Positions 1-64,000 of a stretch of DNA of 64,000 nt are shown in pieces. Position numbers and translations under genes: made by a program. Each line of letters starts with the position of its first letter. The first letter of the stretch is position 1. The notes under the pieces were generated by a model. That model worked only from the letters and a program-made list of their open reading frames with translations. It did no database searches and was not told where the DNA came from. Origin of the DNA: an uncultured Desulfospira sp. (GTDB lineage: Bacteria > Desulfobacterota > Desulfobacteria > Desulfobacterales > Desulfobacteraceae); NCBI GenBank assembly GCA_963663165.1, contig OY760175.1:5920001-5984000 (forward strand), read 5' to 3'.

Positions 1-1645
1 CCCCGCCGATCATTCTGGCCAGTTCCTGAACCCGTTCCTGCTCGGATTTAAGGGGAACAATGGCGGTGGCGGTCCGGCCATCGGATACCTGTTTTGAAAT
101 TTTAAACTGGAAATGGCCGTATCCGGCAATCTGGGCCTGGTGGGTGATGCAGATGACCTGGTGCCGTCCGGAAAGTTCCTTGAGTTTGAGCCCCACCTTT
201 TCGCTGGTGGCTCCGCCGATGCCGGCGTCCACTTCATCAAAAATCAGGGTCTCCATGGACTGGCCTTTTGACAGGGCCGCTTTCAGGGCCAGGACAATGC
301 GGGACAGTTCCCCGCCGGAGGCAATTTTGGCCAAAGGCTTTAAATCCTCGCCGGGGTTGGGGCTGAGCAGGAACTGGACCTTGTCCATGCCCGTTGAAAA
401 GATTTTCTCCCTGTTTTCGGTGGTGATGTCCTGGGGAGAATCAGACCGGTGCGTGGCAAAGTTTACCCTGAACCGGGCATTGCCCATTTCCAGGGCGCCA
501 AGTTCCTGTGCGGCAAGTTCCGAAAGGCTTTGGCCGGCCTCAATTCTTTTCTGGGACAGCGCCCGGGCTTTGTCCCGGATGAGTTTTTGAACCTCGGTTT
601 GCCGGGCTTCAAGATCCCGGATCCGGCCTTCCATATCCTGTCCTCTTTCCAGGGTCTGTTTCAGGGTTTCATACTGTTCAAACAGGGCCGGAAGGCTTCC
701 CCCGTATTTTCGTTTAAGCTTGGATATTAAATCCAGGCGCTGGGCCACCTGTTCAATGGACTGGGGATCAAGGTCAATGGCGGCGCCATAATCCCTGAAC
801 CCTGTGGCCAGATCCTGAAGTTCAAAAACAATGGAATCCAGCTTTTGTGACATGGCGGACAGGTCCGGGTCAGCAGAGGCGAACCGGTCAATGTCCGATC
901 TGATCCGGGACAGCTTTTCAATAATGGCGCCCTCCCTGTCATAGATCTCATGCACGGCCCCGTTCACCGCTTCAAATATTTTGGCCGCATTGGCCAGCCG
1001 GTCTTTCTGGTTTAAAAGATCCATATCTTCATCGGGTTCTATGGCGGCGGCCTCAATTTCATCCACCTGGAACCGGATAAACTCTTTTTCCTGGTCCTGC
1101 TTTTCAAGGGCTTGTTTTAAATTTTGGATTTCCTGCTTTAAAGGGGTCAGGGTGTTGTAAAGGGATTCAACTTCTTTTCTTAGGGGCAGGGTGCCGGCAA
1201 ATTCGTCTAGAATATCCAGGTGGTTTTCTTCTTTGAGCAGGCCCTGGTGGGCGTGCTGGCCGGCAATGGCCGCAAGGTTTTGGGTCACTTTTTTGAGCAG
1301 GTCCATGGTGGACGGCTGGTCGTTGATATAAATCCGGCCTTTGCCGGAACTGGCAATAAGCCGTCTGACCATCAGGCCTTCGCTTGGATCCATGCCCTGG
1401 TCTTTCATGATGGCCGCGGCCTCGGAACCCGGGGCAATGTCAAATACGGCCTGAAGTTCTGCGGTTTCCTCCCCGGTCCTGACAAGATCTGAGGATGCCC
1501 TGGCCCCTAAAAGCAGGTTGACCGCCTGAATAATGATGGACTTGCCGGCCCCGGTTTCTCCGGTCAGGACGGAAAACCCCGGGGCAAAAGAAATGGTGAT
1601 ATCGTCAATGATTGCAAATTTTTTTATGGCAATTTCGCTTAGCAT
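1..1645 (-). CDS. recN: DNA repair protein RecN (3' end runs off window)
   Basis: Manual translation from ATG at 1645: MLSEIAIKNFAIIDDITISFAPGFSVLTGETGAGKSIII (Walker A); C-terminal VICITHQAQIA...ERVQELARMIGG. Missing from the ORF track because its stop is outside the window. Confidence 0.95.
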   Translation of the reverse strand, partial: MLSEIAIKKFAIIDDITISFAPGFSVLTGETGAGKSIIIQAVNLLLGARASSDLVRTGEETAELQAVFDIAPGSEAAAIMKDQGMDPSEGLMVRRLIASSGKGRIYINDQPSTMDLLKKVTQNLAAIAGQHAHQGLLKEENHLDILDEFAGTLPLRKEVESLYNTLTPLKQEIQNLKQALEKQDQEKEFIRFQVDEIEAAAIEPDEDMDLLNQKDRLANAAKIFEAVNGAVHEIYDREGAIIEKLSRIRSDIDRFASADPDLSAMSQKLDSIVFELQDLATGFRDYGAAIDLDPQSIEQVAQRLDLISKLKRKYGGSLPALFEQYETLKQTLERGQDMEGRIRDLEARQTEVQKLIRDKARALSQKRIEAGQSLSELAAQELGALEMGNARFRVNFATHRSDSPQDITTENREKIFSTGMDKVQFLLSPNPGEDLKPLAKIASGGELSRIVLALKAALSKGQSMETLIFDEVDAGIGGATSEKVGLKLKELSGRHQVICITHQAQIAGYGHFQFKISKQVSDGRTATAIVPLKSEQERVQELARMIGG

Positions 1646-2579
1646 AGAATCTCCAGGCACAGGAAAGCGCTGAAAAAAGCCAGGCCGCAACCAGGGCGGC
1701 AATCAGCCGGGGCACCCAGAGCCAGAACACCGGAAGCCCCAGCGGCAGGAAAAGGGCAGGGTCTTCTATCATGGCATGGTTGACCCCAAGGGACAGGTGA
1801 AGCCGGGTTAAGTCGGTTTTGCTGTAATGATTTGTCCGGGTTTCTTCCACAATCACCGCTGCCCCGTATGCCAGCCCGAACACGGCACCGGTCAGCCAGA
1901 GCATGCCGCAGGACCGGTTCAGCCCCAGGATGGACAGCACCGGCGCGAATATAACGGTAATGGGCCGGATAATGTTAAAATGTTTTGCCAGTTCAATGGC
2001 CACCATCAGGGGCATGATGATACAGAAAATCTGGATGGTCAGTTTCACGGCCCCGGCGGCCCAGTCAAGGACCATGGCGGTAAAGGTGCCGGACCCGGAA
2101 GCCGCCAGTCCCATGGCGGCGGTTTCACCGGTTCCGGGGGTAGTGCCCATAATTTTGGCGCAGACCGCAGTAACCCCAAAGGCCATGGCCAGCCGGAAAG
2201 TCCCGGCCAAAAAGGGGTTGAGCCCTGAATTGCCCTGGACAATGCTTTCCTGGATCAGGTTATGGGAGATCAGGGTAAAAATGGCCATAAGGGTCATGTG
2301 ATCCATGGCAAAGGGCATGACGGAAAGGGCCGCCACCGTGCCGTATATACCGGTAAATATGCCAATCACAAGGACCAGGGCAGCGGATGCCGGAAGCCCC
2401 ATGAGGGTCATTAAAGGGTCTAACAGAAAGTTGAGTTTGTAAATCAGGCCGAAATGAACCAGAAGGGCCGTTAAAAACGAGACAGGAATTAAAATTTTTA
2501 ACAGCCAGATCAGCCCCTGCCAGCCTTTTTTCAGGCCTGTCAGGATGCAGCCGGCGGTTCCTTTGGTGTCATTTGCCAT
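1605..2579 (-). CDS. Nucleoside-recognition (Gate) domain membrane protein
   Basis: Multi-TM protein with two Gate-like halves (FLLDPLMTLMGLP..., FAPVLSILGL...GLAYGAAVIVEE). Start moved to MANDTK at 2579 to minimise overlap with the upstream gene. Confidence 0.7.
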   Translation of the reverse strand: MANDTKGTAGCILTGLKKGWQGLIWLLKILIPVSFLTALLVHFGLIYKLNFLLDPLMTLMGLPASAALVLVIGIFTGIYGTVAALSVMPFAMDHMTLMAIFTLISHNLIQESIVQGNSGLNPFLAGTFRLAMAFGVTAVCAKIMGTTPGTGETAAMGLAASGSGTFTAMVLDWAAGAVKLTIQIFCIIMPLMVAIELAKHFNIIRPITVIFAPVLSILGLNRSCGMLWLTGAVFGLAYGAAVIVEETRTNHYSKTDLTRLHLSLGVNHAMIEDPALFLPLGLPVFWLWVPRLIAALVAAWLFSALSCAWRFYAKRNCHKKICNH

Positions 2580-2748
2580 CGGAAGAGGTATCATCTTTGT
2601 CAATGTGTTTCTTGACGGTTTCATCCACCGTTGCATAGATGTCTTTAAAAGACTCATGAACACTGGAAGGGGACAGCCGGCCCATTTCAATAAACTTGAC
2701 AACGATTTCCTTGGCAACCCTTAATATTTGTTCATCTATGGATTTCAT
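2569..2748 (-). CDS. Small conserved hypothetical protein
   Basis: MKSIDEQILRVAKEIVVKFIEMGRLSP...; co-oriented head of the recN operon. Confidence 0.7.
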   Translation of the reverse strand: MKSIDEQILRVAKEIVVKFIEMGRLSPSSVHESFKDIYATVDETVKKHIDKDDTSSDGK

Positions 2749-2883
2749 GGGACTAGTGAATACCATGAAGCCCTGTTAAAGGTCAAGATGTTGAAATTGG
2801 ATTGATCTTGCCTAAAGCCGGAAAAAGGGTATAATATCCGCACATGTTTTTATTGGTTTTTTTTATAATTAATTTGCTTTTTA

Positions 2884-4071
2884 TTGGATGATATGGAAAA
2901 AGATAATAAAGAATCAAATATTCACTGCCTGGCATATGAGGGAAAAGAAATCATACTGATCGGTACGGCCCACGTATCCAGGCAGAGTGCAGAACTGGTT
3001 GAACAAAGTATTGTTGAGCGAAAGCCGGATACGGTCTGCGTCGAACTTTGTAATACCCGCCTTGGCGCCATCCGGGATACGGACCGGTGGCGGAATATGG
3101 ATATCATAAAGGTTATCAAAGAGAAAAAAGCGCTGATGCTGTTTATGAATCTGTTGCTGGCGTCGTTTCAAAAGAAGATCGCAGACAAGTTCCATGTAAA
3201 GCCGGGGCAGGAAATGATCAACGCCGTGAATACCGCTGAAACCATCAACGCCCAAATCGTCCCCTGTGACCGGGAAATCCAGACCACGCTTTCCCGGGTC
3301 TGGCGGGGCATGGGGTTCTGGGCGAAATTAAAACTTCTGGGCTCCATCGTGTTTTCGTTTGGGGAATCCGACGATATCAAGGAGGAGGACATTGAGCGGA
3401 TGAAGCAGGAAGATATTCTCAAAACCCTGCTGTCTGATGTTAAAAAGACCCATCCCATCATTGAGAAGGCCCTTATCGACGAACGGGACCAGTATCTGGC
3501 CAAGAGCATCCGTTCAGCCCCGGGAGAAAAGATTCTGGCCGTTGTGGGGGCGGCCCATGTTCCGGGAATAAAAAAATATATTACTGAAAATACTCCCATT
3601 GATCTTGACGAACTTGATATAAAGCCTGGGGGCGGCCCCTGGGGAAAGATCCTTAAATGGCTGATCCCTGCGCTTATTCTGGCATTGTTTGCGGCCGGGT
3701 TCATGATGGAAGGCAAAAATGCAGGGACCGACATGATATGGATCTGGGTGGCGGCCAACGGTATTTTTGCGGGGATCGGTGCCCTGGCGGCCCTGGCCCA
3801 TCCCTATACGATTTTGTCATCCATTCTGGCGGCGCCGCTGACATCCTTGAACCCCATGATTGCCGCAGGATGGGTGTCCGGACTGGTGGAGGCCATTTTC
3901 AGAAAACCCAAGGTCAAGGATCTGGAGGCCATACCAACTGACATTGTGACCGTAAAAGGCTTCTGGCGGAACAACGTCACACGGATTCTTCTGGTGGTGA
4001 TTTTTACCAATTTAGGATCATCCATCGGGACCATGACGGCGGTTCCCCTGATGCTCAAATTAATCAGTTAA
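2884..4071 (+). CDS. TraB/PrgY (pheromone shutdown)/GumN family protein
   Basis: LIGTAHVS, VCVELC, KPGQEM, LIDERD, VVGAAH motifs plus C-terminal TM helices. Confidence 0.9.
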   Translation: MDDMEKDNKESNIHCLAYEGKEIILIGTAHVSRQSAELVEQSIVERKPDTVCVELCNTRLGAIRDTDRWRNMDIIKVIKEKKALMLFMNLLLASFQKKIADKFHVKPGQEMINAVNTAETINAQIVPCDREIQTTLSRVWRGMGFWAKLKLLGSIVFSFGESDDIKEEDIERMKQEDILKTLLSDVKKTHPIIEKALIDERDQYLAKSIRSAPGEKILAVVGAAHVPGIKKYITENTPIDLDELDIKPGGGPWGKILKWLIPALILALFAAGFMMEGKNAGTDMIWIWVAANGIFAGIGALAALAHPYTILSSILAAPLTSLNPMIAAGWVSGLVEAIFRKPKVKDLEAIPTDIVTVKGFWRNNVTRILLVVIFTNLGSSIGTMTAVPLMLKLIS

Positions 4072-4103
4072 GAAAACCCTTAAAGATACGAAAGGGCATA
4101 ATT

Positions 4104-5315
4104 ATGGATGTATTTGTAGCACGCCAGCCTGTTTTCACAGCCAAGAAGAAGATTTTTGGGTATGAACTTTTATTTCGCCTCGGTCTTGAGAACGCCTTTC
4201 CCGATATTGACGGGGATACGGCAACCTCAAGCGTTCTGGCCAATACCTTTTTTTCGTTTGATCTCCATGAGATTCTTGGCGGGAAACCCGGCCTGGTCAA
4301 TTTCACCCGGAAACTGATCCTTGAAAAAATCCCTTTGATCTTCCCCAATGATCATATCATTATTGAGGTTTTAGAAAACATTGAACCGGAACCTGAAATT
4401 ATAGAGGCCTTAGAAGAATTTAAAAAGAGCGGGTTTCGGATTGCCCTGGATGATTTTGTTTACCAAGAAAAATTCAGGCCCATGATGGCCCTTTGCAACA
4501 TGATCAAATTTGATCTGATGGCCACGCCTTTAGACACCTTGGGGCCGCTGGTAGAGGAACTGAAAGCCAACACCAAGATCGTTCTTCTGGCAGAGAAGGT
4601 GGAAACCTACGAAGAGTTTGAACAGGCAAAGGAAATGGGCTTTACGCTCTTTCAGGGATATTTTTTCTCCAAACCGGAGATTTTGTCCAAAAAAGAAATT
4701 CCGCCCTCCCAGGCCACCAAACTCAAGCTGATCAATGAAGTCAGCCGGAAAGAACCTGAACTGGCGGTTGTAGAGGATCTGATTAAAAATGACGTGTCCG
4801 TTTCCTTTAAACTGCTCAAGTTCATGAATTCGGCCTATTTTCAAAGGGCCAATGCCATTGATACCATCAAAGATGCCCTGGTGGTCTTGGGGGTCGAAGA
4901 ACTGAAAAATTTTGTCAGTGTGGTGGTGGTATCGGATTTAAGCGAAAACAAGCCCGACGAACTGATCCGTTCTTCGGTGATCCAGGCCCGGATGTGCGAA
5001 CTTGTGGGGACCCATATGAAGACCGGGTTTACCAATGACGAACTGTTCACCATCGGCTTGTTTTCAACCATGGATGCCATCCTGGACCTTCCCATGGAGA
5101 CCATTTTAGAAGAGATCAGCCTGTCTGATAAAATCAAAAGTGCCCTGCTCGGCAAGAACAGCCAGTTTACACGGATTCATACCCTGGTGACCAGTTTCCA
5201 GAGAGGGGACTGGGAAAACCGGTTGTATAAGGTGCTTAAAGGGCAGAAAGTGATCGACAAGCTTCCGGAATTTTACCTGGATGCCGTTAAAATGGCCAAT
5301 TCGTTTTTTGAATAG
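4104..5315 (+). CDS. EAL + HDOD domain signalling protein (YuxH-like)
   Basis: ARQP..GYELLFR, IALDDF, AEKVET, FQGYFFSKP, then HDOD region (LLKFMNSA, LFTIGLFS). Confidence 0.9.
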   Translation: MDVFVARQPVFTAKKKIFGYELLFRLGLENAFPDIDGDTATSSVLANTFFSFDLHEILGGKPGLVNFTRKLILEKIPLIFPNDHIIIEVLENIEPEPEIIEALEEFKKSGFRIALDDFVYQEKFRPMMALCNMIKFDLMATPLDTLGPLVEELKANTKIVLLAEKVETYEEFEQAKEMGFTLFQGYFFSKPEILSKKEIPPSQATKLKLINEVSRKEPELAVVEDLIKNDVSVSFKLLKFMNSAYFQRANAIDTIKDALVVLGVEELKNFVSVVVVSDLSENKPDELIRSSVIQARMCELVGTHMKTGFTNDELFTIGLFSTMDAILDLPMETILEEISLSDKIKSALLGKNSQFTRIHTLVTSFQRGDWENRLYKVLKGQKVIDKLPEFYLDAVKMANSFFE

Positions 5316-5369
5316 CCGGCCGATAGCTTCCTTAACCTTAAAACTTTATGGTGTAAGACAAAAGGGTGC

Positions 5370-6092
5370 TTACAATAATCCTGTCGCAAATTTTTGAATA
5401 CAGGCCGGGTAAAGTTCCCACTCTTTAGCCAGCCCTTTTTGCTTAACGTCGTCTAAATCGTCGGTATCTTCGATTTCAAAGGCTTTCTGGCCGATGATGG
5501 GGCCGGTATCTTCGCCGTAATCGATAAAATGGACCGTACAGCCGCCGATTTTGCACCCGTACCGGAAGGTGTCGCCATACCCGTCGGTGCCGGGAAATGC
5601 GGGCAGCAGGGCCGGGTGGATGTTCATGATTTTGTACTGGCCTTTGACCGTGTTGATCCGGTCGATAAAATAGGGGGTCAGTACCCGCATGAATCCGGCC
5701 AGCACCAGCAGGTCTATCTCATGGGCCTGGATAAGGTCCAGCAGTTTTCTTTCGGCGATCACCCTGGATTTTAAAAAAAAATCAGCCCGGTCCACAGGCG
5801 CATCAGCGGATACCAGCCGCTGCTTTTCCCGAATTTCTGCCATGTTAAAATCAGCTGGCAGGTCTTTGTCGTTAATACCGGCCTTACAGTCCCGGATAAT
5901 TTGGGCATAGTCCACAACAAAGGTGTCAATGCCGGCATTTTTGGCCCGGTCAAGCCCCTTGACGCCGGGGGTGTCTGAACCGGTAAACAGAATCTGAGCG
6001 TCAATGTCTCCTGCCCTGCACGCATCAATGATGGCCTGAAGATTGGTTCCGCCCCCGGATATCAGGGTGCCCACCTTAATTTTTTTTGCCAT
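5370..6092 (-). CDS. purN: Phosphoribosylglycinamide formyltransferase
   Basis: LISGGGTNLQAII, LAGFMR, NIHPALLPAFPG, GCTVHF, DTGPII. Confidence 0.95.
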   Translation of the reverse strand: MAKKIKVGTLISGGGTNLQAIIDACRAGDIDAQILFTGSDTPGVKGLDRAKNAGIDTFVVDYAQIIRDCKAGINDKDLPADFNMAEIREKQRLVSADAPVDRADFFLKSRVIAERKLLDLIQAHEIDLLVLAGFMRVLTPYFIDRINTVKGQYKIMNIHPALLPAFPGTDGYGDTFRYGCKIGGCTVHFIDYGEDTGPIIGQKAFEIEDTDDLDDVKQKGLAKEWELYPACIQKFATGLL

Positions 6093-6108
6093 AAAAAACC
6101 TCCTTGAT

Positions 6109-6194
6109 TTTAGCTGTTAGCATTTGGCTTTTAGCCCTCAGCTGACTGGGGTTGTCCAAAAAGCTAAGAGCTAACAGCTAATGGCTAACAGCTG
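6109..6194. repeat. Heptamer-periodic inverted repeat (TTAGCTG / GCTAACA units)
   Basis: ttagctgttagcatttggcttttagc ... gctaagagctaacagctaatggctaacagctg. Confidence 0.7.
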
Positions 6195-6195
6195 T

Positions 6196-6417
6196 TCATT
6201 GATTCCCATACCCGTTCTGGGCGCCGCAGTCCGGGCACTGCCAGGTAATCCCGTTGCAGGTCATGCCCCACTGGTTTTCGTACATGCAGGTCTGGCAGAT
6301 GGAAAATCCGCACCGGCACTGCCAGCAGAACATGAACTGGCCGCCGCAGCAGTCACAATCCCTGCGTCGTTGTTGCCGTTTTTTTCTCTTTGCCTTCCCG
6401 GCTGGTTGGTTTGTCAT
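6196..6417 (-). CDS. Small Cys-rich (putative Zn-ribbon) protein
   Basis: CDCC, CRC, CQTC, CNG, CPDC motifs in 73 aa; co-oriented with purN. Confidence 0.7.
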   Translation of the reverse strand: MTNQPAGKAKRKKRQQRRRDCDCCGGQFMFCWQCRCGFSICQTCMYENQWGMTCNGITWQCPDCGAQNGYGNQ

Positions 6418-6493
6418 CTTGAATCTACCATTTTACTTAAAAAGATAGTATATATCCTTAAATTTGAAGAAAATTCAACCTGGAAACGAATTT

Positions 6494-9187
6494 ATGGCAA
6501 ATTTTAAAAAAATTTTTTTGATTGACGGCAGCGCGTTTTTATACCGGGCATTTCATGCCATCCGGAACCTGTCCACCTCTAAGGGGCATCCCACCAACGC
6601 CACGTTTGGCTTTACCCGCATCCTTTTAAAAATGCTAAGGGATAATGAACCGGAGTATGCGGTGCTGCTCTTTGATGCCAAAGGCCCGAACTTCCGCCAT
6701 GAAATGTATAAAGAATATAAGGCCCAGAGGCCTCCCATGCCTGAGGAACTGGCTGCCCAGATTCCGGATATCCGGCGGGTATCGGCGGCCCTGAACATTC
6801 CGGTGGTGGATAAACCAGGCTTCGAGGCTGATGACCTTGTGGGAACCTTTTCCCGCCTGGCCCAGGCCCAGGAGTTTGAGGTGGTCATGGTCACGGGGGA
6901 TAAGGATTTCATCCAGCTGGTTTCCGAAAAATGCAGCCTCTGGGACCCCATGAAAGACACCCGTACCGCATATGAGGATGTCAAAACTGACATGGGCATT
7001 GAGCCCCAACAGTTTATTGATGTGCTAGGCCTGGCCGGAGACACTTCGGACAACATCCCCGGGGTAAAGGGGGTGGGTCCGAAAACCGCCATAAAGCTGA
7101 TTGCTGAATTCGGTTCCATTGAAAATATTTATGAAAATTTAGAACAATTTGCCAAAAAAAAGAAACTTTACGAAAATTTAGCGGAATTTAAAGAACAGGC
7201 CTTTTTAAGCCGGGATCTGGCCACCATTGACTGCCAGGTGCCGGTCAGTGAAACCCTGGAAGATTTCAGGCTCAAACCCTTTGATAAAAAACAGGCCTTT
7301 GAAATTTTCAACGAACTTGAATTCAAAACCCTGGCATCGGAATTTGCCCATACCGCAGATAAGTCTGAAAAAAATTATAAACTGATCACCACGGTCCGGG
7401 ACATGGAAAAATTGGCCCAGGTCCTGAAAAACAAAAAGCGGTTTGCCGTTGATACGGAAACCACGTCCAAAAATCCCATGGAAGCGGACCTGGTGGGAAT
7501 TTCCTTTTCATACATGGAAAACAACGCCTTTTATATTCCCGTGGGACATGTTCAGGCGGATGATGACCCGGGAAAGATAGAACAGCCGGAAAAAGAAGAC
7601 ATTCTAAGGATTTTCAAGCCCATTCTTGAAGACCCGGGCCTTTTGAAGATCGGGCAGAATATCAAGTACGACTACATGGTGCTTTCCCGGTACGGCATCA
7701 CCATGAAGGGGATCTTTTTTGACACCATGATCGCCTCATACCTGCTCAACCCCTCCACCCGGGGGCACAGCCTGGACCAGATCGCCATGACCCTTTTCGG
7801 GTATAAGATGATTTCCTATGAGGAGGTGGCCGGCAAAGGCAAGGACCAGATCTGTTTTTCAAAGGTCCCCCTGGAAACGGCGGCGGAGTACGCCGCCGAG
7901 GACGCGGACATGACCTTTATGGCCTATGGGCAGTTGTCCGCGCAGATCCATGAAAAAGAGCTTGAGGACCTGTTCAACCGGATTGAAATCCCATTAATAC
8001 CGGTGCTGGGCGACATGGAGATGAGCGGGATAAAGGTTGACCGGGAGAATCTGGCCGTTCTGTCCACGACCTTTACCCAGGAACTTGCCGATCTGGAAAA
8101 ACAAATATACGAGCTTGCCGGAGAAGAGTTTAATATCAATTCTTCCCAGCAGCTGGGCACCATTCTGTTTGAAAAACTCGGGCTCAAGGCCGTGAAAAAG
8201 ACCCGGAAAAGAACCGGATACTCCACGGATGTCCAGGTCCTCACCACCCTGGCCAAGAGCCATGAGCTGCCAGAAAGGCTGCTGCGGTACCGGACCATCG
8301 GCAAGCTGTTGTCCACCTATGTCAACGCCCTTCAAAAGCTGATTCATCCTGAAACCGGGCGGATCCACACCTCGTTCAACCAGACCATCACGGTGACCGG
8401 AAGGCTCTCAAGCTCCAATCCCAACCTTCAGAATATCCCGGTCAGAAAACTTGAGGGCAAGAAAATCAGGAAAACCTTTATTCCTGAAGAGGGCCATACC
8501 CTGGTTTCGGCGGATTATTCCCAGATTGAGCTGCGCATCCTGGCCCATTGTGCCGATGATGCCATTTTAATCGAATCCTTTAACGAAGATGAAGATATCC
8601 ATGCCCGGACGGCCCGGGAGGTTTTTGAGGTTTTCCCCGAGTTTGTTACCGCGGATCTGCGCAACCAGGCCAAGGCCATTAATTTTGGGATTATCTATGG
8701 CATGGGGGCCTTTAAGCTGTCCAGCGAGCTGAACATCAGCCGAAAAATGGCCCAGACTTACATTGACAATTATTTTAAGCGGTACGCCGGGGTAAAGAAT
8801 TTTATCGACACCACCATTGCCCGGACCAAAGAGACCTGCGAGGTCACCACCATTTTCGGCCGGCGGCGGCGCCTGGACGATATCCGCTCATCCAACGCCA
8901 ACTTAAGAAACTTTGCCCAGCGGGCCGCTATCAATACCCCCATCCAGGGCAGTGCCGCCGATTTAATCAAGCTGGCCATGATCAAAATGGACCGGGCCCT
9001 TAAGGACCGGGGGCTCAAGTCAAGAATGCTGCTCTCGGTCCATGATGAAATCATCTTTGAGACCCCCGTGGATGAAAAAGAGGCTCTGGTAGATCTGGCA
9101 AGGGATGTGATGGAAAATGTCCATCCCCTGAAAGTCCCCTTAAAGGTGAACTTCGGATTCGGCGGCAACTGGGCCGAGGCCCATTAA
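6494..9187 (+). CDS. polA: DNA polymerase I
   Basis: LIDGS..YRAFHA 5'-3' exonuclease, DTET 3'-5' exonuclease, TGRLSS.NPNLQNIP, DYSQIELR, KAINFGIIYG, VHDE. Confidence 0.98.
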   Translation: MANFKKIFLIDGSAFLYRAFHAIRNLSTSKGHPTNATFGFTRILLKMLRDNEPEYAVLLFDAKGPNFRHEMYKEYKAQRPPMPEELAAQIPDIRRVSAALNIPVVDKPGFEADDLVGTFSRLAQAQEFEVVMVTGDKDFIQLVSEKCSLWDPMKDTRTAYEDVKTDMGIEPQQFIDVLGLAGDTSDNIPGVKGVGPKTAIKLIAEFGSIENIYENLEQFAKKKKLYENLAEFKEQAFLSRDLATIDCQVPVSETLEDFRLKPFDKKQAFEIFNELEFKTLASEFAHTADKSEKNYKLITTVRDMEKLAQVLKNKKRFAVDTETTSKNPMEADLVGISFSYMENNAFYIPVGHVQADDDPGKIEQPEKEDILRIFKPILEDPGLLKIGQNIKYDYMVLSRYGITMKGIFFDTMIASYLLNPSTRGHSLDQIAMTLFGYKMISYEEVAGKGKDQICFSKVPLETAAEYAAEDADMTFMAYGQLSAQIHEKELEDLFNRIEIPLIPVLGDMEMSGIKVDRENLAVLSTTFTQELADLEKQIYELAGEEFNINSSQQLGTILFEKLGLKAVKKTRKRTGYSTDVQVLTTLAKSHELPERLLRYRTIGKLLSTYVNALQKLIHPETGRIHTSFNQTITVTGRLSSSNPNLQNIPVRKLEGKKIRKTFIPEEGHTLVSADYSQIELRILAHCADDAILIESFNEDEDIHARTAREVFEVFPEFVTADLRNQAKAINFGIIYGMGAFKLSSELNISRKMAQTYIDNYFKRYAGVKNFIDTTIARTKETCEVTTIFGRRRRLDDIRSSNANLRNFAQRAAINTPIQGSAADLIKLAMIKMDRALKDRGLKSRMLLSVHDEIIFETPVDEKEALVDLARDVMENVHPLKVPLKVNFGFGGNWAEAH

Positions 9188-9204
9188 GCCTGGGGGATAA
9201 AAAA

Positions 9205-10035
9205 ATGGATATCACACAAAAGCGGATCGGCATTGTTATTAAAACTGAAGATGATGCCCAGGAAAAGGCCCGGGAACTGGTGTGCCGTCTCGGGCAAAGA
9301 TGCGTGGTCATCGACACCCTGTCGCAAAAGGCGATCCCCGAAGATCTGATCTGCCTCATGGTGCTGGGCGGTGACGGAACCTTTTTGAGCGTGGCCCGGT
9401 TTGTGGGCAAGCGGGACATTCCCCTGATGGGGATCAAGTTTGGCGAGGTGGGGTTTCTGGCCGAAACTACTGAAGACCATATTTATGAGGCCGTGGCGTC
9501 GATTTTTTCCGGGGATTATATTATCCAGGAGCGGACCCGCTTAGAGATTGAGGTGGTCCGGAAAGGAAGTCAGATTGTAAAGGGCGATGTCCTCAACGAT
9601 GCCGTGATCAACAAGGCGGCCCTGTCGCGGCTTGCCTCCTGTGCGGTTTATCTGGACGGCACCTACCTGACCACGTTCAGGGCCGATGGCCTGATCGTGG
9701 CCACCCCCACCGGGTCAACCGCCTATTCCCTGGCCGCCGGGGGCCCGGTGGTCCACCCGTCGGTCCCTTCCATTATCCTGACCCCCATCTGCCCCTTTAC
9801 CCTGACCAACCGCCCATTGCTGATTCCCGATTCCACTGATATTGAAATCCGGCTCGAGGGCAGCCCTGAAGACATGATCCTGACCCTGGACGGCCAGGAA
9901 GGGTTTAACATGGACCCCGGGGATACCATCTATATCAAGAAGAGTCCGCATCTGGTCCGGATGATTTCTTTTGAGAACCAGTCGTATTTTAAAGTATTGA
10001 AAACCCGGTTACATTGGAGCGGCGGCCGCAGCTGA
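9205..10035 (+). CDS. nadK: NAD(+) kinase
   Basis: LGGDGTFL, LND, DGLIVATPTGSTAYSLAAGGP. Confidence 0.95.
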   Translation: MDITQKRIGIVIKTEDDAQEKARELVCRLGQRCVVIDTLSQKAIPEDLICLMVLGGDGTFLSVARFVGKRDIPLMGIKFGEVGFLAETTEDHIYEAVASIFSGDYIIQERTRLEIEVVRKGSQIVKGDVLNDAVINKAALSRLASCAVYLDGTYLTTFRADGLIVATPTGSTAYSLAAGGPVVHPSVPSIILTPICPFTLTNRPLLIPDSTDIEIRLEGSPEDMILTLDGQEGFNMDPGDTIYIKKSPHLVRMISFENQSYFKVLKTRLHWSGGRS

Positions 10036-10152
10036 ATCTGCCTCCAGAAAACTCACATAAAGGCACAAAGTTTAAATTCTCTTTAGACTTCAGACGTTAG
10101 GCTTGTGCTGACCTTAGCATTCTCAAGTCTCAAGTCCCCCCATTTATCCGGT

Positions 10153-10257
10153 TCGACAAAATTGTCGAGAAATGGCGCCGAATGTCGAATTGCATCACAT
10201 CGAAATTGATTTAATATATTGATATTTAAGTGTATTTTATGTTGGCACACTCTTTGA
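10153..10257 (+). promoter_or_regulatory. Putative sigma54 promoter with enhancer palindrome and IHF site
   Basis: TCGACAAAATTGTCGA near-palindrome (10153-10168); IHF consensus WATCAANNNNTTR on minus strand (10212-10224); TGGCACACTCTTTGA -24/-12 box (10243-10257). The operon ends with a sigma54 activator. Confidence 0.7.
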
Positions 10258-10326
10258 TTTAAATCATGGTGTCTGTTGTTGGTTTTGGACTGTTTTGTGA
10301 ACGAATGTTTAAATCAGGAGGCAAAA

Positions 10327-11271
10327 ATGAACATCACTCGTAAACTCATTAACACTGGCATCAGCCTGGCATTAACCGGTCTGCTGGTGCTCCCCTTGAC
10401 CGCCGCAGCCGGTAACGGCAAAGCAAATGGCAGCGGCAAAGCAAACAGCGGTCAATGTACTGCCGGCATTATCACCCTTCCCGCAGGGGAACTTTCTGAA
10501 CAGGAAACCGCCACCCTGCTTCATATGAGAGAGGAGGAAAAACTGGCCAGGGATGTGTATCTGGAACTTTATGAACAATGGGGCCTGGGGATATTCGCCA
10601 ATATCGCCCGCAGTGAACAGCGCCACATGGACACCCTGAAAATCCTCATTGACAAGTACGGATTGACAGACCCTGTTGCAGATAATGCACCGGGGGTATT
10701 TACGGATTCAGACCTTAAGGTGCTTTATGAAGAGTTTATTGCCGACGGCCAGGTGTCTTTAGTGGAGGCCCTGACCGTGGGGGCGACCATTGAAGACCTT
10801 GATATTTCTGATCTCCAGGCCGCTTTGGCACAATCCGATGATGAGGATGTGAGGACAGCTTACCAGAACCTGATGAAAGGCTCCCGCAACCACTTGCGGG
10901 CCTTTGTCTACCAGCTGGATCGCAATGGTGCCGGATATACCCCTGAGTATATCAGCGTTGAAACCTATGAATCGATTATTTCCTCTCCCAAAGAAAGGGG
11001 ATACGTCAATGAGGCCGGCGAACCGGTGGTGGGATCCGGGGGCAGCCGGAAAGGGTCAGGCTGCCCGGGAAGATGCCCCTTTTTAAGTTCCGGGGCTTCA
11101 ACGGATGACAATGGCCTGCTGCTGTCCCGGGGCGGTAATGGCAGGGGTGGCGGTAAAGGCGGTGGCAAGGGCGGCGGCCGTGGGCCTGGGGATGGTACCG
11201 GCAACGGCGGGAACGGCCCCAAAGACGGCAGCGGGAATGGCAAGAAAACCGGCACTTGCATCTATTCCTGA
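10327..11271 (+). CDS. Secreted DUF2202 ferritin-like protein with Gly-rich tail
   Basis: Signal peptide; MREEEKLARDVY, SEQRH, IEDLDI.DL, GSRNHLRAF; AGGAGG RBS before ATG 10327. Confidence 0.85.
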   Translation: MNITRKLINTGISLALTGLLVLPLTAAAGNGKANGSGKANSGQCTAGIITLPAGELSEQETATLLHMREEEKLARDVYLELYEQWGLGIFANIARSEQRHMDTLKILIDKYGLTDPVADNAPGVFTDSDLKVLYEEFIADGQVSLVEALTVGATIEDLDISDLQAALAQSDDEDVRTAYQNLMKGSRNHLRAFVYQLDRNGAGYTPEYISVETYESIISSPKERGYVNEAGEPVVGSGGSRKGSGCPGRCPFLSSGASTDDNGLLLSRGGNGRGGGKGGGKGGGRGPGDGTGNGGNGPKDGSGNGKKTGTCIYS

Positions 11272-11374
11272 GTCCCTGATAAGATATGAACGGTCCCTGT
11301 CCTTTTAACAGCGGTTTTTCCACCAGGGCAGGGAACCCTCACTGTTGGTTTTTTAGGGGGGCACCGGGGTTGTA

Positions 11375-11770
11375 ATGCGTTGTTTTCTTATCATAATAAC
11401 AGCTGTCTGGGGGGCATTGCTTTGGGCTGGGACGCCAGCGGCTTTGGCCCAGGATGTCCTGACAGTTCAGGTGGTTTCCCTGGACCCGGATCAGGGGGTC
11501 ATGATTGTTGAGCCGGTCGGTTCCGGCAGCACCCCTGACAGCATAACGGTTTATTACGCTCTGGAACAGGCGCCTCCAAGACTTTCCCAGGGGGATGTGA
11601 TCCGCATGAAAGGCACCTGGTCACCGGATAACAGCGGCCAGTTTACGGCATTTCATATCGGATACGGAAAAAACAACCAAGATCCTACCGGTGTCCGCTC
11701 CCGTATTGGAAAGTGCCGGGGGCAGGGTCGCGGGGGCGGCAAAGGCCAGGGAAAATCATGGGGGAAATGA
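11375..11770 (+). CDS. Exported hypothetical protein (OB-fold-like, DPTGVRSR motif, Gly-rich tail)
   Basis: Signal peptide; operon position; stop overlaps the kinase start (ATGA). Confidence 0.65.
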   Translation: MRCFLIIITAVWGALLWAGTPAALAQDVLTVQVVSLDPDQGVMIVEPVGSGSTPDSITVYYALEQAPPRLSQGDVIRMKGTWSPDNSGQFTAFHIGYGKNNQDPTGVRSRIGKCRGQGRGGGKGQGKSWGK

Positions 11771-13341
11771 ACGCTTGCACCGGGCTGCCGGAACGGTTTT
11801 CTTCGGGCTGGAAAGGCAATGCCGCCATTGTCAGTTTTCTGGTGCTGATCATGGCCGGGTATTATTACTGGCAGCTTCAGGCCGCCGAGCGCGCCTTTAC
11901 CTCGCATATGAAAGAACACGCCCGGATGGTGGCCGGTGTGATCGGGCTGAATGCCGAACGGGCGCTGCTCTCCCGGGAAATCATTGAACAGGTCATGGAA
12001 ACTTTTTTGGGCAATGCCGCCCGGTTTGTGGCCTATCTGGACAATATCGAACCCTTCACCCATGAGGAGCTTTCGGCGTTTGCCTCCGAGTCCGGTTTAA
12101 GCGGCATCCGGATTGTTCGAAAGGGCAGGGATGTCCAGGGACCGGCTGACTGGCTTCCGGCCGGGGCAGCCACCTGCTCCAAAGAACGGATCTGCCATCT
12201 TCCCCTGGCCGGGCTGTATGTGTTCTTCTGGCCCCAACCCAATGGAACCGGGTTTATCCAGCTGGGGATTTCTGACACCCGGATCCTTGAAATGGGGAAA
12301 CGGGTAGGCCTGGAAACACTGCTGGGGCGTCTTCGCGGTCTTGGGGGCATCCAATTTATCCGCCTTGTGCCCTCCCATGGGGCACATGCCAAAACCCCTG
12401 AACTGAAACTGACTGAGGATACGGCCGAGGTCTGCCTGGCCCTGGGTCGGGAAGACCTGGTGGTGGGCATGGCGGCCCGGCATTTCTTTGAGCGCCGGGC
12501 CCTGCTGAAACATGAATTCTTTATGTTTACCGGTGTGCTGCTAATCCTGGGGGCCTTATTTTCCTGGTTGCTTTTCCGTTATCAAAAAACTTTTTTGAAC
12601 CAGGTGCGGCAGTATGAGCGAAAACTGGCAAAGGAGCAGGAAGACGCTGCCCTGGGCCGGGCATCCGCTGCCATCACCCACGAGATCCGGAACCCGTTAA
12701 ATGCCATCAGCATGGGGCTTCAGCGCCTTCAAATTGAGGCCAATGACCTTTCAGGCGAACACCAGGAGCTTCTGGATACCCTGCTGGGAGCGGTCCGGCG
12801 CACCGACGGCATTATCCGGGAATTAAAGCGGTATGCCCATCCGGTAAGCCCCCGGCTCAGCCCGGTATCGTTGCCAAAGGTGCTGGACAAGATCCTAACC
12901 CTCTACCGCGCCCCCATGGAGGACGCCGGCATTACAGTTGATCTTCATGTGGATGATCCCGGGGTGGTTCAGGTCGATCCGGACCTGATCAGCGAGGTGA
13001 TTGAAAACCTGGTGAAGAATGCCGTGGAAGCCCAAGCCTCCGGCGGCGTGGTTTCCATTTATATTGACCGCCTGAACGTCCATGCACGGCTGGTGATGGA
13101 GAACGGCGGCTATCCGGGAAACCCGGAGGAAATTTTCGGTTTGACAGAGCCTTACGTCACCACCAAAACACGGGGCTCAGGTCTGGGGCTGGCCATTGTA
13201 TCCCGGATCGTCCAGGCCCATGGGGGGCGGCTTCAACTGTTTTCCCCTGAACCGGGGCGATTCCGGGTGTCAATTCTACTGCCGGTGGCAGGCCCTGAAG
13301 CCCATGCCCTTGAACCGATGGATAAAGGCGGCAGACTATGA
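11767..13341 (+). CDS. Membrane sensor histidine kinase (ZraS/NtrB-like)
   Basis: Two TMs, ITHEIRNPL H-box, ENLVKNAVEA N-box, GSGLGLAIV G-box. Confidence 0.92.
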   Translation: MNACTGLPERFSSGWKGNAAIVSFLVLIMAGYYYWQLQAAERAFTSHMKEHARMVAGVIGLNAERALLSREIIEQVMETFLGNAARFVAYLDNIEPFTHEELSAFASESGLSGIRIVRKGRDVQGPADWLPAGAATCSKERICHLPLAGLYVFFWPQPNGTGFIQLGISDTRILEMGKRVGLETLLGRLRGLGGIQFIRLVPSHGAHAKTPELKLTEDTAEVCLALGREDLVVGMAARHFFERRALLKHEFFMFTGVLLILGALFSWLLFRYQKTFLNQVRQYERKLAKEQEDAALGRASAAITHEIRNPLNAISMGLQRLQIEANDLSGEHQELLDTLLGAVRRTDGIIRELKRYAHPVSPRLSPVSLPKVLDKILTLYRAPMEDAGITVDLHVDDPGVVQVDPDLISEVIENLVKNAVEAQASGGVVSIYIDRLNVHARLVMENGGYPGNPEEIFGLTEPYVTTKTRGSGLGLAIVSRIVQAHGGRLQLFSPEPGRFRVSILLPVAGPEAHALEPMDKGGRL

Positions 13342-14675
13342 AGATTTTGATTGTAGACGATGAGGCGGATCAGCGCGGACTGCTCAAAGGCTTTCTTGAA
13401 AAACAAGGATATGCGGTGACCGAAGCCGAATCCGGTTCAAAGGCCCTGGCCCGTTTCGGTGCCGAACCCTTTCAGCTGGTCCTGCTGGATCACCGGATGC
13501 CCGGAATGACCGGCGATGAACTGCTCCGCGAGATCAAGGCCTTAAATCCCCTGGTCCGGGCCATCATGATCACGGCATTTGGTTCAGTGGACACTGCCGT
13601 CAGTGTAATGAAGCTGGGGGCTGACGATTTTATTGAAAAGCCGGTGGACCTTAAACGCTTGCTTGCGCGAATACAGCGCATTGAACAGCAGGTGATCATT
13701 GAACAGGAGGCCGCCGATATTGCCCAATGCCTGGATAACAGCCCCCTGCCGCTTCCCATTATCGGGGACGGTCCGGCCATGAAAACAGTGCTGTCGCTTG
13801 TCCGGCGCATTGCCCCTACCGAATGGACGGCCCTGATCCACGGCGAAACCGGCTGCGGCAAAGAGCTCATCGCCCGGCTCATTCATCTTCTCAGCCCCCG
13901 GAAAAATCAGCCGTTTATTGAAGTCAACTGCGCGGCCATCCCGGAAAACCTGTTTGAATCAGAGTTGTTCGGCCATGAAAAGGGCTCGTTCACCGGGGCC
14001 TCCGGACAGCGGAAAGGCCGGTTTGAACTGGCGGACAAAGGGGTACTGTTCTTAGATGAAGTCGGCGAGCTTTCCATGGCGGTCCAGGCCAAGCTGCTGC
14101 GGGCCCTCCAGGAAAAGAAAATCCAGCGGGTGGGCGGTGACAAGCTGATTTCTGCCGACGTCCGGGTGCTGGCCGCCACCAATCGGGATTTAAAACAGAT
14201 GGTTCTGGAAAGACGGTTCAGGGAAGACCTGTATTACCGGATCAATGTGCTGGATATTGAACTGCCGCCCCTGCGCCGCCGGCGGGAGGATATCCCGGTG
14301 CTGGCCAGGTTTTTTATCCAGCGGTACAGCCCCCGGGAAATCTGGTTTGATGCCGATGCACTGGCTACCCTGGTGAAATATAATTTCCCTGGCAATGTCC
14401 GGGAGCTGGAGCATATGATCCAGCGGATGACCACCCTGGCCCGGGGACCGGTTCTTAAAACATCAGACCTGCCCCGGGAAGTGCGCTTTCATAAGGCCGC
14501 AGATACCGGGGGCAGCCTTTCAGAACGGCTGGATGCCGTTGAGCGGGAGATGGTGATAACTGCCCTGGAAAATCATGACGGGGTCCAGACCCAGGCCGCA
14601 GCATCCCTGGGCATCAGTGAACGGGTGCTGCGGTATAAAATGAAAAAACACGGGCTTCAAAAGTCCGGCAGATAA
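13338..14675 (+). CDS. Sigma54-dependent response regulator (NtrC/ZraR/AtoC family)
   Basis: REC domain, [31 protein letters not shown], Fis-type HTH. Confidence 0.95.
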
Positions 14676-14836
14676 GTGTTCCCGTGTTTTTTTCTCTACA
14701 GTTCACGGGAATCCCGCCAGGACAGTTTCGTTTTTTTATCTTGAACGGCGATTGGAAACTCATTCCCCGCGTGAAAACACCTGTTTATTTTTCAATATAT
14801 TAAACCAATTCGTTTCCCCTGGGCCAGGCCTCTCCA

Positions 14837-15781
14837 GTGGCGGCTGCCCAGGCACCAGCCGTGGCCGGCCAGGTGGCCAATGCCATGAGTTCGGTGGTCC
14901 AGAGCCGTCAGGGGAGCCTGTCAGGGCTCAACTCAGGGGACCCGGTGTTCACCGACAGAAATTTGTGGGTAAAGCCTTTTGCTAATTTTATGGACCAGGA
15001 AGACAATGACGGGGCTTACGGGTTCAGTGCCAAGGCTTACGGCATGGGAATGGGGGTGGACGGTGAGGTTGCGTCAGGCGACCGGCTCGGAATTTCCCTG
15101 TTTTATACCAGGGCCCGGGCCGATACCAACAACGTGGAACAGGACACAGATATGGACGTGGTAAACCTTATGGTTTACGGCAGCCGTCCCCTGGCAAAAG
15201 AAAAGAACCTAACCTTTTTCTGGCAGTTTGGCGGCGGTATTCAGGATACAGAATCCAGCCGCTATCTGTCCGGAATCACCAGCAAGGCCAAAGCCGATTA
15301 TACCGGTACCGACCTCTTTGCCCAGGTCCGGGCCGTGCAGGCCTTTAAAATCAAAGAAAATCTTATACTCACCGGCGGGGCCTCTGTCTCCTATACCTGG
15401 ATTTACACCCCCTCATAGTCAGAGTCGGGTGCCGGTGGCATGAACCTGGATGTGGACAGCAACGATACCCAGGTTCTGGTCCCCGGCCTTGAAGGCGGAT
15501 TGACCTGGACCCCGGCAAAGGATTTTGATGTTAAAGCCAATGTGTTTGTCGGCTATGACCTCATTGACGATGACGCTGCGGTCACCTCCAGGTTTCAGGG
15601 GGCAGGGGCTTCCTTTGTTACGGAAGGTATTGACAATTCGCCTTTGGTTTACGCTGCTGGCATAGGGATTGCCAAAAAATTTACAGACAGGTTCACCCTG
15701 GATGCGGATTACACCCTGGACGGCCGGGGCAGCGACTTTATCAACCATACGGTTTCATGCAAATTCACCTGGCGGTTATAG
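14837..15781 (+). pseudogene. Autotransporter beta-barrel domain remnant with in-frame TAG; no signal peptide or passenger domain
   Basis: ORFs 14837-15418 and 15440-15781 are in the same frame, split by TAG 15416-15418 in YTPS*SESGAGGMNL; amphipathic beta strands ending in KFTWRL. Confidence 0.8.
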
Positions 15782-15793
15782 GTTGGCCCATAT

Positions 15794-15830
15794 CAGCAGG
15801 GCCGGGGGGGGCAATGCCTCGGCCCTGCTG
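15794..15830 (+). terminator. GC-rich hairpin, probable terminator
   Basis: cagcagggccg...cggccctgctg after the autotransporter stop. Confidence 0.55.
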
Positions 15831-15841
15831 TTGACTTAAAC

Positions 15842-16030
15842 ATTACCAGGGGCCGCTATAAAACCGATCGGATTGTTGATGATCCAACAGACAACAAGTT
15901 TCTGGCCTGCGTTTTGAAGGGCCGGGCCGATTACGTCCTGTCCAGAGGCCCGCTTCTGAGGAATTTCATGCATTATCAAGGCATCCAGATACTTGATGCC
16001 ACTGTGCTTCTAAAGAAAATGGGTGATTAA
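15842..16030 (+). pseudogene. C-terminal fragment of a PIN-family toxin
   Basis: Manual translation IVDDPTDNKFLACVLKGRADYVLS...YQGIQIL; no start or N-terminus. Confidence 0.75.
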
Positions 16031-16126
16031 TTTTATGTTTTCGGTATCCAAAAGAGTCGATTAAGACCATTTTGGGGATATATTTTGGGATCTTTCCCAT
16101 TATATTACAATGGGTTGCCGCGGCCC

Positions 16127-16226
16127 GACCCCAGACCACAGACCACTAATGGGCGACCCCAGACCAGTGGCCAGACCAACAGACCAACGAGACCAGACCA
16201 CACAGACCACACAGACCACCAGACCA
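16127..16226. repeat. Array of 10 AGACCA hexamers with variable spacers
   Basis: AGACCA at 16133, 16140, 16161, 16173, 16181, 16190, 16195, 16204, 16213, 16221; GACCCCAGACCA twice. Confidence 0.85.
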
Positions 16227-16373
16227 CCACATGATAAAGAAGGTTACGCCTTCAATGGATTCGCAACTCTTTCCTGCCCACATATTGACAATTTTGATGG
16301 CGTTGCATACATTGAAATCATACTATATTGAAATACACATTACATCAGAGGAACCCCAAATGAAGGAGGCATA

Positions 16374-16631
16374 ATGGGAAGTTTGACAATCAGAAATATG
16401 GACGATTCAATTAAAGCAAAACTGCGTATGGTTGCCGCCATGAATGATAGATCCATGGAAGAGGAGGCCAGACAAATTCTTAAAAAATTCCTGTTAGAAC
16501 AACGCTGTTCAGAAGGGATCGGCTCCCGAATTGCCAATCGTTTTGCAAATGCCGGCGGTGTCATTTTACCTGAAATCCAGAGATCCCAACCACGTTTTTC
16601 GGCAGATGCTCAACTGGATGAAGAAAAATGA
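16374..16631 (+). CDS. FitA-like ribbon-helix-helix antitoxin
   Basis: MGSLTIRNMDDSIKAKLR..AA...RSMEEEARQIL; overlaps the PIN toxin gene. Confidence 0.9.
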   Translation: MGSLTIRNMDDSIKAKLRMVAAMNDRSMEEEARQILKKFLLEQRCSEGIGSRIANRFANAGGVILPEIQRSQPRFSADAQLDEEK

Positions 16632-17065
16632 TTCTGCTTGATACGAATGTATTGTCAGAGTTGATGAAACCCGCGCCAGATAAGCAGGTTGTTTCCTGGT
16701 TAGATAAACAATCCGAGTGGAATCTATGGACCAGTTCAATAACTCTTGCTGAAATTTTTCTTGGTATCTCTCTACTGAATGATGGAAAAAAGAAGACCAT
16801 GTTATTTGAATTGGCTCAACAGATGTTTGATGAAGATTTTAAGGGCAGATGCTTACCGTTTGATGATCAGGCCGCTGTCGAGTACGCAGTAATAGTGGCC
16901 AAAAGAACAAAAATCGGTAGACCAGTCAGTGTAGAAGATGCACAGATCGCATCAATTTCAAAAACGGCCAACCTGGTTTTGGCGACTCGAAACATCAAAG
17001 ATTTTGATGAGATCGACGGATTGAGATTGATTAATCCATGGAATTACCAGAGCACAAGCAGGTGA
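16628..17065 (+). CDS. vapC: VapC/FitB PIN-domain toxin
   Basis: MILLDTNVLSELMK, AEI, DAQIA, LATRNIKDF, INPW. Confidence 0.93.
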   Translation: MILLDTNVLSELMKPAPDKQVVSWLDKQSEWNLWTSSITLAEIFLGISLLNDGKKKTMLFELAQQMFDEDFKGRCLPFDDQAAVEYAVIVAKRTKIGRPVSVEDAQIASISKTANLVLATRNIKDFDEIDGLRLINPWNYQSTSR

Positions 17066-17475
17066 TATTGAAAATGTATGAGTCGAGGTTGTCTTGGAGG
17101 TAGTCCTCACTGCCCAGAAGTTTAAAAGCACTGAGCTATTTTTTGAACGTTATCGCAGGTCCTGGAATAAAACTCGTCGCGGATGATACCATACCTGTCA
17201 GGGGGTATTCTGTATGGAGAAATGTCTAAAACATGTACCCCTGGTTTGGCTGAATGATGAAAATGAAGTGGGCTTCCAATTCTCAGGAGAGGGCGCGCAG
17301 GCATTCCCAAGTCATTTTATAAACCGTGGATACTTTTTGCTCGGGGGCATTTTAACCGGGGCCAGGTGAAACTGGAGACAAAGCTTTGCTTGACAGGGGA
17401 ATATGGATTCGGTTAAGGGTGCCCAGAACAGAATTTACATTTTATTGATAGGATTTTAACCCATAGGACAATCAA

Positions 17476-18012
17476 GTGGCCCTTAAACCCACCATTTTTA
17501 AAGCAAATATCACCCTGGCCGATGTGGACCGAAATGTTTACGAGACCTTGAACCTTACCCTTGCCCAGCACCCTTCTGAATCTGTTGAGCGCATGATGGC
17601 AAGAGTGATCGCATTCTGCATGAATGCCACTGAAACCCTGACCATGACCCGAGGGCTTTCCACTGTGGAGGAGCCGGATATCTGGGAGAAAACCCTGGAT
17701 GGCAGAATTGCCCTCTGGGTCGAGGTGGGAGAACCTTCCTTTGACCGGATCAAAAAGGCCGGACGGCTCTCTTCTGCGGTGCGGGTATATTCCTTTAACC
17801 TCAAGTCAGACAGCTGGTGGGAGAAGGAAGGGGAAAAGTTCCAGGGGTTAAGTGCGGAGGTCTTTCAGCTCCAATGGAAAGGCATACAGAAACTGGCTGG
17901 ATTGGCCAACAGGACAATGGACCTTTCCGTTACGGTTTCAGACGGTGTTATTTATGTTTCCGGGAATACCGGGGAGTGTGAAATTTCCTGGAAGCCCCTT
18001 AAGACGAATTAG
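17476..18012 (+). CDS. yaeQ: YaeQ family protein
   Basis: MALKPTIFKA, AQHPSE..ERMMAR, GLST.EEPDIW, WVEVGEP. Confidence 0.93.
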   Translation: MALKPTIFKANITLADVDRNVYETLNLTLAQHPSESVERMMARVIAFCMNATETLTMTRGLSTVEEPDIWEKTLDGRIALWVEVGEPSFDRIKKAGRLSSAVRVYSFNLKSDSWWEKEGEKFQGLSAEVFQLQWKGIQKLAGLANRTMDLSVTVSDGVIYVSGNTGECEISWKPLKTN

Positions 18013-18080
18013 CCGGGGCAAGGGTCTGGCGGATTTTATTGGCCAGCTGGTAATTGGAAAAGGGTTTCTGGATAAACTGC

Positions 18081-18410
18081 CTATAAATAAAGCGTCTCCG
18101 GCAGGTAGTCTTCGCCTTGCATTAAATTTTTATCGATATCCATTTTCCCATGTAAAATGCCAATGATATCAATGTGACGATTTGAGATAAGATAGAAGAT
18201 GATATGTTTCCGTGCTGGAAAAGATTAATAGCCTGGTGAGATTTCTGGTCGCTGCCTTCCAAGTCCCGGATTGGCAGCGACTTCATCAAGTGTATCCTCG
18301 ATGTCTTGAAAATATTTTTCAGCTTGTTGCTCCCCCCATGTCTCAACAGTGTAATGCCAGAATTCAATTAAATCTGATTTTGCTGAAGGCGTAAGTCGGT
18401 ATTCAGGCAT
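18081..18410 (-). pseudogene. parE: ParE/RelE toxin interrupted by in-frame TAA
   Basis: YRLTPSAKSDL...WGEQQAEKY...GRQRPEISPGY*SFPARKHIIFY...IIGILHGKMDI; stop at 18225-18227, frame continues to TAG at 18081. Confidence 0.88.
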
Positions 18411-18651
18411 TCCTGGCCTCAGTAATAATTTCGCTTACGGATTGCGCTACAAACTTCCCCTGTTTGGCTTGAGCCGCACCGATCGCTAAACGCTCTTTTA
18501 ACAATTCAAGTTTCATATGCTGAACCAATTCTTCGTTTTTTTCCCAAAACCGCAAAGCATCCCGAATAACTTCACTGGCGTTGTTGTAAAAGCCTGATGC
18601 TACTTTTTGCTTAACTCTGCTTTCAAGCTCAGGGGTCAATGAAATATGCAT
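18403..18651 (-). CDS. parD: ParD-family antitoxin
   Basis: MHISLTPELE..V..KVASGFYNNASEVIRDALR; AAGGAGG RBS; upstream of parE. Confidence 0.9.
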   Translation of the reverse strand: MHISLTPELESRVKQKVASGFYNNASEVIRDALRFWEKNEELVQHMKLELLKERLAIGAAQAKQGKFVAQSVSEIITEARNA

Positions 18652-18667
18652 TTCTGCCCTCCTTTAT

Positions 18668-18747
18668 ATGAAAGTCTCACTAACGTCCTGAGAAGACTTT
18701 CATTATTGGTTGTGGGCGATTCTTGGTTGGATAACCAAGGCGGCCCG
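18668..18747 (-). repeat. Two-hairpin ~80 nt element, copy 1 (5' of parD)
   Basis: atgaaagtctcactaacgtcctgagaagactttcat + gggcgattcttggttggataaccaaggcggcccg; homologous to 37244 and 51496. Confidence 0.85.
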
Positions 18748-19087
18748 GTTTCTGCCCTTTAGGGTATGGCCGTTATATAAAAAATAATTACAATATTATT
18801 GTGGTGGAAATACAATCATTGTCAATCTTTGTTTTGGCCAAGGATTATTATATTTGCTTTGGAACAGATTAGAATAACAGGGATAGTCCGGGGTGCCCTT
18901 CTATTTAAAAAAACGGATATCATCAGACGAATAGTCTTTACTGTCCAGATAATTTCTTGACTGGCAAAATCAAAGACATTCATGTAAAAAGTTCTGAATC
19001 TCCTTTCATGATGTATTGTTGGGAAAGGGGCAACAGTTTTGATGAACTTAAGGGGCTTTAATCAGAATTAGAGTACTCTATTAATGG

Positions 19088-20017
19088 ATGAATATGGGAC
19101 CAATTTCAAAAAAAAATATTGCTGGGCTGAAAAAAGCAAAAAACAAAAAAATAATAAATTTCAAGGAGTTAAAAGAAGCCAAGACACACGCGGAAAACCT
19201 TGAAAAAACGATCATATCAAAAGAAGAACTGGGCAAACATGATCCTATCCATGCTATGTATATTTATGCCCAAAATAAAGTATCAGTTCTCGTCGAACAG
19301 CTATCCGGCTTATCGGCTGTGTCAAAATTAACAAACATTTTAGAGCAAGCTGATGAGACTTATATGCCCTCCTTTCCGCCTCAAAGTCCAGTTACACAAT
19401 CGTACTTCACATGCTGGGGATTTTTTGATCTTTCCGTAGGGATTAAAAAAGAATCATTTGGCACGATACTCCTCGACGTTTTACGGACAATCAAAGCAGA
19501 TCCAGGATTGATTACAATAATTGAGTGTATGCAAAGTTCAAGGATGGGGATATTTGTCCATAAGGGAATCCAGGATCGATATGTTATTTTAGAAGAACTA
19601 ATTACCGGGGAAGAACATAAACTGATAGTTCCGAGCGGTTACCAGGGAAAAAAAGATGAAATATGGTATGTTAGGGTGATGCCTGCTCCATTTCCGGAGC
19701 TGAATTATGGGTATTCTGTCGCATTTACCACCCCGTATATTATTGTCGATTTGAATGGTCAGATTGGGGCTTCAGCTAACCGCGAGAATTGGGAAGCGTT
19801 TTTTGACCGGAACCTGAAAGCATCAAATGATAAAGACCGAATAAATGCATATGAATCCTTTATGAAACATGGAGAAAACAAGTTCTATTGGAACGAATAT
19901 ATCATTGAAGGATATGTTAATTATCAGTCGGATATAATTTTTCTTGCAGGTTTCCCAGATATCCCTTTGAGCATGCCCCTTTCCGTCGAAAGTCAGAAAG
20001 AACGGGGAGAGTTGTAA
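19088..20017 (+). CDS. Hypothetical protein (low GC)
   Basis: 309 aa ORF in AT-rich island; YMPSFPPQSPVTQSYFTCWGFFD segment; no family recognised. Confidence 0.75.
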   Translation: MNMGPISKKNIAGLKKAKNKKIINFKELKEAKTHAENLEKTIISKEELGKHDPIHAMYIYAQNKVSVLVEQLSGLSAVSKLTNILEQADETYMPSFPPQSPVTQSYFTCWGFFDLSVGIKKESFGTILLDVLRTIKADPGLITIIECMQSSRMGIFVHKGIQDRYVILEELITGEEHKLIVPSGYQGKKDEIWYVRVMPAPFPELNYGYSVAFTTPYIIVDLNGQIGASANRENWEAFFDRNLKASNDKDRINAYESFMKHGENKFYWNEYIIEGYVNYQSDIIFLAGFPDIPLSMPLSVESQKERGEL

Positions 20018-20083
20018 CGATGAGAACTATAAACAGAACAGCAATCACTATCATCCCCAAACAACCATACAAGGAGTAGTGGA

Positions 20084-20740
20084 ATGCCCAAGAAGAGGAA
20101 AATAAGAAAGATTCATGCTTCTTCAAGAAAAAACAGTGCACAACAACTTAAGATCCTCGAATATGACATATCATATGATCCTATACAAGATAAAAATTAC
20201 AATAAGTTACCAGACCACATAAAGGATAAAATTGATAACTTTTATTATTTGATACAGAAAAATCCTGATCCAGCAACAATTTCTGATTTAGAAAGTTTAA
20301 TAGAAAAATTTCCCAGCGTCCCGATGCTATATAATTATCTTAGCGTAGCATACTCTCGTTTAAAAAATAGGGAAAAAATTTTAGAGATTGTCGAGAAAAA
20401 TTATCGTATGAATCCTGATTATTTATTCGCTCGTTTAAACTATGCAGAAGTTTGTATCCAGAACGGTGATTATGAAAAAATAGCGGAGATATTTGATCAT
20501 AAATTCGACTTGCAATTACTTTACCCAAAACGGAAAAAATTTCATATATCAGAAGTTGCAAATTTCATGGGGATTATGGGGATCTATTTTTTTAGAATGG
20601 ACAAGCGAGAAATAGCTGAAAACCATTATAAAATTCTTGCAGAAATAGCTGATGATTACCCGATAACAAAAAAACTACATAAACAATTGCATCCTGGTTT
20701 TTTAAAACGAATGATTAAAAGTATGATCGGGAAGCATTAA
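20084..20740 (+). CDS. TPR-like hypothetical protein (low GC)
   Basis: LYNYLSVAY...NPDYLFARLNYAE helical-repeat pattern; AAGGAG RBS. Confidence 0.75.
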   Translation: MPKKRKIRKIHASSRKNSAQQLKILEYDISYDPIQDKNYNKLPDHIKDKIDNFYYLIQKNPDPATISDLESLIEKFPSVPMLYNYLSVAYSRLKNREKILEIVEKNYRMNPDYLFARLNYAEVCIQNGDYEKIAEIFDHKFDLQLLYPKRKKFHISEVANFMGIMGIYFFRMDKREIAENHYKILAEIADDYPITKKLHKQLHPGFLKRMIKSMIGKH

Positions 20741-21008
20741 CAAATTACTGTAAAATCATAGGCTATTTGATGTATTCCTGATTAACAGGGACAGTCTACA
20801 GTATTTTGGAAGGATGAATAATCAACCCAAAACAGATAGAAGTCAACGCTTAAGACCACTGTCTCTCACATGGGCAAACCGAGTTCGGGTCCATGAGGGC
20901 AATCACCATCGATATCAAAGGGTTTCTACAAATCAGCTGGAATCCCTTTTTGCTTCACCGGGCCTTTGAATATTTTGGTTTAAGCAATTGAGGGGCTGGT
21001 GATTTTTT

Positions 21009-23537
21009 TTATGTGCTAATCGGGATGGGAATTTTCACACCTATTTTTGTGGCGACCGGCGTATAGATATCCATTTTTTCTTCAGGCGTCTTGATGGTTA
21101 CGACAAGGGCGTAACGCGTTTTTTTATTCCATCTTCCAAGGTAGGCCCTTTCTCTCCACCAGCCGATGGTCGGAGAAACTGAAATCATGTTTGAGTCTGC
21201 AAGCTCAGCAGCGGTTCCTTTCCAGATATCCGAGTGGATAGAGCCTTTGTTCCTGGTCTGTGATCCGATGACCCAGTGATCTGAAGCACTTTTTGTATCG
21301 GGCTTTCCTTCATCTTCAAGCCTTGCTGCCGCGTTTACTCTTTTAACGAAGTCTTCCTGGGATTCCCCCGGAGAATTTAAATGGAACCTTAAGCCATGTG
21401 AAGCATATCTATATCTGTCTTTCCAGCCGATTTCACCGGGACCGGGTTCAATGAAATATGACAGGGTGATCCGCATCTCCACCAAGGTGCTTGACGGCAA
21501 GGCCAATAATGTTTCTTTGGGCCAGGGCAATTGATATAAGTGCATATCTTTTGTGCGATATCCACTTCCTTTCTCTTTTTTATCAAAGGGTTGAATTGTT
21601 TGCTGGGCAATCAGGGTCAGGGAATTTGCGGCACTGTATAAGGCATCCTGAAGATTGGGTACACCATAACCGCAAATCCTCATTAGCCTTTTTAAAGACG
21701 TTTTTTTATCGTCTTTTGTAAATTGATTTTTCAAATTTACCGGCCACTGTGCCGAGTGAACCATGATGGCGCGCAAGGTTTCAGGCCAGAAGTCCGGATA
21801 TTCAGATTGGATTTTTGCTGCAAACCATGCGGCATATGCTGTGGATGCACTTGTCATCCGAAAGGGATAAAAGTAACTTTCTTGTGGCTTATAATAGGTG
21901 GATAACAGCGAAAGATCGTCACATTCAGACCCAAAGCCACATTCGTCTATTGCAAAATTACCGCCCTCCATTACAATTTCAGGTTTAATGGGCCACATAT
22001 CATCCCAGATGTGTGACGTCGTGGAAAACGGGGAAAGACAATCCCTGGGTGCGATGGGCTTATACCCGGACATTGTCGGGTCATTGATCTGGTTTAATTG
22101 GGTACAGGCTCCAACCGTCACGGCATTCCAGGATTGCCCGGGATCATGGATTGAATCTGTGATCTGTGCGTCAGGGTAATTTTTTGCCACATTCAAGTCA
22201 TGGATATTCCCTGCACATACAATCAACAATCTTTGAATATCATCCTGACTGCCGGAAGCAAGCTGGTCAAGCTGCCCTGACCAGGAGCTGGGCCGTCCCT
22301 GGTCCCGGGTATCCTCGGAACTTATACCCATGCAGACGATACGATTTCTATGGGGTGCCTGTATTTCAGCACGGAATATGCCCTGGCTTGTGATATGCCC
22401 CCACAAATCGGGTTCTGTTTGCTGCGGCGGCAAGGGAAGAATTTTCACCGACTCCAAACTATGCTTGATTTCAACCGAATCTTGCCCTGCCAGGCATGCT
22501 GCTAAATCCCCGAACGCTGCCACACCGGCCATCAAGGTGCCATGTCTGTGATGAGCGTGGGTTCCCCACTCCGGATTCACTGTCTGGCAATCATCATCAG
22601 ACAACAATGGATTCAAAAGTGGATGACCATTGTTAACCCCTGTGTCAAGAATGCAGACAGATGTGTCTGAATCAAAGTTTACTTTTATTCTATCCTGAAG
22701 ATCGTCTGTCCATTCCGCCTGATGAACATTTTTCATCTCCGTCCAGAAGCCTGCTGTTTCTTTTGCGTGGCGGTATTCAGCGATATCATCAGAATAAAGG
22801 GCTAATTTTTCCAGCTGGCTTTGGTTTACCAGAATCATTTTTACAATTCGCTCAGGAAATCTTATGAAACCTGATTTTGACTGGATTTCCAGTTCTTGAA
22901 TCAACTTATCGAATCTATCCACAATTTCACGGGGACTGATATGTTCATCAAATTGCGCCCTTAACCAGACCTCACACCACTCAGGCTCATCTTTAGGAAT
23001 TAATGCCTTGTCATCCAGCCAGAATGATTCTATTGCATCAGCTTTTCTGATATCCGAGATACTGTTAATCAAATCGCTGTGTTTGGGCTTGCCTGACGCT
23101 GTTTCCTGTCCGGCATACTGTTCTATTTTGTTAAAAAACAGCTCTTTTTTTTCATTGTCCACAAAAACGGTGGCAAAGGTTGTGATGTCGTCAGGCCGGG
23201 TGTCATAAGACAATTGGGCAGGTTTGCTGCTTTCTTTTCTTACGTTCAAAAGCCGGACCTTTTTTGACTTCATCTCCTCCAGGCTCTTGGTCACCAGGTC
23301 AAAGCCGGCCTCGCCTTTGAATTCAAGGTAAACCCCTTTTCGGGTCGTGTGATGAACAACCTGTTCCGATTGTGTATCTGCCCAGGCTTGTGCCAACTTT
23401 TGCTTTAATCTGGAACTATGGCTTTGCCTGTCTCGAAAAGAGGGGATGCGTTTTTCACCGCCCCTGCTGGAAATGCTTTTAAATAGGGTTGTTTCTGGTG
23501 ATTCTTTAAGGATGATATGCGGATAATTGTCCGGCAT
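21009..23537 (-). CDS. ietS: S8 (subtilisin-like) peptidase, IetS-like
   Basis: ILDTGVN, HGTLMAG, KPEIV.EGGN, TSAS catalytic motifs; no signal peptide; downstream of an AAA ATPase. Confidence 0.88.
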   Translation of the reverse strand: MPDNYPHIILKESPETTLFKSISSRGGEKRIPSFRDRQSHSSRLKQKLAQAWADTQSEQVVHHTTRKGVYLEFKGEAGFDLVTKSLEEMKSKKVRLLNVRKESSKPAQLSYDTRPDDITTFATVFVDNEKKELFFNKIEQYAGQETASGKPKHSDLINSISDIRKADAIESFWLDDKALIPKDEPEWCEVWLRAQFDEHISPREIVDRFDKLIQELEIQSKSGFIRFPERIVKMILVNQSQLEKLALYSDDIAEYRHAKETAGFWTEMKNVHQAEWTDDLQDRIKVNFDSDTSVCILDTGVNNGHPLLNPLLSDDDCQTVNPEWGTHAHHRHGTLMAGVAAFGDLAACLAGQDSVEIKHSLESVKILPLPPQQTEPDLWGHITSQGIFRAEIQAPHRNRIVCMGISSEDTRDQGRPSSWSGQLDQLASGSQDDIQRLLIVCAGNIHDLNVAKNYPDAQITDSIHDPGQSWNAVTVGACTQLNQINDPTMSGYKPIAPRDCLSPFSTTSHIWDDMWPIKPEIVMEGGNFAIDECGFGSECDDLSLLSTYYKPQESYFYPFRMTSASTAYAAWFAAKIQSEYPDFWPETLRAIMVHSAQWPVNLKNQFTKDDKKTSLKRLMRICGYGVPNLQDALYSAANSLTLIAQQTIQPFDKKEKGSGYRTKDMHLYQLPWPKETLLALPSSTLVEMRITLSYFIEPGPGEIGWKDRYRYASHGLRFHLNSPGESQEDFVKRVNAAARLEDEGKPDTKSASDHWVIGSQTRNKGSIHSDIWKGTAAELADSNMISVSPTIGWWRERAYLGRWNKKTRYALVVTIKTPEEKMDIYTPVATKIGVKIPIPIST

Positions 23538-23546
23538 TGCAATGAA

Positions 23547-24512
23547 TTATATGCTCCAGGAGTTTGAATTCTGTCGTTCTTTCAGGGACCGGGATAACAA
23601 GGTTGCATTGGCCTTGGTTTTACCGGATAAAATAATCTCTTTGATGGTATCTTTACAGGCATAATCTATTTCCGCATGGGAGAGCCCTTTGCTCAGGCTG
23701 AGCACATTTTTCCACGCAAACCGTGAGTCCATAAAGGTTCCCATGATATTTTTGATCAATGTCTGTCTCTCCTTCTCTTGGGGAAGACGATAGTTGAGCA
23801 CATCTTCAAACCGGCGAAACAGGGCGCTGTCAAGCAGTTTCGGGTTGTTGGTGGCGGCAATAATCATACTGTCCGAGTGGTCCTGTTCAATGAACTGTAA
23901 AAAAGCGTTCAAAACCCTGCGCATTTCTCCGACATCGTTGTCCATTGACCGCTCGGCCCCGATGGCATCAAACTCATCAAAAAAATAGATGCCATGGACC
24001 TGTTTGATCATGTCAAATATCTGGCGAAGCTTGGCACTTGTCTCTCCCATGAATTTGGTGACAAGGCGGTCCACTTGAATGGTATGCAGCTTCAGGTCCA
24101 GTTCTTTGGCAAGCACCCTTGCCGTCATGGTTTTCCCGGTTCCCGGATGGCCGGAGAGCAATATTTTGCGCCGGTGCTGTAACCCATGGGCTTTTAATTT
24201 ATTCTTTTGCCTGTATTCGTGAATGATTCGATGGATTCGTTTTTCCAAAGCTTCGGGCATCACCATGGCGGATTTAGGCGTTTCAGGCGCCTCTGTCAGG
24301 ACCAGGCCCTGTAACTCACCGGGGAAGGGAATTATTAAGGCGTTTTTTTGTTGACGCCCCTTATCCACGATGTCCCGGATGGCTTTGGCAATGGCTTGAT
24401 GGCCCTGCCTGGATTCATGGGCGGCCAGTTGCAGCGAAATGGTGTAAAACCGCTCTTTATCATCACTGAAATGCGATTTTATCAAAGCCTTTATTTGTTC
24501 TGCCGTTGCCAT
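23547..24512 (-). CDS. ietA: AAA+ ATPase, IetA-like
   Basis: GHPGTGKT, FFDEFDAIG, AATN, LDSALFRRF; start at MATAEQIK. Confidence 0.9.
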   Translation of the reverse strand: MATAEQIKALIKSHFSDDKERFYTISLQLAAHESRQGHQAIAKAIRDIVDKGRQQKNALIIPFPGELQGLVLTEAPETPKSAMVMPEALEKRIHRIIHEYRQKNKLKAHGLQHRRKILLSGHPGTGKTMTARVLAKELDLKLHTIQVDRLVTKFMGETSAKLRQIFDMIKQVHGIYFFDEFDAIGAERSMDNDVGEMRRVLNAFLQFIEQDHSDSMIIAATNNPKLLDSALFRRFEDVLNYRLPQEKERQTLIKNIMGTFMDSRFAWKNVLSLSKGLSHAEIDYACKDTIKEIILSGKTKANATLLSRSLKERQNSNSWSI

Positions 24513-24606
24513 TTTCAGGGTTACCTTTGGATAAGTGTTTGTAATATTCAATATTTATCATCTGTTAATATTTTGCAATATTAAAGATTGGGGTTGGTCT
24601 GTTGAT

Positions 24607-26076
24607 TCAAGCAGGCTTTTGCCCATTAATCCGGGCGAGGAGTTCTGCTGCCGGTTCGTCTGATGGGTCTTGTGGGACGAGTTCGCCTGAAAATGCTTTT
24701 GAAAGTATCGATTGATTGAGTTCAAATATTTTTTTTGAAGAATCCTTAAGAATGTTATAAAAAATTTGAGTAGAATTAATTTTTCTTTTAAGACATGTCA
24801 CTATCTTTTTTTGCTCTTCAATTGGTGGAATTGGAACGGGTACTATTTTTAAATCTTTTAAATGAATATGTTTTAATCCTGATCCAGTTGCCTTCATGCT
24901 CATTTGACATTGTGGAGTTTGTAATATGTAGGACAGATATTCACTTATATCTGAATTTGTAGGTTTGATAAGAGCAACAGACACAAAAATAGAAAAAATT
25001 CTATTCGTATCAATTAGGCGGATCACACCTAAAGTTCCATCCTTTGATACAAGGATATCCCCTCTCTCGGGATGAGCTCTTTTTATGTATTCCTTGTGGT
25101 CACTTTCTGAAATGTAATTCAAGTTATCAAAGGATATCCCTGGTCCAGCAGTAAGATTTTTAATAGTTACAAAAGGAATACCAGTCTCAACATAGTTTGG
25201 TTTTTTATGAACCCCGTCAGTAACTTTTGTTGAAAGCATATTGATATTTGTCCAACTCCAGCCGTCAGGCAACTCCGGCAACTCATTAATATTAACAGAC
25301 TCAGGCTCTTTATATTTTGATTTCCAATTATCGTTTTTGGGTTCCTTACCCTTGGCCTTCATTTTGGCCAGTTCATTTTCCTCCCATTTTTCCCGGCGCT
25401 CTGCCCGGATACGGTCAAGCAGGACAGAAGCAGGTTCAACATCAGGATTCTTTTTCCGCCATTCTGCGGTCAGATCTCCCCGGAAAGCACTTGCCAGTAT
25501 GGATTGCCTGAGTTTGTCCAGAAGGGGTTTGGCTGCATCAAGGGCTTGTTTTGCTTTTTTGCTTTTGGCTTGGAGGACTTCTATTTTGTCAGCTATGCGT
25601 TTTTGTTCATTCAACGGAGCCACTGTGACTTTAAGCTCTTTTACAATCTGAGGTCTTGCACGCGTTAAAGAACCGCCAACACCTGAGACATTAGCGCAAA
25701 TTTCTTTGCGAACAGAGGGCTCCATTAAACGGTATTTTAAAAAATCAGAATTTACGCTTTTAGATCGGAAAACAATCCATTCTGTGCTTGCAATCTGTGT
25801 ATGATCATTTTTCCCCCCAACTTTCCAAACTCTGTTAATTCGTGGATTTATTTTGCAAAGCAGTACATCCTCAGGCTCAACCCTGATTTTATTTGATCCA
25901 ATATCTTTGCCTAACTGGTATTCTGGCTTTTCTGTTGGATATGAAGGTACGCTCCATAGTTCAAATAATTCATTAGGGTTATCAGATGGTGCTATGCTTT
26001 GAGCTTTGGTCAATCCCAACTCCTTGAGCTTTATCTCAATCCACCCTTTGGGTACATCTATAATTGAGTCCCTCAT
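24607..26076 (-). CDS. hsdS: Type I restriction-modification specificity subunit
   Basis: Two TRDs (PKGW, PELPDGW), PLNEQKRI / PPIEEQKKI, QSIL..AF.G.L conserved helices; AT-rich TRDs. Confidence 0.95.
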   Translation of the reverse strand: MRDSIIDVPKGWIEIKLKELGLTKAQSIAPSDNPNELFELWSVPSYPTEKPEYQLGKDIGSNKIRVEPEDVLLCKINPRINRVWKVGGKNDHTQIASTEWIVFRSKSVNSDFLKYRLMEPSVRKEICANVSGVGGSLTRARPQIVKELKVTVAPLNEQKRIADKIEVLQAKSKKAKQALDAAKPLLDKLRQSILASAFRGDLTAEWRKKNPDVEPASVLLDRIRAERREKWEENELAKMKAKGKEPKNDNWKSKYKEPESVNINELPELPDGWSWTNINMLSTKVTDGVHKKPNYVETGIPFVTIKNLTAGPGISFDNLNYISESDHKEYIKRAHPERGDILVSKDGTLGVIRLIDTNRIFSIFVSVALIKPTNSDISEYLSYILQTPQCQMSMKATGSGLKHIHLKDLKIVPVPIPPIEEQKKIVTCLKRKINSTQIFYNILKDSSKKIFELNQSILSKAFSGELVPQDPSDEPAAELLARINGQKPA

Positions 26077-26077
26077 C

Positions 26078-27505
26078 TTATTGATCCTCACCATTTTCAA
26101 GAATCAATGTCAATTTTTCCATTTCTTCCATTGCTACTTTGAGATGTTCCATAATCTCAGCAGCAATAATTTCAGGTTCCGGTAACTTCTCCCCATTCCC
26201 GGTACTATCATCCTGCAGCCAGGAAATATCCAGATTATCACCACGGGATTTGATGGTGTCTCTGTCAAATACCCGGAACCGTCCTTTTCCCCCCTGGTCG
26301 GTTCTTGGGCTCAACCCCATAGGATCATCACCAAAGGCCGCTTCAAACGCTTTGAAATGTTCCCGGGTCAAAGGCGTCCGCTTGCCAAAGGGCGGCATAT
26401 TGGTCCGCAAGTCATAGACCCAGACCTCTTTGGTGTTGTCCTTTTCCGTGGTTCCCCTGGAAAAGAACAGGACATTGGTTTTAACCCCCTGGGCATAAAA
26501 GATCCCCGTGGGAAGGCGCAGGATCGTGTGCAGGTTGCATTTGTGCATCAGGTCGGCCCGGACTTTCTGTCCCACATTATCCTCAAACAATACGTTGTCC
26601 GGCAGAACCACGGCGGCTCTGCCCCCTGGCTTCAATCCCCTGTAGATATGCTGTAAAAATGCCAGCTGTTTATTGCTGGTGGGATAGGTGAACTCCCGGG
26701 TTGGTGCACCGCCGCCTTTTTTGGTGCCAAAGGGGGGATTGGTCATGATGATATCTGCTTTGGGCAGGGCGGCTCCGGCTGATCCAAGGGTGTTGCCCAA
26801 CTGCAAAGGCCCTGCAATATCATGGAGCATCATGTTCATCAACGCCAGGCGGTGGGCATCCTGGACCAGCTCCATGCCGCACAGGGCCTGGTTGCGCTGA
26901 AAATTCTGGGCATCTTCGGACAGGTCATACAGATCATCGGTTCGCTCTTTGATATACCGGTCTGCCATGAGCAGGAAGCCCCCGGTTCCGGCGGCAGGGT
27001 CCTGGATCACTTCACCGGGTCGGGGTTTAACCAGCTCCACAATGGACTCAATCAACGGCCTGGGGGTAAAGTATTGCCCGGCACCGCTTTTTTTCTCATT
27101 GGCGTTTTTTTCAAGAAGACCTTCATACATATCCCCAAGGCCTTCCTGGCGGGCGCTGTACCAGTCCAGATCATCAATATTCTGGATCAGTTTATTCAGG
27201 TTTCTGGGATGCCTTAACGTGGTTGTGGCGTTGGCGTATATCGCCTGAACCCGGCCGCTGCTTTTACTTCCCAGTTCCACCAGCATAATGCGGTAAAAGT
27301 CCAACTGGTCCACGCCGTCTTTAACTTTCAGGTCGTCCCAGCGATATGCTTCCGGCAGTTGATTTTCGGTGCCGGTCTCTTTTGCCATTTTCAAAAAAAG
27401 AATATATGTCAGTTCGGTGACATATTGATGGTAGGTGATACCGTCATCTCTGAGGATGTCACAAAACCCCCAAAGCTTTTTTACAATATCCTGTGTTGTT
27501 GCCAT
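26078..27505 (-). CDS. hsdM: Type I R-M N6-adenine methyltransferase
   Basis: GAGQYFTPR, DPAAGTGGFL, NPPFG. Confidence 0.97.
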   Translation of the reverse strand: MATTQDIVKKLWGFCDILRDDGITYHQYVTELTYILFLKMAKETGTENQLPEAYRWDDLKVKDGVDQLDFYRIMLVELGSKSSGRVQAIYANATTTLRHPRNLNKLIQNIDDLDWYSARQEGLGDMYEGLLEKNANEKKSGAGQYFTPRPLIESIVELVKPRPGEVIQDPAAGTGGFLLMADRYIKERTDDLYDLSEDAQNFQRNQALCGMELVQDAHRLALMNMMLHDIAGPLQLGNTLGSAGAALPKADIIMTNPPFGTKKGGGAPTREFTYPTSNKQLAFLQHIYRGLKPGGRAAVVLPDNVLFEDNVGQKVRADLMHKCNLHTILRLPTGIFYAQGVKTNVLFFSRGTTEKDNTKEVWVYDLRTNMPPFGKRTPLTREHFKAFEAAFGDDPMGLSPRTDQGGKGRFRVFDRDTIKSRGDNLDISWLQDDSTGNGEKLPEPEIIAAEIMEHLKVAMEEMEKLTLILENGEDQ

Positions 27506-27514
27506 GATTTTCCT

Positions 27515-30500
27515 TTATCCCATGGCCGTATCTTTCCAGAGTTCATCACTGATCCGGCCCAATATTTCATTCATTTGGCCGTTAAATATCTTATTCAAGC
27601 GATTAAATCCACCCTGATCTTTGAACCTGCCGCTGTCCAGGGATGCGCGGTCCACAATGGTCTCCTGTTCCAGTTGCTTGCCGATTCTTTCCAGCCACTT
27701 TCTTTGGGGATCGGTCCAGGGTTGGCTTGCAAGAATGGCATCCATGGCATATTTTACCCTGTCTTGGTAAGGGATCAGCGGAGATCCCAATACAGACTGC
27801 CGGATAAACCCAATGATGGATGCTGCAATTTCAACATTATTGGCATCTTTCCAGGCGGTTTTCAGGGTCATTTCATTGTATCCTTCGCGGTCCAGGATCA
27901 ATCGAAGCTCCTTGAGCTGTTCCCGGGTTAAATCCCTGGGTTTTGTCGTGACCACCATAATGGCGGGGATTTTATTTTTGTTTTCAGTCAGGTATTTTCC
28001 AAAGGATTCAAGATAGTCTTCGGGCTTTTTATGCACAGCATACCCGTGGGAGACGTTGATCACTTCATCCCCATGGCCGGATATCAGCAACACCTTTTCT
28101 TTGTCGGCCTTCAGGCTATCAAGAAACTTGGGAAGATCCGGTCTTGCCGCAAAATATTCTTTAATTTTTTGCCCGGACATCTTCATCCATTGTCTGGCTG
28201 CGATTTCAGGGGTATTGCCCGTCAGCGATTTGAACTGATCCAATGCGCTATCTGTGATCAGACGCTTTTTATACTGCATTTTGGCAACGATCTGGTCCCG
28301 TATTTCCATGCGAAGACCTTCATCGTCCACCTTTTCAAGCTCCTGGGCCAATTGTGCAAAGGTGATTTTAGGGTTCACCACCACAGGTTTCATGGTGGAA
28401 TAGGGTTCCAGGGCGGAGTAAAGGTCTACGGCATCAAATATACGAAAGAAATCCTTATTGGTCTCATCACATGGCCGGGTGGCCCTGCCGATCATCTGCT
28501 CATACAAAATTCTGCTTTTTACCCGCCGGATGAACACCAGATTGACGATTTCAGGCACATCAATGCCGGTGGTAAGCAAGTCTACTGTAACGGCAACACA
28601 GGGAAGCTTTTCCAGCTTATACCGCCGGATCTTTTCCAGGGGCTTATCTGCTGCTGCGGTGATTTTCACCACGGCATCATCATCCACAAAACCGTACTGG
28701 CCCTCAAAGGCCTCTTTGAGCAGCGTGACCACCATGTCGGCATGGCTGTCCGTGGCACAGAATATCAGTGTTTTTCCGGGCAATGCCGGATCAATATGCC
28801 TGGCAAGTTCCTCACAGACCACCTTGTTAAAGTTTTCCGTGATCACAAAGGTGTTGAACTTTTCCACCTCAATGGTGACTTCATCCGGTGTTTTATGGGT
28901 GGAAAGCTGTCCTGTATTGACATGATAGACCGCCATTTCTTCATTGACTTGCCAGGTGATACCGTTATCTGACAGCCTGGTTTTAATGCAGATGGGCGGT
29001 TCATGGTCCCGAAGATATCCTTCAATGACGGCCTGCCGGTAAGAGTAGGTAAAAACCGGGTCGTCAAAAATTTGTGTGGTGTGCAGTGCCGGTGTGGCGG
29101 TCAGACCGATTTTAACCGCATCAAAATGGTCCAGGACCTTTGTGTATTTTGATATATAGTCCCGTTCACTGCGAAAGGTCAGTTCCCCTTCGGTCATTTC
29201 CCGGTCCAGGGCATATCCTCTGTGACACTCATCCACAATAATGCAGTCATACTGATCTACGGCCAAGGGCCGGGTATCTTCTGCGGGATACAATAACCGG
29301 CGGATCATCCCCTGGATGGTGGCGATATGCAGGCGGGTATCTTTTTCCGGGGTAATATCCCCCAGCTCTTTGAGGTCGTATATATCTGAAAAGGATTGAA
29401 GGTTTTCCAGCTTCACATCTTTGAACGCTCCGGCAGCCTGTTCCCCTAAGGAGGTCCGATCCACGAGAAATAGAATCCGTCGGAACCGTTTGGCCTTCAG
29501 CAGTCTGTATGACAGGCCGATGCAGGTACGGGTTTTGCCGGTGCCGGTGGCCATGGCCAATAATATCTGCTGTTTTTCATCCGCTATGGCCTTTTCAGCG
29601 GCTTTAATGGCCTTAAGCTGATACTCCCTTAATCCCAGATAGTCGGTGGGCTCTTTGTCCAGCTTGTCATGGGCATCGGGTACATCAATATTAAGAAGCC
29701 CTTTAAGGCCTTCGGGGGTGTACCATGAATCCAGGGGCCTGGAATGATTGGTTGAAAGCCGTCCATCCAGAAACCATATCCCGCTTTTGGTCTTTAACTG
29801 TCTTAAAAAAGGCCTGCCGTTGGTGGCAAAAAGAAACGGCACTTTATAGTTGCCCCATGGGCCACCGGCCAGTTCCCATCCATTTCCTTTTTCAAAGCCT
29901 TCGCTGTAACGTTTTGCTTGCTCTATGGACCCGCAGACATCTTTATTTTTCCGTTTGGCTTCAACAATGCCAATGGCGGTGAGCCCCGCAAACAGAACAT
30001 AATCGGCCCGGCCTTTGCAGTTATCCACCGGCCATTCAGCAATGGCTATATTTTTTCCGTTTTGGGGACGAACGCCTTTTTTATAAGTCAGATTTTTAGT
30101 GTCCGCATCCCAACCGGCCTCTTGAAGCTGGGTATCAATGATTTTTCTGGTATCAGCCTCATTCAGGTCAATTTCTTCATCCGCTGTTGCCGCTTTCGCA
30201 AGGGCAAGGCTGACCGTCTCGGGTTTGGCTTTTGCCTGGGCCTTAAGCTGGTTTATATATTCCTGATGCTTTTGTTTTTCAGCTAGCAGCTGCTCTTCTG
30301 TCTCTTCCGCAAGATTTAAGGCGGCATTCAGGTCTTCATAAATTTTTTGAATTTCTATCTCCTGCTGATCCGCCAGTGCTGCCTTTTCCCGGGCTTTGGC
30401 CAATTGTTGCCTGAGCTGTTTAAGCTCTTTTTTCAGCTCTGCATCTGCCTGGGAAGGATCAGGCGGAGGAATAAAGGAACCTTTGGCAAGATTCGGATTT

Positions 30501-30889
30501 TTACCAAAGGATTTATGGAACCAGACCGCCAGTTCTCTTGCCATCCGCAAATGATGCAGGGCTTCGCCTTGATTTCCGGCAAGTTCATGAACGGCTTTGT
30601 TGCCGGTTTTTCGCAGGGCGTGAAAAAGCTGAGATGCTTTGGGAGGTACTGTATTCTCATATTCAAGTTTTCTTAATACCATGACAGCGGTATCTTCAGG
30701 ACAAATATCCAGACCCGTTCTTGCGGCTAACTCCTGTGCCAACAATTCCCCAAATTGACGAAGCTTGATTAAAGCCGTGTTGGGGTCATCAAAGACATAG
30801 CGTTCTGCTAACACTGCGCATTGAAAAAGAAGTGCATTGTATTCAGACAAAAAAAAGAAATTTGGAGACTTGATTACGGTCGTATCCAT
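27515..30889 (-). CDS. hsdR: Type I restriction enzyme R subunit (EcoKI-like)
   Basis: ADYVLF...VEAKR nuclease, MATGTGKT, DECHRG, TATP, LLTTGIDVP, QMIGRATR. Confidence 0.97.
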   Translation of the reverse strand: MDTTVIKSPNFFFLSEYNALLFQCAVLAERYVFDDPNTALIKLRQFGELLAQELAARTGLDICPEDTAVMVLRKLEYENTVPPKASQLFHALRKTGNKAVHELAGNQGEALHHLRMARELAVWFHKSFGKNPNLAKGSFIPPPDPSQADAELKKELKQLRQQLAKAREKAALADQQEIEIQKIYEDLNAALNLAEETEEQLLAEKQKHQEYINQLKAQAKAKPETVSLALAKAATADEEIDLNEADTRKIIDTQLQEAGWDADTKNLTYKKGVRPQNGKNIAIAEWPVDNCKGRADYVLFAGLTAIGIVEAKRKNKDVCGSIEQAKRYSEGFEKGNGWELAGGPWGNYKVPFLFATNGRPFLRQLKTKSGIWFLDGRLSTNHSRPLDSWYTPEGLKGLLNIDVPDAHDKLDKEPTDYLGLREYQLKAIKAAEKAIADEKQQILLAMATGTGKTRTCIGLSYRLLKAKRFRRILFLVDRTSLGEQAAGAFKDVKLENLQSFSDIYDLKELGDITPEKDTRLHIATIQGMIRRLLYPAEDTRPLAVDQYDCIIVDECHRGYALDREMTEGELTFRSERDYISKYTKVLDHFDAVKIGLTATPALHTTQIFDDPVFTYSYRQAVIEGYLRDHEPPICIKTRLSDNGITWQVNEEMAVYHVNTGQLSTHKTPDEVTIEVEKFNTFVITENFNKVVCEELARHIDPALPGKTLIFCATDSHADMVVTLLKEAFEGQYGFVDDDAVVKITAAADKPLEKIRRYKLEKLPCVAVTVDLLTTGIDVPEIVNLVFIRRVKSRILYEQMIGRATRPCDETNKDFFRIFDAVDLYSALEPYSTMKPVVVNPKITFAQLAQELEKVDDEGLRMEIRDQIVAKMQYKKRLITDSALDQFKSLTGNTPEIAARQWMKMSGQKIKEYFAARPDLPKFLDSLKADKEKVLLISGHGDEVINVSHGYAVHKKPEDYLESFGKYLTENKNKIPAIMVVTTKPRDLTREQLKELRLILDREGYNEMTLKTAWKDANNVEIAASIIGFIRQSVLGSPLIPYQDRVKYAMDAILASQPWTDPQRKWLERIGKQLEQETIVDRASLDSGRFKDQGGFNRLNKIFNGQMNEILGRISDELWKDTAMG

Positions 30890-31307
30890 TTTTACTGAAC
30901 CTGAACAATGAGTGTTATTTTTGAATTATCTCATGTACCCATCTTCAATATCTGTTAATTGCCGCGAAATCAACAAAATATAGTAATATTATGGAAGTTT
31001 CTCGACTTCAATCCTATCCGTAAAAGCGAACATTATCGGCCCATATAATATTCTAGATATTGGATAGACCATTGCTTTTAATAAACCAAAGGAAATACAG
31101 ATGTGAAACAAAATCATCTACGTGTGGTAGGGTAATGCAAAAGCATTCTGTTTCTGATCGCTGAAACATAAAACATGAAAGTATTTTTTGAAAGAATGTT
31201 TAAACTTTTCACCGCAGACTATGTCAAAAACCGAATCCTTCCAATGATGCGTTCAAAGGTCAGGACTATTATTAAAAGTCTGAGGGAGGGGGTAAGAATC
31301 TGGCATT

Positions 31308-31355
31308 GGGCACAGAATCAGGTACGAAAATCAAACCGGGCACAGATTGGGCACA
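31308..31355. repeat. Three GGGCACA direct repeats, possible integrase arm-type sites
   Basis: GGGCACA at 31308, 31338, 31349, immediately beyond the tRNA terminator at the island edge. Confidence 0.55.
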
Positions 31356-31363
31356 AAAATTAA

Positions 31364-31396
31364 AAAAGGCTTACGGTGATTTCCCGTAAGCCTTTT
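31364..31396 (-). terminator. Intrinsic terminator after tRNA-Val
   Basis: aaaaggcttacgg-N7-ccgtaagcctttt with T-runs on both strands. Confidence 0.8.
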
Positions 31397-31403
31397 GTTT
31401 TTC

Positions 31404-31479
31404 TGGTAGGCACGAGCGGACTTGAACCGCTGACTTCTACCGTGTCGAGGTAGCACTCTACCAACTGAGTTACGCGCCT
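31404..31479 (-). tRNA. tRNA-Val(GAC)
   Basis: AGGCGCGTAACTCAGTTGGTAGAGTGCTACCTCGACACGGTAGAAGTCAGCGGTTCAAGTCCGCTCGTGCCTACCA; cloverleaf, encoded CCA. Confidence 0.95.
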
Positions 31480-31662
31480 TTATTGCTGAAAAGGTTTTTT
31501 ACCAAACCCTTAATTGGGTGTCAAGAAAAACTCGCCATGGCGGGCAAATTCATTTTAAAAAGGTTTGGCATGAACTAAATTGGTTATGATTAATACCGCC
31601 ATTATGGTCCCGGGCTTCCCCTGTGCTGAACGGGGAAAGCCCCTGAGAAGGGTCACCGCCGT

Positions 31663-32964
31663 CTATTCATCAAGGGATTGTCCGGTTACGGAGGAAGTCT
31701 CCGGAGGTCCCGATGTTTCTTCAGGAAACGCGCCCGGGGTTTCCGGGACGATGGGAGCTTGTGCGATAAACCGGATGGACACCTTTTCCGGGGTTACGGA
31801 GAGGATTTCAAGACCGAAATCATCAAAGGTTTTCAGCATCAGGGTGTCGGCAAACTGGGTGGTGGAGCCTTTATAAATGATCCCCATGACTGCACTGGAT
31901 GAACCGATTTCTTTGGGCACCATGTTTTCAATATCGGACATGTCCTTGAACCGCCTTTTCAAGGCGATAAACCGGTTTAAAAAATCTTCTCCTTCCAGGG
32001 CCAGTTCAAAACCGTTTTCTTTTCTCTGGGTTTTGCTCCAGAACTGGTTGAGCCGTTCAATCAGGTTTTGGGATGCGGTCTGGGCGGCCTTGTCAATGGC
32101 TTGGGAATTGCCCTGGTCTTCCATGGTGCTGGTGGCCACTTCCTTGACGCCGAATTGAAAGGCCAGGGCGCCTGACTTGACATCATAGGCGTTGATTTCA
32201 ACCATGCCGTCAAAGGCCCGCTGGTCCCCCATGCGGTTAATGGACTCAGATGACTTGACCCGGCCGATGATCACCATGTCGGCATCCAGGGACTCCCCTA
32301 GATTGATGGCGGCCTGCTCATCGTAAATGGTGGCAAACTCGACCTTGTAGTTGGCCGGGTCCGGGTGCTGCCCGGGGTCGAGAACCGATTTGAACCGGTT
32401 TTCAGCAAGGGTGTTCAACAAAATGGATTCGGCTGCCGAGTGATAGGGCTCAGGGTTTCTGCCCCACCAGTATCGGGGAAGAATCTCCTGGGAAGTCTGT
32501 TCGGCAATCAGGAACAGCAGGCTCGGGTTGCTGTGTTCCGTGTTGATGAGCCGGGCTTTGGTCAACCGCTCTTCAAGCAGGTTCAGGCTGACCTGGGATT
32601 CCACGCTGACCAGATAGTTTCCGCCGTATGAGGTACCCCCCAGGACTTTGTAGGTAATGATAAACTTATCGGTATCGGCCAGGATATGGTCATGGATGAA
32701 CTCAAGGCTTGCGGCCATGGCCTGGCCGGGTATCAATAAGGCAACGGCGTGTTCCACTGCTTTTTCAAGGGCCTGGGATACGGCTTGTTGTTTGGCCCCG
32801 GGGATATCCTGTCCGGATATTTCTTTTTCCCCTAAAGTTATAAATTCTTTTTGGCTGTTCTTTTGGGCCAGTACCGCGGGACAATAACAGGTTGTGACCA
32901 GGAAAATGGAACCAAGAATCAAAATGATCTGTCTGGTTCTCCAATTATTCAGTGTTCGGACCAT
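31663..32964 (-). CDS. Exported protein, FlgT N-terminal/CsgG-like
   Basis: Signal peptide; AKQQAVSQALEKAVE N-domain; alpha/beta middle domain (LDADMVIIG); last gene of the htpG-rimO-ispB run. Confidence 0.6.
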   Translation of the reverse strand: MVRTLNNWRTRQIILILGSIFLVTTCYCPAVLAQKNSQKEFITLGEKEISGQDIPGAKQQAVSQALEKAVEHAVALLIPGQAMAASLEFIHDHILADTDKFIITYKVLGGTSYGGNYLVSVESQVSLNLLEERLTKARLINTEHSNPSLLFLIAEQTSQEILPRYWWGRNPEPYHSAAESILLNTLAENRFKSVLDPGQHPDPANYKVEFATIYDEQAAINLGESLDADMVIIGRVKSSESINRMGDQRAFDGMVEINAYDVKSGALAFQFGVKEVATSTMEDQGNSQAIDKAAQTASQNLIERLNQFWSKTQRKENGFELALEGEDFLNRFIALKRRFKDMSDIENMVPKEIGSSSAVMGIIYKGSTTQFADTLMLKTFDDFGLEILSVTPEKVSIRFIAQAPIVPETPGAFPEETSGPPETSSVTGQSLDE

Positions 32965-32966
32965 TT

Positions 32967-33950
32967 TTATACCTTTCTTTGAACCGCATAATCAGCAATC
33001 ATTTCCAATAAGGATTTAGAATCACAATTTTCAAAAAGGGCCAGGTTTTCTTTTGCTTTTTTGATATGATCTATTGCCAGGGACTGGGTATATTCGATGC
33101 CCTTGAGATCTGTAATTTTTTGTTTCAAGGTTTCAAATTTGTCCGGATCAAATTCCGGTTCAAAAACAAGTTCCAGCATCTTTTTCCGGTCACCTTGGGA
33201 TGCCTTGGCAAGGCTGTGGATCAGGGGCAGGGTAAGCTTGCCCTCCCGCATGTCTGCACCGGGGTTTTTGCCCAGTTCCTTTGCCGTTGCCGTATAGTCC
33301 AGAAGGTCGTCGGCCATCTGAAAGGCCATGCCGATATGGTAGCCGAACCGCTTTAACGCCTCCTGCCGTTCATGATTCGCCCCGGCAATGAGGGCGCCGC
33401 TCTGGCAGGCCCCCTGGATCAGGACCGCGGTTTTCCTCCGGATAATTTCAAAATAGTCTTCCGGGCTTAAATCCGCCTTTCCTTTGTGGTTGAGCTGGTC
33501 GATTTCCCCCTGGGACATGTCCCGTGTAATGCCCGCAATCACGGAGATTACTCTGGGGTTTTCGGTCCGGGCCGACAGCTCCAGGGCCTTGGCTAAAAGA
33601 AAGTCACCGGTCAGCACCACCTTGGGCGCAGACCATTGGTGATGGGCGGCCACCCGGCCCCGCCGGATGTCGGCTTCATCCACCACATCATCATGGAGAA
33701 GGGTGGCGGCGTGCAGGTATTCAAAAATCGTGGAGAACAGGATTTCAAACCCATTGGCATACCCGCATATTCTGGCACTGTGGATCATGAGCAGCGGACG
33801 AAGCCGCTTTCCCCCGCTGAACAGCAGGTGGGAGGCAATTTGCCTGACCAGATCGAGATGGGGGTCCAGATTTTCGGCCAGGGCCTGCTCCACCTTTTCC
33901 AGATCAGGTGCGGCAATTTCCAGGATTCGGGCCTTTAAATCAGATGTCAT
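32967..33950 (-). CDS. ispB: Polyprenyl (octaprenyl-type) diphosphate synthase
   Basis: GGKRLRP, LLHDDVVD, KTA, FQMADDLLD, GKNPGADMREGK.TLP. Confidence 0.9.
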   Translation of the reverse strand: MTSDLKARILEIAAPDLEKVEQALAENLDPHLDLVRQIASHLLFSGGKRLRPLLMIHSARICGYANGFEILFSTIFEYLHAATLLHDDVVDEADIRRGRVAAHHQWSAPKVVLTGDFLLAKALELSARTENPRVISVIAGITRDMSQGEIDQLNHKGKADLSPEDYFEIIRRKTAVLIQGACQSGALIAGANHERQEALKRFGYHIGMAFQMADDLLDYTATAKELGKNPGADMREGKLTLPLIHSLAKASQGDRKKMLELVFEPEFDPDKFETLKQKITDLKGIEYTQSLAIDHIKKAKENLALFENCDSKSLLEMIADYAVQRKV

Positions 33951-35284
33951 GCAAGTTCTCCGGCAATGTCATATTCAAAAACATCTGTTATCTTTACATG
34001 AAACCGGGCGCCGATTTCAAGAGCGTTTGCATAAATAAAGGTGACCCCGTCCACTTCAGGGGCCTGGAACATGGTCCGGCCTATGTAGACGCCGGGCTCC
34101 GGGTTCTCCTCCACCATGACCGGGTAGATCCTGTCAAGGTGCTTTTCATTGACCTGCTTTGAAATACCGGCCTGGGCCGCCATGATCCGGTCGTGGCGTT
34201 CTTCGGCCAGTTTTTCAGGGACATAGTTTTTTAATATGTGGGAGGGCAGGTCGTCAGCATCTGAATAAGTGAATACCCCGAGATGGTCGAACTTAATTTC
34301 ATGAATAAAGTCCATGAGCGCTTTGAATTCATCATCTGTTTCCCCGGGGAACCCGACAATGACCGTGGTCCGCAGCGCGGCATCGGGATCAATTTCCCGG
34401 ATCAGTTTGAACAGGTGTGTAAGATCTTTGCGGCCATATGGCCGGCCCATCCGTTTGAGCATTGAAGCGGATGCGTGCTGAATGGGGACATCATAATAAG
34501 AACAGATATTGTCATGGGCCTTGACCGTTTCAATGACGGCCCGGTCAAGGGAGCTTGGATGGGTGTATAAAAAGCGAAGCCAGGCCAAAGGGTCTCTGGC
34601 TGCCATGGTTTCAGCCACGGCCGACAGGACATGGTGAAACCCTGAGTCCTCGGCAAGGTCAAGGCCGTAATCGGTGGTGTTTTCCGCGGTCAGGATGATT
34701 TCCGGTACCCCTCTGGACAGCAGCTGCCCGGCTTCCCGGCAGATATCTGTGACGGGCCTTGACCGCTGCTTTCCCCGAAGTTCGGGGATGATGCAGTAGG
34801 TGCAGTGCCGGCCGCACCCTTCAGAAACCTTAATGTAGGAAAAGTTGTCTAAAGCAGGGGCCCTGGCGATGGAAAGGTCCTGAAAGTGTCTGGCGTTGGG
34901 ATCAGGGAACAGGGTCAGGGGGCCGCGGCTGTTGTTGTTTTCAACAGCCTCCACAATGGCATCGCAGGCCCCGGTTCCCAGAAAGGCGTCCACCTCGGGC
35001 AGGCTTAAAATCAGGTCTTTGTCGGTGCTGTACCGCTGGGCCAGGCAGCCGGTTACGACCAGTCTTGTACAGGTTCCCCGCTCTTTATACCCGGCCATGT
35101 CTAAAATCACATCAACCGCCTCCTGGGAGGCGGTTGATATAAATCCGCAGGTATTGACAACGATGACTTCAGCTGAAGCCGGATCATCCACAGGGGTGTG
35201 GCCGGCATGGATCAGGCGGCCCAGCATAATTTCGCTGTCCACCTGGTTCCGGGAACACCCCAGGGTTTCGATATAGATCTTCAT
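33947..35284 (-). CDS. rimO: Ribosomal protein S12 methylthiotransferase
   Basis: [25 protein letters not shown] radical SAM, APEVDG TRAM. Confidence 0.95.
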
Positions 35285-37203
35285 ATGGCCTTGGCCATGA
35301 GATCTCCTAAAAGTTTGGAAAACCGGGCCGGATTGTCCAGCTTCCCGCCTTCGCTGATCACGGCCGCATCATAGAGCAGATCGCAGTAGTCCGTCAGCAC
35401 CGGGTTGGTGGTGTCGGTTTCAAACACCTCTTTGATCTTTGTCATGACCGGGTGGCTGATGTTGACTTCCATGGTCCGTTTCTGTTCCGGTGTTTTCTGG
35501 CCCGAGGCCTTCAGGATTTTTTCCATGTAGGCGCTCATGCCCCAGTCATCGCCGGACAGGCAGGATACGGAATCTTTAAGCCGGCTGGATACGGTGACAT
35601 CCTTGACCTTGTCTTCAAGCTTTCCTTTAAGAAAGGAAAGAAGGGCGGAAAATTCATTTTTCTTTTCATCATCCACCTTTGCCAACTCCAGGTCACCTTT
35701 TTCAGCACTCTTGAGTTTCTTTTCCTTGTATTCCGTTAGGGACTGAACCACCCACTCATCAATGGGATCCACCATGAGAAGGACTTCATAATCCTTTTCC
35801 TTCAGGGCTTCGATCAGGGGCGAGTTCATCAGGGAGGTTAAATTCTCTCCGGTCAGATAGTAGATCTCTTTTTGGTCTTCCTTCATGTTTTCAATGTATT
35901 CATCAAGGGAAACCCATTTGTCGCCGGATTTTGTGGTCTTGTACCGAAGCAGGGCGGCAATCCGTTCCTTGTTCTCAAAATCCGTGGGGATACCCGCTTT
36001 TAAGGCCTGGCCGAATTCCACGTAGAATGCTTCGTATTTTTCCTTTTCCATGCCTTCCAGCACGGAAAAGATCTGTTTGACCAGGTTCTTTCTGATGTTT
36101 CTGACCAGCCGGTCTTCCTGGAGGATTTCCCGGCTCACGTTAAGGTTCAGGTCCGGGGCATCCACAACCCCCTGGACAAAGCCTAAGTATTCGGGAAGCA
36201 GTTCTTTGCAGTCATCCATGATGAACACCCGTTTGCAGTAAAGCTGCATCCCGTGCTTTCTTTCGGGCCGGAACAGGTCAAAGGGCGCTTTTTCCGGAAT
36301 GTACATGAGGACATCATATTCCGTGACCCCTTCAAATTTTTTATGGATGGTCTCCATGGGCTTGTCCCAGTTGTGGGAAATATGCTTGTAAAACTCCTCA
36401 TGCTCCTTTTCCGTGACATCGTCTTTGGCCTTGGCCCAGATGGCTTTCATGGAGTTTAAGGTTTCATCTTTTTTAACCTTCCTGTAGGTATCCCCGATGG
36501 GTTTTCCCTTGGAATCCTTGATAATTTCATTTTCAGGGATGGGCTCGCTTTTTTCCACATTCATGATCACGGGGTAGGTGACGAAATCCGAATGCTTTTT
36601 GACAATGTGCTGGATGGTGTAGTCTTCGGTGAAATCCTGGTCGCCTTCCTCCGGGTCTTTGAGGTAAAGGGTGATGGTGGTGCCCCGGCTGTCTTTTTCA
36701 ATTTCTTCAATAGAGTAAGTGCCAAGACCGTCAGATTCCCACCGGGTCCCCTTTTCCTGCCCTGCGGCCCGGGTTTCCAGGCAGACCTTGTCCGCCACGA
36801 TAAAGGCGGAGTAAAATCCCACGCCGAACTGGCCGATGAGTTCCGGGGTCAGGGAGGTTTCATTTTTTGATTTTTCCAGGGCTTCCATAAAGGCCGCCGT
36901 GCCGGACTTGGCAATGGTCCCGATGTTGTCGTTGACTTCATCATAGGTCATGCCGATCCCGTTGTCTGAGATCACAAAGGTTTTTTCCTCGGGGTTCACG
37001 GCCAGGCGGATGTGGTAGTCATTGTCGTCGGCAAACAGTTCAGGCTCGGTCTGCTCTTTGAACTTTGCCTTGTCAATGGCGTCAGATGCATTGGAAATCA
37101 ACTCTCTGACAAAGATTTCCTTGTTGGAATAAAGCGAGTGGATGATCAGGTTCAGCAGCTGCTGAACTTCAGTCTTAAATTCATGTGTTTGCTTGGTTCC
37201 CAT
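35281..37203 (-). CDS. htpG: Hsp90 chaperone HtpG
   Basis: [54 protein letters not shown] before ATG 37203. Confidence 0.98.
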
Positions 37204-37243
37204 TTTAACCTTAGCTCCTGTTTTAAATCTGAACAATATTTAC

Positions 37244-37323
37244 ATGAAAGTCTCACTAACATATTGAGAATACTTTCATTATTCATTGTGGGCGGTTCTT
37301 GGCCGGATAACCAAGACGGCCCG
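37244..37323 (-). repeat. Two-hairpin ~80 nt element, copy 2 (5' of htpG)
   Basis: atgaaagtctcactaacatattgagaatactttcat + gggcggttcttggccggataaccaagacggcccg. Confidence 0.85.
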
Positions 37324-37741
37324 TGGCCGTTATTGCCGGCCGGAACGTCAACTCCCGGAATGTTTAAGTTTTAAAAAAAAGGCCCTTAAATTTCCAGCTG
37401 CTTTGGCTCCGGCTCAGCCTTAAGTTTTTAAATATAATTGTCGCAAAAAGCAGATTGTCAAGATAAAGGCCGCCCTCAAAAAATGCAGGGAGACCAGAAA
37501 CCGGAGACGGGAGACCGGAATGCGGTTACCCGGGGGAGTCGCGATTTCCGGCCTCCCTTCCTCCGGTTTCCGTTTTTTTCATTGGAATTTACAAACAATA
37601 CCCCAATATCATGCCGGATTGCAAATGCGGCTACCCTGAAAAGAAACTTTTGATTTATTTCCAGGTGTGATCTAATATGACAAAATTTGGAAAGGTTCGC
37701 TTAGATCAACCATTCACCATAATGAGACCCATAGGAATGAT

Positions 37742-38386
37742 ATGAACATCATCGAACAAGGATATCAGATTATCAGCCTGCCGGATGAGCTTTTGGAAAC
37801 TTTGGAGCAGGCCGGACGGACCTGCTATAAATCCGAACACCGGATTACCCCGGAATCCGCTCCCAAATTTGTAAAGATGCTCAGGGACCGTGGCCACCAT
37901 GCCATGATCGAGTTCGGGGATATCATGGTCAAATTTATCACCAACCGGGGGGTGACCCATGAACTGGTCCGCCACCGGCATTGCAGTTTTGCCCAGGAAT
38001 CCACCCGGTATGTGCATTACAAAGGGGACATGGCCTTTATCAAACCGGTTTGGTGTTCAGACAATATTTTAGGCCAGTGGGGACCTGAACCATGGGAAAA
38101 GGAAACCGCCCTTGAACCGAGCGAGCGGTTATGGCTCAAATCCATGAAAAGAGCGGAGCTTGAATATGGCCAGCTGAGCAAAGAAGGCTGGAAGCCCCAG
38201 CAGGCCAGGGAAGTGCTGCCCAATTCGTTGAAAACCGAAATCGTGGTCAAGGCCAATATCCGGGAATGGCGGCATATTTTTTCTCTTCGCTGCGCCAAGG
38301 CGGCCCATCCTCAGATCCGGGCGCTTATGGCCTCTTTTCTTCAAGAGCTTAAGACCCGTCTGCCGGTTGTATTTGATGACATTTAG
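37742..38386 (+). CDS. thyX: FAD-dependent thymidylate synthase
   Basis: AGRTCYKS, HELVRHR..SFAQESTRY, QQAREVLP, LRC..AAHPQIR. Confidence 0.95.
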   Translation: MNIIEQGYQIISLPDELLETLEQAGRTCYKSEHRITPESAPKFVKMLRDRGHHAMIEFGDIMVKFITNRGVTHELVRHRHCSFAQESTRYVHYKGDMAFIKPVWCSDNILGQWGPEPWEKETALEPSERLWLKSMKRAELEYGQLSKEGWKPQQAREVLPNSLKTEIVVKANIREWRHIFSLRCAKAAHPQIRALMASFLQELKTRLPVVFDDI

Positions 38387-38508
38387 CCGGGCCGCCAGAC
38401 AGGGACTATATTGACTTTAATTTTTTAACGGTGATTGCCTGTTCCTGTCATGGGTAAACAGTTCATGACAGGGCTAATCTGATAATTCAAAATGTAAGGA
38501 GAACCACC

Positions 38509-38754
38509 ATGAAAAAAGGATTGTTTCTGATAGTATTAACGGTGTTTCTAACCGCTTTTCTGGCTTCCTGTGGAAGCTATTATAAGATCACCGAACCCAC
38601 GACCCAGAAAGTCTATTATGCCACAGATATTGACAAAGTGGATTCCGGTGCCGTCAGCTTCAAAGACGAGATCACCCAGAAGAAAGTCACCATTCAAAAC
38701 TCAGAGATTTCCGAAATCTCAAAAGAGGAATTTAATCTCAAGACCGCTAAATAG
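38509..38754 (+). CDS. Small lipoprotein
   Basis: Lipobox LASC; AAGGAG RBS. Confidence 0.8.
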   Translation: MKKGLFLIVLTVFLTAFLASCGSYYKITEPTTQKVYYATDIDKVDSGAVSFKDEITQKKVTIQNSEISEISKEEFNLKTAK

Positions 38755-38782
38755 AGGACACAGGTTCGCTTAGTTTTCAGCA

Positions 38783-39231
38783 GAAATTACATTCCAGGAT
38801 CTTTTCAATCTCAATGATATTCAGCGCTTTCAGGACCAGTTTGCCGAAGCCACCGGAGTGGCCTCCATCATCACAGACACCAACGGAACACCCATTACCA
38901 GACCCAGTAATTTTTGCCGTCTGTGCAGCCGTATCATTCGGGAGACGAAAAAAGGCCGGATTAATTGTTATAAAAAGGTGAAATAAATGGTGCTTTTGGG
39001 GTTGCCAGGGATATTACCGAAGCCAAAGCCAGAGAAAAAGAACACCTTGACCTTATCAGCCAGCTGCAGCAGGCCCAGAAGATGGAAGCTGTAGGCCGTT
39101 TGGCCGGCGGTGTGGCCCATGATTTTAATAATATGCTGGGCATCATCCGCAGTCATGCAGAACTGGCTCTGGATGAGGTTGACCCGGGGCACGACCTCTT
39201 TGATCATCTCCAGAAAATAAAGAAAAATTAA
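38783..39231 (+). pseudogene. Deleted/frameshifted PocR-domain hybrid histidine kinase remnant
   Basis: [32 protein letters not shown] (PocR-like) joined out of frame to RDITE...[23 protein letters not shown] (HisKA), then truncated. Confidence 0.8.
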
Positions 39232-39323
39232 TGGTAACTGTTCAGCAGTGCCCCATCTTCGCTCATTCAGGCCTTCTCACATAGCAACAGTATGCTACGA
39301 AGGCCTGACGGGTGCATTCCCAT

Positions 39324-40724
39324 TTAGTGGCCTAAGCAAAGTGACCGAATTTGTATGAAGATATTGTCAGTCAAGATGTTCCACCTCCCGGAAAGGAGCT
39401 GACTCCTTAAGAACAACATTGATTCGGATGTTTCCGGTTTCCAGAATATACCCGGTGATTTCATTCTGAGATTTATAACCCGACGTATTGCACTTTCAAC
39501 ACAGCCGCTGCCAGTAGGTATTTTCAGGCTGCGGAACTGGCGATACTGCATTCTGTTTCGATTTTTCACGAAGTAACTTTTAAATTTGGATAGTGCTTCT
39601 ATGCGCCTTTTAGGGTACGTAATGTGTTTTACAATTTCTTTTCTAAGGTCTTTGAATCTGCCATCCCAAAGGAGGTTCTTCCAAGATTCTGCTATCCGGT
39701 TTCTTTCTTTTATAGGGATTCTCTTTGGCAATTTGTCCACGATTTCATGTAAATTCTGTTTTGCATGGGTGTAGTCGATTACCTCATAATAGGATTCGAT
39801 TTCAAGCCGTTTGGCCAGCGGGCCTGTTCGCTTCCAATAGCTACGTGCACCGTCACAGCAGAAAACAACACGCTTGGCTTTGGGAATATCTAATTCACGC
39901 AAGTAGATCTCAAGAATATCAAAAGCGGCATCAATACCGCCCATTGTGGCATCATAAACCGGCAAGTGTTTTTTGGATATTGTGCCGTCCGGATCGACAA
40001 TATGTATGACAAACTGAATGGGTTCTTTCCATTCAGTATGATATCCCTGCCGCTTTTGGCCTTTTGATTTACGTCCCCGTTTTGGCCTCCGTTCTCGAAG
40101 GCGACCGCCGTCGATACAAACCAGAACCGTTTTGCCACCAACGCGATCAGTATCTCCAAAAGATACCCGGCCACGCAGGGGCATAGCTTCCTGTGCAAGA
40201 TTCATTGTTATGCGGCGTATGGTTTTGACATTTAAGTTGATTGCATGGTTTTCCAGGGATCTTCGGGCAATTTCAAAAGAGGGGCAGAGCAATGCTGCAT
40301 GGACCACCGACGAAGCGAACAGCGTTGAACACCTGCCGATAAAACCAAGGTAATCAAGCCCAAAATGGCGGCCTGTCCCCTTTTGTCGTTTTTTTGTTTT
40401 AGGGCCTGGCCGTTGTTTGGAAACAACTTTTGAAAAGTAAGGGGATCGGATGCTCAGGGTAGTTCCTGTCAATAATCGAATGCTGCTGGGGCGGTATCCG
40501 TTGAAACGCAGTCCCTTTTTACCGGCACCAATTTTCAGTTCAGATAAAAGATCCGGGTCAGACAGTGCCTTTTCAATGACGGGAACCAGAAATGCTTCCA
40601 CAATAATGAAGAGGCCGTTCCGTAACTGCTCACACAGGATATTAGCATTTTGATGGTTTTGGAAATCAGCTACGGCTTTTGTTAGAAGGGTTCGAATATC
40701 CCTTATAGTGGAAGCAAGTTTCAT
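39324..40724 (-). CDS. DDE transposase (ISKra4/ISLre2-like)
   Basis: CIDGG, CCDGA, IDYTHA, IPTGSGCVESAIRRVINLRMK..G..W. Confidence 0.85.
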   Translation of the reverse strand: MKLASTIRDIRTLLTKAVADFQNHQNANILCEQLRNGLFIIVEAFLVPVIEKALSDPDLLSELKIGAGKKGLRFNGYRPSSIRLLTGTTLSIRSPYFSKVVSKQRPGPKTKKRQKGTGRHFGLDYLGFIGRCSTLFASSVVHAALLCPSFEIARRSLENHAINLNVKTIRRITMNLAQEAMPLRGRVSFGDTDRVGGKTVLVCIDGGRLRERRPKRGRKSKGQKRQGYHTEWKEPIQFVIHIVDPDGTISKKHLPVYDATMGGIDAAFDILEIYLRELDIPKAKRVVFCCDGARSYWKRTGPLAKRLEIESYYEVIDYTHAKQNLHEIVDKLPKRIPIKERNRIAESWKNLLWDGRFKDLRKEIVKHITYPKRRIEALSKFKSYFVKNRNRMQYRQFRSLKIPTGSGCVESAIRRVINLRMKSPGIFWKPETSESMLFLRSQLLSGRWNILTDNIFIQIRSLCLGH

Positions 40725-40781
40725 GATCAGTCCTCGAATTGCAGGTTGAAAAATTACCTGTCATTTCGATGACTGAAACCC

Positions 40782-41654
40782 TCAAGTTTGTGTGCATAGC
40801 TGCTTTTTATAATTGGAAGTCAACGGGTATACATAGATGTCTTTTATCGGCACCTGAAGTCTGTGGTGCCTGTCTTGACGGCTTCGCCCTTTGCTTTGAC
40901 CAATTTTTTGCCAATTTGCCGCCTGGTAGCAAGTTCCGGCAAAGCGTGATCGATCCACGAAAGTTTCTACCAGACAGATATCGTGACCATATTTAGCTGT
41001 CCAGTCCCGGCTCAGCCGCCTAAGACATGAACCCAGAATATGACTGGCAAGATGGGGAATTCGAATCCATGGCAAAATCAAAAATCGGGTATTGTTGGTC
41101 GTCATATGCAGGTTCCTGCGACGAGCCGACCTATCCCAACCGATGAATCGGTCACGAGGGGCCGTTTTCCATGCTGCTGAGCCAAAAAGCAGGCAGGCAA
41201 CCGGACGAGAATTGCGATCAAAAGCCATATACTTCATATGTTCTCCGACATACCCTTTACACCCAAGGTAATGATATCGATCCATAAGGCAATGGAATAA
41301 ATCATCAATATCTCCACGGCCCGATACCGGTATCAATTGTATCGGGCGGATCTTACGCAAAGTGGTTTCTATCGGCTTACAATCATGGGGGACATCGGGA
41401 ATACGCCGCTGACGGTTACCGCTATGACGGGCAACGGGAAGTGTGACCATCCCTTTTTGCTCAAGTTTTCTCAGCATGCTTCGACAGGCCATGTCCTTGA
41501 GCAGACCTTTTTCCGTGCGCCAATCCCAGCGAGCACACAATTCTTTGGATAAACGAGTGCGGTGCCAGGCGGGATTGTCGTTAATCAAATGGCGTATCGT
41601 TTGTATATCAACTTCTGAAAATTCACGTCCTTGAATGGTTAAAGTCCTGCTCAT
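40782..41654 (-). CDS. DUF4338 (DruA-like) protein
   Basis: RYHYLG, RDRFIGW, NNTRFLILPW, HLASHILG, ETFVD..RF.GTCYQAANW..IG...GR.RQD. Confidence 0.88.
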   Translation of the reverse strand: MSRTLTIQGREFSEVDIQTIRHLINDNPAWHRTRLSKELCARWDWRTEKGLLKDMACRSMLRKLEQKGMVTLPVARHSGNRQRRIPDVPHDCKPIETTLRKIRPIQLIPVSGRGDIDDLFHCLMDRYHYLGCKGYVGEHMKYMAFDRNSRPVACLLFGSAAWKTAPRDRFIGWDRSARRRNLHMTTNNTRFLILPWIRIPHLASHILGSCLRRLSRDWTAKYGHDICLVETFVDRSRFAGTCYQAANWQKIGQSKGRSRQDRHHRLQVPIKDIYVYPLTSNYKKQLCTQT

Positions 41655-41995
41655 GCAAATCTATATAACCTTTCATGAGCCAGGAGTCCAGCTTTTTTTG
41701 GGAGGGCAGAGTATTCAATGCAGCATGAAAAACGGAAAAATTGGATACATGTCAGTTCATGCCACTAAATGGGATTGCACCCAGGCCTGACTAAACAAAT
41801 ATGAAGCACTGATGAACAGTTACGGACCCTTGTTTTGCTTAGTTTTCAGCATTAGCTGAATAGTTACAATTAATGTTTCGTTATGGGCGAATTTGGGATG
41901 TTGAGAGTCAAACCTTGATGATTGTATCTTAACCGTTATTGCAAACATCAAGGTTTGACTCATTTTTCACAAGGGTGTCTATCCGTTATTCCAAA

Positions 41996-43732
41996 TTAAG
42001 GACATGCACACCCACCGCAAGTGCATTGGATTATCAGTTTCCTGGCGTCTCTTACGGTAATTTTTCCATCTGCGTCCATATCGCATTCAGGACAGGCATC
42101 GGCCGATGCCCTCAGATATTGCCTGAGGATTTGAATATCACTTTTATCCACGGTCCCGTCATCATTCAGATCCCCCTTTAGGGGTGCCATATCGACAACC
42201 GCGAATTTTCCATCATGATCCAGGACAGCCCAGACTGTGTTAGCGGCTGTATCAACGCCATATGAACCCAGGCCGTAACCGGATTCCCAGGGCCCCTGGA
42301 CCAGGCCGGGAGTGCTTTGGGATGCATTGGCGGCCACCGCCCGTTCCCAGGTATTGCCGTTAAATCCTGCCAGCCGGAGCCCGGATTCGTCATCCATCAG
42401 GGTGTCGTCATAGGAGACTTGAAGCACAAAGGTGTCGGTGGGCGTATCCGGGCTGTCTGACATCCCGTTAAGGACAAGGATATCCCCGGCAGGGGTACGG
42501 CCGCTTTCGGCGTCCTCTATAGCGCCGGCGGTCTGCCATCCAAAAGAAACCAGATTGCCCATCTGGCTGGTAACCGGCGTGATTCCTTCATCCGGATCCG
42601 TGGTGACTTCTTCATAGGTTGTATTTGTTCCCTCCAGAATGACCGCTTGGGTTCCGGCAAACCCGTCACCCTCCTGGATTTCACTTCCAAGCTGTGCATA
42701 GGAGCCATTGGCCTGTACCGCATACTGGCTGCCGTTGGTCGAATAAACTGTCCGGTCGACAATGGTCCATTCCGGGGTCCAGACCTCGTTGGGATCCTGG
42801 GGATCGGGATGGGCAGAGGAATAGTGTTCGATGGTGACAAAAGATCCGTCAACGGTTACGATGGTGTAACCAACCTGGTCGTTGATCTGCTTGAAACCAA
42901 CTTCATCGCCGGTGTTGATTTCATATTCAAACCGGTAATATTTTTCAGCGTTGGAGCCGGTGATCAAATGCTGGAGCAAAAAATTTTCGTCTTTAATCGC
43001 CGCAGACCGGCTGTACTGGTGGTCATGGCCGGAAAAATATGCTTCGGCACCGTTGGCTGCCATGCCTTCTATCAGTATCATCCGGTAGGCCGTGGCGTCC
43101 AGAACCCCTTCTCTTGCACGGCCAAAAAGGGGTTCATGGGCAAAGACAAACATGTGATCATTGTCCCCAATTTCAATGGAGAGTATCCAGTTCATCAGGG
43201 CACTGGGGGCGGCACCGTATAAATCTATGGCTACAAATCGGACGTTGTTATAATCAAAGATATAGGAAGCCCCGGGGCCGCGCTGCACGATGGGGTTGTA
43301 TTCACTGCTGCCAGGATCAAGATAGGGGAATTTGCTGTCCCAGATGTCGGTCAGCGCGATGTCTACGTCACCATAAAGGGGATCAGCAATTTGAGTCTCT
43401 TCCTCTGATCCGTCATCATGATTTCCCCTGATGGGGAATACGTCAATTCCGGCATCGTATAGCGGGGCGGCTGTCGTAAGCCACTGGTCGAATTCAGTTG
43501 AACCGCCCTTGTCGGTTAAATCCCCGACATGCATCATCATGTCCACCTGATGAACATTGACCATTCTGTCCACCACAGGCCCCATCAACCGGACCGAAAC
43601 CCCGTTCAGGCTCACGCCTGCGGCCCCGCCTGACTGGGTATCCGCCATAATGCCAAACCGCCATTGGGCACCGGCCTGGGCCGGAAACCACAATCCAAAG
43701 ATACACATAAAAACAATGAACAATTTTTTCAT
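41996..43732 (-). CDS. Secreted metallophosphoesterase with C-terminal dockerin-like domain
   Basis: Signal peptide; ADTQ, GDLTD, GNHD, GHDHQY motifs; tail GDLNDDGTVDKSD...DMDADGKITVRDAR. Confidence 0.88.
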   Translation of the reverse strand: MKKLFIVFMCIFGLWFPAQAGAQWRFGIMADTQSGGAAGVSLNGVSVRLMGPVVDRMVNVHQVDMMMHVGDLTDKGGSTEFDQWLTTAAPLYDAGIDVFPIRGNHDDGSEEETQIADPLYGDVDIALTDIWDSKFPYLDPGSSEYNPIVQRGPGASYIFDYNNVRFVAIDLYGAAPSALMNWILSIEIGDNDHMFVFAHEPLFGRAREGVLDATAYRMILIEGMAANGAEAYFSGHDHQYSRSAAIKDENFLLQHLITGSNAEKYYRFEYEINTGDEVGFKQINDQVGYTIVTVDGSFVTIEHYSSAHPDPQDPNEVWTPEWTIVDRTVYSTNGSQYAVQANGSYAQLGSEIQEGDGFAGTQAVILEGTNTTYEEVTTDPDEGITPVTSQMGNLVSFGWQTAGAIEDAESGRTPAGDILVLNGMSDSPDTPTDTFVLQVSYDDTLMDDESGLRLAGFNGNTWERAVAANASQSTPGLVQGPWESGYGLGSYGVDTAANTVWAVLDHDGKFAVVDMAPLKGDLNDDGTVDKSDIQILRQYLRASADACPECDMDADGKITVRDARKLIIQCTCGGCACP

Positions 43733-43787
43733 TTGTCCCTCCTCAATTTAATATTAATATTTTCGTTTAAAATTGAATAATCGATAT

Positions 43788-43818
43788 GCGTTAGTCCCGA
43801 ATTAGAAAATCATTAAAA
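43788..43818 (-). promoter_or_regulatory. 7-4-7 direct-repeat box (Pho-box-like architecture)
   Basis: TTTTAAT-GATT-TTCTAAT-N7-TA; nearly identical to 51838-51868. Confidence 0.55.
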
Positions 43819-43978
43819 GAATGATATAACGGACAATGGAGGATGCTTTGAGGGATCACATATTTTCGGTGCGCCTGTCTGTAAGAACAGATGGCTCAAC
43901 ACGGGGGAAACCATCAGGTTCTCCAAAGGAAATTTTATTTTTAAAACAACTCATATTCCTTACATCAATCTAGTATTT

Positions 43979-44007
43979 TTCTATCTGGATTCAAATTAAT
44001 TTCTAAC
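43979..44007 (+). promoter_or_regulatory. Triple 11-bp-period repeat box upstream of the PEP-CTERM/5'-nucleotidase operon
   Basis: TTCTATC-TGGA-TTCAAAT-TAAT-TTCTAAC. Confidence 0.4.
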
Positions 44008-44290
44008 CGCCGACATATACATTTTTACCTGATCATCTTTAATTTGAAGACAGCAGCCATTAAGATACCGATATTATTGGTTCGAAACCGGGAACGGATT
44101 AATATCCACTTCCTTAACCTGCCATGAAAGCCATAATGTATTCTGCATTAAGCTTTTGTTATAAAACAAAATATTTTAATAAAGGGGGTGGTATTCCACA
44201 TTTATATTAACCAAATCCTTCCCAAAGTCCGGGAAGTTGTTTTTAAACCGTTCAAGTTTATATTTTTATTTATTCTAAGGAGAGTTTATC

Positions 44291-44812
44291 ATGAAAAAAT
44301 TTAAGATTGTCCATGTATTACTGTTTGTATTCCTTATGGGTTTGATTTCCTCAACTTCCGCATCTGCAGCAAGTATTTCTTACTCGTTTACCGATCTGGG
44401 AGACCAGCAATGGCAGATTGACTATCAGCTGACGGATTTTAATTCAGATGTCTATGACGGGGTTACCATTTATTTTGATTACAGCCTCTATGGGTCCATT
44501 GGTCTGACCAGCTATGACGAAGAGGCCTGGGATATTTTGGTTGTTCAGTCGGAGGAGGATATCCTGGGTGTCAGCGACGATGGATACGTTGATGTGCAAC
44601 CACTGAACCATGGCGGTATACTGACCGGAACCTTTTCCGTTACGGTAACCCTGCTCTCAGATGAACAACCCGGTTCCCAGGGATTTGAATTGTATAACGA
44701 AAACAACTGGGATGAGGTTGCCACCGGCACAACCTCTCCGGTGCCTGTCCCCGGTGCCCTGAGCCTTTTGATGGCCGGTCTTTGCGTCCTGGCCATGGGC
44801 AAAAGAAACTAA
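44291..44812 (+). CDS. Small secreted beta-rich protein with PEP-CTERM/VPLPA-type sorting signal
   Basis: Signal peptide; C-terminal PVPVPGA + TM helix + basic KR tail; AAGGAG RBS. Confidence 0.88.
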   Translation: MKKFKIVHVLLFVFLMGLISSTSASAASISYSFTDLGDQQWQIDYQLTDFNSDVYDGVTIYFDYSLYGSIGLTSYDEEAWDILVVQSEEDILGVSDDGYVDVQPLNHGGILTGTFSVTVTLLSDEQPGSQGFELYNENNWDEVATGTTSPVPVPGALSLLMAGLCVLAMGKRN

Positions 44813-44836
44813 TTCACAATTTTAAGGAGAAACATC

Positions 44837-46996
44837 ATGAAAAAAAATATTGTTTATCTTCTGATTGTCCTTTTGAGCTTAACGTTTGGGGCCTCCATTG
44901 CCGCTGCGGATTTTTCCATTGAAAATTATACCCTGCAGAGCAAAAAACGGGTAAGCCGGACCGAATTTCTTTATACCTTTAAAGCAGATATTGTCAATTC
45001 CGGAGAAAACGCTGGCGGCGTAACCGCCACCCTTTCCAGCAGCGTTTCGAGCACCGTTGTTGTAGACGGCGAACTGGCCTTTGGCGATATTCAGGGCGGC
45101 CAGACCGCACAAAGCGAAGATACCTTCAGCATTCGCCAGAACCGCAGGGTTGCCTTTGATGCGTCCGCCCTTGCCTGGACATTTAATCAGACCAGCGACC
45201 ATATCCCGGTTGTGGTTAAACTCATCCACACCAACGACCATCATTCTCATCTGGACAGCTCCACCTATGAACTGACCCTTAACGGCACCGCCACCCAGGT
45301 GGAAATGGGCGGGTTTGCAAGCCTTGCCACCATTATCCAGGAAGAACGCAATGACAACAGCATCGTGGTCAACAACGGTGAACTTAACGGTACCCTGTAT
45401 TTTTCTCTTTTCAAGGGAGTTCCCGACTTCGAGGTGTTTAATCTGCTTGGCCTTGACGGATATGCTTTGGGCAACCACGAATTTGATGAAGGGGATGAGG
45501 GCCTGGCCGATTTGATCAAGATTGCCAACTTCCCCATTCTTTCCGCCAACATCGCCCCCCAGGAAGAAAGCCCCCTTTATGAAGTCAAAGACCGGATTCT
45601 GCCCTATGTCATCAAGGAAATTGACGGGGAACAGGTCGGTGTGATCGGCCTGCTCAAGGTCGAAAAGACCAAAAACTCCTCTCTTGTTTCCGATTATGTC
45701 ACCTTTACCGATGAAATTGAAGCGGCCAACAATGCGGTTGCCGAACTGCAGGCACAGGGAATCAACAAGATCATCATGGTTTCCCATGTGGGATATTACA
45801 ATGACATCCTTCTTGCCAAAAACATCCCCGGCCTTGACGTGATCGTGGGCGGTGACACCCACTCGCTTTTGGGGGATCAGACCGACCTTGAGGCCATCGG
45901 CCTGAGCCAGGATTATGATGGCCAGACCGGCCCCTTTGACGGGTATACCCATGACGGCATTGAAGAAGAAGAAACCCTGGGCGAATACCCCACCACCGTC
46001 ACCGGTGCTGACGGGAACCCTGTTCACGTGGTCCAGGCCTGGTGCTATGCCTATGGCGTTGGAATCCTGAACATTGAGTTTGATGCCGATGGTGCTGCCA
46101 CTGCTGCCCAGGGCAACATCCACATCCCTGTGGCAGGCCCCTTTCTCCAGAAAGATGAAGAATCCAACAGCATGGTGGAAGTTTCCGATGAGGTCAATAC
46201 CCAGTTGCTGGCCGCCATTGCTGCGTCCCCCATCCTGACCGAGGGTGAGGTGGACTCACAAGTGGATGCCCTTTTGGCCCCCTACCGCGTGGATATGGAA
46301 GAGTCCATGAATACGGTGATCGGTTACATTTCCGTAACCATGCCTTATACCAGAATCCCCACGGCATTTGCCCAGGGTGAAACCCCCACGGGCAGTTATG
46401 CTGCCCAGGTGGTCAGCAATGCTTTTAAAAGCACCAACCCCGGAATTGACTTTGCCATTCAGAATGCCGGCGGTGTGAGAACCCAGCTTCTTCAAGGCGA
46501 ATTTACGGTTGCCGAAGCCCTGGAGTGCCTGCCCTTTTCCAACACCGTTGTCACCATCGAAATGACCGGTGCTGAAATCCGCCAGGTCCTCAATGAAGCG
46601 GCCTGGTATTCTCTGACCTCCGGTTCCACCGGTTCATTTCCCTATTCATCCGGGCTGCGGTACGATGTAAATATAAGCAATGCAGATGCCGATAAGACCG
46701 CAGAAGAGTGCGGGGTCATCTACAACATTGAAATGCTGGATGAAGAAACCGGCACCTGGGTTGCGCTGGATGAAACCCAAAGCTATACCGTTGCCACCAA
46801 TTCATTTACAGCCCTGGGCAAGGACAATTACCTGACCTTTAAAACGGTTCGGGATGCTGACCCCACAAAGTTTGAAGATACTTATATCAACTACTACCTG
46901 CCCCTTAAAGAGTACATTGAGGAGCTGCCCAACCAGACACTGCCCGCACTTGATAAAGACTCATACTGCCTGAAGTCCGTCATCGATGAAGACTAA
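44837..46996 (+). CDS. Secreted 5'-nucleotidase (UshA/NadN family) with an extra N-terminal ~95 aa beta domain
   Basis: HTNDHHSH, GNHEFD, SHVG, GGDTH, QNAGGVR, LPFSN motifs; signal peptide. Confidence 0.9.
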   Translation: MKKNIVYLLIVLLSLTFGASIAAADFSIENYTLQSKKRVSRTEFLYTFKADIVNSGENAGGVTATLSSSVSSTVVVDGELAFGDIQGGQTAQSEDTFSIRQNRRVAFDASALAWTFNQTSDHIPVVVKLIHTNDHHSHLDSSTYELTLNGTATQVEMGGFASLATIIQEERNDNSIVVNNGELNGTLYFSLFKGVPDFEVFNLLGLDGYALGNHEFDEGDEGLADLIKIANFPILSANIAPQEESPLYEVKDRILPYVIKEIDGEQVGVIGLLKVEKTKNSSLVSDYVTFTDEIEAANNAVAELQAQGINKIIMVSHVGYYNDILLAKNIPGLDVIVGGDTHSLLGDQTDLEAIGLSQDYDGQTGPFDGYTHDGIEEEETLGEYPTTVTGADGNPVHVVQAWCYAYGVGILNIEFDADGAATAAQGNIHIPVAGPFLQKDEESNSMVEVSDEVNTQLLAAIAASPILTEGEVDSQVDALLAPYRVDMEESMNTVIGYISVTMPYTRIPTAFAQGETPTGSYAAQVVSNAFKSTNPGIDFAIQNAGGVRTQLLQGEFTVAEALECLPFSNTVVTIEMTGAEIRQVLNEAAWYSLTSGSTGSFPYSSGLRYDVNISNADADKTAEECGVIYNIEMLDEETGTWVALDETQSYTVATNSFTALGKDNYLTFKTVRDADPTKFEDTYINYYLPLKEYIEELPNQTLPALDKDSYCLKSVIDED

Positions 46997-47031
46997 GGGT
47001 ACTTGAAAGAAAAAGTCTTTAATTTTTAATT

Positions 47032-47080
47032 AGCAAAGGAGCAGGGGGGACATTGTCCTTTCTGCTCCTTTGCTTTTTTT
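47032..47080 (+). terminator. Intrinsic terminator
   Basis: agcaaaggagcag...ctgctcctttgct followed by T-run. Confidence 0.75.
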
Positions 47081-47087
47081 CCTTAAC

Positions 47088-47154
47088 AAGTGGTGTCAAC
47101 CCTTTATTATTGTATCATAATCGGTATTCCAATAATCACGGGTTGACACCACTT
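47088..47154. repeat. Perfect 15 bp inverted repeat, 37 bp spacer
   Basis: aagtggtgtcaaccc ... gggttgacaccactt. Confidence 0.75.
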
Positions 47155-47252
47155 TCCCCTATCTTTATGCCACTCGGCTTAAAAAAAATATCCCGGGCCA
47201 GACGGCCCGGGATAAGGAATCCATTAAATTTTCGGAATCGGGAATTTAAAGC

Positions 47253-47774
47253 TTAGGCGTCTTTTCTGGCCAGTCCGGCCAGGCCCAGCATACCCAAACC
47301 CAGAAGAACAATAGCCGAAGGAACAGGAACCGCTTCTACACTCAGGTCTTGATGATCAATGCTGAAGGCAGCGGTCCCGTTATCAATGGCGGTAAAAGAC
47401 AAGGTTGCCAGGGTAAAGGAATCTGGCTGGGATGCCAGCAGCTCGGAAGCGGACAGGTAGGATATCACACAAAGATTGACAAGGCCGTCCACGTATTCTC
47501 CTTCACTATAGTCATCGGCTTCAAAATCATCAATGCTTCCAAGCCAGTCAGAAAGCGTGTAATCGCCAAATGCAAGAACGCCGGAATCAAAGGCAACATC
47601 AATGTCAAAACCCCCCAGGATGGTGGTGCCGTCAAGCCCTGAGATAACCAGGTCCAGCGTAATTACATCGTCTGTAGAAACGGTTGCAGAATCAATGGAA
47701 AGAGACAAAGTGGCGGCCTGGGCGGAAACCGCTAAAACCAGGAAAGCAATGGTGGTTAACATAAATTTTTTCAT
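47253..47774 (-). CDS. Cohesin-like domain protein with PEP-CTERM/VPLPA-type sorting signal
   Basis: Signal peptide; V...D.ITLDLVISG....LGGFDIDVAFDSGVL.F ... LATLSFTAI..G cohesin pattern; AVPVPSA + TM + RK. Confidence 0.8.
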   Translation of the reverse strand: MKKFMLTTIAFLVLAVSAQAATLSLSIDSATVSTDDVITLDLVISGLDGTTILGGFDIDVAFDSGVLAFGDYTLSDWLGSIDDFEADDYSEGEYVDGLVNLCVISYLSASELLASQPDSFTLATLSFTAIDNGTAAFSIDHQDLSVEAVPVPSAIVLLGLGMLGLAGLARKDA

Positions 47775-47870
47775 GGGACTTCTCCTTTTTTAATTTTTTT
47801 TCATGGGTCCTCTCTTCATCACTTGAAGAGTGAATTTTACAGTTTATAATATCCGGGCTTTATGATCCCC

Positions 47871-47901
47871 GTAATAGCCGAATGTTATAATTTGGTTTGA
47901 T
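47871..47901 (-). promoter_or_regulatory. 7-4-7 direct-repeat box upstream of the cohesin gene
   Basis: ATCAAAC-CAAA-TTATAAC-N7-TATTAC. Confidence 0.4.
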
Positions 47902-47906
47902 TTGTA

Positions 47907-47936
47907 TTCAAGGTCCCGGATGGCCGGGACCTTGAA
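47907..47936 (-). terminator. Hairpin after the tandem phosphatase gene
   Basis: ttcaaggtcccgg-atgg-ccgggaccttgaa. Confidence 0.65.
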
Positions 47937-47973
47937 TTTTCAATGGGTTATCTTAACCGTTCCGGTGCGGCTG

Positions 47974-50900
47974 TTAATCCAGCTGAAACTGGTCCATGAT
48001 ATAGACATCAGTATCCGGATCATCCGTATCATAGGCATAGGTGGTCACCGTACCGTCTTCCGTGTTCAAAATGGTGAAGGCCGTTACCGTGTTGCTTGAA
48101 AGATAGGGCAGGTAACCCAGCGCATCTTCCTGGGGTGCAACATTGGGCGTAATCGGTTCAAGGCCGTAAGGGTCATCATACGCATCATAATCATCGGCAT
48201 TCCAAGGAGAACCCGGTGTCCCGGAACGGGAAGACCGGCCGGTAACGTAAGAACCATAGGAATTTCCAACATTGGAGGTTTCCAGGTAGTTCACGCCGGT
48301 AGCGCCCTTGAAGCGGTTCCAGACATGGTCATGGCCATTAAATACCAGGTCCACCCCGGCCTCTTCGAGCAGGGGCTCGATATCCCGGATCAGGTGGCTG
48401 CCGCTTTTGGGGTACTCATACCGGATGCTGGTGATATTGCCGTCATCATCGGTTTCCACTGTCCGCACAGGGTCTGTAAATGCGGGAACAATATTGTCTC
48501 CCAGGCTGTGCAGGGGATGATGAAGCATCACAATCGTATATTTGGCCGCCTTGAATTCATCACTGGCCAGTTCATTTTTAAGCCATTCATACTGATCGGA
48601 ACCTTCTTTGATGGGCTCAAAAATGTGGCGGCCCCAGCCTTGTTCCATCTGATCATCATAGTTGGAAGATGACTCGACATAGGTGCTGGTACCGGTGGCA
48701 ACCGTGCTTTTCCCCCGCCAGATACGAGTGACATACAATGAAATCAACCGTACATCCCCAAAGGTAACCGCGTAATATTTTTCATTGCCTTTGTCGTTTT
48801 CAGGCAGGGTGAAGATCTCCTGGTAGGTATCGGTATTAAAGGTATTGTCTTTTATCCACGCTTCCTTAACGGCTTCACTGCCGGAGGGGTTCACTGTGTC
48901 CGCCACGGTTTCATAAGCTGCTTGCGCCACTGCCACAGGTTTGGGGTCGTTGAACTGGGTGCTTAAGCTATTGCCGTTTTTGACCCGGCCCATGACTTCA
49001 TGGTTTCCGATTACAGGATAAATCGGGGCATTCTGAATGATCTTGCCGCCTTTATAGGTGGTGGTGAATCCGTTGGATTCCAGGGTCCGGGCCGCGGTTC
49101 CCTGAAGACCCGGGAAAAATGCGCCGCCCACAGTGTTGTCAAACCACTCTGACGCCCGGTCAGGGACGTTGACCAGGTCACCGGCAAAAAATACCGCATC
49201 CACGGTACCAAACATCTCTTCTACTTTCTGCATGTTGGCTGGGGTCATGGGTTTGGACTGATGATCAGAGGTCAGAAGGATCAGGTTGGATGTGCCGGTT
49301 GCCGGTTTGGGGGTCATGGTGTACCCGTCACTGACAATCATGGCACCGCAGTCATTAAAACTAATGACCGCATAGGGAACACGCACGCCTTGTACAAGCC
49401 CTGCGGCGACAGCTTCATGCCGCCAGATTTGCCGGTCCGTCACATCGGTATAGGTCTTATCCGGCACGCTGGAGCTTGCATCCTCCCGGGTCCGGCTCAG
49501 CGCCATGGTCTGGGCACTGGCAATCTGAATATCGGCATGGTCCGCAGCAAACGCCTGAATATCAGACCAGTCCAGATCCTCTTGAACCAAAAGCGCCTCT
49601 AAGCCGTTTCCGTAAATCAGGGCATGATCGTCACCCTCATATTCCGTAAACCAGACAACATTAACGGAATTTTCAGAAGGGAGCTGCAAAAAGGGCTGTG
49701 TCAGCAGTTCAGCATTTTCACAGCACTTTTTCAGAGTACAGTTTGTAACCACAATTCTGGCATCCCGGGTATTAATTTTGCCATCCCCATTCAGGTCATA
49801 AAGGGGATAATCTTCTGCAGACTGGCGCAGGTACTGGCGAATGAGGGCCACATCATCACAATCCGTGTCCCCGTCGTCATCCAGATCCGTTACACTGCGG
49901 GTCAGGACGGTTACATCATCATAGGTTCTTCTCTCATACATGGGCAGGCCATTTTCATCCCGCCGTACATCCCCGTTTTCGTCCATAAGGGGAAACACAT
50001 AGACCGGGGTGAGTTGGGCCTGCCATTCGCCATTTTCCAGGTGAACGTTGACTTCCAGGTGACCGTAATGTTTTCCACCGTCAACCAGCTGGCTGCCGGA
50101 CCAGGTTTCAGGGGCGTTCAGATGGGCCAGAAACACCTGGTGATCATTGTTGCTGGGCAGGTCATATAATCCATCTTCGCCCATGTAAGGTCCGCGCAGG
50201 CCGTCGCCGCCAATGCCCACATCGAAAAAGTGGATGCCCTCCACCAGGGAATGTTCATACATCTCGTCGTGGCCATTAAACACGGCATCCACGCCATAGG
50301 TTTTAAACAAAGCGGTCAGTGTCCGCATGGGCACGCCGGACTGGGTATCCTCTCCGCCGCTCTGGCCGGCACTGCCGGCTTTAAATCCGTGGGGGCCTAC
50401 AGAGTAGGGGGAGTGGTGGAACTGGACAAAGATAAAGCGGCTGGTCTCTTTGGCGTCTGCCAGCTGGGCCTCAAGCCAGGTGTACTGGTCGGAACCGGGG
50501 TTGAAGTCCGGGGCCTCGCCCTCGCCCCAGGCTTCGTTATCCTCTGAAGACTCACCTTGGCCCAGCAGGTACCAGTTGGTGTCCTGTCCGGTTTTGTTGG
50601 GGCTGCCGTTGCTGGAATCAATGGTAATATAGGTGATGGGGCCGTAATCTACACGGTAGTAACGTCCCTGGAGTTCTGCCTTGCCGGAGCTGTTGTCCGG
50701 GGTTGAAAAATAGGTGCGGTACCGGGCCATGGCCTCTTTGGCCAGGGGCGTGGTGTAGGAACCGCCGCCACCGTCGCCGCCGGCATGGTTCTCATGATTT
50801 CCCACGGCAGGCAGGATGGGCACATGTCCTGCAATGTCATTGTAAGAACCGGCATTATGGCGCCAGAATTCGTCCCAGTCCCGCTGCTCGTTGCCGGCTT

Positions 50901-51473
50901 CCACAATGTCACCGGCAATGGCAATGAAATCAGGGTTTCTGTCTTCCATGGTCTGGATATTGATCTTATACCCGTCGGTCTGGTCCAGCCAGTACTGGCG
51001 GTCGTAATCTCCGTAAGGCTCGGAGCAGCGCCGGGTTTTACCGGTGGATTCGGGTTCGGTTTCCGAATCGGCATATACTATGAACCGGACATCTCCGTCT
51101 GCCAACGGTGCGGTTTTCATGGTGCTGCTGTAGGTTGAGTCCCCCTGGGTCACCGTATAGGTGTAGGTGGTTCCGGCGCTCAGCCCTTCAACAACAACCC
51201 GGTGCAGGTACGGGGCACCCGGATCAGTACCGCCATAATATTTGTAATCTCAGTGGAATAATAGGCCAGATCCGAAGCCAGTACCGGGGCGCTGGAAAAG
51301 GTTCCCACCCCCTGAACGGTGATTGACCCGGCCTGGCTGGATTCAGACAGCCAGGTTACGGTCATGGCATCTGTCTTGGGATTCTGAAGATAGGGGGTGA
51401 CCCGGAAATCTTCAGCCCAGCAGACAGAGGCGGTGATTAAGGCGACAATAAGAACAACAAAAAGCTTTCTCAT
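47974..51473 (-). CDS. Secreted tandem purple-acid-phosphatase-like protein with internal dockerin; 1-nt frameshift near 51241
   Basis: Signal peptide + FN3/PAP-N (51473-), two catalytic sets (ADSE/GDIVE/GNHE/GHDE and SDHQ/GDLVN/GNHE/GHDH), dockerin at ~49715-49887. Adding one A in ACA-AA-TAT joins ORF 51180-51473 to ORF 47974-51153. Confidence 0.85.
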
Positions 51474-51495
51474 AATATTTTCTCTCTCTTTTTTT

Positions 51496-51575
51496 GTGAA
51501 AGTCTCACTAACATCTTGAGAAGACGTTCATTTTTTGTTGTGGACGGTTCTTGGTTGGATAATTCAAGCTGTCCG
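51496..51575 (-). repeat. Two-hairpin ~80 nt element, copy 3 (5' of the tandem phosphatase)
   Basis: gtgaaagtctcactaacatcttgagaagacgttcat + ggacggttcttggttggataattcaagctgtccg. Confidence 0.8.
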
Positions 51576-51837
51576 TGACGGTTTATAAAAATGGAATCAT
51601 CCGCTGTTGTTTGCCCTGGAACGGCCAGATCCATTCCGGGCTTGATGGCACAGCGGCAGGCCATAACACATGTAAAATTTACAAATGGGGTTTTAAGCGG
51701 GGTAAAAAGAAACAACAAACTTAAATTTTTTAGCCTACCACCTCCTTTCACTAATGATCAGCAGGATAGGAACTCCTCCTTATTTTTCTTAAAAGCGAGC
51801 CGTACGAAGATCGACCTTTATTTTTTTTACAGGACAA

Positions 51838-51868
51838 ACACTAGATGGGAATTAGAAAATGATTAAAA
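51838..51868 (-). promoter_or_regulatory. 7-4-7 direct-repeat box with -10-like hexamer
   Basis: TTTTAAT-CATT-TTCTAAT-N7-TAGTGT. Confidence 0.55.
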
Positions 51869-52255
51869 TTAAAAACAGTGATGGAAAAAGGATGGAAACC
51901 CGCTTTAGTCCTGGCATTGTTTGCCATTATAGTTCATCCCTGAAGCAGGGCGGCAACCGTTAAAAATTGATTGCCGAACCGGAATGCCCCTTTATTCGGA
52001 CAATTGCGGGCCCCCATAACGGTCTCATTGTTTGCTCATCGAATTGTAGTTTTTTAGCAGCATGTGAGCAAAAAAAATCGGGCTGCCCTGGGAAAAAATC
52101 CCAAGGCAGCCCGGATAAAATTTGAGGGGGCATCCCGATTATCGGCCGGGGCCATATTCCCGGCTTTTGTTAGTTTTGCATCCTTTGGTTGACACAGAGG
52201 AAGTTCCTGGCTTATGGTCATAATTGTTTTGCAGCCAACCATTACGGAGGCCGGG

Positions 52256-53260
52256 ATGAACAAGATGGCAGGAAAGCCAGGGATTTGGGCAGGAACCTAT
52301 AAGGTATTCGGCCTGGGATTTCTGATTTTGGCCATTGCTTTTTTATCCGGCCCAAAGGTGGTCATGGATACCCGGTTACAGCCTGTACACCTTCCCAAAG
52401 ATCTTGATGCATATGTGGCGGATTCTGAATCTGCCTTTGACGACATTGTCCCGGGGGCGGAAAAACGGATTTTTTGGGCAGGAGAGACGCATGTTCAGAC
52501 CCCGTTCTCGGTGATTTATCTTCACGGGTTCTCCGCCACTCGCCAGGAGACGGCCCCGCTGCCGGAGATGATCGCAAAACGGCTGGGCGCCAACCTGTTC
52601 TGCACCCGCTTTACCGGCCATGGACGTACTGGCCAGGCCATGCTGAACGGCAGTGTCAACGCATGGCTCAATGATGCTGTGGAGGCCTTGAAAATCGGGC
52701 AGCGGATCGGTGAAAAGGTCATTGTAACCGGGACCTCAACCGGCGGCACCGTGGCCGCCTGGCTGGCGGCTCAGCCGGTGGCAGCGGATGTTGCGGCATT
52801 TATCCTGATCTCCCCCAATTTCGGCCTTGCCAACAGGATGTCCAAAATTCTGCTCTGGCCATGGGGCAGACATCTTGCCGAGCTTATTATTGGTAAGGAA
52901 AGGTCTTTTGAACCGGATAATCCCGCCCATGGAAAATTTTGGACCCACCGGTATCCTACCCGGGCCCTGCTGCCCATGATGGGGCTGGTCAGCCTGGCCG
53001 GGGATTTGGATATGTCCCGGATTAAAGCGCCGGTACTGGTCATTTACTCCCCTGCCGACCGTGTGGTAGATCCTGCCCGGACAAAAAAGGTATTCAAAAA
53101 ACTGGGCTCAAAACAAAAACAATTGATCCCCTATACCGGGTCAGATGACCCGGATCAGCATGTGCTGGCCGGCGACATTCTGTCTGCCAGTTCAACAAAG
53201 GCCCTGGAAACCATGATCGTTGATTTTATTGCCGGGAAAACCCAAAGCAGTAATCCGTAG
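52256..53260 (+). CDS. Membrane-anchored alpha/beta hydrolase
   Basis: YLHGFSA, GHG, GTSTGG nucleophile elbow, D.VV, H.LAG. Confidence 0.88.
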   Translation: MNKMAGKPGIWAGTYKVFGLGFLILAIAFLSGPKVVMDTRLQPVHLPKDLDAYVADSESAFDDIVPGAEKRIFWAGETHVQTPFSVIYLHGFSATRQETAPLPEMIAKRLGANLFCTRFTGHGRTGQAMLNGSVNAWLNDAVEALKIGQRIGEKVIVTGTSTGGTVAAWLAAQPVAADVAAFILISPNFGLANRMSKILLWPWGRHLAELIIGKERSFEPDNPAHGKFWTHRYPTRALLPMMGLVSLAGDLDMSRIKAPVLVIYSPADRVVDPARTKKVFKKLGSKQKQLIPYTGSDDPDQHVLAGDILSASSTKALETMIVDFIAGKTQSSNP

Positions 53261-53845
53261 GAAATCGGCCCGTGGAGGGCTATTGGCAACCTGGCTCCGG
53301 AGCGTCTTAATTCCCTTAAACATGTCACCACCATTGAATCTATTGGGTTATCTACTCGCATTGAGGGGGGTGAAACTAACGTCTCGGGAGGTCGAGGCTT
53401 TGTTGGCCGGGCTTTACAGGAAATCATAAGGCTCCAGGGATAAGCAGGCGGTGGCCGGGTATGCGGATGTGATGAATACCGTATTAAAGTCCTTTAGCGA
53501 AATTTTTTTATTATCTGGCTTTGAGAAGGACCCAAGGGTCACTTTAGTCTGATGATCCGGACTACAATCCCTGGGTTCTTTTTTTCTTGAACGCTCTGGA
53601 CGCTCTAAAAAATATGTTATCCCGGAAAATAGAACGGGAAAACCTTTTTGTGAAACTAACCCAGGTGTCCCTGCAGATTATTGAACTGGTGAAGGTGCAT
53701 GGAAAGCGTTCTATTTCTGAGATTGAAGCCACTACAAAAGTCAACCGCAACACCCATAAAAAAGCGGCTGGCAGACCTTGCCTAAGATAAATACCTGGTT
53801 CAGCCGGGGCAGGGCAAGGGGACCCGTTATTCGCTTGGGTTGAAA
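53261..53845 (+). pseudogene. Fic-family protein remnant (catalytic centre deleted, frameshifts)
   Basis: WRAIGNLAPERLNSLKHVTTIESIGLSTRIEG...AVAGYADVM N-terminal part and PWVLFFL..L...KIERE...NRNT C-terminal HTH part; HPF..GNGR motif absent. Confidence 0.75.
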
Positions 53846-54135
53846 TAATTTTTGATAGTCTGGCCGGTCAGCTTCAATTAAAGCTGATCTCTCATATCGA
53901 CACAAGATCTTGTGGTAAAGTGATGTCAGAAAAAGCGTTAAATCATACCATTATGTTGCGAGTGGGTCTAACCTGTTAAATTTAAAGGCGATTTTAGCTA
54001 TTCACATTGCAAATCAATATTGTATTAAAATTCAACACGTTAAAAGTTATTTTAGAAATTTTAAAGATCAGTGGCAACATAATTTTTTGTTTTACTACAT
54101 ACCCCTCCAAAGCTAGCAAAAGCTGCTTCAGTGGT

Positions 54136-55155
54136 TCATAAACTGTCAAGCCAGGCGAGGATTTCAGCACTATTTCCCCAGTCGATTAACTCATCAATTT
54201 TTTTGTCATGAGTTATTTTCGATTGCATGTATTCCATGAGCGTATTTTGGACTTCCCGTTTTTTTGACAGATCCAGCTGCAGATAGGTCATTGTTGATTC
54301 AATACTTTGATGACCAAGACGATTTTTGATATCCGATACCGGAGCACCTGAACTGACCATGTTGACCGCGCACGAATGCCTGAAGCAGTGAGCCGGGCTC
54401 AGTCCTTTCAGCCGTTTTTCCGGCAAGGCCAAGGTCAAATACTTCCTGCAAATTTTATTAATTCCATGTCTGGTCATTTCCCGCTTCCGTTGATTGATAA
54501 ACAGCCTATGGGCAAATAAAGGGATGGGATCTACCCTGTGATTGCTGATATAGTCCGAGATCAAGGAGGCGGTTCTGGAGCATAGATTAATCAACCGGTA
54601 TCGGTTTCCCTTTCCCAGGACCGCAATGGTTTCGTTTTCGGGGTCAAAATAATCAAATTCCAATGTGGCAATTTCACTGGCCCGGGCACCGGAGTCATAA
54701 AGCAGATGGAGAATGGTAAAATCCCTCATGCCTTCTTTCTTTTTCAGATCAACGGCACTGAAGACTTTCATGATTTCTTCAGGATATAAAAATCCCATCA
54801 CCTTTTTTTGAGCTCTTTTCTGAGGGATGTTCAGGAGCCTATCGGCAATTCGTTTTTTATCCGGATGCATGAAGCGGATCATCTTGGCCAAAGACTTAAT
54901 CACGGCCAGGCGTTGGTTTCGAGTCTGCACGCTATTTTTTCGGTTTTTTTCCAGATGCTGGAGAAAGGCAAGCACTGCATCCACCGTTAAGTGTTCGATT
55001 TTCAATGACTTGATTTTTATTGAGTGATGATTCGCCAGAAAATGCAGAAATAACGACAGGCTCTGCTGGTAAGCTTGAACACTTTGTTTGCTCGTCCCTT
55101 TTATCGAGGGCAAGTATTCATAAAAATACTGGTGCAGGCAACTTGTCAATCTCAT
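54136..55155 (-). CDS. Tyrosine recombinase (RitC-like)
   Basis: TRNQRLA, SGARASE, GKGNRYR, HCFRHS, LGHQSIESTMTY. Confidence 0.92.
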   Translation of the reverse strand: MRLTSCLHQYFYEYLPSIKGTSKQSVQAYQQSLSLFLHFLANHHSIKIKSLKIEHLTVDAVLAFLQHLEKNRKNSVQTRNQRLAVIKSLAKMIRFMHPDKKRIADRLLNIPQKRAQKKVMGFLYPEEIMKVFSAVDLKKKEGMRDFTILHLLYDSGARASEIATLEFDYFDPENETIAVLGKGNRYRLINLCSRTASLISDYISNHRVDPIPLFAHRLFINQRKREMTRHGINKICRKYLTLALPEKRLKGLSPAHCFRHSCAVNMVSSGAPVSDIKNRLGHQSIESTMTYLQLDLSKKREVQNTLMEYMQSKITHDKKIDELIDWGNSAEILAWLDSL

Positions 55156-56129
55156 GCACCCTCGCTTTTTGATTTCGAAAAATCAAACAGTTGCCAACGG
55201 TGCTCAGCATCCAGTACCTTCAAATAATAGGTTGTGTATTTGTATTTGCTGTGCCCCATATAAGCCGCCAGTACAGGCAGGGCATTTTGGCAGGATTTTC
55301 CTTGCTGTTTTATCCTTTTCAGCGTGTTCACAGCAAACGAATGCCGCAGGGAATGATGTGAAGGCTGGCTGAAGTTTGTAGTACCGATTATTTTCCGGGA
55401 GTGATCAAAATTAATATCTGTGAGAGCCTGTTTAAATCTGCGATTTATAAACATACGTACCAGTTTTTTCCCTTTCACCTTTACCAGCAAAAAAGGGCTG
55501 TCATCCTCATCAGGGAATAACCGGCGAACTTTTAGCAGGTTGTTGATTTCATAGGCTACGGCTTTGGGTATAGGGATCAATCGATCTTTTCTAAATTTTG
55601 TCTTTTCAATATAGATTGTTCTTTCTTCGGGCCTGTAATGGGTTTTCAATAAATTAAGTGTCTCCGAGGTTCTAAGTCCGCACCGGGCCATCAACAAAAA
55701 GGCTATATAAGCACTGAAATCTGACACATAGAATCTCTGGCTTGTCCGCATCGACTTGATTACAGCTTTGAGAAAACGGTCTGTTTCTTCCGGAGAAAAT
55801 ATAAAAGGAATAACGTGATTTTCCTGTAGCTCAGTGATTTCCTGCAACGGATTTTCCAGGATCACATCTTTGCGTATAAGATAATTGAAAAAGATCTTGA
55901 GCATTCTAAAAATCGTATTTATGGACCGGGGTTCAAGATCAAGTTCTGCTCTGAACCGGATAAAAAACAGCGGATCAAAGGATGTCCAAGTCACTTGTTT
56001 TTCAGACACATATCGATCAAGTACCCTAAGACCGTACATCATTGAGGTGTTTGAGTACCCCAGTTGAAAACGATATGTGATAAAATCCTCCATTTGTTCA
56101 GCCAAGAAACTTTTAAAACGTTTCATCAA
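55152..56129 (-). CDS. Tyrosine recombinase (RitB-like)
   Basis: PFIFS, CGLRTSE, TKFRKDRLIP, HSLRHSFAV, LAAYMGH...T.YY. Confidence 0.92.
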   Translation of the reverse strand: MMKRFKSFLAEQMEDFITYRFQLGYSNTSMMYGLRVLDRYVSEKQVTWTSFDPLFFIRFRAELDLEPRSINTIFRMLKIFFNYLIRKDVILENPLQEITELQENHVIPFIFSPEETDRFLKAVIKSMRTSQRFYVSDFSAYIAFLLMARCGLRTSETLNLLKTHYRPEERTIYIEKTKFRKDRLIPIPKAVAYEINNLLKVRRLFPDEDDSPFLLVKVKGKKLVRMFINRRFKQALTDINFDHSRKIIGTTNFSQPSHHSLRHSFAVNTLKRIKQQGKSCQNALPVLAAYMGHSKYKYTTYYLKVLDAEHRWQLFDFSKSKSEGA

Positions 56130-57000
56130 GGATAACCTCCCGCATCAGGCCGATATGAATGCTCAGATACTTTTTTGTCGAATCGAGGCTTTTATGTCCC
56201 ATCATTTCTTTGATTTCATAGATGGACATACCGGACTCCAACATATTCTGGGCAAATGAATGCCGCAGCCAGTATGTGCTTGATCCAAGATTGTTTTTCG
56301 TCATGCATTCTTTTATATCTCGGGGGATATCGCTCCTGTTGGCCGGTTTATAAGGTGGTGTCAACTGTAAAAATAGAACTCGGGATTGAGTTTCAGGTCT
56401 CCCGCCCACAATATAGGCAGTGATCGCTTTGATTATGTTATCGGGAAGGGGAAGATGAGCAGGATTGCAATTTTTTCTTGAACGGATAAAAATCTCTTTC
56501 TGTCTAAATGAGATGTCATCCAGAGTTAGCAACCTGATTTCTTTCGGCCTTAACCCCAGATAACATGCCAGATGCAGGGTGGCATTGGTGCGAAGGTCTT
56601 TTGCTGTTGACAGGTCCAGACTGTCAAACAACTTTTGAATTTCATGAGTGCGCAAAAATTTGGGCGGCTTTGGTGGTCCGAACTCCGGAGGGCTTACCAC
56701 TAAAGCGCCAAGGTCCTTTTTAAGATCTCCGTGTTGATAAAGGTACTTTAAAAATCTTCGTACATGTGACCGGTGCGTCCTGCATGTCCCGGGAGCACGC
56801 CCCTTGTTGCAGACTGCTAAAAATTGATCGACCTGGTCAATGGATATGTTGCCCAAAGAGGTGTTTTCCCCCTGAAGATAGGCCGCAAAATTTGTTAATG
56901 TCCTTTTTGTATAGGACACCGCATCCCCGGAAGCTTGATCTCGACAGTAGTCCAGGTATTTCTCCACTGCTTTGGTGACCTTATTGTCAACTTCCATCAT
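56113..57000 (-). CDS. Tyrosine recombinase (RitA-like, short)
   Basis: PKFL, LGLRPKEI, LRHSFA, MGHKSLDSTKKY; GGAGG RBS before ATG 57000. Confidence 0.88.
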   Translation of the reverse strand: MMEVDNKVTKAVEKYLDYCRDQASGDAVSYTKRTLTNFAAYLQGENTSLGNISIDQVDQFLAVCNKGRAPGTCRTHRSHVRRFLKYLYQHGDLKKDLGALVVSPPEFGPPKPPKFLRTHEIQKLFDSLDLSTAKDLRTNATLHLACYLGLRPKEIRLLTLDDISFRQKEIFIRSRKNCNPAHLPLPDNIIKAITAYIVGGRPETQSRVLFLQLTPPYKPANRSDIPRDIKECMTKNNLGSSTYWLRHSFAQNMLESGMSIYEIKEMMGHKSLDSTKKYLSIHIGLMREVILDETF

Positions 57001-57472
57001 GGCTGCCTCCAAAAGATTGCAGGACAAGGCTGCGGATGGTTGCCGGATCGTGCAGTTCCATGTCTTTTTGGCTTTGAAGGGGGGCTGCTGAGGGCAGAGC
57101 CACTCTTTCCGGAAGGGACAATACTTGGAAAAGGTTGCCGTCAAATGCGACCAGGTTCTTGTCAATCAAGGCATTCCTGGCAAGGATGTAGTCATCAACA
57201 CAAATCCTGAGCAGGGTGCAGATTTTATCATAGCCGTAATAGGACAGCCCATGACGATCCGCCACGATAATCAAAAACAGGTACAGCAGGAGCTGATGAT
57301 GATCCAGGCTTGCCCAGAATCCGTCCCGCAGGAACCGGTGTTCGATAAAAGCAAAGCTTCCTGCAATTTTTCTGATGCGGCAGGGATCTATGGGATTTTT
57401 TGCAATGGACGCACGAAAACGGCGTTGGGGCTTTTGATTCCGATTTTTGGCTTTATTTTGTCCGGTCTCCAT
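56987..57472 (-). CDS. Winged-HTH-like hypothetical protein
   Basis: RKIAGSFAFIEHRFL...LYLFL..VADR.GLSYY....IC.LL; AAGGAGG RBS; overlaps the first recombinase. Confidence 0.75.
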   Translation of the reverse strand: METGQNKAKNRNQKPQRRFRASIAKNPIDPCRIRKIAGSFAFIEHRFLRDGFWASLDHHQLLLYLFLIIVADRHGLSYYGYDKICTLLRICVDDYILARNALIDKNLVAFDGNLFQVLSLPERVALPSAAPLQSQKDMELHDPATIRSLVLQSFGGSHDGS

Positions 57473-57519
57473 GGCATTGCCTCCTTGAAATGATCGTTAA
57501 AGGCAATTTACCCTTTTTC

Positions 57520-58128
57520 TCAGGGGGGATCAGGCCCCGTTTGTTGTTGGAACCGGCTTTTTCCATGATGTTTTTTTTGAGGGCGAGGGCCAAACCCTAA
57601 CGGCGGTGGCAGGATATCCAAATGTGAAGCGGCAAGTTCCCGGAGATGGGGTAAAACAAACTCAACCCCAAGTGCAGATCTCAATGATGATAAGGTTGCC
57701 TGACCATCATTGGATAAGGACGGAATCAGGTCGATTAATAAAATCAAACTTACATGAATCAAAAACAGTCTGTGCCTCATCCATCGCAAGACACCAGGCA
57801 GGCCGATATCTGGACGCATATTGTCTGCTGCGGCCTCCTGGCTTGGTGCTGCTTCGATCTGATTGATGACCGTTTCCGCCTCCATCAGTGTCCCTGGCAG
57901 ACGTGAGGACAGGCAATCGGGCAACAGCCCGAAGGTGGTCCTGCCATCCGGACAATACCACCGGGCGATTTTTGCACCGTCGGGATACTTTCTGCAATAG
58001 GTCCCATGCCTGGCAAATTTGCAGCCACCTTCCGGATGTAACGGGCACCGATCCAGTTTTGCATCTTTCCATGCCTCCTCCTCTATATATTGTTCAACAG
58101 GAATGTCGGTGGCGAATCGGAGCTGCAC
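57520..58128 (-). CDS. Cys/His Zn-finger-like protein (DUF6431-like, transposon-associated)
   Basis: CPLH....C...RHGTY.R....IARWYCP....TF.LLPD.L. Confidence 0.65.
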   Translation of the reverse strand: MQLRFATDIPVEQYIEEEAWKDAKLDRCPLHPEGGCKFARHGTYCRKYPDGAKIARWYCPDGRTTFGLLPDCLSSRLPGTLMEAETVINQIEAAPSQEAAADNMRPDIGLPGVLRWMRHRLFLIHVSLILLIDLIPSLSNDGQATLSSLRSALGVEFVLPHLRELAASHLDILPPPLGFGPRPQKKHHGKSRFQQQTGPDPP

Positions 58129-58157
58129 GACTTTAACCTTGCGTTAAAATTCAAAAT

Positions 58158-58583
58158 ATGAAACATTTTCCCATGGCAAAGATCGGTCGCAATACACCAT
58201 GCCCTTGCGGCAGCGGTAAGAAATATAAGAAGTGTTGTTTGTCGTTGCAGTCAGCGGGAACTCAACCCAAGCCCTATCCTGCCGGGTTTACACCAGTTTA
58301 CACGGAATTGGATCTGCTTTCAAACAGTGTGATTGATCTGATCGATGAAAACAAATTCGACGAGGCAGAAGCTGTATCAAAGAGATTATTGCATGAATAT
58401 CCAAATCAGATTGACGGCTTTCACAGGTTGGGACAGGTCTATGAAGCTCAGGGAAAAAAGCATGAAGCGGGAGAATACTATCAAAAAGCCGCAGATTTTG
58501 CCCGGACAATGCCGGGTTTTGATCCGGAAACTGTTGAACGCTTCCTTTTAAAAGCAAAGAAATATAGGGAAGAAGCAAAGTAG
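58158..58583 (+). CDS. SEC-C motif + TPR protein
   Basis: [20 protein letters not shown] followed by TPR-like helices. Confidence 0.85.
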
Positions 58584-58785
58584 AAAAACTATATCCAAAG
58601 AAAATAACTCATTTAGAACTTTTTATAGAAGAAAATCTCGCTACAAAAAAAAGTCGCAACATAAATACCATAAATCCTCAGTCAGTTTTATCCGGTAATA
58701 AATTAATTATTCTTGCATTTCCCTTTCGGAGATGATTACTATCCAGAATCATTGTGTTTTAGAACCTCATCTAACTCAGAGCAAA

Positions 58786-59081
58786 GACCCCGGAGGGGTC
58801 ACGGAATATAGCCCCGGGTGTGAACCCGGGGTCTTATAATGCAGTATTCATAATAACTCCGAAGGAGTGACAGAACTTATATAGAAAACCAGACTGAACA
58901 CCATAGGAAAAAAACATTTGAAGAGGAATTAGTTGAAATATTGGAGAAACATGGTGTTAACTTTGATCCAAAATATCTTTGGGGCTGAAATCAATTCTGT
59001 CGCTCCTTCGGAGCTTGGGGTGACTGTTCTGAATCCCCCGGGTTCACACCCGGGGCTATAATCCCGGCCTCCTTCGGAGGC
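58786..59081. mobile_element. Inverted REP-like hairpin arrays flanking an IS200/RAYT-type tnpA 3' fragment
   Basis: tatagccccgggtgtgaacccgggg / ccccgggttcacacccggggctata and ctccgaaggag / ctccttcggag mirrored; 58878-58988 encodes YIENQTEHHRKKTFEEELVEILEKHGVNFDPKYLWG*. Confidence 0.8.
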
Positions 59082-59352
59082 AAACCATCCGCCACAAACC
59101 AAATTTATTTCAGCTTCAAATTACCTAATTTTGCCCTATAAATTTTCGTTTTATTCTGGATCAGAGTAAATGTTGACTATGATTGTTCGTTTTCCCGATA
59201 AATGACCCGGCACTGTATCTTGTGGTCACTTCCTTTTGTTGAAGGGCCAGGCGTATATATTGAATTTAGCACGGCGGTGGCCCCCAAAAATACATGCTTG
59301 GGTTGCAGCTGTGCGGTATGGTGGTCTATTGGTTTTCCGTCCGGTAGATCGG

Positions 59353-60036
59353 TCAGATCAGGCCCAGAACCATGGACAGGGTCCCGAGAAGGGAGTGAGA
59401 CAGCGCAATTGCCCAGATATTGGGTTTTTTAATGAAGATGATTCCCCAGGAAAGTCCGCTGATCAGGGCGATAACGATCAGGGGCGGGTGGTGGTAAATG
59501 ATATGAAGCAGGCCAAAGGAAAGGGTGGATATAAATAGAAAAAAGCCGTTTCCCGCCTCCGTGATCCGCTTGATTTCCGAGCGTAAAATGGCCCTGAAGA
59601 TCAGCTCCTGAACCGGTCCCAGGAAAAAAATATAAAACAGATACACATGGGGAAGATAGCTTTGCGCCTTTGGCCTTGAAAAGCCGGCCTTGTGCATGAA
59701 TACAAGCCCGATGCCGCCGATAACACAAAAACATAAATTCCAGATCAGGGAACTTTTCAGGTTATCGGTCCTAAAGCCAAGTTCAAGACGGCTGTACTGC
59801 CGGTAAAAATAAACCCAGGCAAACCCGGGCAGGGTGCTGAAAAAAGCGAAAAACCGGTATTCAAAGGGAATGATTTCAAGCCAGATCAGAAAAACCGGCG
59901 CATAACAAAGGAACAGCAGCAAAAGCAGGGGCCGGTAGGGGGTATAAAATTCATAAGCCGCCTGTCCATGAACATGGATTCCTTTTCTGGTTTCAACAAT
60001 AGAAAAAGAATCCAATATCGCCTGTTTCTGATTCAT
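59353..60036 (-). CDS. CPBP (CAAX/Abi) family intramembrane glutamic protease
   Basis: GPVQELIFRA, FGLLH, LSHS motifs; multi-TM. Confidence 0.85.
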   Translation of the reverse strand: MNQKQAILDSFSIVETRKGIHVHGQAAYEFYTPYRPLLLLLFLCYAPVFLIWLEIIPFEYRFFAFFSTLPGFAWVYFYRQYSRLELGFRTDNLKSSLIWNLCFCVIGGIGLVFMHKAGFSRPKAQSYLPHVYLFYIFFLGPVQELIFRAILRSEIKRITEAGNGFFLFISTLSFGLLHIIYHHPPLIVIALISGLSWGIIFIKKPNIWAIALSHSLLGTLSMVLGLI

Positions 60037-60291
60037 TGATTCGCCCTGGGTCCTTGTGTGTCCTTTGGGGGTTAACCGAGATACCCCGATACACTAACAT
60101 AATTTTAATAAAAATAAAATTTATTACACATTATTTTAGTTAATATATTGATATTAAAGATAGAATCGTATCTAATGATTTGCTAATTATTTGGGGGATT
60201 GCGGTTTTCCGGGGACTTGTCCGTACCGGTGGGCTGGGCGTCGATAGCCCCGGGTGATCGCATGCAGCTTGCCCGCCGGTGTCGTTGATCC

Positions 60292-60360
60292 AAACAAATA
60301 TGAGGCACTGGTGGACAGTTACGGACCCCGGGATTTTCATTTTCCGGCATCAGCTGAATA
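60292..60360 (+). repeat. Degenerate copy of the MITE right half
   Basis: aaacaaatatgaggcactggtggacagttacggaccc...gcatcagctgaata matches 41793-41862. Confidence 0.75.
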
Positions 60361-60417
60361 GGGCCTGAATTTTTTATAAAATAAAGAAAAAAACCTTGAC
60401 TAATGCCCTTGGGGTGT

Positions 60418-60462
60418 TGCAAAGTATTTTTCAAACACTAAACTAATGAAAAATTTATTTCA
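60418..60462 (+). promoter_or_regulatory. Putative RpiR-family operator pair
   Basis: TGCAAAGTATTTTTCA and TGAAAAATTTATTTCA near-palindromes directly before the regulator start; TTGACT upstream. Confidence 0.5.
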
Positions 60463-61341
60463 ATGAGCCATAAATCAAATTTTTATAAGCGGATCACCCA
60501 AAACCAGGCGGCATTCAGCCCGAACGATAAAAAGATAGCCGAGTATCTGCTCCACTCATATCCGGGCGGACTGCTTGAAACCGCTTCGGCGATTGCGGGT
60601 AAGCTGGATTTGAGTGTTGCAACGATTACACGATTTTTCCCGAAAATCGGTTTCAACAGTATCCGGGACGCACAAGAGGAATTCAAAAACAGGTTCGACT
60701 TTTTAAAGGATTCCCCACTGGACCGGTATCAGAAAAAGAGAACTGCTGAAGAAAACAAAACCATATTCGACAAGGCCTGGGATCTGGATATGGCCAACAT
60801 TCAGCAAACCGCCGCCAACATAGACAAAAAAGATGTCCAACAGTTTGTGGACCTGATCTGCAGTAAAGACAGAACCATTTACATTGTCGGCGAACGCAAA
60901 ATGTTTGCCATGTCCTTTTATCTTTATGTTCAGCTCAACTCACTTCATCCGAACATTGTCCATATCCGGACCGATCAGTCCCTGATTGCGGATACGGTGG
61001 CCAAAGCCCGCCCCGAAGATGTGTTGATCCTCTTTGACTTCAGGCGCTACCCAAAGGCAAGCATCCGGCTTGCGGATATCTTTCGGACCATGGGGTGCAA
61101 AATTGTCGTCATCGGGGACTCTCCGATTTCCCCTAGTATCGGATATGCCGATATCTCCTTTTTAGTGGAGACCAAGGGCGTTTCCATTTTTGATTCCTAT
61201 ACACCGGGCATGACCTTAATTAACGCCCTGGTTGCCGAGGTGGCCCAGAAATCCGGGGATTATGTCATAGCGCACCATGAAAAATTAGAGGAATGCTACC
61301 GGAAACTGGAATTGTTCACCAATTATCAGGATAAGACATGA
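60463..61341 (+). CDS. MurR/RpiR family transcriptional regulator
   Basis: KIAEYLL, SVATITRF..KIGF HTH plus SIS domain. Confidence 0.92.
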   Translation: MSHKSNFYKRITQNQAAFSPNDKKIAEYLLHSYPGGLLETASAIAGKLDLSVATITRFFPKIGFNSIRDAQEEFKNRFDFLKDSPLDRYQKKRTAEENKTIFDKAWDLDMANIQQTAANIDKKDVQQFVDLICSKDRTIYIVGERKMFAMSFYLYVQLNSLHPNIVHIRTDQSLIADTVAKARPEDVLILFDFRRYPKASIRLADIFRTMGCKIVVIGDSPISPSIGYADISFLVETKGVSIFDSYTPGMTLINALVAEVAQKSGDYVIAHHEKLEECYRKLELFTNYQDKT

Positions 61342-62924
61342 TGGATTATTTAATTAAAGACGCAACCCTTGTAGATGGTTCGGGGGATCCCGCTTTCAGG
61401 GCGGATATTGCTGTATCCGGCGATAGAATCAGCATGGTTAAAGCGTGCAGCGGTGCATCGGCCCGGACGGTCATCGAGGCTGCCGGAAAAATTGTCTGTC
61501 CCGGTTTTATTGATATGCACAGCCACTCTGATGTTCTGTTTTCCAACGGGGATCTGATCTCCCATAAAGTTTTTCAAGGCGTTACAACCGAGATCATCGG
61601 CCAGGACGGCATCTCCGCAGCGCCCCTCACCAGCGAATCCATTGACTTTATGGCCGAAATCATTGAGCCCTTGGGCGGAAAGGTTGAGGGCGGATGGCAG
61701 CCCTGGGATATGGACGGCTTTCTATGTGCCATTGCCCGCCGAAAAGCCGATCTGAACGTCATGACCCTGACCGGCCACTGCAACCTGAGGATGGCGGCAA
61801 TGGGCCACACCATGGCCGCCGCCTCCGACCAGGACCTGAAGCTTATGGGCAGCCTGCTGGCCAAAAGTTTTGAACAGGGGTCTGCAGGGCTTTCCCTGGG
61901 GTTGATTTATCCGCCCAGCAGCTATTCAAATGTCGATGAATTGATCCATCTTGGGAAAACAGTGAAGCAATACGACGGCATCATGGTTTCCCATATTCGC
62001 AATGAGATGGACAAGGTCCTGGATGCCCTGGAAGAGATGATCGCCATCGGTGAGGAGAGCGGCTGTAAAATTCATATTTCCCATTTAAAGTGCATGGGCA
62101 AAAGCAACTGGGGCAAGATGCCCCAGATCCTGGCACGCATTGACAAGGCTCTGAATCAGGGGGTTGCCATCTCCTTTGACCAATACCCTTATGATGCATC
62201 AAGCACCTCGCTTTCCCTTTTACTGCCGGGCTGGGCCATGGAAGGCGGGTGGCAGGGATTTAAAAAAACGGCCGGTGATCCGGCCCATAAAAGCAACATT
62301 TTGTCCCAGATTCAACAGACCATCCATCAAAGAGGGGGCGCCGGAGCCATCACCATTGCCTCGGTTCAAAGCGATAATGCCCCGAACCTGACCGGCAGAA
62401 CCATTTTGGAATTGTCCCGGAGCCGGGGGATTTCCGAAGCGGAGACGGTTTTTGACATTTTGTACCAGGAACAACTGCGGGTCATTGCCATTTATCATGC
62501 CATGGATGAAACGGATGTGGAATGTGCCATGACCCATCCCTTGCATACCGTTGGCAGTGACGGTGTCCTCGGGGATTTTCCCCACCCCCGGGCATATGGC
62601 ACCTTTCCGCGAATTCTACAGCATTATTGCGGTGAAAGGCGATTGTTCCCTCTGGAAAAGGCCATCCGGAAAATGACCTCAACCCCGGCGAAGGTCATGG
62701 GCATTAAGGATCGCGGCTGCATTAAAGAGGGCCAATATGCCGATCTGCTGATTTTTGAAAAAGACAAATTTATTGGAAACGCCACTTATAATGAGCCCAA
62801 ACAATTTGCTTCCGGGCTTGAATGGGTATTTCTCAACGGAAAGCCCCTGATCGAAAACGGGGTTAGACAAAAGAGTTTTCCAGGATATGTCCTTAAAAAG
62901 GAATCATTAATAATTAACCAATAG
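61338..62924 (+). CDS. N-acyl-D-amino-acid deacylase (D-aminoacylase family amidohydrolase)
   Basis: PGFIDMHSHSD, QGVTTEIIGQDG, SHIRNE, HISH, GSDG, HPRAYGTFPR. Confidence 0.92.
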   Translation: MMDYLIKDATLVDGSGDPAFRADIAVSGDRISMVKACSGASARTVIEAAGKIVCPGFIDMHSHSDVLFSNGDLISHKVFQGVTTEIIGQDGISAAPLTSESIDFMAEIIEPLGGKVEGGWQPWDMDGFLCAIARRKADLNVMTLTGHCNLRMAAMGHTMAAASDQDLKLMGSLLAKSFEQGSAGLSLGLIYPPSSYSNVDELIHLGKTVKQYDGIMVSHIRNEMDKVLDALEEMIAIGEESGCKIHISHLKCMGKSNWGKMPQILARIDKALNQGVAISFDQYPYDASSTSLSLLLPGWAMEGGWQGFKKTAGDPAHKSNILSQIQQTIHQRGGAGAITIASVQSDNAPNLTGRTILELSRSRGISEAETVFDILYQEQLRVIAIYHAMDETDVECAMTHPLHTVGSDGVLGDFPHPRAYGTFPRILQHYCGERRLFPLEKAIRKMTSTPAKVMGIKDRGCIKEGQYADLLIFEKDKFIGNATYNEPKQFASGLEWVFLNGKPLIENGVRQKSFPGYVLKKESLIINQ

Positions 62925-62934
62925 GAGGTAAGCA

Positions 62935-64000
62935 ATGTTCAGAAGAAAGACATCCAACTGCCGGTTCACCTGGTTGGTCAGTATGCTTGTTGTTTTTTGT
63001 GTGGCCGGGGGCATGGCCAATGCCAAACCCATCACGTTGACTTTGGCAGACTCTACCGCTCCCGTGGGGCTCAGGGGCGAGGGGGTGAAAATTCTTGTGG
63101 AAGAAATTGAAAAACAGACAAATGGTCAGGTAAAAATCCATGTCCACTGGGGAAATTCACTGCTGAAGGCAAAAGAAATACTGGGCGGCATACAGAACGG
63201 CATCGTTGACGTGGGGTTTGTCAATCCCAACTATTATCCCAAACAGATGATTGTCAGCGGCGCTTTTTCACTGTTCCCCCAGGGGCCTAAAGCGTTCAGC
63301 AACATGGCCTGGTTTTATGAACAATGCTTTAATAACATCCCTCAGTTGAAAGCCGAATTTGAAAAACTCAAGTTAAAACCCATTTATACCAACACCGTTT
63401 TACCCGTATCCATTGTCTCTACCCAGCCGTTTACGAAATTTGAAGATTTTAAGGGGAAACGGATTCGTGCGGCCAGCCGCTGGTGGCTTGGGCAATTGAA
63501 AGGCGCCGGTGCCGTCCCTGTGTCCATTCCCTGGGGCGACTGCTACATGGCCCTGCAGACCGGTTCCATAGAAGGGGTATACACCAACCGGGATGGTGAA
63601 CACAGGACCAAACTCGATGAGGTGGCCAAACATGTCTATACCTGCAGGGAGTTGTGGGTGGGCGCCCCTTTTATTTACGCCATGAAAACCGATAAGTGGA
63701 ACGCTCTTTCAAAAGAGATCCAGGATCAGATCACCGCGGCCGGAAACTCCGCTGCCAAAAGATTTCAGGATTTGTATGAATCTGAATGGGCCAAGACCGA
63801 AGCCGCCCAAAAAGAGATGGGATGCACCATTACGGCGGCTTCTGCCGGCGATATTGAAAAATGGGTCACCATGCCCGTCATTAAAGAGCTTCAGGATGAA
63901 TGGGTAAAAGAGACCGGGGATGCCGGTGTTTCCCACCCGGAGCAAGTCATTGCAGAAATGAATGCCTTTCTGGAACAAGCCATTGCAAAGGACAATCCAT
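62935..64000 (+). CDS. dctP: TRAP transporter substrate-binding protein (stop just outside window)
   Basis: Manual translation: signal peptide, IEKQTNGQVKIHVHWGNSLL, DFKGKRIR, GAVPVSIPWGDCYMALQTG; AGGAGG RBS. Confidence 0.9.
   Translation, partial: MFRRKTSNCRFTWLVSMLVVFCVAGGMANAKPITLTLADSTAPVGLRGEGVKILVEEIEKQTNGQVKIHVHWGNSLLKAKEILGGIQNGIVDVGFVNPNYYPKQMIVSGAFSLFPQGPKAFSNMAWFYEQCFNNIPQLKAEFEKLKLKPIYTNTVLPVSIVSTQPFTKFEDFKGKRIRAASRWWLGQLKGAGAVPVSIPWGDCYMALQTGSIEGVYTNRDGEHRTKLDEVAKHVYTCRELWVGAPFIYAMKTDKWNALSKEIQDQITAAGNSAAKRFQDLYESEWAKTEAAQKEMGCTITAASAGDIEKWVTMPVIKELQDEWVKETGDAGVSHPEQVIAEMNAFLEQAIAKDNP

Follow-up and report, generated by a model that had tools for sequence, protein, structure and literature searches.

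The locus at 41996..51473 of the window (the whole 64,000-nucleotide stretch of DNA analysed here, from an uncultured Desulfospira sp.) raises the question of whether secreted phosphoesterases of a double-membraned bacterium are tethered to the cell envelope by a cohesin-dockerin pair. The five genes of the original prediction, here called A to E, are all present at the places given there, and the features of the locus are as follows.

41996..43732, minus strand: A, secreted metallophosphoesterase with a predicted C-terminal dockerin and a Cys-rich end
41999..42178, minus strand: predicted dockerin module of A with trailing motif Q-C-T-C-G-G-C-A-C-P (Pfam, subtype alignment)
44291..44812, plus strand: B, signal peptide, beta-sandwich of a rare family and PEP-CTERM-like tail, 24 nt upstream of C
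44837..46996, plus strand: C, secreted 5'-nucleotidase resembling NadN/UshA, its N-terminus extended by a domain of ~120 aa
47032..47074, plus strand: terminator-like hairpin after C (20-bp stem, T-run), predicted end of a B-C unit convergent with E-D
47189..47214, minus strand: terminator-like hairpin after D (11-bp stem with 8 GC pairs, T-run), predicted end of an E-D unit
47253..47774, minus strand: D, signal peptide, single predicted cohesin module (residues ~22-148), then VPVP, a hydrophobic helix and a basic tail
47974..51473, minus strand: E, secreted double metallophosphoesterase (two Metallophos stretches by Pfam) with a predicted internal dockerin
49750..49890, minus strand: predicted dockerin module of E, then the Cys motif N-C-T-L-K-K-C-C (Pfam, alignments)

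E and D share a strand, with E 199 nt upstream, and no strong terminator was found between them. An Rfam search of 41000-52500 gave a single match, below threshold, on the hairpin after C.

Dockerins of the two metallophosphoesterases

The A protein has 578 aa, with a Metallophos domain (49.4 bits) and a Dockerin_1 match of 36.6 bits at residues 519-567 (window 42032-42178). The internal dockerin of E, at residues 422-468 of a 1059-aa frame, scores 25.6 bits. Both exceed the Pfam cut-off of 22.9, in agreement with the earlier claim that two secreted metallophosphoesterases carry similar Ca-loop modules. The common residues pointed out there (LRQ..., RDAR) are real, and define a subtype with five members in this genome. 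These alignments support the view that A and E carry true dockerins of one common subtype. When A and E were used in a sequence search of the PDB, only their dockerins matched. Both E and a paralogous locus at 1.30 Mb resemble purple acid phosphatases, with a Pur_ac_phosph_N score (27.7 bits) below the cut-off of 30.

The frame of E appears to be split (51180-51473 and 47974-51153), the window being without one base at 51243/51244. Independent contigs from three runs (X1 and X2 from one sample, X3 from another) have an extra base behind plus-strand position 51243, and the E ortholog in G001, a genome of the same genus, is an intact protein of 1166 aa whose gene adjoins the D ortholog. A real frameshift was rejected on these grounds, and the break is an assembly error.

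A cohesin fold with a probable sorting tail

The D protein (173 aa) matches Pfam Cohesin with 22.0 bits (E 2e-4), just below the cut-off of 24.1. Its AF2 model (pLDDT 89.1) was compared with the PDB by Foldseek, and all matches listed through rank 50 are cohesins. VIA superposed it on CaCohA2 (6kgc_A) with a Z score of 12.8 and an rmsd of 2.2 A over 119 aligned residues, at 17% identity. The model thus supports a cohesin fold for D, and Pfam, AF2, Foldseek and VIA agree with the architecture originally proposed, a signal peptide, a cohesin-like beta sandwich and a VPVP tail. The tail scores 19.4 bits by hmmscan against the PEP-CTERM cut-off of 20.7, and 23.0 bits, above the cut-off, in a six-frame search of the genome; it falls below the cut-offs of VPLPA-CTERM (18.0 against 25.35) and TIGR PEP_CTERM (14.7 against 16). 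The tail probably belongs to the PEP-CTERM/VPLPA class.

The cohesin had also been described as short at its last strands, and this was borne out: about 20 residues before the tail, present in other family members, are missing in D and its same-genus ortholog, and structural alignments of reference cohesins to D end at about residue 128 of 144. With the last strand region missing, fold or binding might be weaker. The D family comprises 3197 cluster representatives at E<=1e-10, and among the best 148 members examined a PEP-like tail is found in 100 of the 122 small proteins.

Cohesins, dockerins and exosortases in the same genome

A core HMM found four cohesin paralogs in the genome, every one with a VPVP tail, and dockerins are found at 23 sites in 19 genes. 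The five dockerins of the subtype are all on Metallophos and/or choice_anch_I (phosphoesterase-type) proteins, and for four of them a cohesin paralog is 0.2-3.5 kb away; a subtype dockerin gene at 2.75 Mb and a cohesin gene at 5.63 Mb are solitary. The 14 remaining dockerin genes are all more than 6 kb away from the four cohesin genes, and seven of these 14 are within 6 kb of genes for small PEP-CTERM proteins without cohesin similarity. The original prediction had seen no exosortase in the window; the genome search found the VPLPA-type exosortase XrtD elsewhere (601 bits, cut-off 400), as well as a second, generic exosortase and 62 PEP-CTERM sites.

Because A lies 3.5 kb from D, beyond the divergent B-C unit, and a dockerin-bearing A ortholog was not found in two other genomes of the genus, the dockerin subtype is the one feature that links A to D.

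The gene pair in other genomes

Of 15 cohesin loci in genomes of the same class, 12 are accompanied, within 1.7 kb and on the same strand, by a dockerin gene of this subtype. Elsewhere, such a gene adjoins the cohesin gene in 23 of 28 loci, drawn from Oxalobacteraceae, Gammaproteobacteria, Nitrospirales, Syntrophobacteraceae, Geobacteraceae, Myxococcota and further taxa. An HMM built from the five phosphoesterase dockerins gives all 36 neighbouring dockerins a higher score than does an HMM of the 18 remaining dockerins of the genome under study, and the 36 have in common a trailing C-T-x-x-x-C motif. Thus the genes co-occur in other genomes, and a cohesin-dockerin link, as judged from gene neighbourhood and subtype, is well supported.

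Elsewhere, the dockerins are borne, among others, by giant adhesin-like proteins of FG-GAP, cadherin and PKD type, by hydrolases, by a CotH kinase and by an RHS/Tc-like protein, and the possibility that the module is specific to phosphatases was rejected on account of this diversity. Cargo of the Metallophos family is found again in Massilia and Pseudoduganella (three loci), in Syntrophobacteraceae, and in the genomes G249 and G001; a Massilia protein encoded directly before a PEP-CTERM cohesin gene shares 32% identity with A over 597 columns (E 3e-75). At the position of A's dockerin junction, 14 of 43 relatives switch directly to a terminal PEP-CTERM tail; two of the 43 have a dockerin, and the others that were listed match the search patterns of neither. 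Gram-negative bacteria appear to have a general two-gene cassette of plug and socket, of which this locus would be one case; in the genome under study the cassette would serve phosphoesterase-type cargo.

Comparison with known systems

OlpA, OlpC and SdbA of Clostridium thermocellum are SLH-anchored, and ScaE of Ruminococcus flavefaciens is sortase/LPXTG-anchored. Like D, these Gram-positive proteins combine one cohesin with an envelope-anchoring signal, and they take up dockerin-bearing secreted proteins, as we propose for D. Cohesins of such anchors match D structurally (3ul4_A, Z 11.4; 4dh2_C, Z 11.0; 2bm3, Z 11.8; 2zf9_B, Z 9.1), although at only 7-15% sequence identity. In contrast to them, D lacks SLH, LPXTG and X-module and ends in a tail of the PEP-CTERM/VPLPA class, and its double-membraned host has an exosortase; the proposed cargo here is phosphoesterases, whereas there it is glycoside hydrolases or scaffoldins.

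The best structural match of D, CaCohA2, belongs to the type I pair CaCohA2-CaDoc0917 of Clostridium acetobutylicum (PDB 6kgc-6kgf), and CaDoc0917 is also the best PDB sequence match for the dockerins of A and E (E ~1e-4). However, CaCohA2 comes from a multi-cohesin cellulosomal scaffoldin, whereas D stands alone and is without the last strand. Compared with CaDoc0917, the dockerins here add the trailing C-T-x-x-x-C motif, and that of A also a C-P-x-C insert.

Non-cellulosomal cohesins, from Archaeoglobus fulgidus (2xdh) and from glycosidase/toxin complexes of Clostridium perfringens (2vo8, 2jh2, 2w1n), match D with Z 10.9-11.8. They resemble D in their use outside cellulose breakdown, but no exosortase-type tail and no phosphoesterase cargo occur among them. 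A passage citing Peer et al. 2009 (PMC5244752) describes the function of cohesins and dockerins outside cellulosomes as not known.

The directly tailed relatives of A from Methylobacillus and Methyloversatilis belong to the same metallophosphoesterase family (50-52% identity) and end in AVPEPS..., a helix and RRRR at A's dockerin junction. Both arrangements are predicted to lead to the same final address, but anchoring is in one piece there and would be in two pieces here (enzyme-dockerin plus cohesin-tail). With two pieces, several enzymes could use a single type of anchor.

Proposed tether and its alternatives

We propose that D is an envelope-anchored socket, a single cohesin sorted by exosortase, and that the dockerins of E and A likely bind it, one enzyme per cohesin; we give this reading a probability of roughly 60%. 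Sec signal peptides would carry all the proteins across the inner membrane. An exosortase, most plausibly XrtD, would process the VPVP tail and leave D attached to the envelope or to the exopolysaccharide matrix. The Ca-binding dockerins of E, presumably co-transcribed with D, and of A would then plug into D, and the tethered enzymes could free phosphate or nucleosides from external phosphoesters near the cell. If this is true, cellulosome-style plug-and-socket tethering extends to double-membraned bacteria and to phosphate-releasing enzymes.

The proposal is narrower than the original one. Since D has one cohesin, each copy could hold one enzyme, so that D would be a 1:1 tether and not a scaffoldin. 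The multi-enzyme 'phosphatosome' is not supported in that form, because D has one cohesin, C has no dockerin in the Pfam domain search, B is not recognisably a cohesin, and cargo elsewhere is diverse. Furthermore, the surroundings of the four cohesin loci, out to ~8 kb, contain no Pho-regulon gene, so that a role in phosphate scavenging is suggested by the enzyme families only.

The tether may be real but serve another purpose, the enzymes acting on matrix substrates (extracellular DNA, nucleotides, NAD or phosphorylated polysaccharide) in biofilm remodelling or nucleoside uptake. Metallophos (PF00149) proteins include nucleases and phosphodiesterases, and the model closest to C is that of an NAD nucleotidase; passages in PMC9850573 and PMC12188702 tie exosortase systems to floc and biofilm formation. 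Together with the lack of Pho genes nearby, this makes such a purpose possible, if less likely; the observations fit either role, and the purple-acid-phosphatase-like character of E and the 1.30 Mb locus, albeit below cut-off, points to phosphomonoesters.

The remaining alternatives concern the place of the pair and its existence. The pair could be periplasmic, with the helix of D as an inner-membrane anchor, or processed without export, and the enzymes at the periplasmic face. Every protein has a Sec-type signal peptide only, no system for export across the outer membrane was recognised in the window, and the periplasm is the classical place of UshA/NadN-type enzymes like C. We consider this unlikely, however, as the giant adhesin-like and RHS/Tc-like cargo of other genomes makes more sense extracellularly, and a passage in PMC12188702 describes exosortases as moving PEP-CTERM proteins to the cell exterior. 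Slightly more improbable is a lack of any direct binding. The dockerin-like modules would then bind Ca and serve for stabilisation or for matrix binding, D would belong to the matrix in its own right, and the proximity of the genes would reflect nothing but their shared regulation as envelope or biofilm genes. The sub-cut-off cohesin score and missing last strand of D are consistent with that, and the seven dockerin genes near non-cohesin PEP-CTERM proteins mean that dockerin/PEP-CTERM adjacency alone does not require a cohesin. Yet this specific cohesin family and this dockerin subtype are neighbours again and again in distant phyla, although the cargo there is unrelated, and dockerin and direct tail interchange on one enzyme family; in the absence of a physical link, both findings would be difficult to account for.

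The B and C genes

The C protein matches 5_nucleotid_C (100.3 bits) and the NadN model TIGR01530 (395.9 bits, below its cut-off of 436). B encodes 173 aa with a PEP-CTERM score of 15.8 bits and a middle domain without family match; only five relatives were found among 5.8 billion proteins. Its AF2 model (pLDDT 80.2) matches mixed beta-sandwiches, the best with Z 9.5 (YcnI) and a cohesin with Z 8.6. Comparison with the cohesin-family profile showed no similarity (hhalign probability 0.2%); B is not recognisably a cohesin, and is at most a possible member of the tether. In another genome (G033), the gene following a B-like gene starts with a domain 37% identical to the N-terminus of C (E 2e-25).

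The five-gene locus and its cohesin

The locus at 41996-51473 most likely encodes a tether of predicted design, in which a single, exosortase-sorted cohesin holds dockerin-tagged phosphoesterases. Translations and Pfam searches agree with the coordinates and motifs originally proposed for its five genes, which are as follows.

41996-43732, minus strand: A, 578 aa; signal peptide, Metallophos domain (49.4 bits), C-terminal Dockerin_1 (36.6 bits, cut-off 22.9)
44291-44812, plus strand: B, 173 aa; signal peptide, domain without a family match, PEP-CTERM-like tail (15.8 bits)
44837-46996, plus strand: C, 719 aa; secreted 5'-nucleotidase
47253-47774, minus strand: D, 173 aa; signal peptide, Cohesin match, tail AVPVPSAIVLLGLGMLGLAGLARKDA
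47974-51153 plus 51180-51473, minus strand: E; two Metallophos domains with Dockerin_1 (25.6 bits) between them

The match of D to Cohesin PF00963 (22.0 bits, E 2e-4) lies below the Pfam gathering score of 24.1, and no NCBIfam model exceeded its cut-off for this protein. Two paralogs of D score 29.9 bits (L069, above cut-off) and 19.8 bits (L063) with PF00963, and the ortholog in a genome of the same genus (G001) has a precomputed PF00963 match. The AlphaFold2 model of D, based on a 27-sequence alignment, has a pLDDT of 89.1 and a pTM of 0.75. Among the Foldseek matches of this model to the PDB listed through rank 50 there are only cohesins (best 6kgf_C, E 1e-6), and VIA-align superposed it on CaCohA2 with a Z score of 12.8 and an rmsd of 2.2 A over 119 residues, rows 1-45 being cohesin or cohesin-like modules throughout. 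Judged by this modelled jelly-roll beta-sandwich, D is a cohesin. Approximately 20 residues before the tail, present in the rest of the family, are absent from D and its G001 ortholog, and the structural alignments do not extend beyond about residue 128 of the 144 in the reference cohesins, so that their last strand is missing from D. The earlier suspicion that this cohesin is short at its last strands was thus well founded.

Metallophosphoesterases with dockerins

Both A and E match PF00149 above cut-off (E with 78.6 bits in two stretches) and contain the GD, GNH[DE] and GHxH motifs, which read in translation as HVGDLTD, RGNHD and SGHDHQ in A and as AGDIV, VGNHEN, NGHDE and AGDLV, IGNHEV, NGHDHV in E. 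Their dockerins belong to PF00404, with two D-x-[ND]-x-D-G loops visible in the alignment. An Atlas search with A returned generic metallophosphoesterase clusters and nothing else.

Gene E is split in the assembly. Independently assembled contigs from three public sequencing runs (X1 and X2 from a single sample, with 0.99 of sampled words present, and X3 from a different sample and organism label) have one extra base (G, plus strand) behind plus-strand position 51243. With this base, E reads ...EITKYYGG..., matching the intact 1166-aa ortholog in G001. The split at 51243/51244 is an assembly error and not a real frameshift; the extra base joins 51180-51473 to 47974-51153, and E is therefore one secreted protein of around 1166 aa. 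An error in an A-run as the cause is ruled out, since by the reads the lost base belongs at 51243/51244. Elsewhere too, the window assembly may contain errors of one base that look like pseudogenes. The 97-aa fragment weakly hit NCBIfam models of Shiga-toxin B, by chance (E > 0.01; 15 bits versus cut-offs of 165-203). Restored in this way, E looks like an A-type enzyme (phosphoesterase, dockerin and Cys motif) fused to a second phosphoesterase.

Sorting tail and exosortases

The tail of D scores 19.4 bits with Pfam PEP-CTERM by hmmscan (cut-off 20.7) and 23.0 bits, above cut-off, in a six-frame search of the genome; with TIGR02595 it scores 14.7 bits versus a cut-off of 16. It also falls short of VPLPA-CTERM (TIGR03370; 18.0 bits versus 25.35), having the motif VPVPS instead of VPLPA. 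The window holds no exosortase, as the original prediction had cautioned, and searching the whole genome located three Exosortase_EpsH matches elsewhere: XrtD (601.3 bits, cut-off 400), which is fused to an EpsI domain and is VPLPA-CTERM-specific; a generic exosortase (TIGR02602, 196.6 versus 105.55 bits); and a weak XrtH-like protein. At E<=0.1 the genome contains 62 PEP-CTERM sites. Given the VPVPS motif and the score below the VPLPA-CTERM cut-off, handling of the D tail by XrtD rather than by another exosortase is presumptive.

A dockerin subtype beside cohesin genes

A cohesin-core HMM located four cohesin paralogs in the genome, at 1.306, 4.707, 5.635 and 5.967 Mb (the last being D), all four with a VPVP tail. 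Dockerin_1 was recognized at 23 sites in 19 genes. Five of these dockerins align as a distinct subtype (...LRQ.A...P..D.DGDG.ITVRDARK..., several then with a Cys motif), and all five are carried by phosphoesterase-type proteins, namely A, E, a purple-acid-phosphatase-like Metallophos protein at 1.30 Mb, a Metallophos plus choice_anch_I protein at 2.75 Mb, and a choice_anch_I protein at 4.70 Mb. We tie choice_anch_I to phosphoesterases here because it is fused with Metallophos; choice-of-anchor I proteins are presumably annotated as alkaline phosphatases, and the literature looked at gave no confirmation.

Four of the five subtype genes lie 0.2-3.5 kb from a cohesin paralog, and none of the 14 other dockerin genes is within 6 kb of any of the four cohesin genes; counted by locus, the adjacency is 3/4 versus 0 of the rest. 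Some PEP-CTERM gene is found within 5 kb of 11 of the 19 dockerin genes, which form eight clustered loci and are not independent, compared with 1.3 expected, and a figure of 11 was not attained in any of 5000 random placements.

Outside the subtype, seven dockerin genes, two of them for S8 peptidases, have small PEP-CTERM proteins of around 190-250 aa as neighbours (G000:C1, the genome studied here, near 807 kb and at 3.553, 3.625-3.629, 5.284-5.286 and 6.103-6.115 Mb; L042, L046, L047, L052, L054-L056 with L057, L059-L062 and L064-L068). Pfam and hhalign detected no cohesin similarity in ten small PEP-CTERM neighbours of other dockerin subtypes; these neighbours may have a different socket fold or may not be sockets at all. 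Near the 4.707-Mb paralog, an LRR_5 protein of 406 aa is encoded separately from the choice_anch_I-dockerin protein of 729 aa (G000:C1:4703242-4706741; L051, L072), and the G001 counterpart is one 1035-aa ORF (L115, 9669-12776); the division is real or else comes from a further indel of the assembly.

Distribution in other genomes

G001 likewise has an E ortholog followed by an ortholog of D, the latter 87% identical. At this place A, B and C are absent, and the two other genomes of the genus have no dockerin-bearing ortholog of A, the best matches covering only residues 19-512 at 33-37% identity. A, B and C may have been acquired recently as a block.

Synteny, which the original prediction had proposed to check in other Desulfobacterota, bears out the pairing of cohesin and dockerin genes. 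A profile search of 401 genomes of the same class gave hits in 50, many of them to the tail only, with full-length matches in about a dozen. Of 19 flanks taken, 15 loci hold 16 clear cohesin ORFs. A same-strand dockerin gene is present within 1.7 kb at 12 of the 15 loci; the others are L114, L116, which appears to be the counterpart of the lone cohesin at 5.63 Mb, and L118, a 5.9-kb contig. A wider scan, using one genome per species, yielded 28 cohesin loci (one repeating an earlier locus) from Oxalobacteraceae, several gammaproteobacterial families, Nitrospirales, Syntrophobacteraceae, Geobacteraceae, Myxococcota, Hydrogenedentota and a cyanobacterium. At 23 of the 28 there is an adjacent same-strand dockerin ORF, including a doubtful one at L152 that overlaps the cohesin ORF in another frame; two of the remaining five have the cohesin at a contig edge.

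The neighbouring dockerins have in common a trailing C-T-x-x-x-C motif, and all 36 score higher with an HMM of the five phosphoesterase dockerins of the genome studied here than with an HMM of its 18 other dockerins. By our own pattern, a PEP-like tail terminates 35 of the 43 cohesin ORFs, several of the misses being truncated or variant tails. Four giant proteins beside PEP-CTERM cohesins (L144, L146, L148 and L150, from Nitrospirales, Paraglaciecola, Ectothiorhodospiraceae and a gammaproteobacterial MAG) have the subtype dockerin at the N-terminal end (residues ~35-105) instead of the C-terminal end.

Cargo, anchors and family size

Pfam scans of the dockerin neighbours (two sets, of 16 and 22 proteins) revealed Metallophos in six, namely three from Massilia/Pseudoduganella, one from Syntrophobacteraceae and those of G249 and G001, and choice_anch_I in four. 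The other cargo comprises giants with FG-GAP, NHL, cadherin and PKD domains, an RHS/TcdB_midN/SpvB protein, an alpha/beta hydrolase, CotH kinase, GSDH and an IgGFc-binding domain, and several proteins without any family. Such diverse cargo points to the cassette as a general display module. Phosphoesterases recur among this cargo, and in the genome studied here the subtype is carried by them alone.

Between A and a Massilia enzyme, identity is 32% over 597 alignment columns (E 3e-75) that take in the dockerin and the Cys motif, and the Massilia gene directly precedes a PEP-CTERM cohesin gene. A conserved enzyme end (...GLGTYGVD...VWAV.D.NG.FAV) is shared by 43 relatives of A and is continued in three ways: by a direct PEP-CTERM tail (AVPEPS..., helix, RRRR) in 14, by a dockerin in two and, by our own patterns, by neither in the rest. 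That one enzyme family should be either tailed directly or dockerin-tagged is as expected if the dockerin leads to a PEP-CTERM-tailed partner.

Among 1.84 billion cluster representatives, a 34-sequence core profile of the cohesin family matched 7053 at E<=1e-3, and 3197 when the limit was set at E<=1e-10. We examined 148 of the top 150; 122 are of 300 aa or less, 100 of them with a PEP-like tail, and 26 are large proteins (468-2276 aa) with 3-9 cohesin stretches and without a PEP-CTERM tail (P0033-P0044, P0084, P0128 and others). Three of the latter end in what we take to be a T9SS C-terminal-domain-like sequence. True multi-cohesin scaffoldins of D's family may exist.

Comparison with cellulosomes and significance

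The pairing of cohesin with dockerin is the assembly principle of cellulosomes in Gram-positive anaerobes. The present locus resembles these in the anchoring step, but differs in having neither a multi-cohesin scaffoldin nor glycoside-hydrolase cargo nor a CBM: D has one cohesin, and no glycoside hydrolase (as had been noted originally) or CBM is found in the locus genes or within 21009-62924. Of the PEP-CTERM-anchored cohesin-dockerin 'phosphatosome' in the original prediction, the observation itself is confirmed and the interpretation supported in part: a single-cohesin tether is the likely reading, and a cellulosome-like multi-enzyme scaffold is not retained, as D has one cohesin.

Binding of D to the dockerins of A and E is predicted from gene-neighbourhood evidence, and the final address of the tether (surface, matrix or periplasm), its crossing of the outer membrane, its substrates and its regulation are likewise matters of prediction. 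We give slightly less than even odds, about two in five, to the broadest reading. According to it, Gram-negatives of many phyla would own a cohesin-dockerin display system, built from thousands of ~200-aa exosortase-sorted cohesins and a dedicated dockerin-C-T-x-x-x-C subtype usable on any secreted protein; the genome studied here would have a true 'phosphatosome', with five tagged phosphoesterases capturing organic phosphate at the surface or matrix; and B with the N-terminal domain of C would form a second pair.

The cassette is widespread and appears undescribed in the searchable literature. Our searches, with subscription journals outside their coverage, found no report linking cohesin or dockerin with PEP-CTERM and none of a dockerin with a metallophosphoesterase. 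One paper (PMC5244752) names dockerin and exosortase without connecting them, and states the function of non-cellulosomal cohesin/dockerin modules to be unknown. The present locus makes this question testable: the cohesin is small, easily expressed and provided with a Gram-negative sorting tail, its partner dockerins are defined and sit on enzymes with simple colorimetric assays, and members of the enzyme family that bear a PEP-CTERM tail themselves are a natural control. If the binding is true, exosortase substrates gain a function as sockets for other proteins, it becomes clear how double-membraned bacteria retain giant adhesins and secreted enzymes on the cell or in the matrix, and a new orthogonal plug-and-socket pair becomes available for displaying proteins on surfaces. 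In anoxic sediments, the consequence for phosphorus cycling would be that phosphatase activity stays on cells or flocs and is not released.

Genes B and C

C matches 5_nucleotid_C at domain level (100.3 bits versus 23.6) and scores below the equivalog models TIGR01530 (NadN; 395.9 versus 436) and PRK09558 (155.3 versus 600). By sequence, it is a member of the 5'-nucleotidase family assignable to neither NadN nor UshA at equivalog level. Pfam detected no dockerin in C, and the participation of this enzyme in the complex, as originally proposed, is not demonstrable.

The B family is rare, with five relatives in 5.8 billion proteins, and a metagenome scan for further relatives gave a match to the tail only. 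Its model (pLDDT 80.2) is a beta-sandwich with mixed matches: the best Foldseek E is 3.4e-4 with TM <= 0.5, and the VIA Z scores of 9.5 to YcnI and 8.6 to cohesin amount to a tie. On sequence we rejected B as a second cohesin (hhalign 0.2%); by fold it may still be one.

Among 40 relatives, G033 is the sole genome with a match. It encodes a B-like domain (33% identical, E 4e-20) in which a dockerin-like repeat replaces the PEP tail, and the N-terminal ~120-130 residues of C have a counterpart (37% identity, E 2e-25) at the start of the following gene. B and this domain of C lie at 44291-45250 in the window, and the neighbours in G033 at 1438-3404 of L156. B and the N-terminal domain of C are possibly a second plug-and-socket pair, a lead from this single further case.

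Gene arrangement and surroundings

E and D are 199 nt apart on the same strand, with a terminator-like hairpin after D only; B and C form a unit convergent to E-D, with its own strong hairpin. An Rfam scan of 41000-52500 showed nothing relevant, sigma-70 promoter matches were at chance level (14 found versus 12.3 expected), and scanning 47 proteins encoded around the four cohesin loci and in the window turned up no Pho-regulon, pst or phoU family. Directly upstream of the E start codon (51490-51590) is a repeat of ~95 nt without an Rfam match, which has 248 blastn matches in the 6.74-Mb genome and a depth 100-300x that of its flanks in the read-based contigs; it is possibly a REP- or MITE-like element. 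Between thyX and A, adjoining A, are a DruA-like (Druantia) gene and an unassigned 466-aa gene (39324-41654). Downstream, the locus is followed by three tyrosine-recombinase genes in tandem (54136-57165), and a type I restriction-modification system is located at 24607-30889.
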